Below, one piece after another: positions 1 through 64,000 of a DNA stretch of 64,000 nucleotides. Below the pieces are notes generated by a model. That model saw nothing but the letters and a program-made list of their open reading frames with translations, did not search any database and was not told the origin of the DNA. The position numbers were made by a program, and so were the translations under genes. Numbering within the stretch: the stretch's first letter is position 1; each line of letters begins with the position of its first letter. Source of the stretch: an uncultured cyanobacterium (lineage in GTDB: Bacteria; Cyanobacteriota; Cyanobacteriia; PCC-6307; Cyanobiaceae); the NCBI GenBank assembly GCA_963697335.1, contig CAVONQ010000002.1:160001-224000 (forward strand), in the 5' to 3' direction.

Positions 1-790
1 TCGGCAGCAGGGGCAGCTGGGCGCTCAGCCCCACGATCAGCGGCTCCGCATCCGCCAGGCTGGAATAGCGGCGCGGCTGCCGCTGGAACTGCTCCAGAAA
101 GGTCTCGGCGAGGGCCAGTTCGGCCAGCTCCTGCTCCAGCTGGGCGGGATCGGCCAGCCGGTAGGCCTCCTGGATCCAGGCGTCGGCGAGGCCGAGCCGA
201 CCGTGCTGCTCCCGCAGCTTGAGGCGCCGCTCCAGCCAGCCGTAGGCCAGCTTGGTGTCGGGCGCCATCTGCAGGCTCGCCTCCAGAAACTCCAGGTCGG
301 CCCGGCTGACGCCCGGGGGCAGGATCGCCACCAAGGGCGTCTGGAAGCGCCCGTAGCGCTGGGGATCCTGGGCCAGCAGGCAGCGCATCGCCGCCAGCCG
401 CCGGTTGCCATTGATCACCACCCCATCGGTGTCCACCAGCAGCGGCTCGGTCTGCACGGCGAGCCGTTGCAGCTCCTGCAGGATCGGCCCGCGCGGGTCG
501 CCGGCCTTGGTCACCAGCAGCCCGTGCAGCAGGGCCTGGGTCTCCATGCTGTCCTCGGCGGCGTGCAGCCGCGCCAGGGCCGCCGGCTCACCGCCCAGCT
601 GCTCCTCCAGATCGGCCAGCAACCGGCCGTTGTCCACCCGGTACACCAGCAGCTCCTGCTCCAACGGAGCCGCCGGGACCGTCACGGCCCCGTCATGCAG
701 GGTCACCCAGTGGTCGCGCACGGCCTGGGCGGCGGCGCTGGCGATCCGTTGCCGGCGGGCGCTGACTTCGAGGAGGCGGGGCAGATCCAT
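1..790 (-). CDS. ParB/Srx-like N-terminal domain protein, 3' end outside window
   Basis: Hand translation from ATG at 790 ([16 protein letters not shown]...YRVDNGRL...[24 protein letters not shown]...) stays open to the window edge. The EPLLV..DG.VINGNRR segment resembles the ParB GxRR motif. Not in the ORF track because it has no stop in the window. Confidence 0.65.
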
Positions 791-929
791 GCAGGGGGAG
801 CCAGCGGGATCCAGTGTCCCGCAGAGGGGCGAAAAGCCCCGCCGGTCTTGCCGTGTGTGTGGCCTCGGCCCGCCAGGCCTGAGGAATGGGGCTTCACCTG
901 AGAGAATCGCGCCCAGTCCCCATCTCCCC

Positions 930-1886
930 ATGACCGCGGCGGTGAGCACGACCCCTGGCAGCCCCGCCGACGGCACCGGTGCAGGCCACGAGGGGGCCGG
1001 CTTTGATTTCCCTGCCTATCTGGAGGCGACGCGCCTGCGGGTGGAGACCGCCCTGGAGGCCTCCCTGGGGCCGGAGCGGCCCGAGTCGCTGCGGGAGGCA
1101 ATGCGTTATTCGCTGCTGGCCGGCGGCAAGCGGCTGCGGCCGATCCTCTGCCTGGCGGCCTGTGAGCTGGCCGGTGGCGACAGCGCCCTGGCCATGCCCA
1201 CGGCTCTGGCCCTGGAGATGATCCACACCATGTCGCTGATCCATGACGATCTGCCCGCCATGGACGACGACGACCTGCGCCGAGGCCGACCCACCAACCA
1301 CAAGGTGTATGGCGAGGCCAAGGCGATCCTGGCCGGTGACGCCCTGCTCACCAGGGCCTTCGAGATGGTGGCGTTGCGCAGCCCCCAGGTGCCGGCCGAG
1401 CATCTGCTGCGCGTGGTCGGCGAGTTGAGCCTGGCCTCCGGAGCCCCGGGTCTGGTGGGGGGGCAGGTGGTGGATCTGGAGTGTGAGGGCAAGGACGTGG
1501 ACCTCGACACCCTGGAGTACATCCACCTCCACAAGACCGGCGCCCTGCTGCGGGCCTGCGTGATCAGCGGCGCCCTGATCGCCGGCGCCCCGGAGGCCCT
1601 GCTCACGGCCCTGCGCACCTACGCGCGGGGCATCGGCCTCGCCTTCCAGATCATCGACGACATCCTGGATGTCACCGCCAGCAGCGAAGTGCTTGGCAAG
1701 ACCGCCGGCAAGGATCTCGCCGCCGACAAGACCACCTATCCCAAGCTGCTGGGGCTGGAGGAGTCGCGCCTGCGGGCGGAAGCCCTGGTGACTGGCGCCA
1801 AGGCCGCCCTGGAGCCCTTCGCCGCCGCAGGCCAGGCCGCCCCCCTGCTCGCCCTCGCCGACTACATCACCAGCCGCGACCGATGA
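930..1886 (+). CDS. crtE: geranylgeranyl diphosphate synthase
   Basis: GGKRLRP, first Asp-rich motif [17 protein letters not shown], second motif [14 protein letters not shown]. Start taken at ATG 930. Confidence 0.93.
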
Positions 1887-2425
1887 CCGTGATGCCTGTG
1901 GCGGCCATCCATGACGCCCAGCCCCTGGCGGCCCTGCTCAGCAACAACGCCCTCTGGTGGGGTCTGGCCGCCTGCGGCCTGGCCCAGGCGTCCAAGCTGC
2001 TGATCGAGCTGGTGCTGCACCGGCGCTGGCGGCCGGCCGTGCTGTTCGAAACGGGCGGCATGCCCTCCAGCCATTCCGCCCTGCTCACGGGCACCACGGC
2101 GGCGCTGGGCTGGCAGCAGGGCTTCGCAGATCCGCTGTTTGCCCTGGCGGCCACCCTCTGTTTCGTGGTGCTCTACGACGCCTCCGGGGTGCGGCGGGCC
2201 GCCGGGCTCACCGCCGAGCGGGTGAACCAGCTGCCCGACGCGCTCTGGCCCGGGGAGCCCGGCGCCCCCGAGGCCAGACCCCTCAAGGAAAATCTCGGCC
2301 ACACCCGCCTGGAGGTGCTGGTGGGCAGCCTGCTGGGCCCGGCGATCGCCCTGCCCGGGCTGGTGCTGCTGGGCTCTCCCCTGGAGCTGGCCCACGCCTG
2401 GGGTGTGTGGCTTGGGCTCGGTTGA
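1883..2425 (+). CDS. divergent PAP2 family membrane protein (DUF212-like)
   Basis: [22 protein letters not shown] and [10 protein letters not shown] motifs; hydrophobic; overlaps the crtE stop. Confidence 0.88.
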
Positions 2426-3903
2426 GCCAGCCTCCCGCCCCGGCTGAGCCGCCGGTCCCTGGCACCGTGTTCACAGCGGGGCAACGGGCGGCCTGCACGG
2501 GCTTCGCCGCCTGGCTGGCCGAGCCGGCGGAGGGCCGGCCGTTCGTGCTCAGCGGCTACGCCGGCACCGGCAAGACCTTCCTCTCGATGGCATTCCTGCA
2601 GCTGGTGGAGGCCCAGCAGCTCTGCTGGACCGTGGTGGCCCCCACCCACAAGGCGGTGGGCGTGCTGCGCCACCACCTCGGCCGGGCCGCCCTCCAGCCC
2701 ACCTGGTACCCCTCCACCATCCACCGCCTGCTGCGGCTGCGTCTGAAGCGGCAAGGTGATCGGGAGCGCTGTGAGGAAACGGAGCAGACCGCCGCGGCCC
2801 TGGAGCACCTGGGCCTGGTGCTGGTGGATGAGGCCTCGATGGTGGACAGCACCCTGCTGGAGATCAGCCTGCGCTGCGCCCATCCCTTCGGCACCCGCCT
2901 GGTGTTCGTGGGTGATCCGGCCCAGCTGCCGCCGGTGGGGGAGCCCTGCAGCCCCGTGTTCAGCCTGGGGCGGGCCGCTGCGGCGGAGCTCACCGAGGTG
3001 GTGCGCCATCAGGGCCCGGTGCTGCAGCTGGCCCAGGGCATCCGGGAGGAGCGGCTGCCCGCGCGCCAGCCCCCCGCCCTGCCGCCCGTGCGCACGGAGC
3101 TGGGGGAGGTGGCGCTGCTGCCCCGCCCGCAGTGGCTGGAGGCCGCCCAGGACGCCCTGCGCCGCAGCGCCGCCACCGACAACCCCGATCTGGCCCGCAT
3201 CCTCTGTTACACGAACCGCTCCCTGGAACAGCTGGTGCCGATCGCCCGCCGCGCCCTGCATGGCGCCATGGCCGACCAGCTGCCGGTGCTGCCCGGCGAG
3301 GTGCTGATCACCCGCAGCGCCGTGATGGCGCCGGCCTGCCGCGAGGGCGATGAGGCCGCCGAGGAGCCCGACATGGTGCTCGGCTCCAACCGGGAGCTGC
3401 TGGTGCGCGACGTGACGCCGGAGCGCTGTGATCTGGGTGAGTTCGGCCTCAGCTCGGCCGATCTGGGCGGGGGCCTGGCGGTGCCCGTGGTGGACACCCT
3501 GATGGCGGCGGTGGACAGCGGCGACAGCCAGTTCAACCTGCGCCTGCTTCCTCCCCTCGGCACGGCCGGGCGCGCCGCCATCGAGCAGGTGCTGGCCACG
3601 TTGCGACAGCAGGCCCGCAGCGCCGACAAGCAGGCGGGCCGCGCCCTCTGGCGGCGCTTCTTTCTGCTGCGGGATGCCTTCGCGGCGCTCGGACCCGCCG
3701 CCGTGCTCACCGTGCACCGCAGCCAGGGCAGCACCTTCGCCGAGGTGTTCGTGGATGGCGATGTGTTCTGGTCGCGCGATCCGCTGCTGCGGCGCCAGCT
3801 GCTCTACGTGGCGGTGAGCCGGGCCAGCCAGCGGGTCGCCCTGGTGGCGGGTGCGGGAGGGAGCGGCGACGCCCAGCTCTGGCAGCAGTGGCTCTCCAGC
3901 TGA
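2422..3903 (+). CDS. RecD-like SF1 helicase / AAA ATPase
   Basis: Walker A GYAGTGKT, APTHKA, VDEASM, GDPAQLPPV, TVHRSQGSTF, YVAVSRA. Start uncertain (TTG 2422 or GTG 2467). Confidence 0.88.
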   Translation: MSQPPAPAEPPVPGTVFTAGQRAACTGFAAWLAEPAEGRPFVLSGYAGTGKTFLSMAFLQLVEAQQLCWTVVAPTHKAVGVLRHHLGRAALQPTWYPSTIHRLLRLRLKRQGDRERCEETEQTAAALEHLGLVLVDEASMVDSTLLEISLRCAHPFGTRLVFVGDPAQLPPVGEPCSPVFSLGRAAAAELTEVVRHQGPVLQLAQGIREERLPARQPPALPPVRTELGEVALLPRPQWLEAAQDALRRSAATDNPDLARILCYTNRSLEQLVPIARRALHGAMADQLPVLPGEVLITRSAVMAPACREGDEAAEEPDMVLGSNRELLVRDVTPERCDLGEFGLSSADLGGGLAVPVVDTLMAAVDSGDSQFNLRLLPPLGTAGRAAIEQVLATLRQQARSADKQAGRALWRRFFLLRDAFAALGPAAVLTVHRSQGSTFAEVFVDGDVFWSRDPLLRRQLLYVAVSRASQRVALVAGAGGSGDAQLWQQWLSS

Positions 3904-3936
3904 GCTGCAGCAGCGGGGTTCCACTGAAGGTGGTGG

Positions 3937-4611
3937 CTAGAGGCTGAGCTGCAGCCCCTCGATCCCCTGCCAGCCGAGATAGACCGCCAGGCCCAGGCTC
4001 ACCAGCCCCACCAGAGCATCGCCCCGGGCCAGCAGCCAGGCCTTGCCGCCCCGCAGCAGCGGCAGCACCCGCTCGCTGCCCAGCAGCAGCAGGGCCAGCA
4101 GCGGCAGCAGCAGCAGCAGCGTGCTGGTGAGGCTGAACAACAGGGTGCCCAGCACCTCCTGGCCCGGCGCCAGGCCGGCCTCCAGCAGGCTGCCGGCGGT
4201 CTTGGCGAACAGGAACAGATCGTCCGGGCTGATGATCTGCAGCCCCATGCTCAGGGCCAGCAGCAGCGGCAGGGGCAGGGCGCAGAAGCGCTCCAGCTTG
4301 TCGGCCCAGGCAGGCGGAGCATTCGCTTCGCCGCGGTTGAGCAGCTCCTTCAGGCCCAGGGCCAGCAGGGCCCCGGCGGCCAGCAGGTCGAGGCCGGTGC
4401 GGTGGGCCGTGCCCTTCTCCATGCTGAGCAGCAGCCCATGGCCCACCGTGAGCAGGGCCGCCACCACCACGGCGCTGGTGGCCCACCAGGCCAGCACGAA
4501 GCCCACGCCCCGCAGGCGGGGGCGTTCGCCGAGCAGCAACAGCAGCAGCAAGCCGATGTGCAGGGGTGAGATGGCCAGGGCCAGCCCGAAGGCCGAGAGT
4601 TCCCCCAGCAA
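3937..4611 (-). CDS. GAP/SfLAP-family integral membrane protein
   Basis: Multiple hydrophobic helices with an N-terminal GLALAISP motif. Confidence 0.7.
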   Translation of the reverse strand: MLGELSAFGLALAISPLHIGLLLLLLLGERPRLRGVGFVLAWWATSAVVVAALLTVGHGLLLSMEKGTAHRTGLDLLAAGALLALGLKELLNRGEANAPPAWADKLERFCALPLPLLLALSMGLQIISPDDLFLFAKTAGSLLEAGLAPGQEVLGTLLFSLTSTLLLLLPLLALLLLGSERVLPLLRGGKAWLLARGDALVGLVSLGLAVYLGWQGIEGLQLSL

Positions 4612-4631
4612 GTGGCCCGTGGTGAGGTGTG

Positions 4632-5057
4632 TCAGGACCGCACCTCAAACCAGTCGGCGCCGGTGAGGCCGATCGGCTGGGTCGTCACCCGCCGCACCCG
4701 CGCCAGGGACGGGCCCCGTTCACACCAGAGCCTCAGGGCCTGGAGCTGCCCGGCGCTTCCCTCGGCCTCCAGCTCCACCAGGCCGTCGGAGCGGTTGCGC
4801 ACCCAGCCCCCCAGGCCGAGGCTGCGGGCCTCGCGGCAGCAGGCAGCCCGGTAGCCCACCCCCTGCACCTGGCCCTCCACGGTCAGCCGCCAGCGCTCAA
4901 GGGGGATTCCCTGGGGCGGTTCGCCAGGGTGAATGAAGCGGCGCTCGTCGGCACCGGCACGGCGTTCGAGGCTGCGGCGGCGATCCGGCCGGGAATCGCC
5001 GGGCAGCCAGCCCAGTGCAGGTGCAGCCAGCTGGCGTGCAGCGTTGCTGTTGACCAT
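4632..5057 (-). CDS. acyP: acylphosphatase
   Basis: VEGQVQGVGYR and GWVRNRSDGLVE signatures. Start uncertain; the nearest ATG (5057) lies inside cobB. Confidence 0.82.
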   Translation of the reverse strand: MVNSNAARQLAAPALGWLPGDSRPDRRRSLERRAGADERRFIHPGEPPQGIPLERWRLTVEGQVQGVGYRAACCREARSLGLGGWVRNRSDGLVELEAEGSAGQLQALRLWCERGPSLARVRRVTTQPIGLTGADWFEVRS

Positions 5058-6319
5058 CCTTCGCTCCGGCTCGGACAACCCCAGCCTTCAAGCTGCCATA
5101 AAGCGCCGGCGCCGGCCACATCCTGGAGCTGCCAGCGATGGAACTCATGGCCGCGCAGCCGCTCGCCGCGCCGCACCAGCAGGCCATCACTGAGGACCGT
5201 GGCCTCGCGGTAGCCCAGGCTGAGGCTGCCGCGGGCGGCGGTGAAGGGCAGCACTCCCGCCATGGCATGGGAGCGCCCCTGGGGATCCAGCAGGCTCTGG
5301 CCCAGCAGCATGAGCCCACCGCATTCGGCGGCGATCGGGATCCCGGCCGCGGCGGCCTGGCGCAGCGAGGTGAGGCTGCGCCGGCTGGCCGCCAGCGTCC
5401 CGGCGTGCAGTTCCGGGTAGCCCCCCGGCAGCAGCACCGCCCGGCAGCCCGGCGGCAGGGGCTGATCGGCCAGGGGACTCCAGGGCAGGGGCTCCAGGCC
5501 CCAGGCCCGCAGCAGCTCATCGGCCTCGGGATAGCCGAAGTGGAAGGCGGCATCGCTGGCCACGGCGATCGGCAGCGGCCGGGGGGCCGGCTCGGCCCCA
5601 TGCAGCGCGGCGATCGGGTCCCCCCTGCCGGCCCCGGACGGCACCGGTGCCAGCAGGGGCCAGAGCCGTTCGAGATCGAGGTGGCGCTCCGCCAGGGCGG
5701 CCCAGGCCTGCTGGCGCTCAGGCAGATCGGGGATTTCATCGGGCGTCAGCAGGCCCAGGTGGCGCGAGGGCCACACCAGGGCCTCCTCGCTGGGCAGCAC
5801 CCCCAGCAGCGGCACCTCGATCGCCTGCAGGGCCTCGGCCAGCAGCTGGTGGTGGCGCGGACTGCCCACCCGGTTGAGCACCACGCCGGCGAGCTGCACC
5901 CGGGGCGGGCCGTGGTCGCGGAAGCCCCGCACCAGGGCCGCCAGGGAGCCGGCCTGGCGGGAGGCCTCCACCACCAGCACCACGGGCAGATCCAGCAGGG
6001 CCGCCACCGCTGCGGAGCTGCCCTCGCTGCTCGACCCGCGGCCATCGAACAGGCCCATCACCCCCTCCACCAGGGCCAGGTCGGCGCGGCTGCCATGCCA
6101 CTGGAAGCAGTCCTGCACCCAGCTCTCACCGCAGAGCAGGGGGTCGAGGTTGCGGCAAGGCAGGCCGCTCACCCGGCTGAGCAGCTGGGGATCGAGATAG
6201 TCGGGCCCCACCTTGAAGGGTTGCAGCCGCAGGCCCCGGCTGCGGGCCAGGGCGGCCAGGCTCACGCTCAGCAGGGTCTTGCCGCTGCCGCTGCTGGGCG
6301 CTGCGATCAGGCAGGGCAC
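4883..6319 (-). CDS. cobB: cobyrinate a,c-diamide synthase
   Basis: APSSGSGKT, FKVGPDYLDP, EGVMGLFDG, PGGYPELH, AECGG, GHEFH. GTG start next to the opcA stop. Confidence 0.92.
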   Translation of the reverse strand: MPCLIAAPSSGSGKTLLSVSLAALARSRGLRLQPFKVGPDYLDPQLLSRVSGLPCRNLDPLLCGESWVQDCFQWHGSRADLALVEGVMGLFDGRGSSSEGSSAAVAALLDLPVVLVVEASRQAGSLAALVRGFRDHGPPRVQLAGVVLNRVGSPRHHQLLAEALQAIEVPLLGVLPSEEALVWPSRHLGLLTPDEIPDLPERQQAWAALAERHLDLERLWPLLAPVPSGAGRGDPIAALHGAEPAPRPLPIAVASDAAFHFGYPEADELLRAWGLEPLPWSPLADQPLPPGCRAVLLPGGYPELHAGTLAASRRSLTSLRQAAAAGIPIAAECGGLMLLGQSLLDPQGRSHAMAGVLPFTAARGSLSLGYREATVLSDGLLVRRGERLRGHEFHRWQLQDVAGAGALWQLEGWGCPSRSEGWSTATLHASWLHLHWAGCPAIPGRIAAAASNAVPVPTSAASFTLANRPRESPLSAGG

Positions 6320-6320
6320 C

Positions 6321-7634
6321 TCAGGCGGGCAGCAGCCGGGCGGCGATCGGCGCCGCTGCCGCCAGCAGCGGGTTGGTGGTGTCGTGGCCGCCGGAGAGCA
6401 GCCGGGCCAGCTCTTCCTCCTCACTCTCATTGGGGAGCGGCACCACGTCTTCCTCGAGCTCCATCGAGGCCATGCCTCCGGCCTCCAGGCGCATGCAGCC
6501 CCCGGATTCGGAGCAGAGGATCACGCACAGGGGCGGCCGGCCCTCCGGAGCACAGATCAGGCGCAGGCCCACCAGGGCGCCGGGATGGATCTTGGGGCTG
6601 CCCACGGGCACGGGCATCAGCCGGAACTGCACCGGCGAGCCATCAGGGCGGCGGAACTCGGCGCCGATGCCCTCCTCATGGGCGCCGCTGCCGCAGCCAT
6701 CCACGGGCACGGCGTACGACTCCACCAGCTCCCAGCCGAGCCGGTCGGCCAGCCAGGCCGCCAGCAGCAGCCCCTTGAGCGGGTGGTCGCCCTCCACGTC
6801 GATGTCCAGCTGCACCACGTGCTCGAGGGCGTTGCGGCGCGGGGGCGGATCAAACACCATGGCCAGCGACTCCCGCCAGGTGCGCAGCCGCATCCAGTTG
6901 AGGTCGTTCACGGCCTGGCCGGCCGCGATCCGCTGCACCAGCAGGTCGATGCAGCGCCGGGGTCGGCCCAGGGAGCTGTCCACCACCAGGCGTCTGGAGG
7001 GCGGCGCCAGGGCCTCCAGCAGTTCGGGGGCCTCGTCGAGGCTGCTGTTCCACCACACCCAGCAGGGCAGGTCGTCGGCGATCAGGGGCAGCACCAGATC
7101 CAGCTGGCTCTTGAGCACCTCGCGGCCGCCGCGCAGCACCACCACGTCGCCGCAGGCGGGGCCGCGTCCACCCTCCTCGGGCAGGGGGCAGTAGGCGGCC
7201 ACAAGGGTTTCGAGCGGCCTGGACTCCTCCAGGGTGGGGGCCAGGGTGATCAGGCGGCGCGGCATGTGGGCACTGATCGCCCCGTCCACGAACTGACCGC
7301 GCTGGTCTTCGGCACTGGCGCTGCCCGCCTGCTGGCCCAGGCGCCAGGACAGGCGCTGGTCCATCACGGCGGTGCTGAACGGCAGGTCCAGATCCGGCAC
7401 GGCGGCCTTGGCCGCCTCGATCATGTCGGGGTCCAGCAGGCCCGTGAGCGGTCCGGGGGTGCGGCCGGTGCGGATCAGGTGCTGCTGCAGCCAGGAGGGT
7501 TCGTACACCACCAGGCTGAAGGTGGGTGCCCCGTTGGCATGCTGCAGCCCCTCCCCCCAGAGGTGCTCCAGGTAGGCAGCCACATCGGCGGGCGGCAGGG
7601 CGGTGGGGGCCTGGAGCGTGAGCTGGGGGGACAT
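6321..7634 (-). CDS. opcA: glucose-6-phosphate dehydrogenase assembly protein OpcA
   Basis: MSPQLTLQAP..., AAYCPLPEEG, PCWVWWN, DLNWMRLRTWRE; directly downstream of zwf. Confidence 0.92.
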   Translation of the reverse strand: MSPQLTLQAPTALPPADVAAYLEHLWGEGLQHANGAPTFSLVVYEPSWLQQHLIRTGRTPGPLTGLLDPDMIEAAKAAVPDLDLPFSTAVMDQRLSWRLGQQAGSASAEDQRGQFVDGAISAHMPRRLITLAPTLEESRPLETLVAAYCPLPEEGGRGPACGDVVVLRGGREVLKSQLDLVLPLIADDLPCWVWWNSSLDEAPELLEALAPPSRRLVVDSSLGRPRRCIDLLVQRIAAGQAVNDLNWMRLRTWRESLAMVFDPPPRRNALEHVVQLDIDVEGDHPLKGLLLAAWLADRLGWELVESYAVPVDGCGSGAHEEGIGAEFRRPDGSPVQFRLMPVPVGSPKIHPGALVGLRLICAPEGRPPLCVILCSESGGCMRLEAGGMASMELEEDVVPLPNESEEEELARLLSGGHDTTNPLLAAAAPIAARLLPA

Positions 7635-7671
7635 CAGGGGGTGGCGATGGTGGCTGGAGCTGGAGAGGGGA

Positions 7672-9195
7672 TCAGGGGCGGCGCCACACCAGGTCGTCCT
7701 CGGCCAGCAGGTTGTCGGCGGCCGCCGGACCCCAGGTGCGGGCCTCGTAGGGGTGCACCGGCAGCTGCCAGGGCGAATCCTCAATCAATTTGATCAGCGG
7801 GGTGTAGAGCCTCCAGGCGGCTTCCACCTCGTCGCTGCGGGTGAACAGGGTGGGTTCCCCCAGCATGGCGTCGGCGAGCAGCCGCACGTAGCCCTCGTCA
7901 CTGGGTTCGCCGAAGGAGTCGTCGTAGCTGAAGGCCATGTCCACCGGGCGGCTGCGCATGCCCGAACCCGGCGACTTCACCTCGAACTTGATCTCGGCGC
8001 CCTCGTCGGGCTGGATCCTCAGGATCAGCTGGTTCGGGGTCGGGGCGCCGCCGGCGGCATCGAACAGGTGCACTGGAGCCTTGCGGAAGGTGAGCACCAC
8101 TTCGGAGAGCCGTTTGGGCAGGCGCTTGCCGGTGCGCAGATAGAAGGGCACCCCCTGCCAGCGCCAGTTGTTGATGAACAGCTTCATGGCCACGTAGGTC
8201 TCGGTGGTGCTGTTCGGATTCACCCCCTGCTCCTCCCGGTAGCCCTGAATCGGCGTGCTGCGGCTGCCACCGGCGCTGTACTGGCCCCGCACGCAGCACT
8301 TCCAGGGCTCATTCTCATGGGCCAGGTGGGCGGCTTGCAGCACCTTGGCCTTCTCGTTGCGGATCGCCTCGGCGTCGAAGCGGCCGGGGGGCTCCATGGT
8401 GGTGAGCGCCAGCATCTGGGTGAGGTGGTTCTGCACCATGTCCCGCAGGGCGCCTGAGGTCTCGTAGTAGCCGGCCCGCTCTTCCACCCCCACGGTTTCG
8501 GCGGCCGTGATCTGCACGTTGGCGATGTAGTTGCGGTTCCAGATCGGCTCGAAGATGGTGTTGGCGAAGCGCATCACCAGGATGTTCTGAACCGTCTCCT
8601 TGCCGAGGTAGTGGTCGATCCGGAAGATCTGTTTCTCCTTGGCGCAGCCCAGCACCACCCGGTTCAGCTCCTGGGCACTGGCGTAGTCGGTGCCGAAGGG
8701 CTTTTCGATCACCACCCGGCTGCGCTCGCTGTCGCTGAGCAGACCGGCGGCCGCCAGGGCGCGGGTGCCGCTGCCGTAGAAGGCGGGCGACACGGAGAGA
8801 TAGAAGGTGCGGTTGCCCCGGGTGGCCCGCATCCGGTCGATCGCTTCGAGCCGCTCCCCCATGGTCACGATCGTGGCCGGGTTGGAGAGGTCGGCCGACT
8901 CGTAGAAGAGGCCAGCGGCGAAGTTCTCCCAGGCGGCGGGGTCTTCGGCGATCACCTGGCTGAGGGAGCTGGCCATGCGCGAGCGGAACTCCTCGTCGCT
9001 CCAGGGGCGGCGGGCGCAGCCGAGCACCGCGAACTCACTGGGCAGACGCCGCTGGCGGTGCAGCTCGAACAGGGCCGGGATCAGCTTGCGGTGGGTGAGG
9101 TCACCGCTGGCCCCGAAGATCACGATGATCTGGGGAGCGATGACCCGCTCCTGGCGCAGGCCGACCCGTAGCGGATTGGTGAGAACGGCGGCCAT
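7672..9195 (-). CDS. zwf: glucose-6-phosphate 1-dehydrogenase
   Basis: GASGDLTHRKL, IEKPFG, RIDHYLGKE active-site peptide. Confidence 0.97.
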   Translation of the reverse strand: MAAVLTNPLRVGLRQERVIAPQIIVIFGASGDLTHRKLIPALFELHRQRRLPSEFAVLGCARRPWSDEEFRSRMASSLSQVIAEDPAAWENFAAGLFYESADLSNPATIVTMGERLEAIDRMRATRGNRTFYLSVSPAFYGSGTRALAAAGLLSDSERSRVVIEKPFGTDYASAQELNRVVLGCAKEKQIFRIDHYLGKETVQNILVMRFANTIFEPIWNRNYIANVQITAAETVGVEERAGYYETSGALRDMVQNHLTQMLALTTMEPPGRFDAEAIRNEKAKVLQAAHLAHENEPWKCCVRGQYSAGGSRSTPIQGYREEQGVNPNSTTETYVAMKLFINNWRWQGVPFYLRTGKRLPKRLSEVVLTFRKAPVHLFDAAGGAPTPNQLILRIQPDEGAEIKFEVKSPGSGMRSRPVDMAFSYDDSFGEPSDEGYVRLLADAMLGEPTLFTRSDEVEAAWRLYTPLIKLIEDSPWQLPVHPYEARTWGPAAADNLLAEDDLVWRRP

Positions 9196-9302
9196 GGAGC
9201 ACCCACTGATCTCTCTGGTTTAACGGCGCCAGGGCCAAAGCCCAGGCCAGCGGTGCCTTTGTGATCCGCTCTGTGAGCGAACTCGAAAAAAGCCCGCCTG
9301 GG

Positions 9303-11213
<1,911 letters not shown>

Positions 11214-11377
11214 GGCCCATCGGTCAGGGCCGCGGCAACGATGGAACGCGATCAACGCGTACCGCCGTCAAATGTGCCCGATGTTCATGTAGCCGAAAGC
11301 AGGCGAATAGCCTCAGCCGGTGCAGCTCGTGCGGGCGCCCATTAGGCCGAGCTCAGATCACTGAGCAGTCGAACTTC

Positions 11378-11396
11378 CATGCTGTTGACCAGCATG
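11378..11396 (-). terminator. hairpin immediately downstream of tRNA-Glu (possible terminator or processing signal)
   Basis: Perfect 7-bp inverted repeat CATGCTG-TTGAC-CAGCATG. A second hairpin, GCTCAG-ATCA-CTGAGC, lies at 11351-11366. No strong U-tract. Confidence 0.35.
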
Positions 11397-11402
11397 AATC
11401 AA

Positions 11403-11475
11403 TACCCCCAAGGGGATTCGAACCCCTGTCGCCTCCGTGAAAGGGAGGTGTCCTAGGCCTCTAGACGATGGGGGC
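11403..11475 (-). tRNA. trnE: tRNA-Glu (anticodon TTC)
   Basis: Reverse complement GCCCCCATCGTCTAGAGGCCTAGGACACCTCCCTTTCACGGAGGCGACAGGGGTTCGAATCCCCTTGGGGGTA folds as a cloverleaf with a TTCGAA T-loop; CCA not encoded. Confidence 0.97.
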
Positions 11476-11536
11476 GAGGCCACAGCAGAAACAACGGCAG
11501 AATTGGTTTCGGAACCGCAGTGCTGATGGGAGGAAG

Positions 11537-12706
11537 CTACGGGCCAGGGTGACCCTTCGTCAAGGCAGGTTGGTCCTGCCCGCTCCAGACCGGCACGGTC
11601 ACGTGGAAGCAGGCCCCCTCCCCCGGCTCCGACACCACCCAGATGCGGCCGCCATGGACCTCGGCGATGCGGCGGCACACCGAGAGGCCCACGCCATAGC
11701 CGGAGGTGGTGTCGGCGGTCTGGGGCAGCCGCACCCGATCGAGAAAGATCTGCTTCTGCTGGGCAGCGGGGATCCCCGGGCCACTGTCTCCCACGCTCAC
11801 CTCCAGCCACTGCTCGGTGCGGTGCAGCAGGGTGAGCCTCACCTCGCCCCCCGAGGGGGTGAACTTGAAGGCGTTTTCCAGCAGGTTGAGCAGAACCTGG
11901 TGCAGTCGCCGCTCGTCGCCGTAGACGTCCGGCAGGTCGGCGGGGATGTCGGTGATCAGCCGCAGCGCCTTGCCCACCCAGAGCTTCTCCAGTTCGAGGA
12001 TGGCCTCGGCGGCGAGCTTGCCCAGGCTCAGGCGCTTGGGGTTGAACAGGGCCTCCCAGCGGGTGGTGCCCACCTCGAGCAGGTCCTTGGAGAGGGCCTC
12101 GATGTCGTCGAGCCGGCGGCGCACCACCTCCTGGTAGCGACGCTCGTCGATCTGGCCGAGCTGGTGGCTCTGCAGGGCCAGCTTGGCGGCGGTGAGCGGG
12201 GTGCGGAGCTCATGGGCCACCATCCGCAGCAGCCGTTCCTGGATGCCCAGGCGCTCGATCAGGGTTTCGTTTTCCTGGCGCATCACCAGCAGCTGGTCCT
12301 CCAGCTGCAGCTCCCGCCGCGACTGGCTGGCCTCGAGATCGAGGCTGCCGCGGTTGATGCCCAGGTCGTTGACCACGGCCAGCTGCTGCCAGCGCGGCAG
12401 CCAGCTCTGCAGCCGGGGGCTGATCGGATTGCCGGCAAACACCTGGCGCGGCGCGGGGGAGAGTTTCACCAGGGCCGGGGTGGCGAGCAGCCGATGCAGC
12501 TCCAGCAGTTGCGGTTGCCGGCGCGGATCGGCGATCTCCAGCTTCACCTCGAAGCCCAGATCGTCGCGTTTGAGCACCTGCAGCAGGGCCCGCAGATCGG
12601 CACTGGCCAGCTGCTGGCCGGTCGCCACGAGCAGCAGGTTCAGCACCTGGGGGCCGACCTGGGTCGTGCTCGCGCCCGTGGCCGTGCTCGTGGAGTCCTC
12701 GTTCAC
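11537..12706 (-). CDS. sasA: adaptive-response sensor histidine kinase with KaiB-like N-terminal domain
   Basis: [18 protein letters not shown] (KaiB-like), HELRTPLT H-box, [11 protein letters not shown]-box, GYGVGL G-box. Confidence 0.9.
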
Positions 12707-12863
12707 AGGTCCCACGTTATGGCGTTTGGGCGGCGGCGTCTCAGCGTGGCTAAGACAAGGGCAAGGTCTGCCGCGCGTTGGCACCTCCTGGGTCCAAGGC
12801 CCGTTCCCAGGACGCCACACAAGTCACCCTTGCTGTAAAGCCTCTTCCGGAGGCATCGCCCCC

Positions 12864-13391
12864 ATGTCGAGCACCCCCCCGCCACGCATCCAGCTGGACA
12901 GCAACCTGAAGCGCTGGTTTGCCCGCAATCTGGGCCTCTGGAAGTCGCGCCGGGCGTATTTCTTCTCGGATGGTGAAACCTTGCAGGTGGAGATGATGCT
13001 GCGGGTGCAGGCCTTTGACTCGCCCCTGGATGGGGATGCGGCCTACCGCTTCACCTGGTGGCCGGAGAAGGAATTCGATTTCTTTGAGCGCAAGCCCCAG
13101 TACCCCCGCACCGGCACCATGGAGGCCGTGCTCTGCGGTCACCAGTTGCAGCGCAACAGCGGTTATCTGGAGGAGAGTTCAGCCGCCAGCCAGATCCGGC
13201 AGGTGGATGAGCACGAGCTGATCTTCACCTCGCACTACGGCGACTGGACCATCCTCGAGCACATTCGCCTGGTGGACCAGGACCGCTACCGCTCGCGCTT
13301 CATCTACTCCTGGCGCCATGGTGCCCTGGAGATTGCTGAAAGCCACCACGAGCTGCACCTGGAACCGGCCGGGGAGCTGCTGCAGAGCTGA
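12864..13391 (+). CDS. conserved hypothetical protein, possibly CpcS/CpeS-like beta-barrel (phycobiliprotein lyase-like)
   Basis: WFARNLGLWKSRR N-terminus and ...EHIRLVDQDRYRSR...E.HHE C-terminus loosely resemble S/U-type lyases. Confidence 0.5.
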   Translation: MSSTPPPRIQLDSNLKRWFARNLGLWKSRRAYFFSDGETLQVEMMLRVQAFDSPLDGDAAYRFTWWPEKEFDFFERKPQYPRTGTMEAVLCGHQLQRNSGYLEESSAASQIRQVDEHELIFTSHYGDWTILEHIRLVDQDRYRSRFIYSWRHGALEIAESHHELHLEPAGELLQS

Positions 13392-13423
13392 GGCCCCCTG
13401 GCTGCAGCGGTGATGCAGCATGG

Positions 13424-13897
13424 GTGGATTCTCAGCGCGTGGTGCTTGTGGGTTGCCGATCGGGCCGCGCTGGGCTGCTGGTGCTGCCGCTGTTGGCGGT
13501 ACTGGCCTCGCCCCGCCCCCTCCAGGCCGCCGCGGCCACGGAGGCCGAGATGGACCTCTACACGCGCATCGCTTCCCTCAACGTGTGCCTCGCCCTGGTG
13601 GCCGAGGTGCCGTTCGACAAGGCGGTGGCGGTGGCCGGCGAGACCATCGCCAGGGTGATCCGCGGCGAGCACGACAGCGCCATTGAACAGCTGGGCGGCC
13701 AGCCGCTCAGCCTCGAGGAGCTGCGCAAGGGCTCGATCAACTCGGCGGTGCTGGGGGCGGTGGAGATCTGCCCGGGCCAGGTGCCCGACACGGTGCGCCG
13801 TGATGTGGAGGCGGCAGTGCAGCGGGTCACCGGATCCGAGGCGATTCCGCCCCCGCCCCAGCCGGCCACCCTCCCCCCCGGCGACGCCGCCAACTGA
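13424..13897 (+). CDS. hypothetical exported protein
   Basis: Signal-peptide-like hydrophobic N-terminus, two Cys, host-like codon usage. Confidence 0.65.
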   Translation: MDSQRVVLVGCRSGRAGLLVLPLLAVLASPRPLQAAAATEAEMDLYTRIASLNVCLALVAEVPFDKAVAVAGETIARVIRGEHDSAIEQLGGQPLSLEELRKGSINSAVLGAVEICPGQVPDTVRRDVEAAVQRVTGSEAIPPPPQPATLPPGDAAN

Positions 13898-13914
13898 TCC
13901 CCAGCTCCTCCCCC

Positions 13915-16611
13915 ATGGCCACGGTGCACCGCTGCGACTACCGCCCCGCCCCCTGCCTGCTCGATCGCACCGACCTGACGGTGCGGCTGTTCGACGACCA
14001 CACCGAGGTGGAGGCCCGCCTGGCCCTGCGGCCCAACCCCGCCGCGGAGCCGGGGCCGCTGGAGCTGCGCGGCCTGAACCTGGAGCTGCTGGAGCTCCAC
14101 CTCGATGCCGAACCGCTGGAGGCCTCGGCCTATGGACTCCTTGACGACGGCCTGGTGCTGCGGCAGCCGCCCCAGCGCCCCTTTGTGCTGCGCAGCCTGG
14201 TGCGGATCCATCCCGAGCAGAACACCACCCTGGAGGGGCTCTATGTGAGCAGTGGCCTGTTCACGACGCAGTGTGAGGCCGAGGGGTTCCGCCGCATCAC
14301 TTATCACCCCGACCGCCCCGATCTGCTCAGCCGCTTTCAGGTGCGGATCGAGGCCGATCGCCAGGCCTGCCCGGTGCTGCTCTCCAACGGCAACTGCGTG
14401 GAGAGTGGCCCCCTGCCGGGCGACCCTGGGCGCCACTACGCCATCTGGGACGACCCCTTCCCCAAGCCCTCCTACCTGTTTGCCCTGGTGGCGGGCCAGC
14501 TGGAGGAGGTGCGCGACAGCTTCACCACCGCCAGTGGCCGCACGGTGCAGCTGCGGCTGCACGTGGAGGCGGGCGACGGCCCCTTCACGGCCCACGCCAT
14601 GGCCTCCCTGAAGCGGGCGATGGCCTGGGATGAGCAGCGCTATGGGCTGGAGTACGACCTCGATGAGTTCAACATCGTGGCGGTGCGTCACTTCAACATG
14701 GGCGCCATGGAGAACAAGAGCCTGAACATCTTCAACTCCAAGCTGGTGCTGGCAGACCAGGAAACGGCCACAGATGCTGAGCTCGAGCGAATCGAAAGCG
14801 TGGTGGCCCATGAATACTTCCACAACTGGACGGGCAATCGCATCACCTGCCGCGACTGGTTCCAGCTCTCCCTGAAGGAGGGCCTCACGGTGTTCCGGGA
14901 TCAGAGTTTCAGCGCTGATCTTCACGGCGCGGCCCTCAATCGCATCGAAAACGTCTCGATGCTGCGCAACACCCAGTTTCGAGAAGATGCTGGCCCCACG
15001 GCCCATCCCGTGCAGCCGGATGCCTACCAGGCCATCGATAACTTTTACACCACCACCATCTATGAAAAGGGCGCGGAGGTGATCCGCGCCCTCCACACCC
15101 TGCTGGGTGAGGAGACCTTCATGCAGGGCATGGCGCTCTACGTGCGCCGCCACGACGGCTCCGCCGCCACCTGCGACGATTTCGTGCAGGCCATGCAGGA
15201 CGCCGCCGAGGCCGCCTGGGCCGCCGGAACCCCGGCGGTGGCCCGCTTCGATGTCGATCAGTTCCGGCGTTGGTATCACCAGGCCGGCACGCCGGTGCTG
15301 CAGATCCACCGCCACTGGGACGGCGAGCGGGGCGAGCTGGAGCTGGTGATCCAGCAGCGCACCCCCCCGACGCCTGGCCAGCCTGACAAGCAGCCCCTGG
15401 TGATTCCCCTGGCCCTCGGTCTGATCGATCAGGCCGGAGCACCCCTGCCCGTGCGGCTGGAGGGCGAGGACGAGGCCACGGCGGCTGCCGCCCAGCGACC
15501 CCTCTCCTGGGGGCAGGGCACCCGGCTGCTGGTGATTGAGGCCGAGCGGCAGCGGCTGCGCCTGGTGGGCCTGCCGCGCCAGGCCCATCCCCCCGCCCTG
15601 TCGCTGCTGCGGCAGTTCTCGGCGCCGCTGAAGCTGGAGATGGGCCGCCCCAGCAGCGAGCTCGTGCATCTCCTTGCCCATGACAGCGAGGCCTTCGCCC
15701 GCTGGGATGCCGGCCAGGGGCTGCTGCGCCAGGCGGTGCTCGCCCGCGCCGCCGGCCACCCCGACGGGGGGCTGGAGGATGCCCTGATCACGGCCTTTGG
15801 CCGGATCCTGCACGACCCCCGGCTCTCGGAGGCCAGCCGCGCCACGCTGCTGGCCCTGCCAGGGCTGGCGGAGCTTGAGGATGGCCCTGGCGTGCCCGAT
15901 CCGCCGGCCCTGTTCGATGCCCTGGAGGCGCTGCGGGGCCTGTTCGGGGCAGCCCTGGCGGAGCCCCTGCAGGCGGCCCTGGAGCGCTGCACCCCGGAGT
16001 GGGGCCTGGCCTGGCCCAAGGGCAATGGCGCCCGGATGCTCACCGGCACGATCTGGAGCTGGCGCGCCGCGGCAGGGGATCCGGTGGTGATCGCGGCGGC
16101 CAGGGCGGCGGTGGATGGTCCGTCGATGACCCTGGCGCGGGCTGGCCTGCGGGCCCTGCAGGCCCGGGAGATCCCGGAGCGTCAGGCGGCGGTGGAGGCC
16201 TTTTACGGCCGCTGGCAGGCCAGGCCCGTGATCCTGGATGCCTGGTTTGCCCTGGAGGCCTCGGCCCCGTTTGCCGATGGTCTGGAGCGGGTGCAACGGC
16301 TGCTGCAGCACCCCCGCTTCGACCCTGCGGCCCCCAACTCGGTGCGCGCCGTGCTGGGGGGCCTGGCCGGCAATCCGCCGGTGTTCCATGCCGCCGATGG
16401 CAGCGGCTACCGCTTCATGGCCAGCCAGATCGAGGCCCTCGACCAGCGCAACCCGATCACCGCCTCGCGCCTGGCCAAGGTGTTCAGCCGCTGGCAGAGC
16501 TACGGCCCCAGCCGCGGCGGCCAGATGCGCCTGGCCCTTGAGACCCTGGCGGCAGCAGAGCTGTCCACCAACAGCCGCGAAGTGGTGCAGCAGTGCCTGG
16601 GGGCGGTCTGA
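13915..16611 (+). CDS. pepN: aminopeptidase N (M1 family)
   Basis: TQCEAEGFRRIT, GAMENK, HEYFH..E zinc motif, YEKGAEV. Confidence 0.97.
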   Translation: MATVHRCDYRPAPCLLDRTDLTVRLFDDHTEVEARLALRPNPAAEPGPLELRGLNLELLELHLDAEPLEASAYGLLDDGLVLRQPPQRPFVLRSLVRIHPEQNTTLEGLYVSSGLFTTQCEAEGFRRITYHPDRPDLLSRFQVRIEADRQACPVLLSNGNCVESGPLPGDPGRHYAIWDDPFPKPSYLFALVAGQLEEVRDSFTTASGRTVQLRLHVEAGDGPFTAHAMASLKRAMAWDEQRYGLEYDLDEFNIVAVRHFNMGAMENKSLNIFNSKLVLADQETATDAELERIESVVAHEYFHNWTGNRITCRDWFQLSLKEGLTVFRDQSFSADLHGAALNRIENVSMLRNTQFREDAGPTAHPVQPDAYQAIDNFYTTTIYEKGAEVIRALHTLLGEETFMQGMALYVRRHDGSAATCDDFVQAMQDAAEAAWAAGTPAVARFDVDQFRRWYHQAGTPVLQIHRHWDGERGELELVIQQRTPPTPGQPDKQPLVIPLALGLIDQAGAPLPVRLEGEDEATAAAAQRPLSWGQGTRLLVIEAERQRLRLVGLPRQAHPPALSLLRQFSAPLKLEMGRPSSELVHLLAHDSEAFARWDAGQGLLRQAVLARAAGHPDGGLEDALITAFGRILHDPRLSEASRATLLALPGLAELEDGPGVPDPPALFDALEALRGLFGAALAEPLQAALERCTPEWGLAWPKGNGARMLTGTIWSWRAAAGDPVVIAAARAAVDGPSMTLARAGLRALQAREIPERQAAVEAFYGRWQARPVILDAWFALEASAPFADGLERVQRLLQHPRFDPAAPNSVRAVLGGLAGNPPVFHAADGSGYRFMASQIEALDQRNPITASRLAKVFSRWQSYGPSRGGQMRLALETLAAAELSTNSREVVQQCLGAV

Positions 16612-16634
16612 GCCTGAGCCCCCTTAGGCACTGA

Positions 16635-17879
16635 TCAGCGGCCCTTGCCGTTCACCTCCTCATGCAGCTTGCGGAAGGCCGCCTTGCGGGAGGCGCCGCC
16701 CTCCGGGCCGGCGTGGACGCCCCAGAGCCCTTCCCAATAGAAATAGATCACGCCGTGGCCCCGGGCGGTGGCCAGTTTCACCTTCTCGCGCAGGGTGGCC
16801 ATGTTCGGGGTGCGGCCGCCAAACCCCGCCAGGATGCCGATCTCCACAGGCATGCCCCACTCCTTGGCCTTCACCAGGGCCGGTTGGTTGAGATCCTTGG
16901 CGAAGCCCTGCACCGAGTAGGCGTAGTTCTGCACGATCAGGTCGTCCACCAGCTCGCCCACCGACCAGAGCTCCCAGTCCTGCAGCCAGCGGTTGTAGGC
17001 GAAGCGGAACGGACCAGGCGAGAGGCTGATCACCCGCTCGGGCGGTTGCCCCCGGCGGCCGCGGCCCGAGCTGGCATCCAGCTCGTTGAGTTGCTGCCGC
17101 AGCTCGCGCAGCAGGTCGGTGAGCTGCTGGCGGCGCCACTTCATCCAGAAGCGGTCGGTGTGGTTGGCGGGGGGATCCACCCCCTTCTCGGCCCGGTAGA
17201 GCTGGCGGGTGTAGGGGTCGTAGCCGAGTTCCACCGGCCAGGCGAAGTGGTCGTCGAGCTGGATGCCATCCACGTCACAGCGTTGCACGATCTCGGTGAT
17301 CAGGCCGAGGAAGCGCTGCCGCACCCCCGGGTGGGCCGGGTTCAGCCACACCATCGTGGTGCCGTGCATGGCCACCCCCGTGCTGCCGTCGCGGCGCTGC
17401 AGCACCCATTCCGGCCGCTCCCGCACGATGGCGGCATTGGCCGGCTCCATCAGGCCGTACTCGAACCAGGGGATCACCTCCATGCCACGCCGCCGGGCGC
17501 TGCGGGTGAGCCGGCAAATCGGATCGAGATCGGGGTTCGCCTTGGCCAGGGCCGGCTCCATCGGCGCGTGGCGCGAGCGGTGGAACGTGGTGCCCCGGCT
17601 CCAGACGTTCGGGTAGAGGGTGGTGAAGCCGCTGCTGGCCAGGTCGGCCACGGCCCGATCCAGGCGTGGGCCGTCGTAGTAGAGGGTGCTGGGGCTGTTG
17701 GTGAGCCACACGCCGATGCGGCGGGTCTGGGACCCGCTGGGGCGGGCGGCGGCCCCGAATGGCAGGCCCATCACTGCTGCGAGCAGCACGTTGAGGCTCA
17801 CCGGCAGCAGGGCCTTGAGCCGGCTGCCCCGCTTCAGCGGAACATGGAGCTCACGGAGCTTTCCTCGTGGATGCGCCAA
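16635..17879 (-). CDS. GHL10/DUF187-type glycoside hydrolase-like protein
   Basis: GVWLTN, IPWFEYG, WLNPAHP, DGIQLDDHF. Start uncertain, probably near the prs stop. Confidence 0.82.
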   Translation of the reverse strand: MAHPRGKLRELHVPLKRGSRLKALLPVSLNVLLAAVMGLPFGAAARPSGSQTRRIGVWLTNSPSTLYYDGPRLDRAVADLASSGFTTLYPNVWSRGTTFHRSRHAPMEPALAKANPDLDPICRLTRSARRRGMEVIPWFEYGLMEPANAAIVRERPEWVLQRRDGSTGVAMHGTTMVWLNPAHPGVRQRFLGLITEIVQRCDVDGIQLDDHFAWPVELGYDPYTRQLYRAEKGVDPPANHTDRFWMKWRRQQLTDLLRELRQQLNELDASSGRGRRGQPPERVISLSPGPFRFAYNRWLQDWELWSVGELVDDLIVQNYAYSVQGFAKDLNQPALVKAKEWGMPVEIGILAGFGGRTPNMATLREKVKLATARGHGVIYFYWEGLWGVHAGPEGGASRKAAFRKLHEEVNGKGR

Positions 17880-18841
17880 ATCGCCTCGCCCAGCATGTTG
17901 GCTACGGATAGCACCCGGAGCTGGGGGAAGTGGCGCTCCTCGGCCAGGGGGATGCTGTTGGTCACCACCACCTCCTCAAACAGGCCCGGCTCGGAGAGGC
18001 GCTCCACGGCGGGGGGCGAGAAGACGGCGTGGGTGGCGCAGCAGAACACCCGGGCGGCCCCGTTGCGGCGCAGCAGCTTGGCGCCCTGGGCGATCGTGCC
18101 GCCGGTGTCGATCATGTCGTCGATCAGCACGGCGGTCTTGCCGGCCACATCGCCGATCACGGTGAGGCTCTCCGCCACGTTGTGGGCGGCGCGGCGCTTG
18201 TCAATGATCGCCAGGGGGGCATCGTCCATCTGCTTGGCGAAGGCCCGGGCCCGGGCCACCCCGCCCACGTCCGGCGACACCACCACCATCTCGTCGAGAT
18301 GGCGGGTGCGCAGATAGTCCACCAGCACCGGCGAGCCGTAGATGTGATCGCAGGGGATGTCGAAGTAGCCCTGGATCTGGGAGGAGTGCAGATCCATGGC
18401 CAGCACCCGGTCCACGCCGCTCTTGGTGAGCAGGTTGGCCACCAGCTTGGCGGTGATCGATTCGCGGCCGGCGGTCTTGCGGTCGGCGCGGGCGTAGCCG
18501 TAGTAGGGGATCACGGCGGTGACCTGCCGGGCTGAGGCCCGCTTGCAGGCATCCACCATGATCAGCAGCTCCATCAGGTGGTCGTTCACCGGGGCGCAGG
18601 TGGGCTGCACCAGGAACACGTCGCAGCCGCGGATCGACTCCTGGATCTGGATGTAGGTCTCGCCGTCGGCGAAGCGCTTGATCACCCGGGGACCGTCCGG
18701 CACGCCGAGGTAGGCGCCGATCTCCCGGGCCAGGTCGTGGTTGGAGGTGCCACTGAACAGGCGCAGCCGCCGGGTGTCGTGGGCGGGTTCGGTGGCGGTG
18801 CGCTCCTGTGCCAGCCGATCAGCGGTGAGAAAACTGGTCAC
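17834..18841 (-). CDS. prs: ribose-phosphate pyrophosphokinase
   Basis: PYYGYARADRK, DLHSSQIQGYF, SPDVGG, DDMIDTGGT. Confidence 0.97.
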   Translation of the reverse strand: MTSFLTADRLAQERTATEPAHDTRRLRLFSGTSNHDLAREIGAYLGVPDGPRVIKRFADGETYIQIQESIRGCDVFLVQPTCAPVNDHLMELLIMVDACKRASARQVTAVIPYYGYARADRKTAGRESITAKLVANLLTKSGVDRVLAMDLHSSQIQGYFDIPCDHIYGSPVLVDYLRTRHLDEMVVVSPDVGGVARARAFAKQMDDAPLAIIDKRRAAHNVAESLTVIGDVAGKTAVLIDDMIDTGGTIAQGAKLLRRNGAARVFCCATHAVFSPPAVERLSEPGLFEEVVVTNSIPLAEERHFPQLRVLSVANMLGEAIWRIHEESSVSSMFR

Positions 18842-18910
18842 GGCGGGCGCAGACGCGTCGGCTCAAGTCTGATGGTAGAAGCGAGCCGGCCCGCACGACT
18901 GCAAACAACC

Positions 18911-19567
18911 ATGACGCTTTCCGAGCCGCTCCACGCCCGGGAGAGGGGTTCCGCTCCGGGCTTGCCGCCGCTGCCGCCCCGACTGGTGCTGGTGGCTGCC
19001 GGCCCGCCCGAGTCGGTGTCCGCCCTGTTGCAGCAGGCGGCTCCGGCCCTGGCCAGGGTGCTGGGGGCGGGTCTGGGCCCGGGCCTGGCCGGGGCGGCGG
19101 GCCGGGGCGATCCCGCAGAGGAACTGGCAGCCCTGCTGGCCGGCGGGCCCCCGGTTGATCAGTTGCCATCGGAGCAGGCGCCATCCGATCGGTCGGCGCC
19201 AAGGCCCGTGCTGGTGCCGCTGCTGGTCGATCCAGGGCTCAGCCTGGAGGACGGCAGTTGCTGGGCCGAGGCCCTTGGGGCCTGGCGCCAGCCCACCGTG
19301 GTGGTGCTGGGCGCTGGGCAGCTGCGCAGCGGGCTGCCGGCGGCCATGACCGCCCTGCTGCGCCAGGCGGCGGTGCCGCTGGCCGGCCTGGTGCAGTGGG
19401 GCCTGCCCTGGGAGCCGGAGCGCCGTCGCCGGGAGGCCCTGCCCTGGCTCGGTGCCCTCGACAGCATCAGTGGGGATGGGGCCCGTGCTGTGGAGGCCGC
19501 CCATTCCCATGACCAGGGCCGCCATCTGGCCCTGGCCCTGCGGCTGGCCTGCGACCAGCTGAGGTAG
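18911..19567 (+). CDS. hypothetical protein
   Basis: ORF fills the gap between prs and the LCP gene; WAEALGAWRQP segment looks protein-like. Confidence 0.6.
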   Translation: MTLSEPLHARERGSAPGLPPLPPRLVLVAAGPPESVSALLQQAAPALARVLGAGLGPGLAGAAGRGDPAEELAALLAGGPPVDQLPSEQAPSDRSAPRPVLVPLLVDPGLSLEDGSCWAEALGAWRQPTVVVLGAGQLRSGLPAAMTALLRQAAVPLAGLVQWGLPWEPERRRREALPWLGALDSISGDGARAVEAAHSHDQGRHLALALRLACDQLR

Positions 19568-19571
19568 GCCT

Positions 19572-20651
19572 TCAGGTGCCGGCGGGCTTGTTCCCCCCTG
19601 GCGGGGGCCAGAGGCTGCTGGGGGCCGACTTGGCGACCTGCCGCAGCTCCGATCCCCCGGCTGCTGCCTTGTTGCCGTCCTTGGCGGAGGCCTTGGGGGG
19701 AGGGGCCAGGGGCACGGTGGCGAAGCTCACGCTCTGGTTGGGTCGCAGGGTGGCGGCCATCAGGCTGAGCACCTCGGCAGAGCTGAGGTTGGTCTCCACT
19801 TGCCCGCTGAGGCTCTGGACCAGGGCCGGAATGTCCTGGCTGCGCCCGGGGGTGCTGAGCTCCTTGAGCAGGCTGCGCATCACCGCTTCCTGATTGGCGC
19901 TGCGGCTCTCGATCGGCCGTCCCGGGTCGCGGTAGCGCACCAGGTGCTCCACCTGGGCAGCCTTGAGCCGCTGGACGCCGCTCTGAAGGTCGATCTTGAG
20001 TCCCTGGCGCTTGTCCTCGTAGGCCATGGTGCTGCCCGGATTCACCTCCAGGGCGCCGAGGCCATCCACGAGGCTGCGCAGGGCGCCGCGGCTCAGCACC
20101 AGGTAGCGGTCCGGTTCGGTGCTGGTGAGCCCCACCAGGTTGCGGGCGGCATCGGCCGTGAGCGCGACGCCGCCCTCGCGGTAGAGACTGCCGAGTGACT
20201 TGAGCCCGGTGCTGCCCGGCAGCTTCACCGCCAGGGCGGTGGGCAGGTTGAGCACCTGCAGCGGGCCGCCGGGGTTGACCCGCAGCAGCAGCAGGGCGTC
20301 GGCATTGGCGGCTCCGGCGGGAGCGGCCTTGTTGTTGGGGTCCTGCAGGCGATCGGCGTCAACCCCGATCACCAGCACGGTGACGGCGCGGCTGGGCGGC
20401 TTGGCCAGATCGGTGAGGGCGTCCGCTGACTGGGACCCGCCACTCGGGTCCGACCGGGGCCAGAGCACCCCCAGCAGGCCGAATCCTGCCCAGGCGCCCA
20501 TGGCCACCAGGGCCAGACGCAGCACCACAATCGGCCGCAGCCAGGAGGCAAGCCGCTTACCGCCCCGAGGGGAACTGCGCTGCGGGGCAGGGCCGGCGGC
20601 CGGTTGGGTCGTGGGGCTGGAGGGCATCGGGATCGCTGGGCGCCCGTTCAT
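19572..20651 (-). CDS. LCP (LytR-CpsA-Psr) family protein
   Basis: Single TM helix, then VLVIGVD, NADALLL, IDLQSG, LVRYR. Start is ATG 20651 or 20627. Confidence 0.8.
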   Translation of the reverse strand: MNGRPAIPMPSSPTTQPAAGPAPQRSSPRGGKRLASWLRPIVVLRLALVAMGAWAGFGLLGVLWPRSDPSGGSQSADALTDLAKPPSRAVTVLVIGVDADRLQDPNNKAAPAGAANADALLLLRVNPGGPLQVLNLPTALAVKLPGSTGLKSLGSLYREGGVALTADAARNLVGLTSTEPDRYLVLSRGALRSLVDGLGALEVNPGSTMAYEDKRQGLKIDLQSGVQRLKAAQVEHLVRYRDPGRPIESRSANQEAVMRSLLKELSTPGRSQDIPALVQSLSGQVETNLSSAEVLSLMAATLRPNQSVSFATVPLAPPPKASAKDGNKAAAGGSELRQVAKSAPSSLWPPPGGNKPAGT

Positions 20652-20725
20652 CAGTGGTGCACCACTTTGACTCACCCCCTGCAGGTCTCCACCCGATAGG
20701 TTGAGCGTCAGCGAGAGGCCCTGCC

Positions 20726-21949
20726 TTGCCGGCCCGTTCCCCATCCCCGTCAGGCGGTGCCCTGGCCCCCCATGAACGGGCCCTTCCCCTGGCCAAGGGC
20801 AGTGTCTACCCCGCCAAGGAGCTCTGCAGCCAGTGCGGGCTCTGCGACAGCCGCTGGGTGGCCTATGTGCGGCAGAGCTGCGCCTTCCTCACCCAGCGCT
20901 TCGAGGCCATGGAGGCCGCCGCCCACGGCCGCAGCCGCGACCTCGACCAGGAGGACGAGCTCTACTTCGGCGTGCACCAGCGGATGCTGAGCGCTCGTCT
21001 GCGCCAGCCCCTGGAGGGGGCCCAGTGGACCGGCATCGTCAGCCGCATCGGCGTGCGCGCCCTGGAGACGGGGCTGGTGGATGCGGTGCTGTGCGTGGGC
21101 CAGAGCGAGCACGATCGCTTCACCCCCGTGCCGCTGCTGGCCCGCACCCCGGCCGAGGTGCTCGCCGCCCGGGTGAACAAGCCCACCCTTTCGCCCAACC
21201 TGGAGGTGCTGGAGCAGCTCCCAGGCAGCGGCATCCGGCGGCTGCTGGCCATCGGCGTGGGCTGCCAGATCCAGGCCCTCAGGGCCGTGCAGCCCACCCT
21301 GCCCCTCGATGCGCTCTACGTGCTGGGCCTGCCCTGCGTGGACAACGTGTCCCGCGAGGGACTGCAGACCTTCCTGGAGAGCACCGTGAGCTCGCCGCAC
21401 ACCGTGGTGCACTACGAGTTCATGCAGGACTTCCGCATCCACTTCCGCCACAGCGACGGCCGCACCGAAACCGTGCCCTTCTTCGGGCTCGACACGCCGA
21501 AGCTCAAGGATGTGTTCGCCCCCAGCTGCCTGAGCTGCTTCGACTACACCAATGCCGGTGCCGACCTGGTGGTGGGCTACATGGGAGCCAGTTTCGGGCG
21601 GCAGTGGATCACGGTGCGCAACCCCCTGGGCCAGCAGCTGCTCGACCTGGTGGAGCCGGAGCTGGACGTGGCCCCCGTGACCAGCCGCGGCGATCGCCGC
21701 GCCGCCGTGCAGCAGGGCATCGAGGCCTATGACAAGGCCGTGAAGCTGCCGCGCTGGCTCGCCGATCTGATCGGGGCGTTCGTGCAACGTTTCGGCCCCA
21801 AGGGGCTGGAATATGGCCGCTTCTCGATCGATTCCCACTTCACCCGCAACGCACTCTGGGTGCGGCGCCATCATCCTGAGAAGGCCGAGGCCCACATCCC
21901 GGCATTCGCCAAGAAGATCGTCAGTCGTTACCGGTTGCCTTCAGCGTGA
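20726..21949 (+). CDS. bciB: F420-hydrogenase beta-subunit homolog; ferredoxin-dependent 8-vinyl (divinyl chlorophyllide) reductase
   Basis: PAKELCSQCGLCD, GAQWTGIVS, GVGCQ, PCVDN, SCLSCFDY. Confidence 0.82.
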   Translation: MPARSPSPSGGALAPHERALPLAKGSVYPAKELCSQCGLCDSRWVAYVRQSCAFLTQRFEAMEAAAHGRSRDLDQEDELYFGVHQRMLSARLRQPLEGAQWTGIVSRIGVRALETGLVDAVLCVGQSEHDRFTPVPLLARTPAEVLAARVNKPTLSPNLEVLEQLPGSGIRRLLAIGVGCQIQALRAVQPTLPLDALYVLGLPCVDNVSREGLQTFLESTVSSPHTVVHYEFMQDFRIHFRHSDGRTETVPFFGLDTPKLKDVFAPSCLSCFDYTNAGADLVVGYMGASFGRQWITVRNPLGQQLLDLVEPELDVAPVTSRGDRRAAVQQGIEAYDKAVKLPRWLADLIGAFVQRFGPKGLEYGRFSIDSHFTRNALWVRRHHPEKAEAHIPAFAKKIVSRYRLPSA

Positions 21950-23484
21950 GTCAGGTTCCCTCCGCCGCCCGGCGCCGCTGTGGTGTGTTGCTCCATCCCA
22001 CGGCCCTGCCGGGGCCTGGCCCCTGCGGCAGCTTCGGAGCGGAGGCCCACCGCTGGATCGAACTGCTGGCCGAACACCACATCGGCCTCTGGCAGCTGTT
22101 GCCCCTGGCCCCCACGGACGCCACGGGATCGCCCTACAGCTCCCCCAGCGGCTCGGCCCTGAACCCCTGGCTCCTGGATGGGGCTCGGCTGGTGGACGAG
22201 GGCCTGCTCACGGAGGCCGATCACCAGGCGCTGCCTGGGCAGGCCAGCACTGAGCGCCTCGATCTGGAGGTGATGCCCGAGCGCTGCGCCGCCCTGGCTG
22301 CCGCCCTGGCGCGCCGCTGGCCCCAGCAGAACGCTGCCACCCAGGAGGCGTTCTCGACCTGGCGCCACAGCCAGCGCCACTGGCTGGAGGATCACTGCCG
22401 CTTCATGGTGGTGCGGCAGCAGCAGGGCGGCCGCCCCTGGTGGGAGTGGCCCGAGCCCCTGGCCCGGCGGCAGCCCGAGGCCCTGCGCCAGCTGGATCGC
22501 GACTGTGCACCAGCGCTGCTGGAGCAGGCGCTGGTGCAATGGCAGCTGCAGTGCCAGTGGCAGGCCCTGCGCCAGCGCGCCCACAGCTGCGACCTCGACC
22601 TGGTGGGCGACCTGCCCTTCTACGTGGCCCACGACAGCAACGATGTGTGGTGCCGCCCGAGGCTGTTCTCCCTGGCGGGGCAGGCCGGCGACCTCGAGCA
22701 GCAGAGTGGCGTGCCACCCGACTACTTCTCGGCCACCGGGCAGCTCTGGGGCACGCCGGTGTACCGCTGGCCCCGCCACCTGATCAGCGGCTTCCGCTGG
22801 TGGATGGCGCGGCTGGATCGCCAGTTCGAGCTGTTCGATCGTCTGCGCCTCGACCACTTCCGCGCCCTTGAGGCCTTCTGGAGCGTGCCCGGTGGTGATG
22901 CCACCGCCGAGAACGGGCGCTGGGGCTGGTCGCCGGGGGGGCTGCTGCTGAGCCTGCTGTGGCTGCGCTGCCGGATGAAGGGGCAGCTGCGCGGAGGGCA
23001 TCTTCCCCTGATCGCCGAAGACCTGGGCGTGATCACTCCGCAGGTGGAGGCCCTCAGGGATCGCTTCCGCCTGCCGGGCATGAAAATCCTGCAGTTCGCC
23101 TTCAACGGCGACGATGACAATCCCTACCTGCCCGCCAACATCCACGGCCCCGGCTGGGTGGTGTACACCGGCACCCACGACAACCCCACCACCACGGGCT
23201 GGTGGCACAGCCTCGATCACGAGGGCCGCCAGCGGGTGGAGCAGGCCCTGGGCGCGGCGGTGACCGCCCCGGCCTGGCAACTGCTGGAAGCGGCCCTGGC
23301 CAGCCCGGCCGATCTGGCCGTGGCCCCCCTGCAGGACCTGCTGGAACTCGATGACCAGGCCCGCTTCAACACCCCGGGCACCAGCTCAGGCAACTGGACC
23401 TGGAGGCTGAGGCAGCCCGTGGCCAGCCTGGCCGGACCCCTCAAGGGCCTGGGCGAGATGGCCCACCGCTATCAGCGCGCCTGA
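21946..23484 (+). CDS. malQ: 4-alpha-glucanotransferase
   Basis: GVLLHPTALP, GVPPDYFSATGQLWG, RLDHFR, AEDLG, YTGTHDN. Confidence 0.96.
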   Translation: MSQVPSAARRRCGVLLHPTALPGPGPCGSFGAEAHRWIELLAEHHIGLWQLLPLAPTDATGSPYSSPSGSALNPWLLDGARLVDEGLLTEADHQALPGQASTERLDLEVMPERCAALAAALARRWPQQNAATQEAFSTWRHSQRHWLEDHCRFMVVRQQQGGRPWWEWPEPLARRQPEALRQLDRDCAPALLEQALVQWQLQCQWQALRQRAHSCDLDLVGDLPFYVAHDSNDVWCRPRLFSLAGQAGDLEQQSGVPPDYFSATGQLWGTPVYRWPRHLISGFRWWMARLDRQFELFDRLRLDHFRALEAFWSVPGGDATAENGRWGWSPGGLLLSLLWLRCRMKGQLRGGHLPLIAEDLGVITPQVEALRDRFRLPGMKILQFAFNGDDDNPYLPANIHGPGWVVYTGTHDNPTTTGWWHSLDHEGRQRVEQALGAAVTAPAWQLLEAALASPADLAVAPLQDLLELDDQARFNTPGTSSGNWTWRLRQPVASLAGPLKGLGEMAHRYQRA

Positions 23485-24446
23485 GGCTGGAACCGGCCCG
23501 GTTCCGCCGGGCTGGCGCTGAGCGATTGACCGAGCCACCGCACGGCTCCGGGGGCGGTCGGTGCTGGCGTGATGCGCAGGGTCCAGGGGGCGCTGAGGCT
23601 GAATTCGAGCCGGCCGCTGGCGGCCTTCAGCTCGGTGCTGCCGCCGCCAGGGGTCTCGAGGCTGAGGCTGGCCGGCGCGGCCAGGGTCACCACCAGGGCG
23701 CCCTGTGGGCTGGCGGCCTGTTGCGGTGTGGAGGTGGCTAGGGCCTGCCTCCGCCAGAGATCCAGGGCCTGCCCCGCCCCTGCCTGGCGCAGCGGGCGCA
23801 GGCTGGGAACAATGGCGAGCAGGGCCTGGTCGCCGCCCCGCTGGCCGCCTTGCTCCTCCATCGGCAGGGGCGGAATCGGGCTCACGGCCAGCAGTCCCTC
23901 CTGGGCGAGTTGCTGTTGCTGCAGGTTCAGCCCATACACGAGCCCGAGGGTGAGCACGCCATAGAGCAGGGTCCCCTGCCAGGTGGTGAAGACATCGATC
24001 GAGCCCGGCGTGAAGCGGCGCAGCAGACCCTGCTGCGTCTCCTGCAGCGGCAGGCGGTCGGCCGAGGCCGGCAGCACCCCCTCCAGGCTGCCGGGCTGCA
24101 GCTCGAGATGCCGCTCGATCAGGGGCAGCATCGTGCGCAGGTAGGCGGCCTCGGGCAAGCGATCGCGCCAGCCCCGCTCCAGGGCCTCCAGCACCGGCGT
24201 GCTGATGCGGGTGTCCAGCGCCAGCTGGCGCAGGCTGAGCTGGCGTTCCTCGCGGCGCTGCCGCAGGGCACGCCCTGCCGCCACCAGGGGATCCTCCCTG
24301 GTGGCGGCAGTGGGAACGGACGCCCGCCCGCTCCGCCAGCGCCACAGCCACCGCAAGGGCCTGGGCCGTGCCGCTGGAGGCGTGGTGGAAGGGGACCGGG
24401 GCGCGGATGGCGGGCTCAGGACACGGGGGCGACCAGGACGTTCCAT
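23472..24446 (-). CDS. RodZ-like helix-turn-helix membrane protein
   Basis: LRQRREERQLSLRQLA..TRIS..LEALERG HTH followed by one TM helix. Start uncertain. Confidence 0.72.
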   Translation of the reverse strand: MERPGRPRVLSPPSAPRSPSTTPPAARPRPLRWLWRWRSGRASVPTAATREDPLVAAGRALRQRREERQLSLRQLALDTRISTPVLEALERGWRDRLPEAAYLRTMLPLIERHLELQPGSLEGVLPASADRLPLQETQQGLLRRFTPGSIDVFTTWQGTLLYGVLTLGLVYGLNLQQQQLAQEGLLAVSPIPPLPMEEQGGQRGGDQALLAIVPSLRPLRQAGAGQALDLWRRQALATSTPQQAASPQGALVVTLAAPASLSLETPGGGSTELKAASGRLEFSLSAPWTLRITPAPTAPGAVRWLGQSLSASPAEPGRFQPQAR

Positions 24447-25144
24447 TCTCGGCGATCAAGGGCTCGCCAGCTTCCCTCCGGCAAGGCGCCAAGCCGCAGC
24501 CCTCCGATCCCGATCCGCTGCAGATCCTGCACAGGGTGCCCCAGCAGCTGGGCTGTGCGCCGGATCTGGCGGTTGCGTCCCTCGCCCATCTCCAGTTCCA
24601 GGCAGGTGCTCCTGGCGCTGCGCTGCAGCACCCGCAGGCCCACCGGCTGACTGGCCTGGCCATCGAGCGGCATGCCCGCAGCCCAGCGGGCCAGGCTGGC
24701 GCGGCTGGGGCTGCCCGCCACCTGCACCCGATAGAGCTTGCGGTGGCCATGGCGCGGATGGCTGAGCCGCAGGGTGAGGTCGCCCTGGTTGGTGAGCAGC
24801 AGGGCGCCCCGGCTGTCGGCATCGAGGCGGCCGATGGGGTGGAGGCCCCGGCCCCGCCGCAGCTCCGGTGGCAGCAGCTCGAGCACGGTGGGTCGCCCCC
24901 GGGGGTCGCTGCAACTGCACAGCACGCCCACCGGTTTGTTGAGCAGCAGCAGCAGCGGCTCGGCGGGGGGGGCGAGGGGCTCGCCATCCACCGCGACCAG
25001 ATCGCTGCTGGGATCGGCGCTGTCACCGATGCGGGCCGTGGCTCCATTCACCTGCACTCGGCCGGCGCGCAACAGGTCTTCGGCCCGGCGGCGGGAGCAG
25101 AGTCCAGCCGCCGCCATCAGTTTCTGCAAGCGCTCTCGGGCCAT
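24416..25144 (-). CDS. RsuA/RluB-family pseudouridine synthase
   Basis: S4 domain ERLQKLMAAAGLCSRR, LNKPVG, GRLDADSRG, EGRNRQIRR. Confidence 0.93.
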   Translation of the reverse strand: MARERLQKLMAAAGLCSRRRAEDLLRAGRVQVNGATARIGDSADPSSDLVAVDGEPLAPPAEPLLLLLNKPVGVLCSCSDPRGRPTVLELLPPELRRGRGLHPIGRLDADSRGALLLTNQGDLTLRLSHPRHGHRKLYRVQVAGSPSRASLARWAAGMPLDGQASQPVGLRVLQRSARSTCLELEMGEGRNRQIRRTAQLLGHPVQDLQRIGIGGLRLGALPEGSWRALDRREWNVLVAPVS

Positions 25145-25186
25145 GGACCCATGCTGCAGGAGGCCGGGAAAAGGATGGTAAGTTTA

Positions 25187-25204
25187 CGAAACAGAACTGT
25201 TTCG
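25187..25204. promoter_or_regulatory. palindromic candidate operator
   Basis: CGAAACAG-AA-CTGTTTCG perfect 8-bp inverted repeat between the divergent pseudouridine synthase and sigma factor genes. Confidence 0.5.
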
Positions 25205-25216
25205 CAATTCTCTCCC

Positions 25217-26221
25217 ATGCCTTCCCTGCCCGTGGCCGCTGCCGATGGGTCTGTTCAGCCGGGTGGCGCCGACCTGGTGCGCAGCTACCTGCGTGACATC
25301 GGCCGGGTGCCGTTGCTGAGCCATGAGCAGGAGATCACCCTGGGCCGCCAGGTGCAGGAGCTGATGGCTCTGGAGGAGATTGAGCAGGAGCTGACGATGC
25401 GTGCCGGCGGCACGGCGCCGGAGCAGGTGGAGCTGGCGTCGGCGGCGGGCCTGAGCGTGCCGGTGCTGAAGAAGCGTCTGCAGGCGGGCCGTCGGGCGAA
25501 GGAGCGGATGGTGGCGGCGAACCTGCGGCTGGTGGTGAGCGTGGCGAAGAAGTACACCAAGCGGAACATGGAACTGCTGGACCTGATCCAGGAGGGCACG
25601 ATCGGCCTGGTGCGGGGTGTGGAGAAGTTCGACCCGACGCGGGGCTACAAGTTCAGTACGTATGCGTACTGGTGGATCCGCCAGGGGATCACGCGGGCGA
25701 TCGCGGAGAAGAGCCGCACGATCCGGCTGCCGATCCATATCACCGAAACACTGAACAAGCTGAAGAAGGGCCAGCGGGAACTGAGCCAGGAGCTGGGCCG
25801 CACGCCCACGGTGAGCGAGCTGGCGGTGTTTGTGGAGCTGCCGGAGGAGGAGGTGAAGGATCTGCTGTGCCGGGCGCGGCAGCCGGTGAGTCTGGAGACG
25901 AAGGTGGGGGATGGCGAGGACACGGAGCTGCTGGACCTGCTGGCCGGGGACGGTGAGCTGCCGGAGGACCGGGTGGACGGGGAGTGCCTGAAGGGGGACC
26001 TGCGGGCGCTGCTGGAGCAGCTGCCGGAACTGCAGGGGCGGGTGCTGAAGATGCGCTACGGCATCGATCCCGAGGGCCAGGGCCTGGGCGAGCCGATGAG
26101 CCTCAGCTCGATCGCCAAGAACCTCGGCATGAGCCGCGACAAGACCCGCAATCTCGAGCGCAAGGCACTCGAGGGGATTCGCTCCCAGTCGCGTCGCCTC
26201 GAGGGCTATCTGGTGGCCTGA
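25217..26221 (+). CDS. group 2 (RpoD-like) sigma-70 factor
   Basis: [48 protein letters not shown]; region 1.1 absent. Confidence 0.94.
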
Positions 26222-26226
26222 GAGGC

Positions 26227-26652
26227 CTAGAAGAACTGGTCGAAGTTGTCGAAGTCAACGGCGCTGAAGGTGCCGTTCTCCACCTGCTCCATCAGCCGCT
26301 CCAGCTGGGCCCAGAGGGCCCCCGCAGTGCCGATCGAGAGCACGAAGGACACCAGCAGGGCCGCCCCCGAGGCGAAGCCGAACACCTGCAGGGCCCCGCC
26401 GATGAACAGGGTGACCCCCACCACGATGCCGATGTAGGGGAGGGTGGTGCCGCCGTTGCTGAGGGGCAGCAGGGGCAGACGATCCTGCTTCCACCCCTCC
26501 AGCCGGTTCTGAACCATCTTGGCGAAGGTGAGGCCGCAGAGCACGCTGATGGCCAGCCCCAGCCCCGACACCAGGTAGGGCGGCTGGATGAAGGTGCCGT
26601 ACTCAATCAGGATCTCGCTGGCGTCGAGGTCGAGCGGGGCGTTGTCGATCAC
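26227..26652 (-). CDS. conserved hypothetical membrane protein
   Basis: Three hydrophobic segments and an acidic C-terminus VDFDNFDQFF. Confidence 0.72.
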   Translation of the reverse strand: MIDNAPLDLDASEILIEYGTFIQPPYLVSGLGLAISVLCGLTFAKMVQNRLEGWKQDRLPLLPLSNGGTTLPYIGIVVGVTLFIGGALQVFGFASGAALLVSFVLSIGTAGALWAQLERLMEQVENGTFSAVDFDNFDQFF

Positions 26653-26679
26653 GGCGCGCGGTCGGGTCGGAGGGTGACC

Positions 26680-28350
26680 CTAGGCGGCGGCCAGGGGGTT
26701 GAGCCGCGCCAGCAGCGTGCCCGCCAGCTTGCGGGCGTTGAAGGTGCGCCGCAACAGGCCCATCAGGGCGCGCAGGTCGTCGGCGTTGAGACGGTCGTCG
26801 CGCACCAGGGTGAGCAGCAGCCTCTGGCGCAGGCTGGCGCCATCGGGACCCAGCAGCAGCTTCAGCCCTGAGCCCATCACCGGCAGCAGGTCAGCCCTGG
26901 GACCGTCGTTCTCCAGCACCGCCAGCAGGCTCTCGAGCCGTTCGATCTGCAGCCGGCCCTCCCGGTCGAACAGCACGTCAAGCAGCTTCTCGCGCATCTC
27001 GGCGGTGTCGCCCGCCAGCAGACGACGGGCCACGTAGGGGTAGGCCACGCGGATGATCTTGAAGTCGGGGTCGAGCCGCAGCGCCAGCCCCTCCTGGCTC
27101 ACCACGGCGCGGATGATCAGCGCGAAGCGCACCGGCACCCGGAACGGGTAGTCGAACACCAGCTCGGAAAAGCGGTCGGTGACCGCCTTGAAGTTGAAGT
27201 TGCCGACGTTCTCGCCCAGGGTGCCGCCCAGCACCTCCTCCAGGGCCGGAATGATCGGTTCGAGGTCGGTGTCGGGGCTGAGGAAGCCCAGGGCCACGAA
27301 GTCGCTGGCCAGGGCCCGGAAATCGCGGTTGATCAGATGCACCACCGCCCCGGTGAGGGTGAGCCGGTCGGCATCGGAAATCGAATCCATCATGCCGAAA
27401 TCCACGTAGGCCACATGGCCCAGCTGGCCGGTGCGCCCCGGCAGGGCGAACAGGTTGCCGGGGTGGGGATCGGCGTGGAAATAGCCGAACTCCAGCAGTT
27501 GCTGCAGCCCCGCCATCACCCCGGTGCGGATCAGGGCGGTGGGGTCGAGATGGCGCGCTTCCAGCACCTGGCGCTCCTGCAGCTTGGTGCCATGGATCCA
27601 GCTGGTGGTGAGCACCCGCCGGGCACTCAGCTGGCGCTCCACGTGGGGCACGGTCACCTCGGGATGGGCGCTGAACAGGCGGGCGAAGCGCTCGGCGTTG
27701 TCGGCCTCCTTGTAGTAGTCGATCTCGTCGAAGAGGGTCTGGCCGAACTCGTCGATGATGGCGTCGAGCCCGAAGCCCAGGTTGAGGGGCAACAGCGGCG
27801 CACTGAGCACCGCCAACATGCGGATGATCACCAGGTCGCGGCGCAGGATCTGGGGCAGGTCGGGCCGCTGCACCTTCACGGCCACCCAGTGGCCGTCGTG
27901 CATCTGGGCCTTGTAGACCTGCCCCAGGCTGGCGGCGGCAATGGGGTAGTCGGGGAACAGGGCAAACAGCTCCTGGGCCGGTGCCCCCAGCTCCGTCTCG
28001 ATCGTGAGCAGGGCCACCTCCTGGGGGAAGGGGGGCAGGTTGTCCTGAAGCTGGGTGAGCTGCTCGAGCCAGTCGCGCCGCACCAGGTCGGGGCGGGTGG
28101 AGAGGGCCTGCCCCACCTTGATGAAACAGGGGCCGAGGCTGGTGAGGGTGGCGAGGATGCGCTTGCCGAGCCGCTGCTGCACGGCCCGATCGCTGCTGCC
28201 GGCATGCACCACCAGCACCAGGGCCAGGCTGATCAGCTGCCACAGCACCGAGCTGAGCCGGCTGAGGAAGAGCCACGGCCGCCCCAGCAACCAACGCCGA
28301 TCAGCCTTGGGGTCGTAGGCCGGCGGGGCGGTGCTCGCTGCGGCGGTCAA
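26680..28350 (-). CDS. ABC1/AarF/UbiB atypical kinase
   Basis: LGPCFIKVGQ, AAASLGQVY, VAVKVQRP, FHADPHPGN, DFGM. Confidence 0.94.
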   Translation of the reverse strand: MTAAASTAPPAYDPKADRRWLLGRPWLFLSRLSSVLWQLISLALVLVVHAGSSDRAVQQRLGKRILATLTSLGPCFIKVGQALSTRPDLVRRDWLEQLTQLQDNLPPFPQEVALLTIETELGAPAQELFALFPDYPIAAASLGQVYKAQMHDGHWVAVKVQRPDLPQILRRDLVIIRMLAVLSAPLLPLNLGFGLDAIIDEFGQTLFDEIDYYKEADNAERFARLFSAHPEVTVPHVERQLSARRVLTTSWIHGTKLQERQVLEARHLDPTALIRTGVMAGLQQLLEFGYFHADPHPGNLFALPGRTGQLGHVAYVDFGMMDSISDADRLTLTGAVVHLINRDFRALASDFVALGFLSPDTDLEPIIPALEEVLGGTLGENVGNFNFKAVTDRFSELVFDYPFRVPVRFALIIRAVVSQEGLALRLDPDFKIIRVAYPYVARRLLAGDTAEMREKLLDVLFDREGRLQIERLESLLAVLENDGPRADLLPVMGSGLKLLLGPDGASLRQRLLLTLVRDDRLNADDLRALMGLLRRTFNARKLAGTLLARLNPLAAA

Positions 28351-28562
28351 GGGCGCGATGGGGTGAGTGGACTGACTCTAGAAAGTCCGGCAGGGCCGAC
28401 CGCGCGGGGGACGACCGCCCTGAACCCGCCCGCCCTGAAGCCACTCCCCCTGACGCCGACCCGGCGGGAGTCCCCAGCCCAGGAGCGGCCAGACTCCTGA
28501 CTCCGTGCCAGAGCGCTGCCGGGCCTGTCTGCGCAGCCGCATCCCTGGCCCTCGCCCTGCCG

Positions 28563-29918
28563 GTGTTGCTCCCCCCCGCTGATCCCGATCTCCTGGCCCT
28601 GCACCTGCCCGCCCATGGGCGCGGCCGGGGTCTGGCGCCGCAACTGGCCCGGTTGCTGCGCCGCCGGCCCGGCAGCTGGGATCTGCCCGAGCTGCCGGGT
28701 TTCGGTGGTCCCCTGGAGCCGGAGGGCGCCGTGGCGGAGGAGCAGCGCCAGTGCGCGGTGCTGCTGGGGGCTGAGCACTGCTGGTTCGGGGTGAACGGGG
28801 CCAGTGGACTGCTGCAGGTGGCCCTGCTGGCCCTGGCGGCCCCCGGCAGCCGGGTGCTGCTGCCCCGCAACCTGCACCGCTCGCTGCTGCATGCCTGCGT
28901 GCTTGGTCAGCTGGAGCCGGTGCTCTACAGCCTGCCCTTCGATCCCGCCACTGGCCTGTGGCTGCCCCCCACCCCCCAGCTGCTGGAGCAGGCGCTGGCG
29001 GCAGCCCGAGCGGGCAGCCCCCTGGCGGCGGTGGCGGTGGTGTCCCCCACCTACCAGGGGCTGGCGGCCGACCTGCCGGCCCTGGTGGCGGTGGCCCACG
29101 CCGCCGGCCTGCCGCTGCTGGTGGACCAGGCCCATGGCGCCGGTGAGGCCGTGGCCGCCGGGGCCGATCTGGTGGTGCTTTCCTGCCAGAAGAGCGGCGG
29201 CGGGCTGGCCCAGAGTGCCGTGCTGCTGGCCCAGGGCGAGCGCTGCGCCGTGGAGGCGATCGAGCGGGCCCTGCTCTGGCTGCAGACCTCCAGCCCCAGC
29301 GCCCTGCTCTTGGCCTCGGCTGCGGCCAGCCTGCGCCATGGCCGCAGCGCCGCCGGCCTGGCCCAAAGACATCGAGCCCTGGCGCAGGCCCGGCGCCTGC
29401 GGCGGCGCTGTCGTGGCCTGGATCTGCCGCTGCTCAGCAGCCAGGACCCACTGCGGCTGGTGCTGCCCACGGCGGCGATGGGCATCAACGGGGTGGAGGC
29501 CGATGCCTGGCTGCTGCAGCGGGGCGTGATCGCGGAGCTGGCGGAGCCCGGCAGCCTCACCTTCTGCCTGGGGGTGGTGCCTCCGGCCGGGGTGGTGCGG
29601 CGGTTGCCGGGGGTGCTGGCCGGCCTGCGCCAGGCCCTCGGCGGTCCGCCGCTGCCGCCCTTCAGCCCGCCTCCCCTGGCGGCGGTGGCACAACCGGAGA
29701 TGCCTGTGGCCGTGGCCTGGCGGGCCGCCGCAGAGCCCGTGCCCCTGGCGGCGGCGGCGGGCCGGATCGCCGCGGAGCCCCTCTGCCCCTATCCCCCCGG
29801 GATTCCTCTGCTGATCCCGGGGGAGCGAATCGATCCGGCCCGGGCCCACTGGCTGCAGCGGCAACGGCAGCTCTGGCCTGGCCTCATCGCTGATACGGTG
29901 AGGGTTGTGGTGGGCTGA
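28563..29918 (+). CDS. Orn/Lys/Arg decarboxylase-family PLP enzyme
   Basis: LHLPAHG, VNGASG, PRNLHRS, PTYQG, VDQAHG, LQTSSPS, PYPPGIP. Confidence 0.87.
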   Translation: MLLPPADPDLLALHLPAHGRGRGLAPQLARLLRRRPGSWDLPELPGFGGPLEPEGAVAEEQRQCAVLLGAEHCWFGVNGASGLLQVALLALAAPGSRVLLPRNLHRSLLHACVLGQLEPVLYSLPFDPATGLWLPPTPQLLEQALAAARAGSPLAAVAVVSPTYQGLAADLPALVAVAHAAGLPLLVDQAHGAGEAVAAGADLVVLSCQKSGGGLAQSAVLLAQGERCAVEAIERALLWLQTSSPSALLLASAAASLRHGRSAAGLAQRHRALAQARRLRRRCRGLDLPLLSSQDPLRLVLPTAAMGINGVEADAWLLQRGVIAELAEPGSLTFCLGVVPPAGVVRRLPGVLAGLRQALGGPPLPPFSPPPLAAVAQPEMPVAVAWRAAAEPVPLAAAAGRIAAEPLCPYPPGIPLLIPGERIDPARAHWLQRQRQLWPGLIADTVRVVVG

Positions 29919-29977
29919 CGCGGGATCTCCAGCGGCGTGCCACGCCCCCTGTATTGCGCGCTCCACAGGCCTCGCCG

Positions 29978-30607
29978 GTGATCGACGACCCCACTGCAGC
30001 GTCCCCGACGCCTCCCTATCAGTGGGATTTCGTCACCCCCGGCCTGCCCGATGGCGTCTTTGATGCGGCCCCGGGCTTCAGCCCCACACCGATGGAGCTG
30101 CGGGTGATGCTGCTGGCTCACCTGCGGCCGCGGGCCGATTCCCTGGTGTGGGATGTCGGCGGCGGCACCGGCGCCCTGGCTCTGGAGATCGCCCGGCTGA
30201 TGCCCCGGGGCCAGGTGCACACCCTCGAGCGTGACCCGGAGGCCATTGCCCTGCTGGAGCAGAACCGCCAGCGGCTCGGCATCGTCAACCTCCACATCCA
30301 CCCCGGCGCGGCCCCCGACGACCTGGCCACCCTGCCCCCCGCCCCCGACCGGGTGGTGCTGGAGGTGGGCCGGCCCCTCGGCGATGTGCTGCGGGTGGTG
30401 TGGGACGCGCTGCAGCCGGCGGGACGGCTGGTGATCAGCACCGCCAGCCTGGAGGGTCTGGTGGATGCCACCGACACCCTCGGGCAGCTCGCCGCCCGCG
30501 ATGTGCAGGTGGTGCAGGCCACCGTGCACCGCATGCAGCGCCGCGGCAGCCAGGCCAAGCTGGCCGCGGCTGAGCCCCTGTTCCTGATCGCGGCAGAGCG
30601 GCCGTGA
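29978..30607 (+). CDS. cbiT: precorrin-6B C15-methyltransferase (decarboxylating)
   Basis: PGLPDGVF..TPMELR and SAM-binding motif WDVGGGTG. Confidence 0.85.
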   Translation: MIDDPTAASPTPPYQWDFVTPGLPDGVFDAAPGFSPTPMELRVMLLAHLRPRADSLVWDVGGGTGALALEIARLMPRGQVHTLERDPEAIALLEQNRQRLGIVNLHIHPGAAPDDLATLPPAPDRVVLEVGRPLGDVLRVVWDALQPAGRLVISTASLEGLVDATDTLGQLAARDVQVVQATVHRMQRRGSQAKLAAAEPLFLIAAERP

Positions 30608-31449
30608 TGCCGCAGCCCCGCACCAGCACATCGCTGCCGCGCCTGCTGAGCGGCTGGGCGGCCGGGGGCTTCGGCTTCGTGGTGGTGATGCTCGGCGGCT
30701 GGTGGTTCACCGTGGCTGTGGGCGTGATCGTGCATCTGGGGCTGCTGGAGTTCTTCCGCATGGCCCAGTTCAAGGGCATTCGGCCGGCCACCAAGACCAC
30801 CCTGGTGGCGGTGCAGCTGCTGCTGGCCACCACCCAGCTTGCCGGCACCGACAGCTGGCTGGCCGGCGATGTGGCCGCGGCGGTGCTGCCGGCCTCCGGC
30901 GCGGTGATCTGCGGCTGGCTGCTGCTGCAGCCCGTCACCGGCACCATCGCCGACATCGCCGCCTCGGTGTTCGGCCTCTTCTATCTGGGCTTTCTGCCGA
31001 GCCACTGGATCAAGCTGCGCGATCTGCCCGACTCCGGCCTCGAGCTCACGCTGCTGGCCTGCTTCCTGATCGTGGCCACGGACATCGGCTCCTATGCCAT
31101 CGGTCGGCGGCTGGGCCGGCGGCCGCTCTCGCCGATCTCGCCGGGCAAGACCGTCGAGGGAGCCCTGGGGGGTGTGGCCTGTGCCATGGCCGTCGGGGCG
31201 GTGGGTGGTACCTGGATCGGCTGGAACTGGGGCTGGCTGATCGGAGTGGTGCTGGGGGCGGTGGTGGCCCTCTTCGCCCTGGTGGGGGATCTCACCGAGT
31301 CGATGATGAAGCGCGATGCGGGCCTGAAGGATTCCGGCGATGCGATCCCCGGCCACGGCGGCATCCTCGATCGCATCGACAGCTATCTGTTCGTGCCGGC
31401 GGTGGTCTATTCCCTGGTCACCCTGGTGCTGCCGCTGCTCGGTTCCTGA
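30604..31449 (+). CDS. cdsA: phosphatidate cytidylyltransferase
   Basis: ISPGKTVEG and GDLTESMMKRDAGLKDSG..IPGHGGILDRIDS signatures. Confidence 0.96.
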   Translation: MMPQPRTSTSLPRLLSGWAAGGFGFVVVMLGGWWFTVAVGVIVHLGLLEFFRMAQFKGIRPATKTTLVAVQLLLATTQLAGTDSWLAGDVAAAVLPASGAVICGWLLLQPVTGTIADIAASVFGLFYLGFLPSHWIKLRDLPDSGLELTLLACFLIVATDIGSYAIGRRLGRRPLSPISPGKTVEGALGGVACAMAVGAVGGTWIGWNWGWLIGVVLGAVVALFALVGDLTESMMKRDAGLKDSGDAIPGHGGILDRIDSYLFVPAVVYSLVTLVLPLLGS

Positions 31450-31455
31450 AGGGGT

Positions 31456-32064
31456 TCAGGGGGTCACCGTGGCCCGACCCTCCAGCACCACCCGGCCGCT
31501 CTCCACGGCGGCGCGCTCGATCTGCACAGCGGGGTCCATCGGCAGCCTCAGCTCGGTGCTGCCATCCACGGCGCGGATCACCACCGTGCCGGCCTCCGCG
31601 CTCAGGCTGGTTTCCAGCTCCAGCGCCCCATGGCTCCTGAACACCAGGTGCTCCTGGCGGAGGCTGAGCCTGCTGCCCCGCCAGGCGGTGCCGCCGAGCA
31701 GCTGGCCGGCGAGCTGGTCGGCCAGGGGTTGCCAGCTCGCCTGGGCCAGGGAGTGCTCCAGCCCCGTGGGGCTGAACCGCACCTCCCCCCTGATCCCGAA
31801 GGGCTGCCCCAGCTCGATGGCCTGGCCCCGCAGCAGCCCAGCCACCTGGAGGCTGATCGGGTCGCTCGTGAGCGTCACCGCGTCGAGCTCCAGCCCCCGG
31901 TAGTGCACCTGGCGGGCCTGGAGCTGGGCCCCGGCCAGCCGGCCCCGCAGCAGCTGCAGATCGGCGCCCTCCAGCTCCAGCGAGAGGGCCTCGATCTGCT
32001 CGCACTGGCGGCGGATCCACAGCTGCAGGCCCGCCGCCAGCAGCTGCAGCAGGGGCCCGCTCAT
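31456..32064 (-). CDS. DUF2993/LmeA-like protein
   Basis: ATG overlaps the upstream hydrolase stop; MSGPLLQLLAAGLQLWIRRQC..LLRGRL pattern. Confidence 0.65.
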   Translation of the reverse strand: MSGPLLQLLAAGLQLWIRRQCEQIEALSLELEGADLQLLRGRLAGAQLQARQVHYRGLELDAVTLTSDPISLQVAGLLRGQAIELGQPFGIRGEVRFSPTGLEHSLAQASWQPLADQLAGQLLGGTAWRGSRLSLRQEHLVFRSHGALELETSLSAEAGTVVIRAVDGSTELRLPMDPAVQIERAAVESGRVVLEGRATVTP

Positions 32065-32972
32065 GCTCCGTCGCCGGCCAGCCAGGCGGCGGCCACGCTG
32101 GCCGGCTGGTCGATGTGGGGCAGGTGGCCGCAGTTCTCCAGCTCCCGCACCCGCTCCCCGAGCAGGGCCAGGGCGGCGCGTTTCTGGGGCAGCCGCAGGA
32201 TGCGGTCGTCGGCTCCCCACAGCACCGCGATCGGTTGCGGGGGCAGGGGAGCGCCGCAGCCGGCGAAGCCCCCCGAGCGGGCGAAGCGCCCCAGCGCCGG
32301 GCCCCAGCCCGGCGCGGCCAGGTGCAGCGAGGCGATTTCCAGTTCGGCGGGGCCCACATCCCGATCGGGATCGGCGAAGGCGCTGCGGCAGAGGCCCTTC
32401 CTCACGCCGGGCAGGGCCAGGAAGCGCACCCCGAGCCCATCCAGCAGCGGCGGCAGGGGCATGGGCCGGCCGGTGAGGCCGGCGGGGGCCAGCAGCAGCA
32501 GGCGGCTGATCTGCTCGGGGTGGCGGCGGGCCAGTTCGACGGCCACGGAGCCGCCCATCGAGGCGCCGATCAGGCCGATCGCTGTGGCCTCCTGGCTGCG
32601 GCTGGCGATGGCCGTCAGCAGGGCCGTGAGGTGCTCCAGCACGGCGGCGGGGCCGTAGCGGGCCTGGGCCGGACGGGGACAGAAGCCGAAGCCGAACAGG
32701 TCGGGAATGAACAGCTGATGGCGCTGGGCCAGCCGTGGGGCGATGCGCCGGAACTCCAGAAAGGAACTGTCGAAGCCGTGCAGCAGTAGCAGCGGTGGCC
32801 CCTGGCCCAGCACCGCCACGGGCCAGAGGTCGGGCAGCCCCTGCAGGGGCCACCACTGCACGGCCTGGGCCAGGGCGCGGCCCTGGGGATCGAGCAGCTC
32901 CCGGGAAGCCTGCTCCACCAGGGCCTGGGAGCTGAGTTCAAGCGGGCTGCTGGTCTCGGTGCTGGCGCTCAC
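32061..32972 (-). CDS. alpha/beta-fold hydrolase
   Basis: LHGFDSS, GASMGG nucleophile elbow, WGADD, CGHLPH. Confidence 0.9.
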   Translation of the reverse strand: MSASTETSSPLELSSQALVEQASRELLDPQGRALAQAVQWWPLQGLPDLWPVAVLGQGPPLLLLHGFDSSFLEFRRIAPRLAQRHQLFIPDLFGFGFCPRPAQARYGPAAVLEHLTALLTAIASRSQEATAIGLIGASMGGSVAVELARRHPEQISRLLLLAPAGLTGRPMPLPPLLDGLGVRFLALPGVRKGLCRSAFADPDRDVGPAELEIASLHLAAPGWGPALGRFARSGGFAGCGAPLPPQPIAVLWGADDRILRLPQKRAALALLGERVRELENCGHLPHIDQPASVAAAWLAGDGA

Positions 32973-34165
32973 GCCGCGACCCGCTCGCCGCAGCGGGTGC
33001 TCACCAGGGCGGCCATCAGATCGATGGGGCTGACGCTGAAGGGCAGGTGGTGCAGGTCGGAGCCGGGGGCGCAGGCAAAGGCGCAGGCCTGTTGCAGTTG
33101 CTCCAGGGTGGCCTGGCCCAGCCCCAGATCGGCCAGATCAGCGGGCAGGTCGAGCTGGCGGAACAGGGGCAGCAGCTGACGCCGGGCCTGGCCGGCCAGC
33201 TGGTTGCCCCCGAGCACTTCCTCCAGCCGCAGCTGCACCAGGATCCCGACGCCCACCTTCTCGCCATGCAGGGCGCCATGGCTGGCGCTGAGCTGGGTGA
33301 GGCCGTTGTGGACGGCGTGGGCGGCCACGGTGCGGCAGCGGGCCCCGCCGATGCCGCCGATCAGGCCGGCGGTGAGGCCACAGGCCTCCGCCACCCGTAC
33401 CCAGGCCTCGCTGCTGGGGTCCAGCAGGGCCTGCTCGGCGTCGAAGAGCAGCTGGTCGCGCAACACCCGGGCCATCTGCACGGCCTGCTGAATCAGTCCG
33501 TCGCTGCTGGCCGCGGAGCTCACCGAGGCCTCGTACCACTTGGCCAGGGCGTCGGCGATGCCGCTGGCCAGGGTGCGGGCCGGGGCGGTGCGCACCAGGG
33601 CGTGGTCGAACACGAGCAGCTCGGGACAGCGCTCCAGCTCCACATCGCGCTCAAAGGCGCCCTCCGGGCTGTAGATGTTGGCCAGGGCCGTCCAGCCGGC
33701 GCAGGTGGCGGCGCTGGTGGGCACGGTGACGCAGGGCAGGCCGTGGCGGTGAGCCAGCAGCTTGCCGGCATCGAGCACCTTGCCGCCGCCGCTGACGATC
33801 ACGGCATCGGGTCGGCCCTCGCTGCCGCCGGCAGCCAGGCTGCGGCCCAGGCGCTCCAGGTCCAGCTCGCAGCAGTCGTGCTCCAGCTGCTCCAGCTGTG
33901 GCTCCACATCCACCTGGCGCAGGCTCTGCTCCAGCTTCTGCCGCAGGGGCAGCGTGGCGGCCCCTCGCCCCAGCAGCAGGGGGCGGCGGCAGAGGCGGGC
34001 GATGCGGGGCAGGGCCTGCTGCCAGGCCCCCTCCCCGCGCAGCACCTCGCCGGGGGCGATCCTGTGGGCCTGCAGTCCGGTCGCGGCCGACGGAGCGGCA
34101 ACCGCTGCCTCGAGGGCTGGGCTGGCGGGCTCCTCAGAGCCGCGGCGGGAACGCTGGCGCATCAA
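32969..34165 (-). CDS. gldA: glycerol dehydrogenase-like iron-containing alcohol dehydrogenase
   Basis: GGGKVLDAGK, PTSAATCA, DALAKWYE, AHAVHNG, HGEKV. Confidence 0.82.
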   Translation of the reverse strand: MMRQRSRRGSEEPASPALEAAVAAPSAATGLQAHRIAPGEVLRGEGAWQQALPRIARLCRRPLLLGRGAATLPLRQKLEQSLRQVDVEPQLEQLEHDCCELDLERLGRSLAAGGSEGRPDAVIVSGGGKVLDAGKLLAHRHGLPCVTVPTSAATCAGWTALANIYSPEGAFERDVELERCPELLVFDHALVRTAPARTLASGIADALAKWYEASVSSAASSDGLIQQAVQMARVLRDQLLFDAEQALLDPSSEAWVRVAEACGLTAGLIGGIGGARCRTVAAHAVHNGLTQLSASHGALHGEKVGVGILVQLRLEEVLGGNQLAGQARRQLLPLFRQLDLPADLADLGLGQATLEQLQQACAFACAPGSDLHHLPFSVSPIDLMAALVSTRCGERVAA

Positions 34166-34256
34166 ACCATCGTAACGACGATTTCAACCGCCCAGCTGTC
34201 CAGCCGGGCGGTTGAAATCGGGTGCCTCTGCAGGGAGACACCCAGAGGGAGCGGCT

Positions 34257-36806
34257 TCAGGCGCCGGCCCCGGCCAGTTCGGGCATCACGGGCAGGGCAC
34301 TCTGCTTGCGGATCACCACCTGTTTGTCGTCGCCCACATCGACCAGGGCGGAATCCCCCTCGCTGATCCGTCCCGAGAGGAACTCCTCGGCCAGGGAGTC
34401 TTCCAACAGGCGCATCACGGCCCGGCGCAGGGGACGGGCGCCGTAGGAGGGGTTGTAGCCCTCTTCCACCAACCGTTCCTTGAAGGCTTCGGTGACCGAG
34501 AGGTGGATGCCCTTGTCGTCCATGCGCTGGAACACCTCCTTGAGCATGATCTCGGCGATCTCTTTCACCTCGTCGCGGGTGAGTTGGCGGAAGACGATGA
34601 TCTCGTCGAGACGGTTGAGGAACTCAGGGCGGAAGTACTGCTTCAGCTCCTCATTCACCAGCGAGCGGATGCGGTTGTACTGGGTGTCCTCGGCAGCACC
34701 GCCGGAGAACTCGAAGCCCAGTCCGCCGCCACCCTTCTCGATCACCTTCGAACCGATGTTCGAGGTCATGATGATCAGGGTGTTCTTGAAGTCCACCGTG
34801 CGGCCCTTGGAGTCGGTCAGACGACCGTCTTCCAGCAGCTGCAGCAGCAGGTTGAACACATCCGGGTGGGCCTTCTCGATCTCGTCGAACAGCACCACGG
34901 TGTAGGGCCGGCGCCGCACCGCTTCGGTGAGCTGGCCGCCCTCGTTGAAGCCCACGTAGCCCGGAGGCGAACCGATCAGCTTGCTGACCGTGTGGCGCTC
35001 CATGAACTCGGACATGTCGAGGCGGATCATCGCCTCCTCACTGCCGAAGAAGTAGGCCGCCAGCGACTTGGTGAGCTCGGTTTTGCCGACGCCGGTGGGA
35101 CCGGAGAAGATGAAGCTGGCGATCGGCCGGTTGGGGTTCTTGAGACCCACCCGGGCGCGGCGAATGGCGCGGGACACCGCCTTGACGGCTTCGTCCTGGC
35201 CGATCAGCCGCTGGTGGAGGGTTTCCTCCATGTTCAGCAGCTTGGCCGACTCGCTCTCGGTGAGCTTCTGTACGGGCACCCCGGTCCAGGAGGCCACAAT
35301 GTGGGCGATGTCCTCCTCGGAAACCATCGGAGACCGGTCGGGATCGGCGTGACCGATGAAGGAAGGCAGGCTGCCGATGTCTGAATCCGAACTCCCGGCG
35401 TCACCGGCCTGGGGTTCATCGTCCTTGCGGGCCTGCAGGATCGTGCGGATCTGATCGCGCAGCTCCACCTCGCGGTCGCGCAGTTCGCCTGCTTTGGTGA
35501 AGTCCTGCTCGCGCACGGCCTCCTCTTTCTGCTTCTGCACACCGCGCAGCTGCTTGTCCACTTCCTTGGCGGCAGGGGGCAGCTTGGAGTTCATCAGCCG
35601 CACCCGACTGCCGGCCTCATCGATGAGGTCGATGGCCTTGTCCGGCAGGAAGCGGTCGGAGATGTAGCGATCGCCCAGGGTGGCCGCGGCGACCAGGGCT
35701 TCGTCGGCGATCTTGAGGCGGTGGTGCTCCTCATAGCGCTCCCTGAGGCCGCGCAGGATCTCGATCGTGTCCTCCACGGAGGGCTCGCCCACCATCACGG
35801 GCTGGAAGCGACGCTCCAGGGCCGCATCGCGCTCGATGTGTTTGCGGTATTCGTCGAGGGTGGTGGCGCCGATGCACTGCAGCTCCCCACGGGCCAGGGC
35901 TGGCTTGAGGATGTTGGCGGCGTCGATGGCCCCTTCGGCGGCGCCGGCGCCGATCAGGGTGTGCACCTCGTCGATCACGAGGATCACGTTGCCGGCCCCC
36001 CGGATCTCCTCCATGATTTTTTTGAGGCGCTCCTCGAACTCACCGCGGTACTTGGTACCGGCCACCAGCAGGCCGATGTCCAGGGTGAGCACCCGTTTGT
36101 CCTCGAGGATGTCGGGGATGTCGCCGGTGTTGATGCGCTGGGCGAGGCCCTCGGCGATGGCGGTCTTGCCGACGCCAGGCTCGCCGATCAGAACGGGGTT
36201 GTTCTTGGTCCGGCGCCCCAGGATCTGGATCACCCGCTCGATCTCCTTCTGCCGGCCGACCACCGGGTCGAGCTTGCCGTCGGCCGCCTGCTGGGTGAGG
36301 TTGCTGCCGAACTCATCCAGGGTGGGTGTCTTGGTGGAGCCCTTGCTGCCACCGCCGGCGGCCACTTCGGCCGTCTCGCCCAGCATGCGGATCACCTGGG
36401 TGCGCACCTTGGCCAGGTCGACACCGAGGTTCTCGAGCACCCGGGCGGCCACGCCCTCGCCCTCCCGGATCAGGCCCAGCAGCAGGTGCTCGGTGCCGAT
36501 GTAGTTGTGGCCCAGCTGGCGGGCCTCCTCCAGGGAGAGCTCCAGCACACGCTTGGCCCTGGGGGTGAAGGGGATCTCCACCGCCACGAAGCCAGAGCCG
36601 CGGCCGATGATCTTCTCCACCTCGACGCGGGCGTCCTTGAGGTTCACGCCCATGGACTTGAGCACCTTGGCCGCTACGCCGGTGCCCTCCCCGATCAGGC
36701 CCAAAAGGATCTGCTCAGTGCCAACAAAGTTGTGACCAAGGCGGCGGGCCTCTTCCTGGGCCAGCATGATCACCTTGATGGCCTTCTCGGTAAACCGCTC
36801 GAACAT
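34257..36806 (-). CDS. clpC: ATP-dependent Clp protease ATP-binding subunit ClpC
   Basis: [12 protein letters not shown], two Walker A motifs ([16 protein letters not shown]), GARPLRR. Confidence 0.98.
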
Positions 36807-36968
36807 GGGGCGGGGCCTGGTGCAAGTTCACCCAACCTATCAGGGTTGACTGGGTGGTGTGGTTACGGGGAGGCCAGTTCGCAAAAGCCAGTGGTGGCAA
36901 GAAGCTGAACGCTTTTAAGTGCAACTCAGTGCAGCAAATTGGAGCTTCTGTGCAATAAGAAAAGCCGG

Positions 36969-37541
36969 TTATCCGCACCGGTCGATCGTGTTGTCCGCTC
37001 GATCGCCCCGGGCCGGCTCCACAAGCGAGAGCCATTGGATCAGGGCCGCCTCGCCGTTGCGGTAGTAATCGCGACGCCTGCCGCGGCTGCTGAACCCCAG
37101 GGCCCCATACAGGCCCAGGGCGGCCCGGTTCCCCTCGCCCACCTCCAGGGTGGCGGCCCTGGCACCGCTGCTGCGGCCCTCCGCCAGCAGGGCCTGCAGC
37201 ACCTGCCCCCCCAGGCCCCGGCGCCGTTGCTGCGGCCGCACCGCCACCAGGGTGATGTGCAGCTCATCGACGATCAGCCAGCCGCAGGCCATCGCCACCA
37301 GGGCGTCCTCCTGCCAGAGCCCCACCGCCGTGCGTGCCTGATCGGCCAGTTCCGTCTGCCACTGGGCAGCGCTCCAGAGCTGGCCCAGGGCGGCGGCGTC
37401 GAGGTCCTGGCAGGCCGCCAGGTGCTCGGGCTCCAGGGTGCTGAGCCGCAGGCCCCGGTCGGCGCCGGCTTGGCCATGGCTCCCCTGGCCACCGTCACCA
37501 GGCTCGCCGGGTCCGCTGCTGACTCGATCTCTTCCGTACAT
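36969..37541 (-). CDS. rimI: RimI-like GNAT N-acetyltransferase
   Basis: DELHIT, RRRGLG, TLEV..GN..ALGLY..LGF, RRDYY. Start uncertain. Confidence 0.8.
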   Translation of the reverse strand: MYGRDRVSSGPGEPGDGGQGSHGQAGADRGLRLSTLEPEHLAACQDLDAAALGQLWSAAQWQTELADQARTAVGLWQEDALVAMACGWLIVDELHITLVAVRPQQRRRGLGGQVLQALLAEGRSSGARAATLEVGEGNRAALGLYGALGFSSRGRRRDYYRNGEAALIQWLSLVEPARGDRADNTIDRCG

Positions 37542-37579
37542 TCGTCTGTGTCGTCGCGCACCCGACCTGCGGTCTTCCC

Positions 37580-39010
37580 ATGGTGATGTCCAGCGAGCCC
37601 GTCACCGGGACTGATCCAGCGCCCGGTCAGATCCCCCAGGCGGCGGTGGCCCAGCAGCCCTTCGAGAGCGGCTGTGACGCCAGCAGCCCCAACCGCAACC
37701 TGGCGCCGATCAGCACCAGCCTTGACGCCGAGGGTCGCCTGGTGGTGGGGGGCTGCCGGCTGAGCGATCTGGCCCGCACCTACGGCACGCCCCTCTATGT
37801 GCTGGATGAGGCCACCCTGCGGGCCAGCTGCCGCGCCTACCGCGATGCCCTGGCCGCCTCCTATCCCGGCCCCTCCCTGGCCCTCTATGCCTCCAAGGCC
37901 AACAGCTCCCTGGCGATCACCGCCCTGGTGGCCCAGGAAGGTCTGGGGCTCGATGCCGTGTCCGCCGGGGAACTGCTCACCGCCCTGGGCGGGGGCATGC
38001 CGCCGGAGCGCATCGTGCTGCACGGCAACAACAAGAGCCTGGAGGAGCTGGCCCTGGCCGCCCAGGCGGGCGTCACGGTGGTGGTGGACAACTGGCGCGA
38101 CATCGAGTTGCTCAGCGCCCTGGCCCCTTCCCTGGCGGAGCCGGTGCGGCTGATGCTGCGCTTCACGCCGGGCATCGAGTGCCACACCCACGAGTACATC
38201 CGCACCGGCCACCTGGACAGCAAGTTCGGCTTCGACCCCGAGCAGTTGCAGCAGGTGCTGAGCCACCTGGCCGGCTGCAGCTGGGCCCGCCTCACCGGCC
38301 TGCACGCCCACATCGGTTCCCAGATCTTCGAACTCCAGCCCCACCACGACCTGGCCGCCGTGATGGCCGACGCCCTGGCCCAGGCCCGGGGCCTCGGCCA
38401 CCCGGTGAGCGACCTCAATGTGGGCGGGGGCCTCGGCATCCGCTACGTGGCCGGCGACGACCCGCCGACCATCCAGGCCTGGGTAAGCACGGTGGCCGAG
38501 GCGGTGGCGGCGGCCTGCCGCGACCGGGGGCTGGACCTGCCGCGCCTGCTGTGTGAGCCGGGCCGCTCCCTGGTGGCCACCGCCGGCGTCACCGTCTACG
38601 AACTCGGCAGCCGCAAGGCCATCCCCGGCCTGCGCACCTACCTCTCCGTGGATGGCGGCATGAGCGACAACCCCCGCCCGATCACCTACCAATCGCAGTA
38701 CACAGCCCTGCTGGCGGACCGGCCCACCGCCGAGGCCAGCGAGACGGTGACGGTGGCGGGCAAGCACTGCGAATCCGGCGATGTGCTGCTGCCGGAGATC
38801 GCCCTGCCGCCTGCCACCAGTGGCGACCTGCTGGCGGTGTTCGCCACCGGCGCCTACAACGCCTCGATGGCCTCCAACTACAACCGCATCCCGCGGCCGG
38901 CGGCGGTGCTGGTGCACGAGGGTCTGGCGGAGCTGGTGCAGCGCCGGGAGCAGCCGGAAGACCTACTGCGCTACGACGTTCTGCCAGCGCGCCTGACGCC
39001 GGTAACCTGA
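37580..39010 (+). CDS. lysA: diaminopimelate decarboxylase
   Basis: YGTPLY, YASKAN, SKFG, HIGSQ, EPGR, HCESGD, GAYNASMASNYN. Confidence 0.96.
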   Translation: MVMSSEPVTGTDPAPGQIPQAAVAQQPFESGCDASSPNRNLAPISTSLDAEGRLVVGGCRLSDLARTYGTPLYVLDEATLRASCRAYRDALAASYPGPSLALYASKANSSLAITALVAQEGLGLDAVSAGELLTALGGGMPPERIVLHGNNKSLEELALAAQAGVTVVVDNWRDIELLSALAPSLAEPVRLMLRFTPGIECHTHEYIRTGHLDSKFGFDPEQLQQVLSHLAGCSWARLTGLHAHIGSQIFELQPHHDLAAVMADALAQARGLGHPVSDLNVGGGLGIRYVAGDDPPTIQAWVSTVAEAVAAACRDRGLDLPRLLCEPGRSLVATAGVTVYELGSRKAIPGLRTYLSVDGGMSDNPRPITYQSQYTALLADRPTAEASETVTVAGKHCESGDVLLPEIALPPATSGDLLAVFATGAYNASMASNYNRIPRPAAVLVHEGLAELVQRREQPEDLLRYDVLPARLTPVT

Positions 39011-39019
39011 CGCCGAGAA

Positions 39020-39862
39020 TTGGGTTCAGGCGTGACCGGGCCGTGGCTGGAAGGTTGGCTTCGGCTGCTGGATCTGCGTCTGTTGATCGATCTGGTCTGC
39101 GCCACGGCCCTGGGCATGGTGGTGCTGGGGCGGGTCACGGAGGCACGGACGCTGTGGCTGCTGCGGGGCTACCTGCTGCTGGTGGCGATGGCCTGGCTGG
39201 TGCAGCGCTTCGCCAACCTGCCCCTCACCACCAAGCTGGTGGATGCCCTGGTGCTGGCCTGCAGCCTCGCCCTGGCGATCCTCTGGCAGGGGGAGCTGCG
39301 GCGGCTGATGGAACTGCTGGGTACCGGCCGGCTGGGACTGCTGTTCGGCGACCGCAACCGCGATCAGCTGATGTCCAGCTCGGTGGGGGTGCTGAGTGAG
39401 GCGGCGGGGCGGCTCTCCCAGGCGCGGCGGGGCGGCCTGATCGTGGTGGACCTGGGCAGCGACCTGCGCCCCGAGGATTTCCTCAGCCCCGGCCTGGCCA
39501 TCGATGCCCAGCTCTCGGTGGACCTGCTGCTCAACCTCTTCGCCGCCGACACTCCCCTCCATGACGGCGCGGTGCTGGTGAAGGGCAACCGCATCCTGGC
39601 GGCGGGGGTGATCCTGCCCCTCTCCCGCCAGGGGATGAACCGCTACGGCACCCGCCACCTGGCCGCCATCGGCCTCACGGAGCGCTTCGATCGCTGCCTG
39701 GCGATCGTGGTGTCGGAGGAGACGGGCACCCTGGCCCTGGCCAGCCAGGGCCGCCTGGAGCGGCCGATCACCAGCAGCCGCCTTCATGATCTGCTCACCC
39801 GGGCGTTGGCCCAGTCCAGCGGGCGTACCGTGACCAAGGACACGCCGGATTCCCGCGGATGA
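39020..39862 (+). CDS. cdaA: diadenylate cyclase CdaA
   Basis: Three TM helices, QGELRR, TPLHDGA, GTRH, VVSEETG; sits between lysA and uppS. Confidence 0.9.
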
Positions 39863-40635
39863 GTCGCGCTCTGGCGACCAGCAGCACAAGGCACACCCAT
39901 CCTTTGCCGGCTGGGCTGGATCCCGCCCGGCTGCCGGCCCATGTGGCGGTGATCATGGACGGCAACGGCCGCTGGGCCCAGCGGCGCGGCCTGCCCCGGG
40001 TGGTGGGCCACCGGGCCGGCGTGGAAGCCCTCAAGCGCACCCTGAGGTTCTGCAGCGACTGGGGCGTGGGCGCCCTGACGGCCTACGCCTTCTCCACCGA
40101 AAACTGGAACCGGCCCGGCGAGGAGGTGAACTTCCTGATGGCCCTGTTCGAGCGGGTGCTGCAGCGGGAGATCGAGGGCCTGGAGCGGGAGCAGGTGTGC
40201 ATCCGCTTTCTGGGCGATCTGGAGCCCCTGCCCCTGGGCCTGCAGAACCTGATCGCCCAGGCCACCGCCCGCACCGCCGCCAGCACCGGCATCCGCTTCA
40301 ACGTGTGCACCAACTACGGCGGTCGGGCTGAGCTGGTGCGGGCAGCCCGGCGCCTGGCGCAGCGTGCCGCCCAGGGGGAGCTCGACCCCGCCAGCATCGA
40401 CGAGCAGTGCTTCGCCGCCGAACTGCACACCGCCGGCCAGCTGGATCCAGACCTGCTGATCCGCACCAGCGGCGAGCACCGCATCAGCAACTTCCTGTTG
40501 TGGCAGCTGGCCTACGCCGAGCTGCACATCACCGACGTGCTCTGGCCTGATTTCGACGGCGAGGCCCTGCACGCCGCCCTGCTGGACTACCAGAACCGGC
40601 AGCGCCGTTTCGGCGGCGTGGACCCGGCCCCTTGA
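39859..40635 (+). CDS. uppS: undecaprenyl/isoprenyl diphosphate synthase
   Basis: [37 protein letters not shown]. Confidence 0.96.
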
Positions 40636-40699
40636 GCACGCCCCCTTCCGGCGTCCCGACCGCCCACTCTTCCCGCCCTGTCCTTTCCCCTGTCCTGCC

Positions 40700-41689
40700 T
40701 TGCCCACCTCCGTGACCCTCCGCCACGACTGGACCCGCGCCGAGATCCAGGCCCTGCTGGAGGCGCCGCTGATGGAGCTGCTCTGGCAGGCCCAGCAGGT
40801 GCATCGCCAGGCCAACCCCGGCTACCGGGTGCAGCTGGCCTCGCTGCTGAGCGTCAAGACCGGCGGCTGTGAGGAGGACTGCGCCTACTGCCCCCAGTCG
40901 ATGCACCACAGCGCCGATGTGAGCGGCCGGCCCGAGCTCGCTGTCGAGCCGGTGCTGGCCCGGGCCCGGGCGGCCAAGCAGGCCGGCGCCCACCGCTTCT
41001 GCATGGGCTGGGCCTGGCGCGAGATCCGCGACGGCGCCCCCTTCGAGGCGATGCTGCAGATGGTGCGGGGCGTGCGCGAGCTGGGCCTGGAGGCCTGCGT
41101 GACCGCCGGCATGCTCAGCGACGCCCAGGCCACCAGGCTGGCCGAGGCGGGCCTCACCGCCTACAACCACAACCTCGACACCAGCCCGGAGCACTACGAC
41201 CGCATCATCAGCACCCGCACCTACCAGGAGCGGCTCGAGACCCTGGAGCGGGTGCGGCGGGCCGGGGTGACCCTCTGCTGCGGCGGCATCATCGGCATGG
41301 GGGAGGCGCTCAGCGACCGGGCCGGGCTGCTTGAGGTGCTGGCCAACCTCGATCCCCACCCCGAGAGCGTGCCGATCAACGCCCTGGTGGCGGTGGAGGG
41401 CACGCCGCTGCAGGAGCAGCCGCCGTTGGATCCGCTCGAGCTGGTGCGGATGGTGGCCACGGCCCGGATCCTGATGCCCAACAGCCGGGTGCGGCTCAGT
41501 GCCGGCCGCCAACAGCTCAGCCGCGAGGCCCAGATCCTCTGCCTGCTGGCCGGCGCCGATTCGATCTTCTACGGCGACACCCTGCTCACCACCGGCAACC
41601 CCGACGTGGCCGCCGACCAGGCCCTGCTCGCCGCCGCCGGCGTGACGGTGGAGGGGGCGGTGCCCGCTGCCGAGCTGTGCCCTGTCTGA
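40700..41689 (+). CDS. bioB: biotin synthase
   Basis: [15 protein letters not shown] radical SAM motif, YNHNLDT, VPIN, RLSAGR. Confidence 0.96.
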
Positions 41690-41699
41690 GCCGCTCCCC

Positions 41700-42659
41700 A
41701 TGGGCCTGAGCCTGGCCGCCTTCTACCGCTTCGCGGCCTTCGATCCGGCGGAGCTGCCGCCGCTGCGCCAGCGCCTGCTGGCCTGCGGCGAGGCCGGCGG
41801 GGTGCGGGGCACGGTGCTGCTGGCGCCGGAGGGGGTGAACGGCACGGTGAGCGGGCCAGCCGAGGCGGTGGAGGCGCTGCTGGTGCTGCTGCGGGCCGAT
41901 CCGCGCCTGGTCGCCCTGGAGGTGAAGCGGGCCGAGGCGCCCCAGCAGGCCTTTCACCGGCTCAAGGTGCGGCTCAAGCGCGAGATCGTGACCATGGGCG
42001 ATGCCTCCCTGCGGCCCTACCTGGCGGCGGCGGTGGGCCGCCACGTGGCGCCCGATCAGTGGGAGGCCCTGATTCAGGATCCAGACACCCTGGTGGTGGA
42101 CACCCGCAACGCCTACGAGGTGGCCCTGGGCAGCTTTGACGGCGCCATCGACCCCGGCACCTCCAGCTTCCGGGAGTTCCCCGCCTGGGTGGAGCAGCAG
42201 CTGGGGCCCCTGGTGGAGCAGCGCCGCCCCAAGGCGATCGCCCTGTTCTGCACCGGTGGCATCCGCTGTGAGAAGGCCACCGCCCACCTGCTGCAGCAGG
42301 GTTTTGAGGGGGTGCACCACCTGCATGGCGGCATCCTGCGCTACCTGGAGGAGCGGCCGCAGCAGGGCAGCAGCTGGCGGGGGGAGTGCTTCGTGTTCGA
42401 CCAGCGGGTGGCCGTGAATCACCAGCTGGAGCCGGGTGAGGCCAGCCTCTGCCACGGCTGCCGCATGCCCCTCACCGCCGCGGACCGCCAGCTGCCCAGC
42501 TACACCGAAGGGGTGAGCTGCCGCCACTGCGTCGACCGGCAGGGCAGTGCTGATCGGGAGCGCTACGCCGAGCGCCAGCGGCAGATGCAGCTGGCCCGCC
42601 AGCGGGGCGAGGATCACCTCGGCCGGCGCTTTCCGGTGCCGCCCAGCGGCGGTGGCTGA
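41700..42659 (+). CDS. trhO: rhodanese-domain tRNA uridine(34) hydroxylase-like protein
   Basis: EGVNGT, RLKREIVTMG, DTRN.YE, FCTGGIRCEK, GECFVFDQR. Confidence 0.88.
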   Translation: MGLSLAAFYRFAAFDPAELPPLRQRLLACGEAGGVRGTVLLAPEGVNGTVSGPAEAVEALLVLLRADPRLVALEVKRAEAPQQAFHRLKVRLKREIVTMGDASLRPYLAAAVGRHVAPDQWEALIQDPDTLVVDTRNAYEVALGSFDGAIDPGTSSFREFPAWVEQQLGPLVEQRRPKAIALFCTGGIRCEKATAHLLQQGFEGVHHLHGGILRYLEERPQQGSSWRGECFVFDQRVAVNHQLEPGEASLCHGCRMPLTAADRQLPSYTEGVSCRHCVDRQGSADRERYAERQRQMQLARQRGEDHLGRRFPVPPSGGG

Positions 42660-43668
42660 AGCGCGGCCGATCCTCTACAGCTTCCGCCGCTGTCCCTACG
42701 CGATCCGGGCGCGGCTGGCCCTGGCGGCGGCGGGGCTGGTGCCCGGCGTGGATCTGGAGCTGCGGGAGGTGAGCCTCAAGGTCAAGCCGCCGGAGCTGCT
42801 GGCGGCGTCGGCCAAGGGCACCGTGCCGGTGCTGGTGCAGGGGGAGCAGGTGATCGAGGAGAGCCTGGCGGTGATGGCCTGGGCCCTGGGGCGCCGGGAT
42901 CCCCAGGGCTGGTTGCAGGGCTGGAGCGCAGCCGAGGCCGCCGCCATCGAGGCGCTGATCGCGGAGAACGACGGGCCGTTCAAGTACCACCTGGACCGCT
43001 TCAAGTACGCCGGCCGGTTCGGCGCCGAGGGGGAGCAGGAGAACCATCGCCAGGCGGCCCTGGCCATCCTGCGCCGCTGGAGCCGGCACCTGGAGCCCGG
43101 CGGCTGGCTGCTGGGCGAGCGGCCGTCCCTGGCCGACATGGCCCTGCTGCCGTTTGTGCGCCAGTTCCGCCTGGCTGACCCGCAGCGCTTTGACGCCGAA
43201 CCGAGGCTGCAGCCCCTGCAGGCCTGGCTGGACCGCTTTCTGGCAGGAGCGGAGCTGGCGGCGGTGCTGGATCCGCCCTGGGCGGCCCGCCAGGCCTGGT
43301 GGTCGCCCGGCTGGCTGTATCACCTGGCCCTGGGCCCGGAGTGGCAGGCGGCGCAGGCCGCGGGCGTCTACCGCCGCTCCACCCGCGGCCGCTCGCTGGA
43401 GCAGGTGGGATTCATCCACCTCAGCCAGGCCCACCAGCTGGCGGCCACCCATGGCCGCTTCTATGTCGACCTCGACCCCGCCGAGCTGAAGCTGCTGGTG
43501 CTCGACCCCGCGCGGCTGGCGGCAGCGGGCGCGGTGGTGCGCCTGGAGCCAGCACCGGGCAGCGGTGAGCTGTTCCCCCACCTGCACGGGCCGCTGCCGC
43601 TGGAGGCGGTGCTGGCCGCCTGGCCCTGGCGATCCGAGGATGGCCCAACCCAGAGCTCACGATGGTGA
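42652..43668 (+). CDS. glutathione S-transferase fused to a C-terminal DUF952 domain
   Basis: YSFRRCPYAIRAR, KGTVPVL, ESL, FKYHLDRFKY, LADMALLPFVRQF, then in the same frame YRRSTRGRSLEQVGFIHLS...FPHLHGPLP. Confidence 0.85.
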   Translation: MAEARPILYSFRRCPYAIRARLALAAAGLVPGVDLELREVSLKVKPPELLAASAKGTVPVLVQGEQVIEESLAVMAWALGRRDPQGWLQGWSAAEAAAIEALIAENDGPFKYHLDRFKYAGRFGAEGEQENHRQAALAILRRWSRHLEPGGWLLGERPSLADMALLPFVRQFRLADPQRFDAEPRLQPLQAWLDRFLAGAELAAVLDPPWAARQAWWSPGWLYHLALGPEWQAAQAAGVYRRSTRGRSLEQVGFIHLSQAHQLAATHGRFYVDLDPAELKLLVLDPARLAAAGAVVRLEPAPGSGELFPHLHGPLPLEAVLAAWPWRSEDGPTQSSRW

Positions 43669-44696
43669 ACCCCTCCCGAGGTCCGGAACGGCTGGTGCGC
43701 GCCGGCCAGTGGCTGATCGCCCTGCTGTTCGCCTACTTCCTGATCCAGGTGGGCGGGGCGCTGATCGCCGACCTGCCCCTGCTCTCCAGAGCGCCCCAGC
43801 TCGAGCAGTTCCTCGACCAGCCTCGCCGGGCTGCGCTGGAGGCCGAGCTGCAACCACTTGAGAGCCGCCGCGAGGCGCTGCAGGAGCAGGCCGAGCGCCT
43901 GGGTGAGCGCCAGCAGCAGGCCCAGGCCCGCTACGAGCGCGAGAAGGCCAGCTTCGACAACTGGCGCTCCACCCGCTCGGCCACGGCCCAGTCCGACCAG
44001 AACCCGGAGGTGATCGCCCGGGCGCGCCAGCTCGATGGGCTGCTGCAGCAGCAACAGCAGCTCAGCGGCGAGCAGGCGGCGCTGACGGCCCGCTTGCGGG
44101 CGCTGCAGGCCTCGATCGCGGTGCCCCAGCAGCAACTCCAGCAGCTGCAGTCCGAGGCCCAGGGGCGCTTCCAGGCGGCCCGGCAGCGGGCGGAACTGCG
44201 GGCCTTCGGCATCCGGCTGTTGCTGGTGGGGCCGCTGCTGGGGCTGTCGCTGTGGCAGTTCCGCCGCTTCCGCCGCAGCGACCAGTGGCCCTTCGTGTGG
44301 GGCTTCCTGCTGTTCGGCCTGTTCGCCTTCTTCGTGGAGCTGGTGCCCTACCTGCCCAGCTTCGGCGCCTACATCCGCTACGGCGTGGGTGCCCTGCTCA
44401 CCTTCCTGGTGGGCCGGGCCCTGATCCGCTGGCTGAATGGCTACCTGGCGCGCAAGCAGCAGGAGCAGGCGGCGCCGCAGGAGCAGCGCCAGCACACGAT
44501 CCGCTACGAGAAGGCCCTGCAGTCCCTGGCGCGCAGCCAGTGCCCCAGCTGCGAGCGCAGCCTGCCGCGGCGGGAGGGCGTGCTGCCCAACTACTGCATG
44601 CACTGCGGCTTGCAGCTGCAGCACGACTGCAGCCAGTGCGGCGCGCTCCATTACGCCTGCTTCCCCTACTGCCCCAGCTGCGGCAAGCCGGCGTAA
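43662..44696 (+). CDS. membrane protein with coiled coil and C-terminal double zinc ribbon
   Basis: TM helix, long Gln/Glu-rich helix, 3 TM helices, then CPSC, CMHC, CSQC, CPSC. Confidence 0.82.
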   Translation: MVNPSRGPERLVRAGQWLIALLFAYFLIQVGGALIADLPLLSRAPQLEQFLDQPRRAALEAELQPLESRREALQEQAERLGERQQQAQARYEREKASFDNWRSTRSATAQSDQNPEVIARARQLDGLLQQQQQLSGEQAALTARLRALQASIAVPQQQLQQLQSEAQGRFQAARQRAELRAFGIRLLLVGPLLGLSLWQFRRFRRSDQWPFVWGFLLFGLFAFFVELVPYLPSFGAYIRYGVGALLTFLVGRALIRWLNGYLARKQQEQAAPQEQRQHTIRYEKALQSLARSQCPSCERSLPRREGVLPNYCMHCGLQLQHDCSQCGALHYACFPYCPSCGKPA

Positions 44697-45223
44697 TGGA
44701 GCCCGCCCTGCCGAGCCTGGCCCAGCTGGAAGCACAGGCCCGTCAGCGCGGCCTGTTGCTGCGGCTGCAGGTGGGGCGCCTGGCTGCGCTGGGCTGGAGC
44801 TTGCGGGTGGGGGTGGCCCGGCGCCAGGCTGGGGGCGGCCAGGAGGGGCCGCTGGTGCTGCTGGGGGAGCTGAAGGGCTGGGCATTGCCCACGGCCGCTG
44901 GCCTGCGGCTCGACACGATGCGGGTGCAGGGGGAGGACAGCGACGCAGTGGGGGCGCTGATCTGGGCAGCCACCTTCGCCTGGGCCCTGGAGGCCACCCC
45001 CTGCCGCCGGGCGCGGCTGCTGGCGATTCGCGATGACGACCGCCAGCACCGGCGCCTGGTGCGCTACTTCCGCCAGCTGGGCTTTGAGCCCCTGCAGGAG
45101 CTTGGCTCGGGCGTCGCCGACCTGCCGGCCCGTCTGGTGTGGGGCGGCGCCGGTCTGCTGATGCTGGGCGACTGCGCCGAGGGGCTGCGGCGCAGCGTCC
45201 GGCGGCTGGAGCGGCGGCGATGA
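44696..45223 (+). CDS. conserved hypothetical protein (GNAT-like)
   Basis: TAATG stop/start coupling; GELKGWA, LDTMRV, LLAIRDD..QH.RLVRYF..LGF, RLVWGG. Confidence 0.72.
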   Translation: MEPALPSLAQLEAQARQRGLLLRLQVGRLAALGWSLRVGVARRQAGGGQEGPLVLLGELKGWALPTAAGLRLDTMRVQGEDSDAVGALIWAATFAWALEATPCRRARLLAIRDDDRQHRRLVRYFRQLGFEPLQELGSGVADLPARLVWGGAGLLMLGDCAEGLRRSVRRLERRR

Positions 45224-45233
45224 CACCAGGGCT

Positions 45234-45809
45234 GGCCTGACCCTGCTGATGGAGGGGACGCTGAAGGCGGGCGATCTCCTTCCGCTCCAACGTGATCCGC
45301 ACCGTCCAGGGCTCGGAGATCGTGCTGCCCAACGCCATGATTACCGCCACCCCGGTGCACTACATCCATTACCTGAACTCCCAGGGGCGTGTGGATCTGG
45401 CGGTGCGGGTGAAGCACGGTGAGATCCGCTGCTGGTCACCAAGGCGCTGCTGAAGGTGGCTTTGGAGGGGCTGGGGGTGCTGGCTGACCCCGCCCCCAAG
45501 GTGGTGCAGCACCAGATCGGCCGCGATTCAGATCCAGCTGTAGCTGCTCAGTGCCATTCACGAAGCTGAGCGCATCAGCCTCCGGTTGTTCAGCTTGGGC
45601 CGCGGTGAGTTCTTCGGCGAACTGCTTCTGCACGCGCCCTGCCCACTGCCAGGTGGGTGCAGGAAGATGCCGTGCTGTTCGAAATCCCGATCGGCCAAGT
45701 GCGCCTGCTGCTGGAGAGCCGGCCCGACTTTGCCGAGATCGCGCTCCAGGCCCTGGCTCGCCGGGGCGATGTGTTTTTGAGCTACGAGAGCTGCCTGCGC
45801 GAGCGGTGA
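45234..45809 (+). pseudogene. decayed MscS-family mechanosensitive channel with cyclic-nucleotide-binding domain
   Basis: Consecutive peptides in shifting frames: GLTLLMEGTLKAGD / ISFRSNVIRTVQGSEIVLPN..GRVDLAVRVKHG / DPLLVTKALLKVA..VLADPAPKV / LFSLGRGEFFGEL / EDAVLFEIP..LLESRPDFAE. Several frameshifts and deletions; TM region absent. Confidence 0.75.
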
Positions 45810-45901
45810 GCGGGAGTTAGGCCATCCTTGGAGTTGTGCGATGGCTGCATCAGAAAGACGCACAAGTGCAATAAGAGTGCACAATTGATGCCGGGCGCAA
45901 G

Positions 45902-47809
45902 CTGCTTAGGTGTAACTTTGAAGATGATCCTGGCGACCAAGCCCGCATTGATGCGGCGTTAAAGCTTCGGAATCAGGAAGCGCTTGAGGCGTCAAAACGC
46001 GCTACAGAGCGCGCAAAGAACGGGCCACTGCACCGCCCCAACAACGACGAAGCGTTGCTGAAAGGCGCTTCCTGGGCGATGAGCTTCACCAAGGGTCTCA
46101 CGCACACCCAAGAACTTGGCCTGGTTGCCGACAATGCCTATGCCCAGCAATTGCGTGACGCCATCTGCGGCGGTGCGATAGCTGCGTTTACCAACGATGT
46201 GGTCGTCCCTACCCTGGAACATGGCCGGCGGAAGTGGGAAGCGCCCACCGCGGGCTTTGTTTTCGAGCTGCAAGGTCCTGATGCTCAGGCAGTCACAATG
46301 CCCCCAGCACCGGCACTTAATCGCGTAGACGGCAGCTTTGATGAGCTGGCCTTTGAGATGGCTGAGGTCTATGAGCTTGCGCTCTTGCGCGATGTGCCGT
46401 TCTCAGCCTTCCAGAGGGGCAGTACAGAAGCCCGAGTGGCCAGCGCAATTGACCGACTTAATTCTCTTCCCTACGCGAAACACGGTTTGCCATTCGGCCT
46501 CCCGGATCCTGTCAATGGGAGCCCCCGTCCGCGTCAATCAGAGGGTGGCAGGCTTACTGCGCAGAAGGCTTTCCGTGGATCTAGCTATGGCGTGGATCAT
46601 GGCCCCTATTTGTCCCAGTTCATGCTGATCGGTAGCTCTGAGGGACCGAGTACGCCGCTTGAGGATCAGGGACAAATCGCGTTCGGCAATCAGTTCATCG
46701 ATCAGCGTGTGCGTAATACGACTCTGAAGGACTGGATGATCAAGTGGAAGGACTGGCTCGCGGTGCAGCAAGGGGCCGACGTCCGTTTCAACGCCACGCT
46801 CTTCGCGCCAGGCAAGCGTTTCATCCATACGCCGCGTGATCTCGCCACCTATGTTCACGATGACGCTCTCTATCAGGCCTATTTGAATGCTTGTCTGATC
46901 TTGCTGAGCATGCGCGCTCCATTCGATCCAGGATTCGCCGAGCTTGCTGGTGGAGAAATCGACGGGAAGAGTAATAATTCAACAGGCTTTGCCCTGTTTG
47001 GTGCTCCGCACATCCTGAGCCTGGTTACCGAGGTTGCGACCCGCGGCCTGAAGGCCGTGCGCTTCCAGAAGTTTCAGAACCATCTGCGGCTGCGGCCGGA
47101 GGCGCTGGCCGGACGTTTAGCGCGCGCTGATCAAATCGAGACGTTGCCGCAGGTCCAGTGCATCGATGCCATCAGAGGTCAATTCAAGGCAATGGCATCT
47201 CAGCTCGCACCAGTTATGGGCGAGATCCGAGCTCACAATCTCAGCATGGGTGGCGAGGATGAGCCGCTCCTACCCATGGCCTTCCAGGAGGGATCACCGA
47301 TGCACCCCGCCTATGGCGCGGGGCACGCAACGGTTGCCGGTGCGTGTGTGTCGGTGCTGAAGGCTTTCTTTAACACCAGCGCTGAGTTGCGCTGGGTGAA
47401 CGGCAGTGTGCGGTTCTTAGATCCAAGCGATATCAAGGAGAAGAACTGTGGAATCCCTGTGCAGTTCGTTACTGCGGACGGTGGTGCGCGGCTGGAGATG
47501 CAGCAAGTGGAGAAACCGTTGACACTCCTCGGTGAACTCAACAAGCTGGCGGCCAACATTTCTATCGGTCGCAATATGGCCGGCGTCCACTACTTCTCTG
47601 ATTACTACGACAGTCTGCGGATGGGAGAGGAAATTGCAGTAGGCATCCTAGAAGAACAGGCCCATCTCTACCCTGCTAAAGGGGGCGAAGATAGTTTTGA
47701 GATGTCCCTTGTTCCCTACGATGCACCCTCGCCGAGGCACGAGATTAGATTGGTCAAGGGTTCTCGAATCACCAAGAGCATGCTTCGTAATCCGCCAAAG
47801 GTTAGCTGA
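45902..47809 (+). CDS. vanadium-dependent haloperoxidase
   Basis: KAVRFQKFQNHLRLRPE, EGSPMHPAYGAGHATVAG and GRNMAGVHYFSD vanadate-binding motifs; SFTKGL near the N-terminus. Frame is open from 45875; the first canonical start is TTG 46055, so the true start is uncertain. Confidence 0.92.
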   Translation: MLRCNFEDDPGDQARIDAALKLRNQEALEASKRATERAKNGPLHRPNNDEALLKGASWAMSFTKGLTHTQELGLVADNAYAQQLRDAICGGAIAAFTNDVVVPTLEHGRRKWEAPTAGFVFELQGPDAQAVTMPPAPALNRVDGSFDELAFEMAEVYELALLRDVPFSAFQRGSTEARVASAIDRLNSLPYAKHGLPFGLPDPVNGSPRPRQSEGGRLTAQKAFRGSSYGVDHGPYLSQFMLIGSSEGPSTPLEDQGQIAFGNQFIDQRVRNTTLKDWMIKWKDWLAVQQGADVRFNATLFAPGKRFIHTPRDLATYVHDDALYQAYLNACLILLSMRAPFDPGFAELAGGEIDGKSNNSTGFALFGAPHILSLVTEVATRGLKAVRFQKFQNHLRLRPEALAGRLARADQIETLPQVQCIDAIRGQFKAMASQLAPVMGEIRAHNLSMGGEDEPLLPMAFQEGSPMHPAYGAGHATVAGACVSVLKAFFNTSAELRWVNGSVRFLDPSDIKEKNCGIPVQFVTADGGARLEMQQVEKPLTLLGELNKLAANISIGRNMAGVHYFSDYYDSLRMGEEIAVGILEEQAHLYPAKGGEDSFEMSLVPYDAPSPRHEIRLVKGSRITKSMLRNPPKVS

Positions 47810-47998
47810 AAGATATCTCTGGTCCGTGATGCTCTGTCAGCGTTAAAGTTGTCAGGTGGTTGTGATCTGTCTGGCCTGACCACTCGCCAGCTCGCATAGC
47901 GTTTGGACCGCTGATAGAGAGCACGTCAATTCCGCCATCGCTTACTTTTAAGAAATGTCGACCCGATCCAATCACTTACGGGTTTACTGCTAGCAAGT

Positions 47999-49459
47999 AT
48001 GGCGAGACGACCGAACGTTATGGGCATTCCTCTGGTTCTGATTCATGGCTACTCCGATAGTAGTGATGGCTTTGAAGAATGGCGCATGGCGCTTGTTGCG
48101 AAGCGTGGTCTGAAAAGCAAAGACGTTCATGTGGTCAACTATGTCTCTCTTTCTGACGAAGTTGCGATCGGCGATATTGCTGAGGGTTTAGATCTTGCGC
48201 TGCGCGACCAAGCGCACCTGGGCAAGGATGACCCATTTGATGCCATTGTGCATTCCACCGGAATGTTGGTGATTCGCGCCTGGTTGTCGCGCTACAGCTC
48301 CATGAGCCGTCCTGGGCGCTTGCGCCATCTGATTGCCTTGGCTCCCGCTACCAATGGATCGCCAGTGGCCCACAAGGGGAGGAGCTGGCTTGGCGCGATG
48401 GTGAAGGGAAGCAAGAAGTGGAATGGCCCGGATTTTATGGAAGCCGGCAATGAGGTGCTGCACGCGTTGGAGCTGGGTAGCCCCTTCACCTGGCAATTGG
48501 CAGAGAAAGACCTATTTGGCGATGGCAATACCGCCAGATTTGAGAAAGGAGAGAAAAGTCCCTTCGTGTTCACACTTTGTGGCGACAAGGATCTTGGCCG
48601 GCTGGCAAATCTCGCCACCAAAGCTGTGGGAACGAAGATCAGAGGGTCCGACGGGGTGGTGCGCTGGGCAGGCGCCGCCCTCAACTCACGGCGCCTGTTG
48701 GTGGACTTCACCGACCCCTCAGGCATGGACAAGGAAGCCGGCCGCACACAAGCATCGATTTCAGACTGGAGTAACCAGAACAATATCCTGGTGCTGTGGC
48801 CTGGATTGAACCACGGCACGATCATGCAGCCCGATCAGGATGCTCGCCTTCTGAACCTTGTGTCGGACGCTCTGGACGTTCAAGACAATGATTCGTTTGA
48901 GGAATGGAATCAACAGGCTATCGAGAAGGCAGCGGAGGCCCGTGGCCGGGAGCTACCGCCGGAGCCTTGGCAGCAGTTCGTCATACGGGTAGTCGATGAA
49001 CGCGGTGATGGCGTCAATGACTGGACCATGGGTCTGAGCATTCAGAAGAAGGGGGAGCGATCGGTGGAGGCTGTGGAGCTGGATGATCTCCACCCCTGTG
49101 AGCGGGATAAAAGCTATCGTTGCCTTCATGTGAACCTCCGTGAGGCAGGCTTGGAGACACCAGAGGAGCTTGCCAAGATTAAACTATTCCAGATGGTGCT
49201 GTTTATGAATACCAAATCAACCTATACAGTCTATGAGGCCAGCAAGGCAGACAACACGAAGCTGTGGAAAGACATCGGGAAGGGGACTTCGGAGCTCACC
49301 ATCGACCTGACAAAGTGGCTTGCACCGAATGATGACAACTTTGTTCTACCGATGGCATTTACCACGACCTACATTGAGTTTCGCGTCAATCGAGAGCCTT
49401 CTGTTCGGCTTGATGGTGCCGCTAGGATCTGCCATATTCAGCCCCCTAAATCTCATTAG
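47999..49459 (+). CDS. lipase/esterase-like alpha/beta hydrolase with C-terminal extra domain
   Basis: LIHGYSD oxyanion segment, IVHSTG nucleophile elbow, LAPATNGSP, SDGVV (Asp), LNHGTI (His). Start is ATG 47999 or 48020. Confidence 0.82.
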   Translation: MARRPNVMGIPLVLIHGYSDSSDGFEEWRMALVAKRGLKSKDVHVVNYVSLSDEVAIGDIAEGLDLALRDQAHLGKDDPFDAIVHSTGMLVIRAWLSRYSSMSRPGRLRHLIALAPATNGSPVAHKGRSWLGAMVKGSKKWNGPDFMEAGNEVLHALELGSPFTWQLAEKDLFGDGNTARFEKGEKSPFVFTLCGDKDLGRLANLATKAVGTKIRGSDGVVRWAGAALNSRRLLVDFTDPSGMDKEAGRTQASISDWSNQNNILVLWPGLNHGTIMQPDQDARLLNLVSDALDVQDNDSFEEWNQQAIEKAAEARGRELPPEPWQQFVIRVVDERGDGVNDWTMGLSIQKKGERSVEAVELDDLHPCERDKSYRCLHVNLREAGLETPEELAKIKLFQMVLFMNTKSTYTVYEASKADNTKLWKDIGKGTSELTIDLTKWLAPNDDNFVLPMAFTTTYIEFRVNREPSVRLDGAARICHIQPPKSH

Positions 49460-49699
49460 AGTTTCGCTTTGGTGGCCTATGCCAACCCGGTGTCTAACTG
49501 TACGTGGAGCTATCCAGGCCTGGCGTTCAGAAGGGGGTCTTGATCAGACTTCATCCATTAAACATTAAATCCTTCCCACTCCTCTGGGCTCAACACACAG
49601 TTCAGCGGCTTTGCGGTGAAGGAATGCGTTAGTCCTGATGGACAGCCAGCTCAGCTTCCCTGTTCTGTAGCCCCACCCAGAAGCCCGTAAGCCTTGTAA

Positions 49700-52760
<3,061 letters not shown>

Positions 52761-52859
52761 CGCGCTGGTGCCCCGCCATCATCCCCATCAGCACCCCGTG
52801 GCCAGCCAGCACCGGGGCCTGCAGGGCAGTGTCACACTGGCGTCCTGCTGGCGTCCCCC

Positions 52860-53015
52860 ATGGCCGAGACGAACTCCGACTCCTCCCTGAAATCGCGCCT
52901 GATCAGTGCCCTGGTGGTGCTTGGCGTGCTGGCTGGCCTGGCCGTGGTGGTGTGGTCCACCGTTGTGATGCTCGATCTCAAGCACCTCAACACCTCCGGC
53001 TTCACGCTGCCCTGA
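52860..53015 (+). CDS. small single-TM membrane protein (51 aa)
   Basis: MAETNSDSSLKSRLISALVVLGVLAGLAVVVWSTVVMLDLKHLNTSGFTLP; host-like codons; fills the intergenic gap. Confidence 0.6.
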   Translation: MAETNSDSSLKSRLISALVVLGVLAGLAVVVWSTVVMLDLKHLNTSGFTLP

Positions 53016-53071
53016 AGGCCCCTGGTCCCTAAGTTGCCCCCAGCAACCGCCTTTCAGGCAGCCAGATCCCC

Positions 53072-53677
53072 ATGGATGTGTTCGAGGCCATCGTCAGCCG
53101 ACGCGCCGTCAAGCAGTTCGATCCCAGCCACCGGCTGACGCCTGCGGAGGAGCGCCGCCTCCTGGAGGCCACCATCCAGGCCCCCACCAGCTTCAACATC
53201 CAGCACTGGCGCTTTGTGATCCTGCGGGATCCCGAGCTGCGCGCCCGCATCCGCACCGAGCTGGGCAACGACCAGGCCCAGATCACAGACGCCTCCCTGC
53301 TGGTGCTGTTCACGGCCGACACCAGGGCCTTCGCCAAGAACCCCGAGCGCTACTGGGCCAACGCCCCCAAGGAGGTGGCCGAGTTGCTGGTGGGCTGGAT
53401 GGGCCCCTTCCACGAAGGACGCGAGTGGCTGCAGCGCGATGAGGCCCAGCGCTCGATCGGCATGGCGATGCAGACCATGATGCTGGCCGCCACCGGCATG
53501 GGCTATCAGAGCTGCCCGATGATCGGCTTCGAGATCGAACAGCTGGCCCAGCTGATCCAGCTGCCTTCCGACCATGTGATGGGCCCGCTGGTGGCCATCG
53601 GCAAGGGCACCAAGGAGCCCTGGCCCAAGCCCGGTCAGGTGCCTCTGGAGGAGCTGGTGGTGGAGAACCACTTCTAA
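53072..53677 (+). CDS. nitroreductase family protein
   Basis: AIVSRRAVK, APTSFNIQHWRF, GYQSCPMIGF, VAIGK. Confidence 0.92.
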   Translation: MDVFEAIVSRRAVKQFDPSHRLTPAEERRLLEATIQAPTSFNIQHWRFVILRDPELRARIRTELGNDQAQITDASLLVLFTADTRAFAKNPERYWANAPKEVAELLVGWMGPFHEGREWLQRDEAQRSIGMAMQTMMLAATGMGYQSCPMIGFEIEQLAQLIQLPSDHVMGPLVAIGKGTKEPWPKPGQVPLEELVVENHF

Positions 53678-53759
53678 GCACTTCGATTTTGAGTGAATCA
53701 GGGGGCTACTTGTCCGTGCTAGGCTGAGTAAATAATTAGGAAAAGTGTGCGGTTAATTT

Positions 53760-55202
53760 ATGCGAATTACGCAGGCTTTTCGAAATAGGTTTGTCCGTAT
53801 TGGGTCGCTGGCGCTGATTGCAGCCTCGCGTTTGGTCGCTGCTGAACCCGCTTTGTCCGCAGAGCAGCTGGCCCCGGCCAAAGTCGGGGAGATTGCCGAG
53901 GAGGCCTTTGTCTACGGCTTCCCGATGGTGATGAATTACGCCGTTTTCCATGCGTATTTCATTGATCAATCAGGGCCAGACTTCAAGGCGCCAATCAATC
54001 AGCTCTACAACACGGCTCGTGTCTACAGTCCCAAGGACACCACGGTCGTCACGCCCAACAGCGACACGCCCTATTCCTTCGTGGCCATGGACCTGAGGGC
54101 AGAGCCCTTCGTGATCTGCAACCCCGAAATTGAGAAGTCGCGCTATTTCTCGGTGCAGTTGGTGGATCTTTACACCTTCAACTATGGTTACATCGGTAGC
54201 CGTGCAACCGGCAATGCGGCCGGCTGCGCCATGATCACCGGCCCAGGCTGGAGCGGCACCACGCCGGAGGGCATTCGCAAGGTGTTTCGCAGCGAAACGG
54301 ACTTCTCCATCGCTATTTTCCGCACCCAGTTGTTTGATGCGGCTGATCTCAGCAACGTCAAGACAATCCAATCCCGCTACAGGGCCCTCACGCTCTCCAG
54401 CTTCGTGGGTAAGCCAGCCCCGCCAGCCGCTGCCCCGATCAGCTGGCCCAGCATCGACACCAAGCTCGCTGATGCCGACCCCTTCTCCTATCTGAATTTC
54501 GTCCTGGCCTTCAGCCCCCCAGTGGGTCCGGCAGCCGTGGAGCTGCCCATGCGGAAGCGCTTTGCCTCCATCGGCGTTGAGGCCGGCAAGCCCTTCTCCA
54601 CGGACAGCCTCACCCCAGAGCAGAAGCTGGAGATGGAGCAGGGCATGAAGCGTGGCCTGGAGAAGGTCAAGCAGAAGGCGGCCACGCTGGGGGCCCAGGA
54701 GAATGGCTGGCGTGTATCCCTCGATGGCTTTGGCGATCGCCAGGCCCTGGGCGGTGATTTCACGCTCCGGGCTGCCGCAGCAATGGCTGGGATCTACGGC
54801 AACGATGCCGTGGAAGCGCTGTATCCCCTGCTCTCCACCGACAGCGACGGCAACAAGCCCGATACCAGCACCAACCGCTACACGCTCACCTTTGCGGCCG
54901 GTCAGCTACCACCAGTCAACGCTTTCTGGTCGGTGACGATGTACGACGGTACAACGCAGCTACTGATTGACAACCCGATCAATCGCTATCTGATCAACTC
55001 CCCGATGCTGCCAAGCCTGAACAAGAATCCAGATGGTTCACTGACCATCTACATCCAGAAGGACACTCCGGGCCAGGAGAAAGAATCGAACTGGCTGCCC
55101 GCTCCCGATGGTCCGATCTACGCCGTGATCCGCCTGTACTGGCCCAAGGAGTCGGCCTTGGATTCAACCTGGAAACCCCCGGTGCTTGAGCTGGCGCGCT
55201 GA
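53760..55202 (+). CDS. DUF1254/DUF1214 domain exported protein
   Basis: Signal peptide, YGFP, VVTPNSDTPYS, FWSVTMY, NWLPAP..RLYWP. Confidence 0.88.
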   Translation: MRITQAFRNRFVRIGSLALIAASRLVAAEPALSAEQLAPAKVGEIAEEAFVYGFPMVMNYAVFHAYFIDQSGPDFKAPINQLYNTARVYSPKDTTVVTPNSDTPYSFVAMDLRAEPFVICNPEIEKSRYFSVQLVDLYTFNYGYIGSRATGNAAGCAMITGPGWSGTTPEGIRKVFRSETDFSIAIFRTQLFDAADLSNVKTIQSRYRALTLSSFVGKPAPPAAAPISWPSIDTKLADADPFSYLNFVLAFSPPVGPAAVELPMRKRFASIGVEAGKPFSTDSLTPEQKLEMEQGMKRGLEKVKQKAATLGAQENGWRVSLDGFGDRQALGGDFTLRAAAAMAGIYGNDAVEALYPLLSTDSDGNKPDTSTNRYTLTFAAGQLPPVNAFWSVTMYDGTTQLLIDNPINRYLINSPMLPSLNKNPDGSLTIYIQKDTPGQEKESNWLPAPDGPIYAVIRLYWPKESALDSTWKPPVLELAR

Positions 55203-55242
55203 TCGGGTCTACGGTCGGCCTAACCAAAAGCCCAGGGCAACG

Positions 55243-55899
55243 ATGATCCAGCAGCTGAAGCAACGGCTGGAGTCGTTGCGGTTGGTGGCAAGCCTGGGCC
55301 AGTTCCTCAAGCATCCAGGCGAACTCGACAGCGTGTTCGCCATCGCCCGCCACCTGCAGGGCAGTCCCCTCGCCACCCAGATGCAACGCCATCTGCTGGA
55401 GAACCCGGCCATGGCAGCCCTGGTGGAGGACGGCTGGCGACCGGCCCCGGTGGATCTCGATCAGCTGCTGGCACTCCCCGCCGACAGCCTGGGCCATGCC
55501 TATGCCCAGCACCTGCGCGGCCAGGGCCTCACCGCAGAGAGCCTGATCGATCCCACGCCGATCACCTCGCCGCGGGAGTACATCACCCACCGGTTGCGGG
55601 AGACCCACGACATCGTGCACGTGCTCACCGGTTTCGGCGTGGATGGGCCCGGTGAACTGGGTCTGCAGGCCTTCAACCTGGCCCAGGTGCGCTCTCCCCT
55701 GGCGGTGATGCTGATCTTTGGAGGTCTGCTCAAGGTGCTCCAGGAGGATGAGCCGCTTGAACCTCTGCTGCGGGCCCTCAGCCAGGGTTTTTCGATGGGC
55801 CTGGCCGCCAGCATGGTGGTGGCCGCCAAACTGGAGGAGGGCTGGGAAAGACCCCTGCTGGCCTGGCGCCAGGAGCTGGGGCTGCCGGCGGGGCGATGA
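55243..55899 (+). CDS. Coq4-family protein
   Basis: LP.DSLG.AY and RLRETHDIVHVLTGF....PGELGLQAF (HDxxH...E metal motif). Confidence 0.85.
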   Translation: MIQQLKQRLESLRLVASLGQFLKHPGELDSVFAIARHLQGSPLATQMQRHLLENPAMAALVEDGWRPAPVDLDQLLALPADSLGHAYAQHLRGQGLTAESLIDPTPITSPREYITHRLRETHDIVHVLTGFGVDGPGELGLQAFNLAQVRSPLAVMLIFGGLLKVLQEDEPLEPLLRALSQGFSMGLAASMVVAAKLEEGWERPLLAWRQELGLPAGR

Positions 55900-56072
55900 A
55901 CTGGGTGGCCCCGCCCTACCCCCGCCATGGCCCTGCTGCTCTGGGCTCAGCGCCGCCAGATCGGCTGCTGTCTGTTGCCGCAGGCCGCCTTCCTCGGCAC
56001 GGGGATGGCCCTGGAGGGCCGGTTCAGTCCGGCGCTGCCCCCCTGCGCTCCACCCCTGGCGAGAAGCGCTGA

Positions 56073-57224
56073 ATGATCCGACTCGCCCCGGGCTCCCTCG
56101 TGTCCCGCCGGCTGCAGGAGCGGCCGGGCGAGCTTCCCGGGCCCCTGTTTGTGCACGGCGGTCAGCCACCCACCAGCCTCTCGGCCCTGGTGTTCAGCCC
56201 CGAGGGGGCCGTGGAGCAGCGCCTCGATGGCCTCGATGACCTCGATGCCCTGCTGGCCACAGGGATGCCCTGCTGGTTGCGCCTGCAGGGCCAGGCCGAT
56301 GCGGCGCTGGTGAGCGAGGTGCTGGCACGGGTGGGTGTTCCTGGGCTGTTGCACGCGCCCTTGATCGACACGCCCCAGCGCACCCGCCTCGATGCCGTGG
56401 AGGATGTGGTGCTGGTGGTGATGCACCGCCTCAGCTTTTCCCGAACGCCTGCGCGGCTGATCTCCGAGCAGGTGGGTCTGCTGTTGATGCCCAACCTGCT
56501 GCTCAGCCTCGAAGAAGCCCCCAAGCCGGATGCCTTCCCCCGCCTCAGCCGCTGGCTGCTGGGCCTGAGGCCGCCGCCTGGCCAGGAGGATCTCGATGAC
56601 CTGCTGCACTTCCTGATCGATGAGCTGCTCGATGAGCTCTTCCCGATGCTGGAGGACCTGGCCGATCTGCTGGATGACATGGAGGAGGCCGCCCTGCGCA
56701 ACCCCAGGCCCAGCCTGCTCAATCGCACCTACCAGGTGCGCGCCACCCTCAGGCAGATCCGCAGCCAGGTGTGGCCCCTGAGGCCCCAGATCATGATCCT
56801 GCTGCGCCAGAACCACCGGCTGCTCGGTGGTGAGGCGCTGAGCGGTTTCCAGGACATGGACCAACAGGTGGCGCTGATCTTTGAGCACGTGGAGCTGTTG
56901 CGGCACCAGTGCGATGCCGTGACCGACGCCTACATGGCCAGCATGGGAAGTCGCATGAACCAGGTGATGAAAACCCTCACCATCGTGTCGACCATCTTTG
57001 CCCCGCTCACCTTCGTGGCGGGCATCTACGGCATGAACTTCGTGCGAATGCCCGAGCTCAAGTGGGCCTTCGGCTATCCGATGGCCCTGGCGTTCATGGC
57101 CCTGGTTGCCATGTTGCAGAGCTACTGGTTATGGCGGCGCGGCTGGTTCGAGGACTGGACAGCCCAGCGCAGTTGGCCATCCCAGCGCGGTGGGCCTGAG
57201 CGGGGCGGGGGCTTGGGTCGGTAG
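56073..57224 (+). CDS. corA: CorA-family Mg/Co transporter
   Basis: MNQVMKTLT, PLTFVAGIYGMNF, MPELKW, two C-terminal TM helices. Confidence 0.92.
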   Translation: MIRLAPGSLVSRRLQERPGELPGPLFVHGGQPPTSLSALVFSPEGAVEQRLDGLDDLDALLATGMPCWLRLQGQADAALVSEVLARVGVPGLLHAPLIDTPQRTRLDAVEDVVLVVMHRLSFSRTPARLISEQVGLLLMPNLLLSLEEAPKPDAFPRLSRWLLGLRPPPGQEDLDDLLHFLIDELLDELFPMLEDLADLLDDMEEAALRNPRPSLLNRTYQVRATLRQIRSQVWPLRPQIMILLRQNHRLLGGEALSGFQDMDQQVALIFEHVELLRHQCDAVTDAYMASMGSRMNQVMKTLTIVSTIFAPLTFVAGIYGMNFVRMPELKWAFGYPMALAFMALVAMLQSYWLWRRGWFEDWTAQRSWPSQRGGPERGGGLGR

Positions 57225-57300
57225 AGCGCCCATACCCCTCTACCTTTCGGCATCCCTGCCTGCCCCAGACTTCTGGGGCGCGTCCCCATCCGCCGCCGCT

Positions 57301-58290
57301 GTGCTCCCCCACCCCACCGAAGCCCCCTTCAGCGCGCTGCCGCCGCTGCTGCTGAGCCGGCTCCTGCCCAGGCCGCCGGCCCCCGGGGAGGGGCTGCGGC
57401 TGGCCCTCTGGCAGGGGGAGGGGACGGCGGGAACTCCAGAAGCGGTGGAGGCGAACCTGCTGCGCCTGGAGCAGGTGGCCGCCGAGGCCGCTTCCTGGGG
57501 CACCCAGTTGCTGGCCTTCCCTGAGCTGTTTCTCAGCGGCTACGCCAGCGAGCCGCAGCGGGTGCGGCAGCTGGCGGAGCCGGTGGATGGGCCCAGCCTG
57601 GAGCGGGTGGCGGCCTGCGCCCGTCGCCACGGCCTGGCCATCGCCTGCCCCTACGCCGAGCGGGCGCTGCTGGGCGGCCAGGAGCGCTTCTACGACGCCA
57701 TCGCCCTGGTGGATGCCGATGGCACCCTGCTCAAGAACTACCGCAAGACCCACCTCTGGGGGCCGGATGAGCGGCTGTTCTGGAGCGAGGGCTACCGCCT
57801 GGCTGAAGAGGGCGAGCCCTTCACCGTGCACCCCGTGAACGGCCTTGGCGTGGGGCTGCTCAACTGCTACGAGGCCGAGTTTCCCGAACTCACCCGGCTG
57901 CTGACCCTGGCCGGCGCCAGCCTGGTGCTGATCCCCACCGCCGCCGACACCTGGGTGCGCCTCAGTGATGGCCGCCGCACCGCTCACCCGTACCCGGACG
58001 TGTCTCGCACCCTGCTGCCGGCCCATGCCTTCGCGAACGGCTGCTTCGTGGCCTACGCCAACCGCTGCGGCCTCGAGTTGGTGGAGGGGGAAGCCTGGGC
58101 CCACTACCTGGGCAACAGCGTCATCTGCGGGCCCGATGGCGCCCTGCTGCTGGCGGCCCAGAACCGCCCCACCCTGCTGCTCGCCGACCTGATCCCCGCC
58201 GAGTTCCGAGCCCCGCACCCGGAGGGCACCACCTACCGGGCCGACCGCCGACCGGACCTCTACGGCTCGCTGCAGGCCCCCGCCGGCTGA
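57301..58290 (+). CDS. carbon-nitrogen hydrolase (nitrilase superfamily amidase)
   Basis: Catalytic triad FPELF (Glu), NYRKTHL (Lys), NCYEAEFPE (Cys); C-terminal DRRPDLY. Start uncertain. Confidence 0.88.
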
Positions 58291-58346
58291 CGGACGATCC
58301 CTCGGGTCGTGCATACGGTGGGAGGCCTGCCCACCTGAAGCCGCCC

Positions 58347-59735
58347 ATGGCCCTGCACCAGACCGGCGCCACCAGCCAACGCGACCAGCAGGAGGCCGAG
58401 CTGCTGGTGCGGCCGCTGCCGCTGGACCTGTTCCCCGCCGAGGGCCAGGAGCCCGCCCTCACGGCCGCCATCCTCACGGAGGAGCTGCTGCTCGATGGCA
58501 ACAGCAAGCAGAACCTGGCCACCTTCTGCCAGACCTGCGAAGAGCCCGAAGTCCACGCCCTGATGGATCTGGGCCTCGACAAGAACCTGATCGACAAGGA
58601 CGAATACCCCCAGACGGCCGAACTGGAGCGCCGCTGCGTCAGCCTGCTGGCCGATCTCTGGAATGCTCCCGCCGGGGCCACCGGCTGCTCCACCATCGGC
58701 AGCAGCGAGGCGGCGATGCTCGGCGGCATGGCCGCCAAGTGGCGCTGGCGGGCGGCGCGGCAGGCGGCGGGGCTGCCGGTTGACAAGCCCAACATGGTGT
58801 GCGGCAGCGTGCAGATCTGCTGGCACAAGTTCGCCCGTTACTGGGACATCGAGCTGCGCGAGATCACCATGACGCCGGGCCGTCTCTGCATCACGCCGGC
58901 GGATGTGCTGGCCCTGGTGGATGAGAACACGATCATGGTGGTGCCCACCCTCGGCGTCACCTATCACGGCCTCTACGAGGATGTGGCGGCCATCAGCGAC
59001 GCCCTCGACGATCTCCAGGCCCGCACCGGCCTGGACGTGCCGATCCATGTGGACGCCGCCAGCGGCGGCTTCCTGGCCCCCTTCACCGCCCCGGATCTGC
59101 CCCCCTGGGACTTCCGCCTCGAACGGGTGAAGTCGATCAATGCCTCGGGCCACAAGTACGGCCTGGCCCCCCTGGGGGTGGGCTGGGTGCTGTGGCGCCA
59201 GGCCAGCGACCTGCCCCAGGAGCTGATCTTCAGCGTGTCCTATCTGGGGGGCGACATGCCCACCTTTCAGATCAACTTCTCGCGGCCGGCCGGCCAGGTG
59301 ATCGCCCAGTACTACACCTTTGTGCGCCTGGGCCGGGAGGGCTACCGCCTCACCCATGGCGTGGCTTACCAGGTGGCCCGTTACCTGGCCGCCGAGCTCG
59401 CCAAGCTGCCGCAGTTCTCGGTGCTGCACGATGGCGACCCCGCCAAGGGGATCCCGGCCGTGGTGTGGCAGCTGCAGCCCGGCACCGATCCAGGCTTCAG
59501 CCTCTACGACCTCGCCGATCGCCTGCGCACCCGGGGCTGGCAGGTGCCCGCCTACCCCTTCACCGGCGCCCTCGCCAGCCAGGCCTTCCAGCGGATCATG
59601 GTGCGGCGCGGCTTCAGCCGCGACATGGCCGACCTGCTGTTGCGGGATATCAACCAGGCCATCAACCACTTCAGTGACCATCCCGTCACGGTGCCCCTGT
59701 CGGCGAGTGAGGCCGCGTCCTACAACCATCTCTGA
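58347..59735 (+). CDS. gadB: glutamate decarboxylase
   Basis: [41 protein letters not shown] (PLP lysine), INFSRP. Confidence 0.94.
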
Positions 59736-59772
59736 GAGACGCCATGGCGATCTCAGTGCTGATCCGCTGGGC

Positions 59773-60099
59773 TCAGTTCTGGTCCAGCTCGAGGATCACG
59801 ATCGCCACCATCCCAACACCCATTCCGAGATATTGCTGGCGGCTGATGCTCTCACCGTAGAGCCAGCGGGTGGCCAGGATCAGGGTGATCACATTGAACA
59901 CCACGCACACAATCGAAGCCGTGGCGATGTTCTTGTAGCGGAAACTGTGGGCCAGGAGACTCATCGCCACCATGTAGATGGCCATCCCAAGCCAAAAGGC
60001 TGGCCGGCTCTGCTGCACGATCCAGGCTTTGATCGCCAGATCACCCAGGGTGAGAACCGCACCGCCTAGCAGAAGCAGTGCCGTTGGATTCAACCCCAT
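59773..60099 (-). CDS. SMR/DMT-superfamily small membrane transporter
   Basis: 108 aa with four hydrophobic helices and a LYGE.IS..Q..G motif. Confidence 0.7.
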   Translation of the reverse strand: MGLNPTALLLLGGAVLTLGDLAIKAWIVQQSRPAFWLGMAIYMVAMSLLAHSFRYKNIATASIVCVVFNVITLILATRWLYGESISRQQYLGMGVGMVAIVILELDQN

Positions 60100-60207
60100 A
60101 GGTCGCCTCAGCGCTCTCCTTCCCGCTCTTGGTTCATTGAACCAGCACGGAGCGGGCTCCGGGTCCGGAGACGCCCGATCCCTACATTGCGTCAACAGCC
60201 CCGTGCC

Positions 60208-61122
60208 TCAGTCCGCCTCGGCGTGGTAGCTGCTGCGCACCAGCGGCCCACTGCGCACCTGGCTGAAGCCGAGCCCCCGGGCGATGCCGGCGAGTTCCTC
60301 AAAGGCCTCGGGCTCCCAGTAGCGCGCCACGGGAAGGTGGGCCAGGGACGGGCGCAGGTATTGGCCCAGGGTGAGTCGCTGGCAGTCCACCCGCCGCAGG
60401 TCCTTCAGCGTTGCCACAACCTCGGCGAAGGTTTCCCCCAGCCCCAGCATCAGGCCGCTCTTGGTGGGGATGGCGGGGGCCACCTCCCGGGCCGTGGCCA
60501 GCAGACCCAGGGAGCGGCGGTAGGTGGCGCCGCGGCGCACCTCCCCCTGCAGGCGCTCCACGGTTTCGAGGTTGTGGTTGAAGCACACCGGCGCCGCCGC
60601 CAGCACCGTGGCCAGCCGCTGGCGCTGGGCGGCCAGGGCCGCCTCGGGATCGGCCACCCCGCCCCAGAAATCGGGGGTAAGCACTTCAATCGCCACGGCG
60701 GGGCTGCGGCGCCGGATCGCGGCCATGGTGGTGGTGAACAGGCTGGCGCCGTGATCGGCCAGATCGTCCCTGGCCACGGCGGTGAGCACCACATAGCGCA
60801 GCTGCAGCGTGGCCACGGCCTCCGCCACCCGCTCGGCCTCGGCCCCATCCAGCGGAAGCGGTGCCCGGCCTTTGTCCACCTGGCAGAAGGCGCAGCTGCG
60901 GGTGCAGATCGAACCGCCCAGCAGGAAGGTGGCCGTGCCGGCGGCGTAGCACTCGCCCCGGTTGGGGCAGCGGCCCTCCTCGCAGATGGTGTGCAGTCGC
61001 TGCTGCTTCACAACCCCCTGCACCGATTCCAGGGCGGAGGCCCCGCCGATCGGCCGCCGCAGCCAGGCGGGCAGCCGTTCGGCGGGGGCGATGCTGCTGT
61101 AACGGCTGGAGGTCTGGCTCAT
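60208..61122 (-). CDS. lipA: lipoyl synthase
   Basis: [31 protein letters not shown]. Confidence 0.96.
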
Positions 61123-61132
61123 GGCTGGTGGT

Positions 61133-61732
61133 TCATTCCATCCGTCGCCTGCCCTCGAAGGCCCGGGCCAGGGTCACCTCGTCGGCGTACTCCAGCTCAC
61201 TGCCCACGGGCAGGCCGTAGGCGATGCGGCTCACGGTGGTGAAGGGTTTGAGCAGTCTGGCCAGGTAAAGGCTGGTGGTGTCTCCCTCCACGCTGGGGGT
61301 GAGGGCCAGGATCATCTCCTCGATGCCCTCATCGGCCACCCGCTGCACCAGCGGTCCGATCTGCAGCAGCTCCGGGCCGACGCCGTCCATCGGCGAGATC
61401 AGGCCGCCCAGCACGTGATAGCTGCCCCGGAACTCCCGGGTGCGTTCCATGGCCAGCAGGTCGCGGGAGTCGGCCACCACGCAGAGCTGGCCATTGCGGC
61501 GCTCCTCATTGCGGCAGATCTCACACAGGGGGTCAGCCGAGAGGTGAAAGCACCGCTGGCACTGGCCCACCTGGCTGCGGGCCGCCAGCAGGGCGTCGGC
61601 GAAGCTGCGGATCTGCTCCTCCGGTTGGCGCAGCAGATGCAGGGCCAGCCGCTGGGCCGTGCGGGGGCCGATGCCGGGCAGCCGCTCGAACTGGTCGATC
61701 AGCCGGGCTAACGGACGCGTGAAGCCGCTCAG
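61133..61732 (-). CDS. recR: recombination mediator RecR
   Basis: [21 protein letters not shown] zinc finger, YHVLGG, EGDTT. Start placed at CTG 61732 (uncertain). Confidence 0.93.
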
Positions 61733-61811
61733 CGAACCGCCGCAGATGGGCTGAATGTAGGCGGGCCGGCGCTCGCAGCAGAATGGCGCCACCGGTCCCC
61801 GTCTGCCTGCC

Positions 61812-62378
61812 ATGACCAGCCCCTCCGCCCTGCTGCCGCGCCCCCTCATGCGGGGGGCCCTGGCCCTGCTGCTGGCCGTGGTGCTGGTGGGCTGCAGCAC
61901 GGCTTCGGCGGGGCTGAACCGCTTCCAGAACCCCGACGGCCGCTTTGCCTTCCTCTACCCCACCGGCTGGGTGCGGGTGCAAGTGAGTGGCGGCCCCCAG
62001 GTGGTGTTCCACGACCTGATCCACAGTGATGAGACCCTCAGCCTGGTGATCTCCGAAGTGACCCCCGAGAGCGACCTCACCAGCCTGGGCAGTGCGGTGG
62101 CCGTGGGGGAACAGCTGCGGCGGGCCGTGATCGCCACTGAGGGCAGTGGCCGCCAGGCGGAGCTGCTCCAGGCCGATGAGCGCCAGCAGGACGGTCGCAC
62201 CTTCTACGACCTCGAGTACGCCGTGCACCTCGACGACCGCGATCGCCACGAGTTCGCCACGGTGGTGGTGGACCGGGGCCGCCTCTACACCTTTGCGGCC
62301 AGCACCAATGAGGGGCGCTGGGACAAGGTGAACGAGCTGTTTCACCAGGTGGTGACCTCCTTCACCCTGCTGGTCTGA
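61812..62378 (+). CDS. psbP: photosystem II CyanoP (PsbP-like) lipoprotein
   Basis: Lipobox [29 protein letters not shown]. Confidence 0.88.
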
Positions 62379-62402
62379 GCTGGAGGCGGAGGGGGCCGGG
62401 CC

Positions 62403-63443
62403 ATGGCGATGGCGGGCTCTGTGGTGGTGGTGGGCGGCGGCCTCTGCGCTGGCCTGGTGGCCCTGGAGTTGGCGACGCTGGGGTTGGAGGTGGTGCTGGT
62501 GGAGGGATCTGAGCCCGCCGCCACAGCCCTCAGCTACGGCCTGATGCCGCTGCCGGCGGCCCTGCCCTGGCTGCGGCTGCAGCTCCGCCATGGCCCCCTG
62601 GGGCTGCGCTGCCGCTGGCTGCGGCTGCACAGCGCGGCCGCAGCCACAGGTTTCGCCCCCTGGCTGGATCGCCTGCCCCTGCCGGCCGCCCAGGTGGAGG
62701 CTCCGCTCTTCCTGGCCGCCCTGCCCGCCGCCCTGGCCGCCGCTGGGGTGCGGGTGCTGCCGGCTCAGGTGCAGGGCCCGCTGCAGAGCGGCCCGGGGGG
62801 CTGGCGACTGGGGTTGGCACAGGCCCAGGGTGCTGATGGCGGCGCCGGGGGGCCAGCTGCTGAATCTGTGCTGGAGGCCGCCCAGGTGGTGCTGGCCGCC
62901 GGAGCCGGCTGCCGCCAGCTCTGGCCTGCCCTGCCACCCGACCTGCAGACCAGCTGGGCGGGGGTGCTGGAGCTTGCCGAAGCCCCACCCCCGGGGCCCT
63001 GCTGGCCAGCTGAGCTCGTGGTGCCGCGGCAGTTTCAGCGGCCTGCCCTGGAACGCCAGGCGCTCGCCCCAGGGCCACCGGCCTGGGTGGTGGATGCCGG
63101 CCTGGTGCCTAGCGCGCGCCGCTGGCTCGCCGGCCAGATCAGCCTGGTGCGGGCGGCGGCACCTCTGGAGCCCGGCGCGCCGCCGCCCGATCCGGTGGCC
63201 ATGGAGCAGCGCCTGCGCCAGGGGCTCAGTGGCCTGAGCCCTGCCCTGGCCGGGGCCCCCGCCCGTTTCCGCCAGGTGCCGGTGACCTTCTCCCCGACGG
63301 CGACGCCCCTGGCGGGCCCGGTGGACGGAGCGCCGGGGCTGTGGGTGTTGAGCGGCTTCTCGGCGGCCTTCAGCCAGGTGCCCCGGGAGGCGCTGCGCCT
63401 GGCCGTGGCCATCGCTGCCGCGGTGGCCGATCCGGTTCAGTAA
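62403..63443 (+). CDS. FAD-dependent oxidoreductase (DAO-like)
   Basis: VVVVGGGLCAG Rossmann motif, VVLAAGAG, P.AGP...PGLWVLSGF. Confidence 0.72.
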   Translation: MAMAGSVVVVGGGLCAGLVALELATLGLEVVLVEGSEPAATALSYGLMPLPAALPWLRLQLRHGPLGLRCRWLRLHSAAAATGFAPWLDRLPLPAAQVEAPLFLAALPAALAAAGVRVLPAQVQGPLQSGPGGWRLGLAQAQGADGGAGGPAAESVLEAAQVVLAAGAGCRQLWPALPPDLQTSWAGVLELAEAPPPGPCWPAELVVPRQFQRPALERQALAPGPPAWVVDAGLVPSARRWLAGQISLVRAAAPLEPGAPPPDPVAMEQRLRQGLSGLSPALAGAPARFRQVPVTFSPTATPLAGPVDGAPGLWVLSGFSAAFSQVPREALRLAVAIAAAVADPVQ

Positions 63444-63473
63444 TGGAGTCAGCCTCAGTCAGAGGGGCAAACT

Positions 63474-64000
63474 TCAGTAGACGTAGTTGTTGTCGAAGCT
63501 GCCGTCGCCTTCACCGGCGGGTCTGGGCCAGTCGGCCTCCCAGTAGCTGATGCCATCGAGCATGAAGGGCCGTCCCCCCAGGCGCTCCGTCTTGAGTTCG
63601 GTGGTGCCCATGGCCGTGATCAGGCCCCCCAGTTCCATCGGCCCCAGGTTGGTCTTCACGTCGTTGCCGCCGGCGGCGAGCAGCACCGGCAGCCGCACCA
63701 GGTTTTCCGGCCGGGTGAGCTTGCGGAACAGGGCCTTGAGGGCCAATTGCTGCCGCTCGATGCGGCCGATGTCGCCCCACTCGTCGTGGCGGAAGCGCAG
63801 GAAGCCTTCCAGGTCATTGCCCTTGAGCCTCTGGGGACCGGGCTGGAGATCGATCGAGAGCCCCTGGCTTCTGTCCGTGTAGCGCATCCGCTTGGGCACA
63901 TCCACATCGATGCCGCCGAGGGCGTCGGAGATGCGGCGGATGGCGTTCAGATTCACCACCACGTGGTGGGTGATCGGCTGGCCCATCTTGCGAGACAGTT
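63474..64000 (-). CDS. LCP family protein, 5' end outside window
   Basis: DALGGIDVDVPKRM.Y.D, FLRFRHD..GDIGRIERQQ. Confidence 0.88.
   Translation of the reverse strand, partial: LSRKMGQPITHHVVVNLNAIRRISDALGGIDVDVPKRMRYTDRSQGLSIDLQPGPQRLKGNDLEGFLRFRHDEWGDIGRIERQQLALKALFRKLTRPENLVRLPVLLAAGGNDVKTNLGPMELGGLITAMGTTELKTERLGGRPFMLDGISYWEADWPRPAGEGDGSFDNNYVY

Follow-up and report, generated by a model that had tools for sequence, protein, structure and literature searches.

A low-GC islet with a bromoperoxidase gene and a PlaB-family phospholipase gene at a variable site in a picocyanobacterial genome

The islet and its borders

The window analysed here is a 64,000 nt stretch (positions 160,001 to 224,000 of contig CAVONQ010000002.1) from an uncultured member of the Cyanobiaceae, the genome of which has a GC content of approximately 70%. 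Positions 45810–49662 of the window form a strain-specific, low-GC islet of 3853 bp that lies between the remnant of an MscS-like gene and the region upstream of katG. Its limits were set by comparison with the closest relative, G012, to which similarity ends at 45806 and returns at 49663. The islet contains two genes, both in the + orientation: a putative vanadium-dependent bromoperoxidase (VBPO) gene (gene 1, open frame 45875–47809) and a gene predicted to encode a PlaB-family phospholipase A/lysophospholipase (gene 2, 47999–49459). The spacer (47810–48019, + strand, GC approximately 0.50) measures 189 nt to ATG 47999, as listed in a preliminary description of this DNA that was made from the sequence alone, and 210 nt to ATG 48020.

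Sliding GC drops sharply to 0.50–0.60 over approximately 45.5–49.7 kb, against 0.70–0.75 in both flanks. The GC and GC3 values are 0.572 and 0.628 for gene 1 and 0.548 and 0.624 for gene 2, while GC3 in the neighbouring genes (uppS, bioB-like, rhodanese, GST-DUF952, orf43662 and katG) is 0.89–0.96. The lower GC content and abundance of A/T-ending codons noted in the preliminary description were thus confirmed. As near-identical contigs from three other studies span both borders, the islet is not an assembly chimera.

To the left of the islet, the MscS-like remnant (45240–45809, + strand) was recognised by three-frame translation, runs through three shifting frames and terminates at TGA 45807–45809. 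From its translation, we read it as a former mechanosensitive-channel gene with a cyclic-nucleotide-binding-like C-terminal end. The counterpart in G012 is an intact 471-codon ORF, and the remnant matches it in only two blocks, 45273–45526 (87%) and 45548–45806 (84%), with approximately 420 and 345 nt of the G012 gene absent. On the right, katG (49778–51997, + strand; PF00141, E 1.1e-69) encodes a catalase-peroxidase, has native composition (GC3 0.89), and is syntenic in G012 with 96% amino acid identity.

Within the islet there is no tRNA gene and no integrase-sized ORF, the nearest tRNAs being 11.4 and 63.1 kb away, and an Rfam scan returned nothing at E ≤ 0.1. No convincing flanking repeats were found, and no repeat pair brackets the islet. 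Its composition deviates from that of the flanks and close relatives lack it at the syntenic site, which marks it as a genomic island, one that lacks the tRNA, integrase and flanking direct repeats that would be marks of mobility.

The bromoperoxidase gene

Homology and active-site residues identify the gene 1 product as a predicted VBPO of the Corallina/Acaryochloris type. When it was used to query PDB with phmmer, the matches included AmVHPO of Acaryochloris marina (5LPC, E 1.2e-110; see also 8Q20–22) and the Corallina VBPOs (1QHB, E 1.4e-103; 1UP8, E 1.1e-101). These enzymes can be aligned with it over residues 119–616, though just half or so of the residues are identical. Unlike them, its closest relatives (69–75% identity) are uncharacterised proteins from Pseudomonadota MAGs and metagenome contigs, which carry the name vanadium-dependent haloperoxidase. 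A Pfam scan of the product returned 0 families, and PF22778 is precomputed for it (P0123) and for all 120 relatives listed. The homology to 5LPC upholds the name vanadium haloperoxidase given in the preliminary description.

All three of the vanadate-binding motif blocks reported there are present, namely K399 with R407-P408, H477 with G483-H484, and R566 with H572. The codons were checked (K399, 47069–47071; R407, 47093–47095; H477, 47303–47305; G483-H484, 47321–47326; R566, 47570–47572; H572, 47588–47590), and the residues are the same in the alignment with AmVHPO 5LPC and invariant in two homologue alignments. Apart from the active-site Lys, we take their roles to be those given in the VHPO literature. 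Position 396, three residues before the active-site Lys in the motif R396-F-Q-K399, is Arg (47060–47062, codon checked), as in the brominating enzymes. According to the portion of PMC11871015 available to us, where the active-site Lys of AmVHPO is Lys428, Arg at this position goes with bromide, and Trp or Ser with chloride; by that rule gene 1 is in the bromoperoxidase state. With vanadate at His572, such an enzyme would, by analogy with its family, oxidise bromide or iodide with H2O2, and the hypohalous acid formed would consume peroxide and halogenate nearby nucleophiles.

A functional VBPO in the marine Synechococcus sp. CC9311 was reportedly described by Johnson, Palenik and Brahamsha in 2011 (J Phycol) and, like gene 1, is a patchily distributed accessory gene of a picocyanobacterium. 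The VBPOs of marine Synechococcus at the loci L019 and L022 are 53–55% identical to that of the window and belong to another VBPO clade and another host lineage; the gene downstream of theirs is homoserine O-acetyltransferase-like and not PlaB-like. The window VBPO is 69% identical to VBPOs of Pseudomonadota MAGs. A clade otherwise seen in those MAGs is now found in a high-GC picocyanobacterium, and its arrival is relevant to the question of which organisms produce organobromines in coastal and sediment settings.

The 5′ end of gene 1 differs from those of its homologues. Position 45875, previously taken as its start, is not a start codon, but merely the first codon after a TAA (45872–45874). 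The open frame is 644 codons, and no in-frame ATG, GTG or TTG was found between this TAA and TTG 46055. The first canonical in-frame starts, TTG 46055 and ATG 46079 (the gene caller's choice), would yield 584 and 576 aa, respectively. The 60–68 codons upstream of them still encode homologue-conserved residues, and the homologues begin approximately 45–60 codons upstream of TTG 46055, where gene 1 has no canonical start in frame; GTG 45877, ATG 45888 and ATG 45924 are near this point and all out of frame. As an independent 733-nt contig covering 45380–46090 agrees with the window, with 3 substitutions and no gaps, the missing start is real and not an assembly error. It lessens confidence in a full-length enzyme and leaves family membership unaffected. 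With the ancestral start out of frame, the product may be 60–68 residues shorter, may be made from a non-canonical start, or the gene may have taken a first step of decay.

If the last were the case, gene 1 would be a pseudogene in the first stage of decay, the phospholipase alone would be functional, and the islet would be eroding like the gene to its left. The deletions and frameshifts in the adjacent MscS-like gene are consistent with this, as is the absence of an in-frame start at the homologous position, confirmed by the independent contig. Loss of a VBPO does happen in this family, as both VBPO copies of Synechococcus MIT S9507 contain a TAG. However, all 644 codons of gene 1 are open and every vanadate-site residue is intact. 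Several listed homologues are 570–590 aa, close to the 576–584 aa available from the canonical starts, and ATT 45884 and CTG 45902, both in frame, might be used as rare start codons. We therefore regard a decaying gene 1 as doubtful.

The phospholipase gene

Gene 2 encodes 486 aa from ATG 47999. Its start is probably ATG 48020, giving 479 aa, as the gene caller's product (P0003) has this length and the homologue consensus starts at M8. In sequence, key residues and predicted fold, the product matches a full-length PlaB-family phospholipase A/lysophospholipase, the activity being predicted, and its match to the Legionella pneumophila enzyme LpPlaB in PDB (6ZTH) has an E value of 6.7e-19. The putative catalytic residues are S86 (48254–48256), D218 (48650–48652) and H272 (48812–48814). 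V84 and H85 to G88 of the pentapeptide V84-H-S86-T-G88, which aligns to THSTG of 6ZTH, are invariant in 26/26 family members, as are D218 and H272, so the complete Ser-Asp-His set described earlier stands. H272, the presumed counterpart of H251 of LpPlaB, was assigned as the triad His by conservation and order only. In the alignment to the 6ZTH chain, D218 falls on the Asn of GSNGVV, position 203 by count. A D203N variant of LpPlaB has been reported (bioRxiv 10.1101/2020.09.01.246603), and we infer that the crystallised chain carries this substitution.

An AlphaFold model of the product was of medium confidence (pLDDT 72.5, pTM 0.76). Foldseek aligned it over its full length to 6ZTI and 6ZTH (TM 0.65–0.69, E 2e-20, 522–531 columns), and the next-best folds (TM ≤ 0.35) matched the hydrolase half only. 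The model predicts an N-terminal alpha/beta-hydrolase domain and, from about residue 320, a C-terminal beta-sandwich, with residues 324–467 or so all-beta. In the parts of two preprints on PlaB that we could draw on (bioRxiv 10.1101/2020.09.01.246603 and 10.1101/2021.06.15.448513), the family is characterised by [T/V]HSTG in place of GxSxG and by a unique C-terminal bilobed beta-sandwich, and its activity is governed by NAD(H)-stabilised tetramerisation or oligomerisation. The lipase-like hydrolase of the preliminary description was correct but under-specified. Its VHSTG elbow is present and not atypical, since VHSTG or THSTG defines the PlaB family, and the C-terminal region of about 150 aa is likewise there, not as an extra but as the domain that defines the family. 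The possibility that gene 2 encodes an odd lipase was accordingly rejected.

Like LpPlaB, the gene 2 product has two domains (486 versus 474 aa), the Ser in xHSTG and an Asp at the D203 position, and its predicted fold follows that of LpPlaB through both domains; the two share only approximately 19% identity in the structural alignment and differ in having VHSTG and THSTG, respectively. The same VHSTG pentapeptide is found in PaPlaB (PA2927) of Pseudomonas aeruginosa, which was compared by description only. The text available to us describes PaPlaB as a cell-associated, intracellular phospholipase B with an effect on biofilm, its substrates being phospholipids of the cell itself and its activity lowered by oligomerisation (bioRxiv 10.1101/2021.06.15.448513). 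By analogy with these two studied enzymes, the gene 2 product would be an intact, cell-associated Ser86-Asp218-His272 hydrolase with the PlaB C-terminal beta-sandwich, probably restrained by self-association. As the host is a free-living phototroph, a virulence role, as for Legionella, is not implied.

Origin of the islet and the relationship between its genes

A foreign origin of the islet, proposed in the preliminary description from composition, is well supported. The PlaB-like gene was not found in the 31 other genomes of the genus, and just 2 of them have a VBPO, which is distant (38–39% identity). G012 is collinear with the window at 92–94% identity on both sides of the site, which in G012 is occupied by a different 2.4-kb low-GC cargo, and four further arrangements of the locus were seen in G002/G019, G009 and G013. 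The locus is thus a case of gene flux in picocyanobacteria, a recombination-prone site with different foreign cargo in sister strains, and the 3.85-kb islet would have been acquired horizontally into this structurally plastic part of a high-GC genome. The VBPO is indeed patchy in cyanobacteria, as stated earlier: it is present in 16/401 genomes of a family sample and 82/401 of a class sample, and the window's genome is counted in each.

The preliminary description held that the two genes were acquired together and act together, and proposed asking whether their homologues are neighbours in unrelated taxa. That claim was mostly not borne out. None of 80 VBPO loci (±8 kb, or less on shorter contigs) holds a PlaB-like gene, and of 80 PlaB-like loci taken from genomes (±10 kb) none holds a VBPO. 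One of 80 PlaB-like loci in metagenomes does (L188; median locus 6.7 kb), making 1/160 PlaB-like loci overall. These counts do not extend to the surroundings of the most similar relatives that each gene has (72–75% identity; P0004–P0007, P0124, P0127–P0130), which are on short metagenome contigs. No neighbour family occurs in more than 8/80 VBPO loci. The genomes with the closest VBPOs (G421 and G422, 69–70%) have no PlaB-like gene, and the genome with the closest named PlaB-like gene (G423, 61%) has no VBPO, so in this sparse sampling no common donor was seen. Codon usage does not discriminate a shared donor, as the correlation between gene 1 and gene 2 (0.61) is no better than those of each with native genes (0.70 and 0.74). 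Both genes belong to known enzyme families, and they do not look like a conserved two-gene system.

Two further cases of proximity have to be weighed. At L188, a VBPO gene is approximately 275 nt from the PlaB-like gene and divergent from it, and its product, 37–38% identical to the others, is of another clade. In Synechococcus MIT S9507, a VBPO 92% identical to the marine Synechococcus type is encoded 12 kb from the PlaB-like gene; the DNA between them includes an integrase gene, GmrSD- and Schlafen-type genes, a methyltransferase gene and an amidase gene, and the VBPO gene has an internal stop. VBPOs of three clades are therefore found near PlaB-like genes, adjacent in the window and at L188. 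In the family sample, both genes are present in 2/3 genomes that have the PlaB-like gene, compared with a VBPO in 16/401 overall; the window's genome is one of these two, and as the case that prompted the question it inflates the co-occurrence.

One explanation for this pattern is a functional pair repeatedly assembled by selection, in which PlaB would free (unsaturated) fatty acids or lysolipids from own, competitor or grazer membranes, and these lipids, or what they break down to, would be halogenated by hypobromous acid from the VBPO. The resulting organobromines, toxic or volatile, would serve for chemical defence or allelopathy. Beyond the three proximities and the co-occurrence, this would fit the adjacency, co-orientation and similar GC3 of the genes in the window. 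The section of PMC11106770 at hand also reports that AmVHPO expressed in E. coli yielded traces of bromoform upon oleate feeding with catalase inhibited, which shows that VHPO chemistry can draw on fatty-acid metabolism. Against it stand the counts of 0/80 and 1/160 loci, the lack of conserved orientation and spacing, the nearest relatives' genomes with one gene only, and the intervening integrase and interrupted VBPO in MIT S9507. In the class sample, moreover, 4 genomes have both genes, always on separate contigs, and 3/4 of these genomes come from one VBPO-rich family. Genes in islands also cluster for non-functional reasons, and our literature search found no paper on a VBPO–PlaB pairing. 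We consider such a pair rather unlikely. A stronger version, that VBPO and PlaB modules were repeatedly united in picocyanobacterial islands (two adjacencies and one 12-kb proximity) because they cooperate, as a minimal, convergently assembled two-enzyme halogenation system, seems improbable to us; hydrolysis would supply acyl substrates, or membrane damage would be coupled to peroxide-driven bromination, with brominated lipids or volatile organobromines as the weapon. Were the weak signal of repeated proximity true, lipid hydrolysis and enzymatic bromination would seem to be connected in a way not yet described.

The two genes lie in a variable islet, and those of MIT S9507 have GmrSD- and Schlafen-type genes in the same region, which might instead suggest a new type of anti-phage or anti-grazer defence system. 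However, neither protein matched a PADLOC defence model (0 families) or a PHROG, no relative of either was found on viral contigs, the pairing is not conserved, and where the two enzyme families have been studied, their roles are ordinary ones unrelated to defence. A defence system is thus very improbable.

The reading we favour, with a probability of roughly 0.6, is that the islet consists of two independently mobile accessory enzyme genes that lie side by side at a recombination-prone site and most likely function separately, each by the known chemistry of its family. Their adjacency would then be best explained by the accumulation of foreign genes at such a site, not by a conserved operon. 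The near-equal GC and GC3, the co-orientation at 190–210 nt and the lack of any terminator-like site in a weak consensus scan of the spacer, which turned up no sigma-70-like site either, run against independent genes and would fit joint acquisition and co-transcription; the second adjacency at L188, the 12-kb proximity in MIT S9507 and the 2/3 co-occurrence in the family sample weigh on the same side. For one of the two genes, independent movement can be observed. The PlaB-like gene demonstrably moves by itself, as a module of 1.8 kb: in L107/L191, L108 and L189 it stands alone as a single low-GC gene, and L188 and MIT S9507 share it only as this module. The PlaB family, so far studied in Legionella and Pseudomonas, thereby extends to free-living phototrophs, where it behaves as a lone mobile gene of 1.8 kb.

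Composition and context of the low-GC islet

The host is a high-GC picocyanobacterium (2.58 Mb in 18 contigs, approximately 70% GC), from a family that includes organisms recorded as Synechococcus; relatives at the class level have genomes of 3–6 Mb. Along the window, GC content is 0.70–0.75 until approximately 45.2 kb, drops to 0.50–0.60 at approximately 45.5–49.7 kb and then returns to 0.69–0.75. The dip is occupied by two plus-strand ORFs, at 46055–47809 (open from 45875) and 47999–49459, here called gene 1 and gene 2. GC3 is 0.628 in gene 1 and 0.624 in gene 2, compared with 0.89–0.96 in uppS, a bioB-like gene, a rhodanese gene, GST-DUF952, orf43662 and katG, so the lower GC content remarked on in the preliminary description is real and far beyond chance. 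The foreign origin that it proposed for both genes is solid, as their composition is deviant and the gene 2 type, a PlaB-like phospholipase gene, was not found in the 31 other genomes of the genus. Gene 1, a vanadium bromoperoxidase (VBPO) gene, has relatives in two of these 31, at only 38–39% identity. The codon-usage correlation between genes 1 and 2 fits one donor and two donors alike.

Comparison with G012, a complete genome from the same genus, defined the borders of the islet. G012 is collinear with the window on both sides (94% at 39862–45239 and 92% at 49663–53675), and the 3853 bp islet (45810–49662) lies between the point where this similarity resumes and a decayed plus-strand MscS-like channel gene (45240–45809), the C-terminus of which is cyclic-nucleotide-binding-like. 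Compared with G012, where the gene is whole (471 codons), this remnant contains frameshifts and has lost approximately 420 and 345 nt in two deletions. In G012, the MscS-like gene is followed by a different cargo of 2.4 kb, with 42–47% GC and two minus-strand ORFs. These ORFs (L104, G012:C1:1852000-1868000, reverse-complement 6770–8610) encode 184 and 378 aa, the latter with a P-loop-like N-terminus.

Other members of the genus have further arrangements. In G002 and G019, a GNAT-like gene is followed directly by a short remnant of orf52065 and a nitroreductase gene, and katG is 160–190 kb away. In G009 the nitroreductase gene comes first, with katG 2.3 kb beyond it, and in G013 neither was found within 14 kb. 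Thus, the locus is plastic. As the adjacency of katG is shared with G012, which holds other cargo, it is older than the islet. The katG gene (49778–51997 in the window) is present in 26 of 32 genomes of the genus, in varying positions, and is located by this locus in the window's own genome, G012 and G009. No tRNA gene, integrase gene or bracketing repeats were found to mark the islet, repeats at the borders being at chance level only, and an Rfam search of the islet returned zero matches. Short, nearly identical contigs derived from runs of three other studies span both genes and both borders, and we conclude that this arrangement exists in natural populations.

Three features outside the islet were also recorded. 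A plus-strand DUF1254/DUF1214 gene (53760–55202; GC 0.60, GC3 0.75) lies in a second insertion relative to G012 (53676–55240), where G012 has 36 bp. Upstream of the islet, a native ORF of 344 aa whose C-terminus weakly resembles a double zinc ribbon (orf43662, 43662–44696) was not found in the G002, G019 and G009 loci, and a native GNAT-like ORF of approximately 100 aa (44918–45223) is conserved in all 32 genomes of the genus, as judged from the first approximately 510 nt of the search query.

A vanadium bromoperoxidase and a PlaB-like phospholipase

Both genes belong to already known enzyme families. Gene 1 (plus strand, frame 45875–47809, 644 codons) was identified as a VBPO gene from matches to the solved structures of Acaryochloris marina (5LPC, E 1.2e-110) and Corallina (1QHB, 1.4e-103) enzymes and to 1UP8 (1.1e-101), and from its vanadate-site residues. 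K399, R407, H477, G483-H484, R566 and H572 are the same as in 5LPC and invariant in close relatives, confirming the full set of vanadate-binding motifs previously recognised. The nearest relative among the matches listed, on a metagenome contig, is 75% identical, and proteins annotated 'vanadium-dependent haloperoxidase' in Pseudomonadota MAGs are 69–70% identical. In the A. marina enzyme AmVHPO, the active-site lysine is described as Lys428 and Arg425, at –3 from it, as the switch from bromide to chloride specificity (PMC11871015). Gene 1 carries R396-x-x-K399, which by the AmVHPO rule is the predicted brominating state. A Pfam-A hmmscan of the translated frame (P0001, 45875–47806) detected zero families at E ≤ 0.01, and an NCBIfam scan gave zero matches, whereas PF22778 is precomputed for P0123, the same protein, and for every listed homologue; the Pfam mismatch may reflect a difference in version or filter.

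The 5' end of gene 1 is unusual. It had been placed at 45875, which is simply the codon directly after a TAA. The only canonical in-frame starts are TTG at 46055 and ATG at 46079, and the genome's gene caller chose the latter (P0123, 576 aa). However, codons 18–68 of the frame retain residues conserved in homologues (RIDAAL..R..EA and GPLHR.N.DE), and the Met of the homologues aligns inside the first approximately 16 codons. GTG 45877, ATG 45888 and ATG 45924 are all out of frame, and ATT 45884 and CTG 45902 are in frame. An independent metagenome contig that spans 45380–46090 differs by three substitutions and zero gaps, indicating that the start-less 5' end is not an assembly error. Hence, either the product is shortened by 60–68 residues, or a rare start codon is used, or the gene has been freshly disabled.

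Gene 2 (47999–49459, plus strand) was identified from a structure match, a family alignment and a predicted fold. Pfam returned sub-threshold alpha/beta-hydrolase matches only, and the one real match among solved structures was to the 489-residue chain of Legionella pneumophila PlaB (6ZTH, E 6.7e-19, residues 31–233). The PlaB family is described as having the triad Ser85/Asp203/His251, with the catalytic Ser within THSTG, a phospholipase domain comprising approximately the first 300 residues, and a C-terminal bilobed beta-sandwich that has a novel fold and is needed for activity; its NAD(H)-stabilised tetramers are described as inactive (bioRxiv 10.1101/2020.09.01.246603). S86, D218 and H272 of gene 2 are invariant in an alignment of 26 relatives, and D218 aligns to position 203 of the crystallised 6ZTH chain. 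An AlphaFold model generated from this alignment (pLDDT 72.5, pTM 0.76) gave a predicted full-length match to Legionella PlaB (6ZTI/6ZTH; TM 0.65–0.69, E approximately 2e-20), and all other folds matched only its hydrolase half, with TM 0.35 or less.

The preliminary description had noted an atypical VHSTG elbow and an extra C-terminal region. The pentapeptide is there but is not atypical, as the Pseudomonas aeruginosa PlaB homologue is described as carrying its Ser within an identical VHSTG (bioRxiv 10.1101/2021.06.15.448513), and the C-terminal region, though present, is not extra, since by the fold match it corresponds to the PlaB beta-sandwich domain. Given the motif, the triad and the full-length fold match, both are hallmarks of a known family, which is large (1594 proteins at E ≤ 1e-5 among 7999 candidates scored).

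From the two families, we infer that gene 1 encodes an enzyme that, with vanadate bound, would form hypobromous or hypoiodous acid at the expense of H2O2, which would both remove peroxide and halogenate nucleophiles close by. The gene 2 enzyme would cleave acyl ester bonds in membrane glycerolipids and may be held back by self-association.

Association of the two genes elsewhere

A survey of species-representative genomes returned 118 relatives of the VBPO. Near the best 80 of these, with flanks of up to 8 kb, neither a PlaB-like gene nor KatG was found (0/80), and the commonest neighbour family occurred at no more than 8 of the 80 loci. KatG was rejected as a functional partner on this count and because the katG adjacency predates the islet. 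The reciprocal survey was queried with the PlaB-like family alignment; pattern scans based on gene 2 only gave one genome locus and zero metagenome loci. No VBPO was found within the 10-kb flanks of 80 of 390 genomic PlaB-like relatives, and one was found at 80 of 492 metagenomic relatives (median locus 6.7 kb), on the contig L188.

The proposal in the preliminary description that the two genes were acquired together and act together is largely refuted by its own measures. Homologues were not co-located at the loci surveyed, L188 apart, and a joint origin was not borne out: G421 and G422, in which the VBPO is closest to gene 1, lack a PlaB-like gene, and G423, whose PlaB-like gene is the closest named one, lacks a VBPO. 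A two-gene system is therefore mostly unsupported. In the readable picocyanobacterial loci (L107/L191, L108 and L189), the PlaB-like gene stands by itself as low-GC DNA amid native high-GC genes, with unrelated neighbours. Between L188 and Synechococcus sp. MIT S9507, 84% DNA identity is confined to this gene and 140–200 nt either side, which indicates that it travels alone as a module of approximately 1.8 kb.

A terminator and promoter scan found none in the spacer between genes 1 and 2; this weak consensus scan yielded fewer sites overall than shuffled sequences. A look-up of RNA runs containing this stretch listed none. A broader theme of VBPO plus hydrolase was dropped, as the alpha/beta-hydrolase gene that lies downstream of VBPOs in marine Synechococcus is a housekeeping gene of the homoserine O-acetyltransferase-like type.

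In the family sample (401 genomes, including the window's own), PlaB-like genes were found in three genomes and VBPOs in 16, with both in two, the window's own genome and MIT S9507. In the class sample, 81 of 400 other genomes had a VBPO and six a PlaB-like gene. Four of these six also had a VBPO, always on a separate contig. This was rejected as support for a pair because of the separate contigs and because three of the four are from one family in which three of four genomes have a VBPO, and in which the PlaB-like matches span only the N-terminal domain (residues 5–302). No PlaB-like relatives were found on viral contigs, and PADLOC and PHROGs scans of both proteins gave zero matches.

Loci that retain a hint of a link

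L188 is a 5.2-kb contig (43% GC) in which a VBPO gene lies directly upstream of a PlaB-like gene, divergent and approximately 275 nt away. Its VBPO is only 37–38% identical to the other VBPOs compared, and no relatives of this type were found in genome contigs. Its PlaB-like gene and the one in MIT S9507 share 86% identity. Downstream of the L188 PlaB-like gene, a stretch of approximately 1.8 kb (3116–4896) lacks ORFs of at least 90 aa and has no Rfam match.

In MIT S9507, a VBPO gene that shares 92% identity with L022 and falls in the marine Synechococcus clade is located 12 kb from the PlaB-like gene; it is split into two overlapping ORFs and has an internal TAG (L106, 254001–274000). Between the VBPO and PlaB-like genes are genes for an integrase (tyrosine recombinase), GmrSD_N, Schlafen/AlbA_2-HATPase_c_4, a methyltransferase and an amidase, making the stretch defence-island-like.

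VBPOs of three clades are therefore found near PlaB-like genes of two lineages, which is unlikely by random placement and could point to a functional link. However, both kinds of gene belong to genomic islands, where foreign DNA accumulates, and the question itself arose from the window; a literature search on the pairing found no publication that connects vanadium haloperoxidase and phospholipase genes within one cluster. We consider such a link unlikely. Were the enzymes to cooperate, the obvious route would combine acyl chains or lysolipids freed by the lipase with enzyme-made hypobromous acid. Fatty-acid metabolism is described as able to feed bromoform formation driven by a vanadium haloperoxidase in Escherichia coli, with catalase inhibited (PMC11106770).

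MIT S9507 also contains a second, partial VBPO copy at approximately 1.63 Mb, which likewise includes a TAG.
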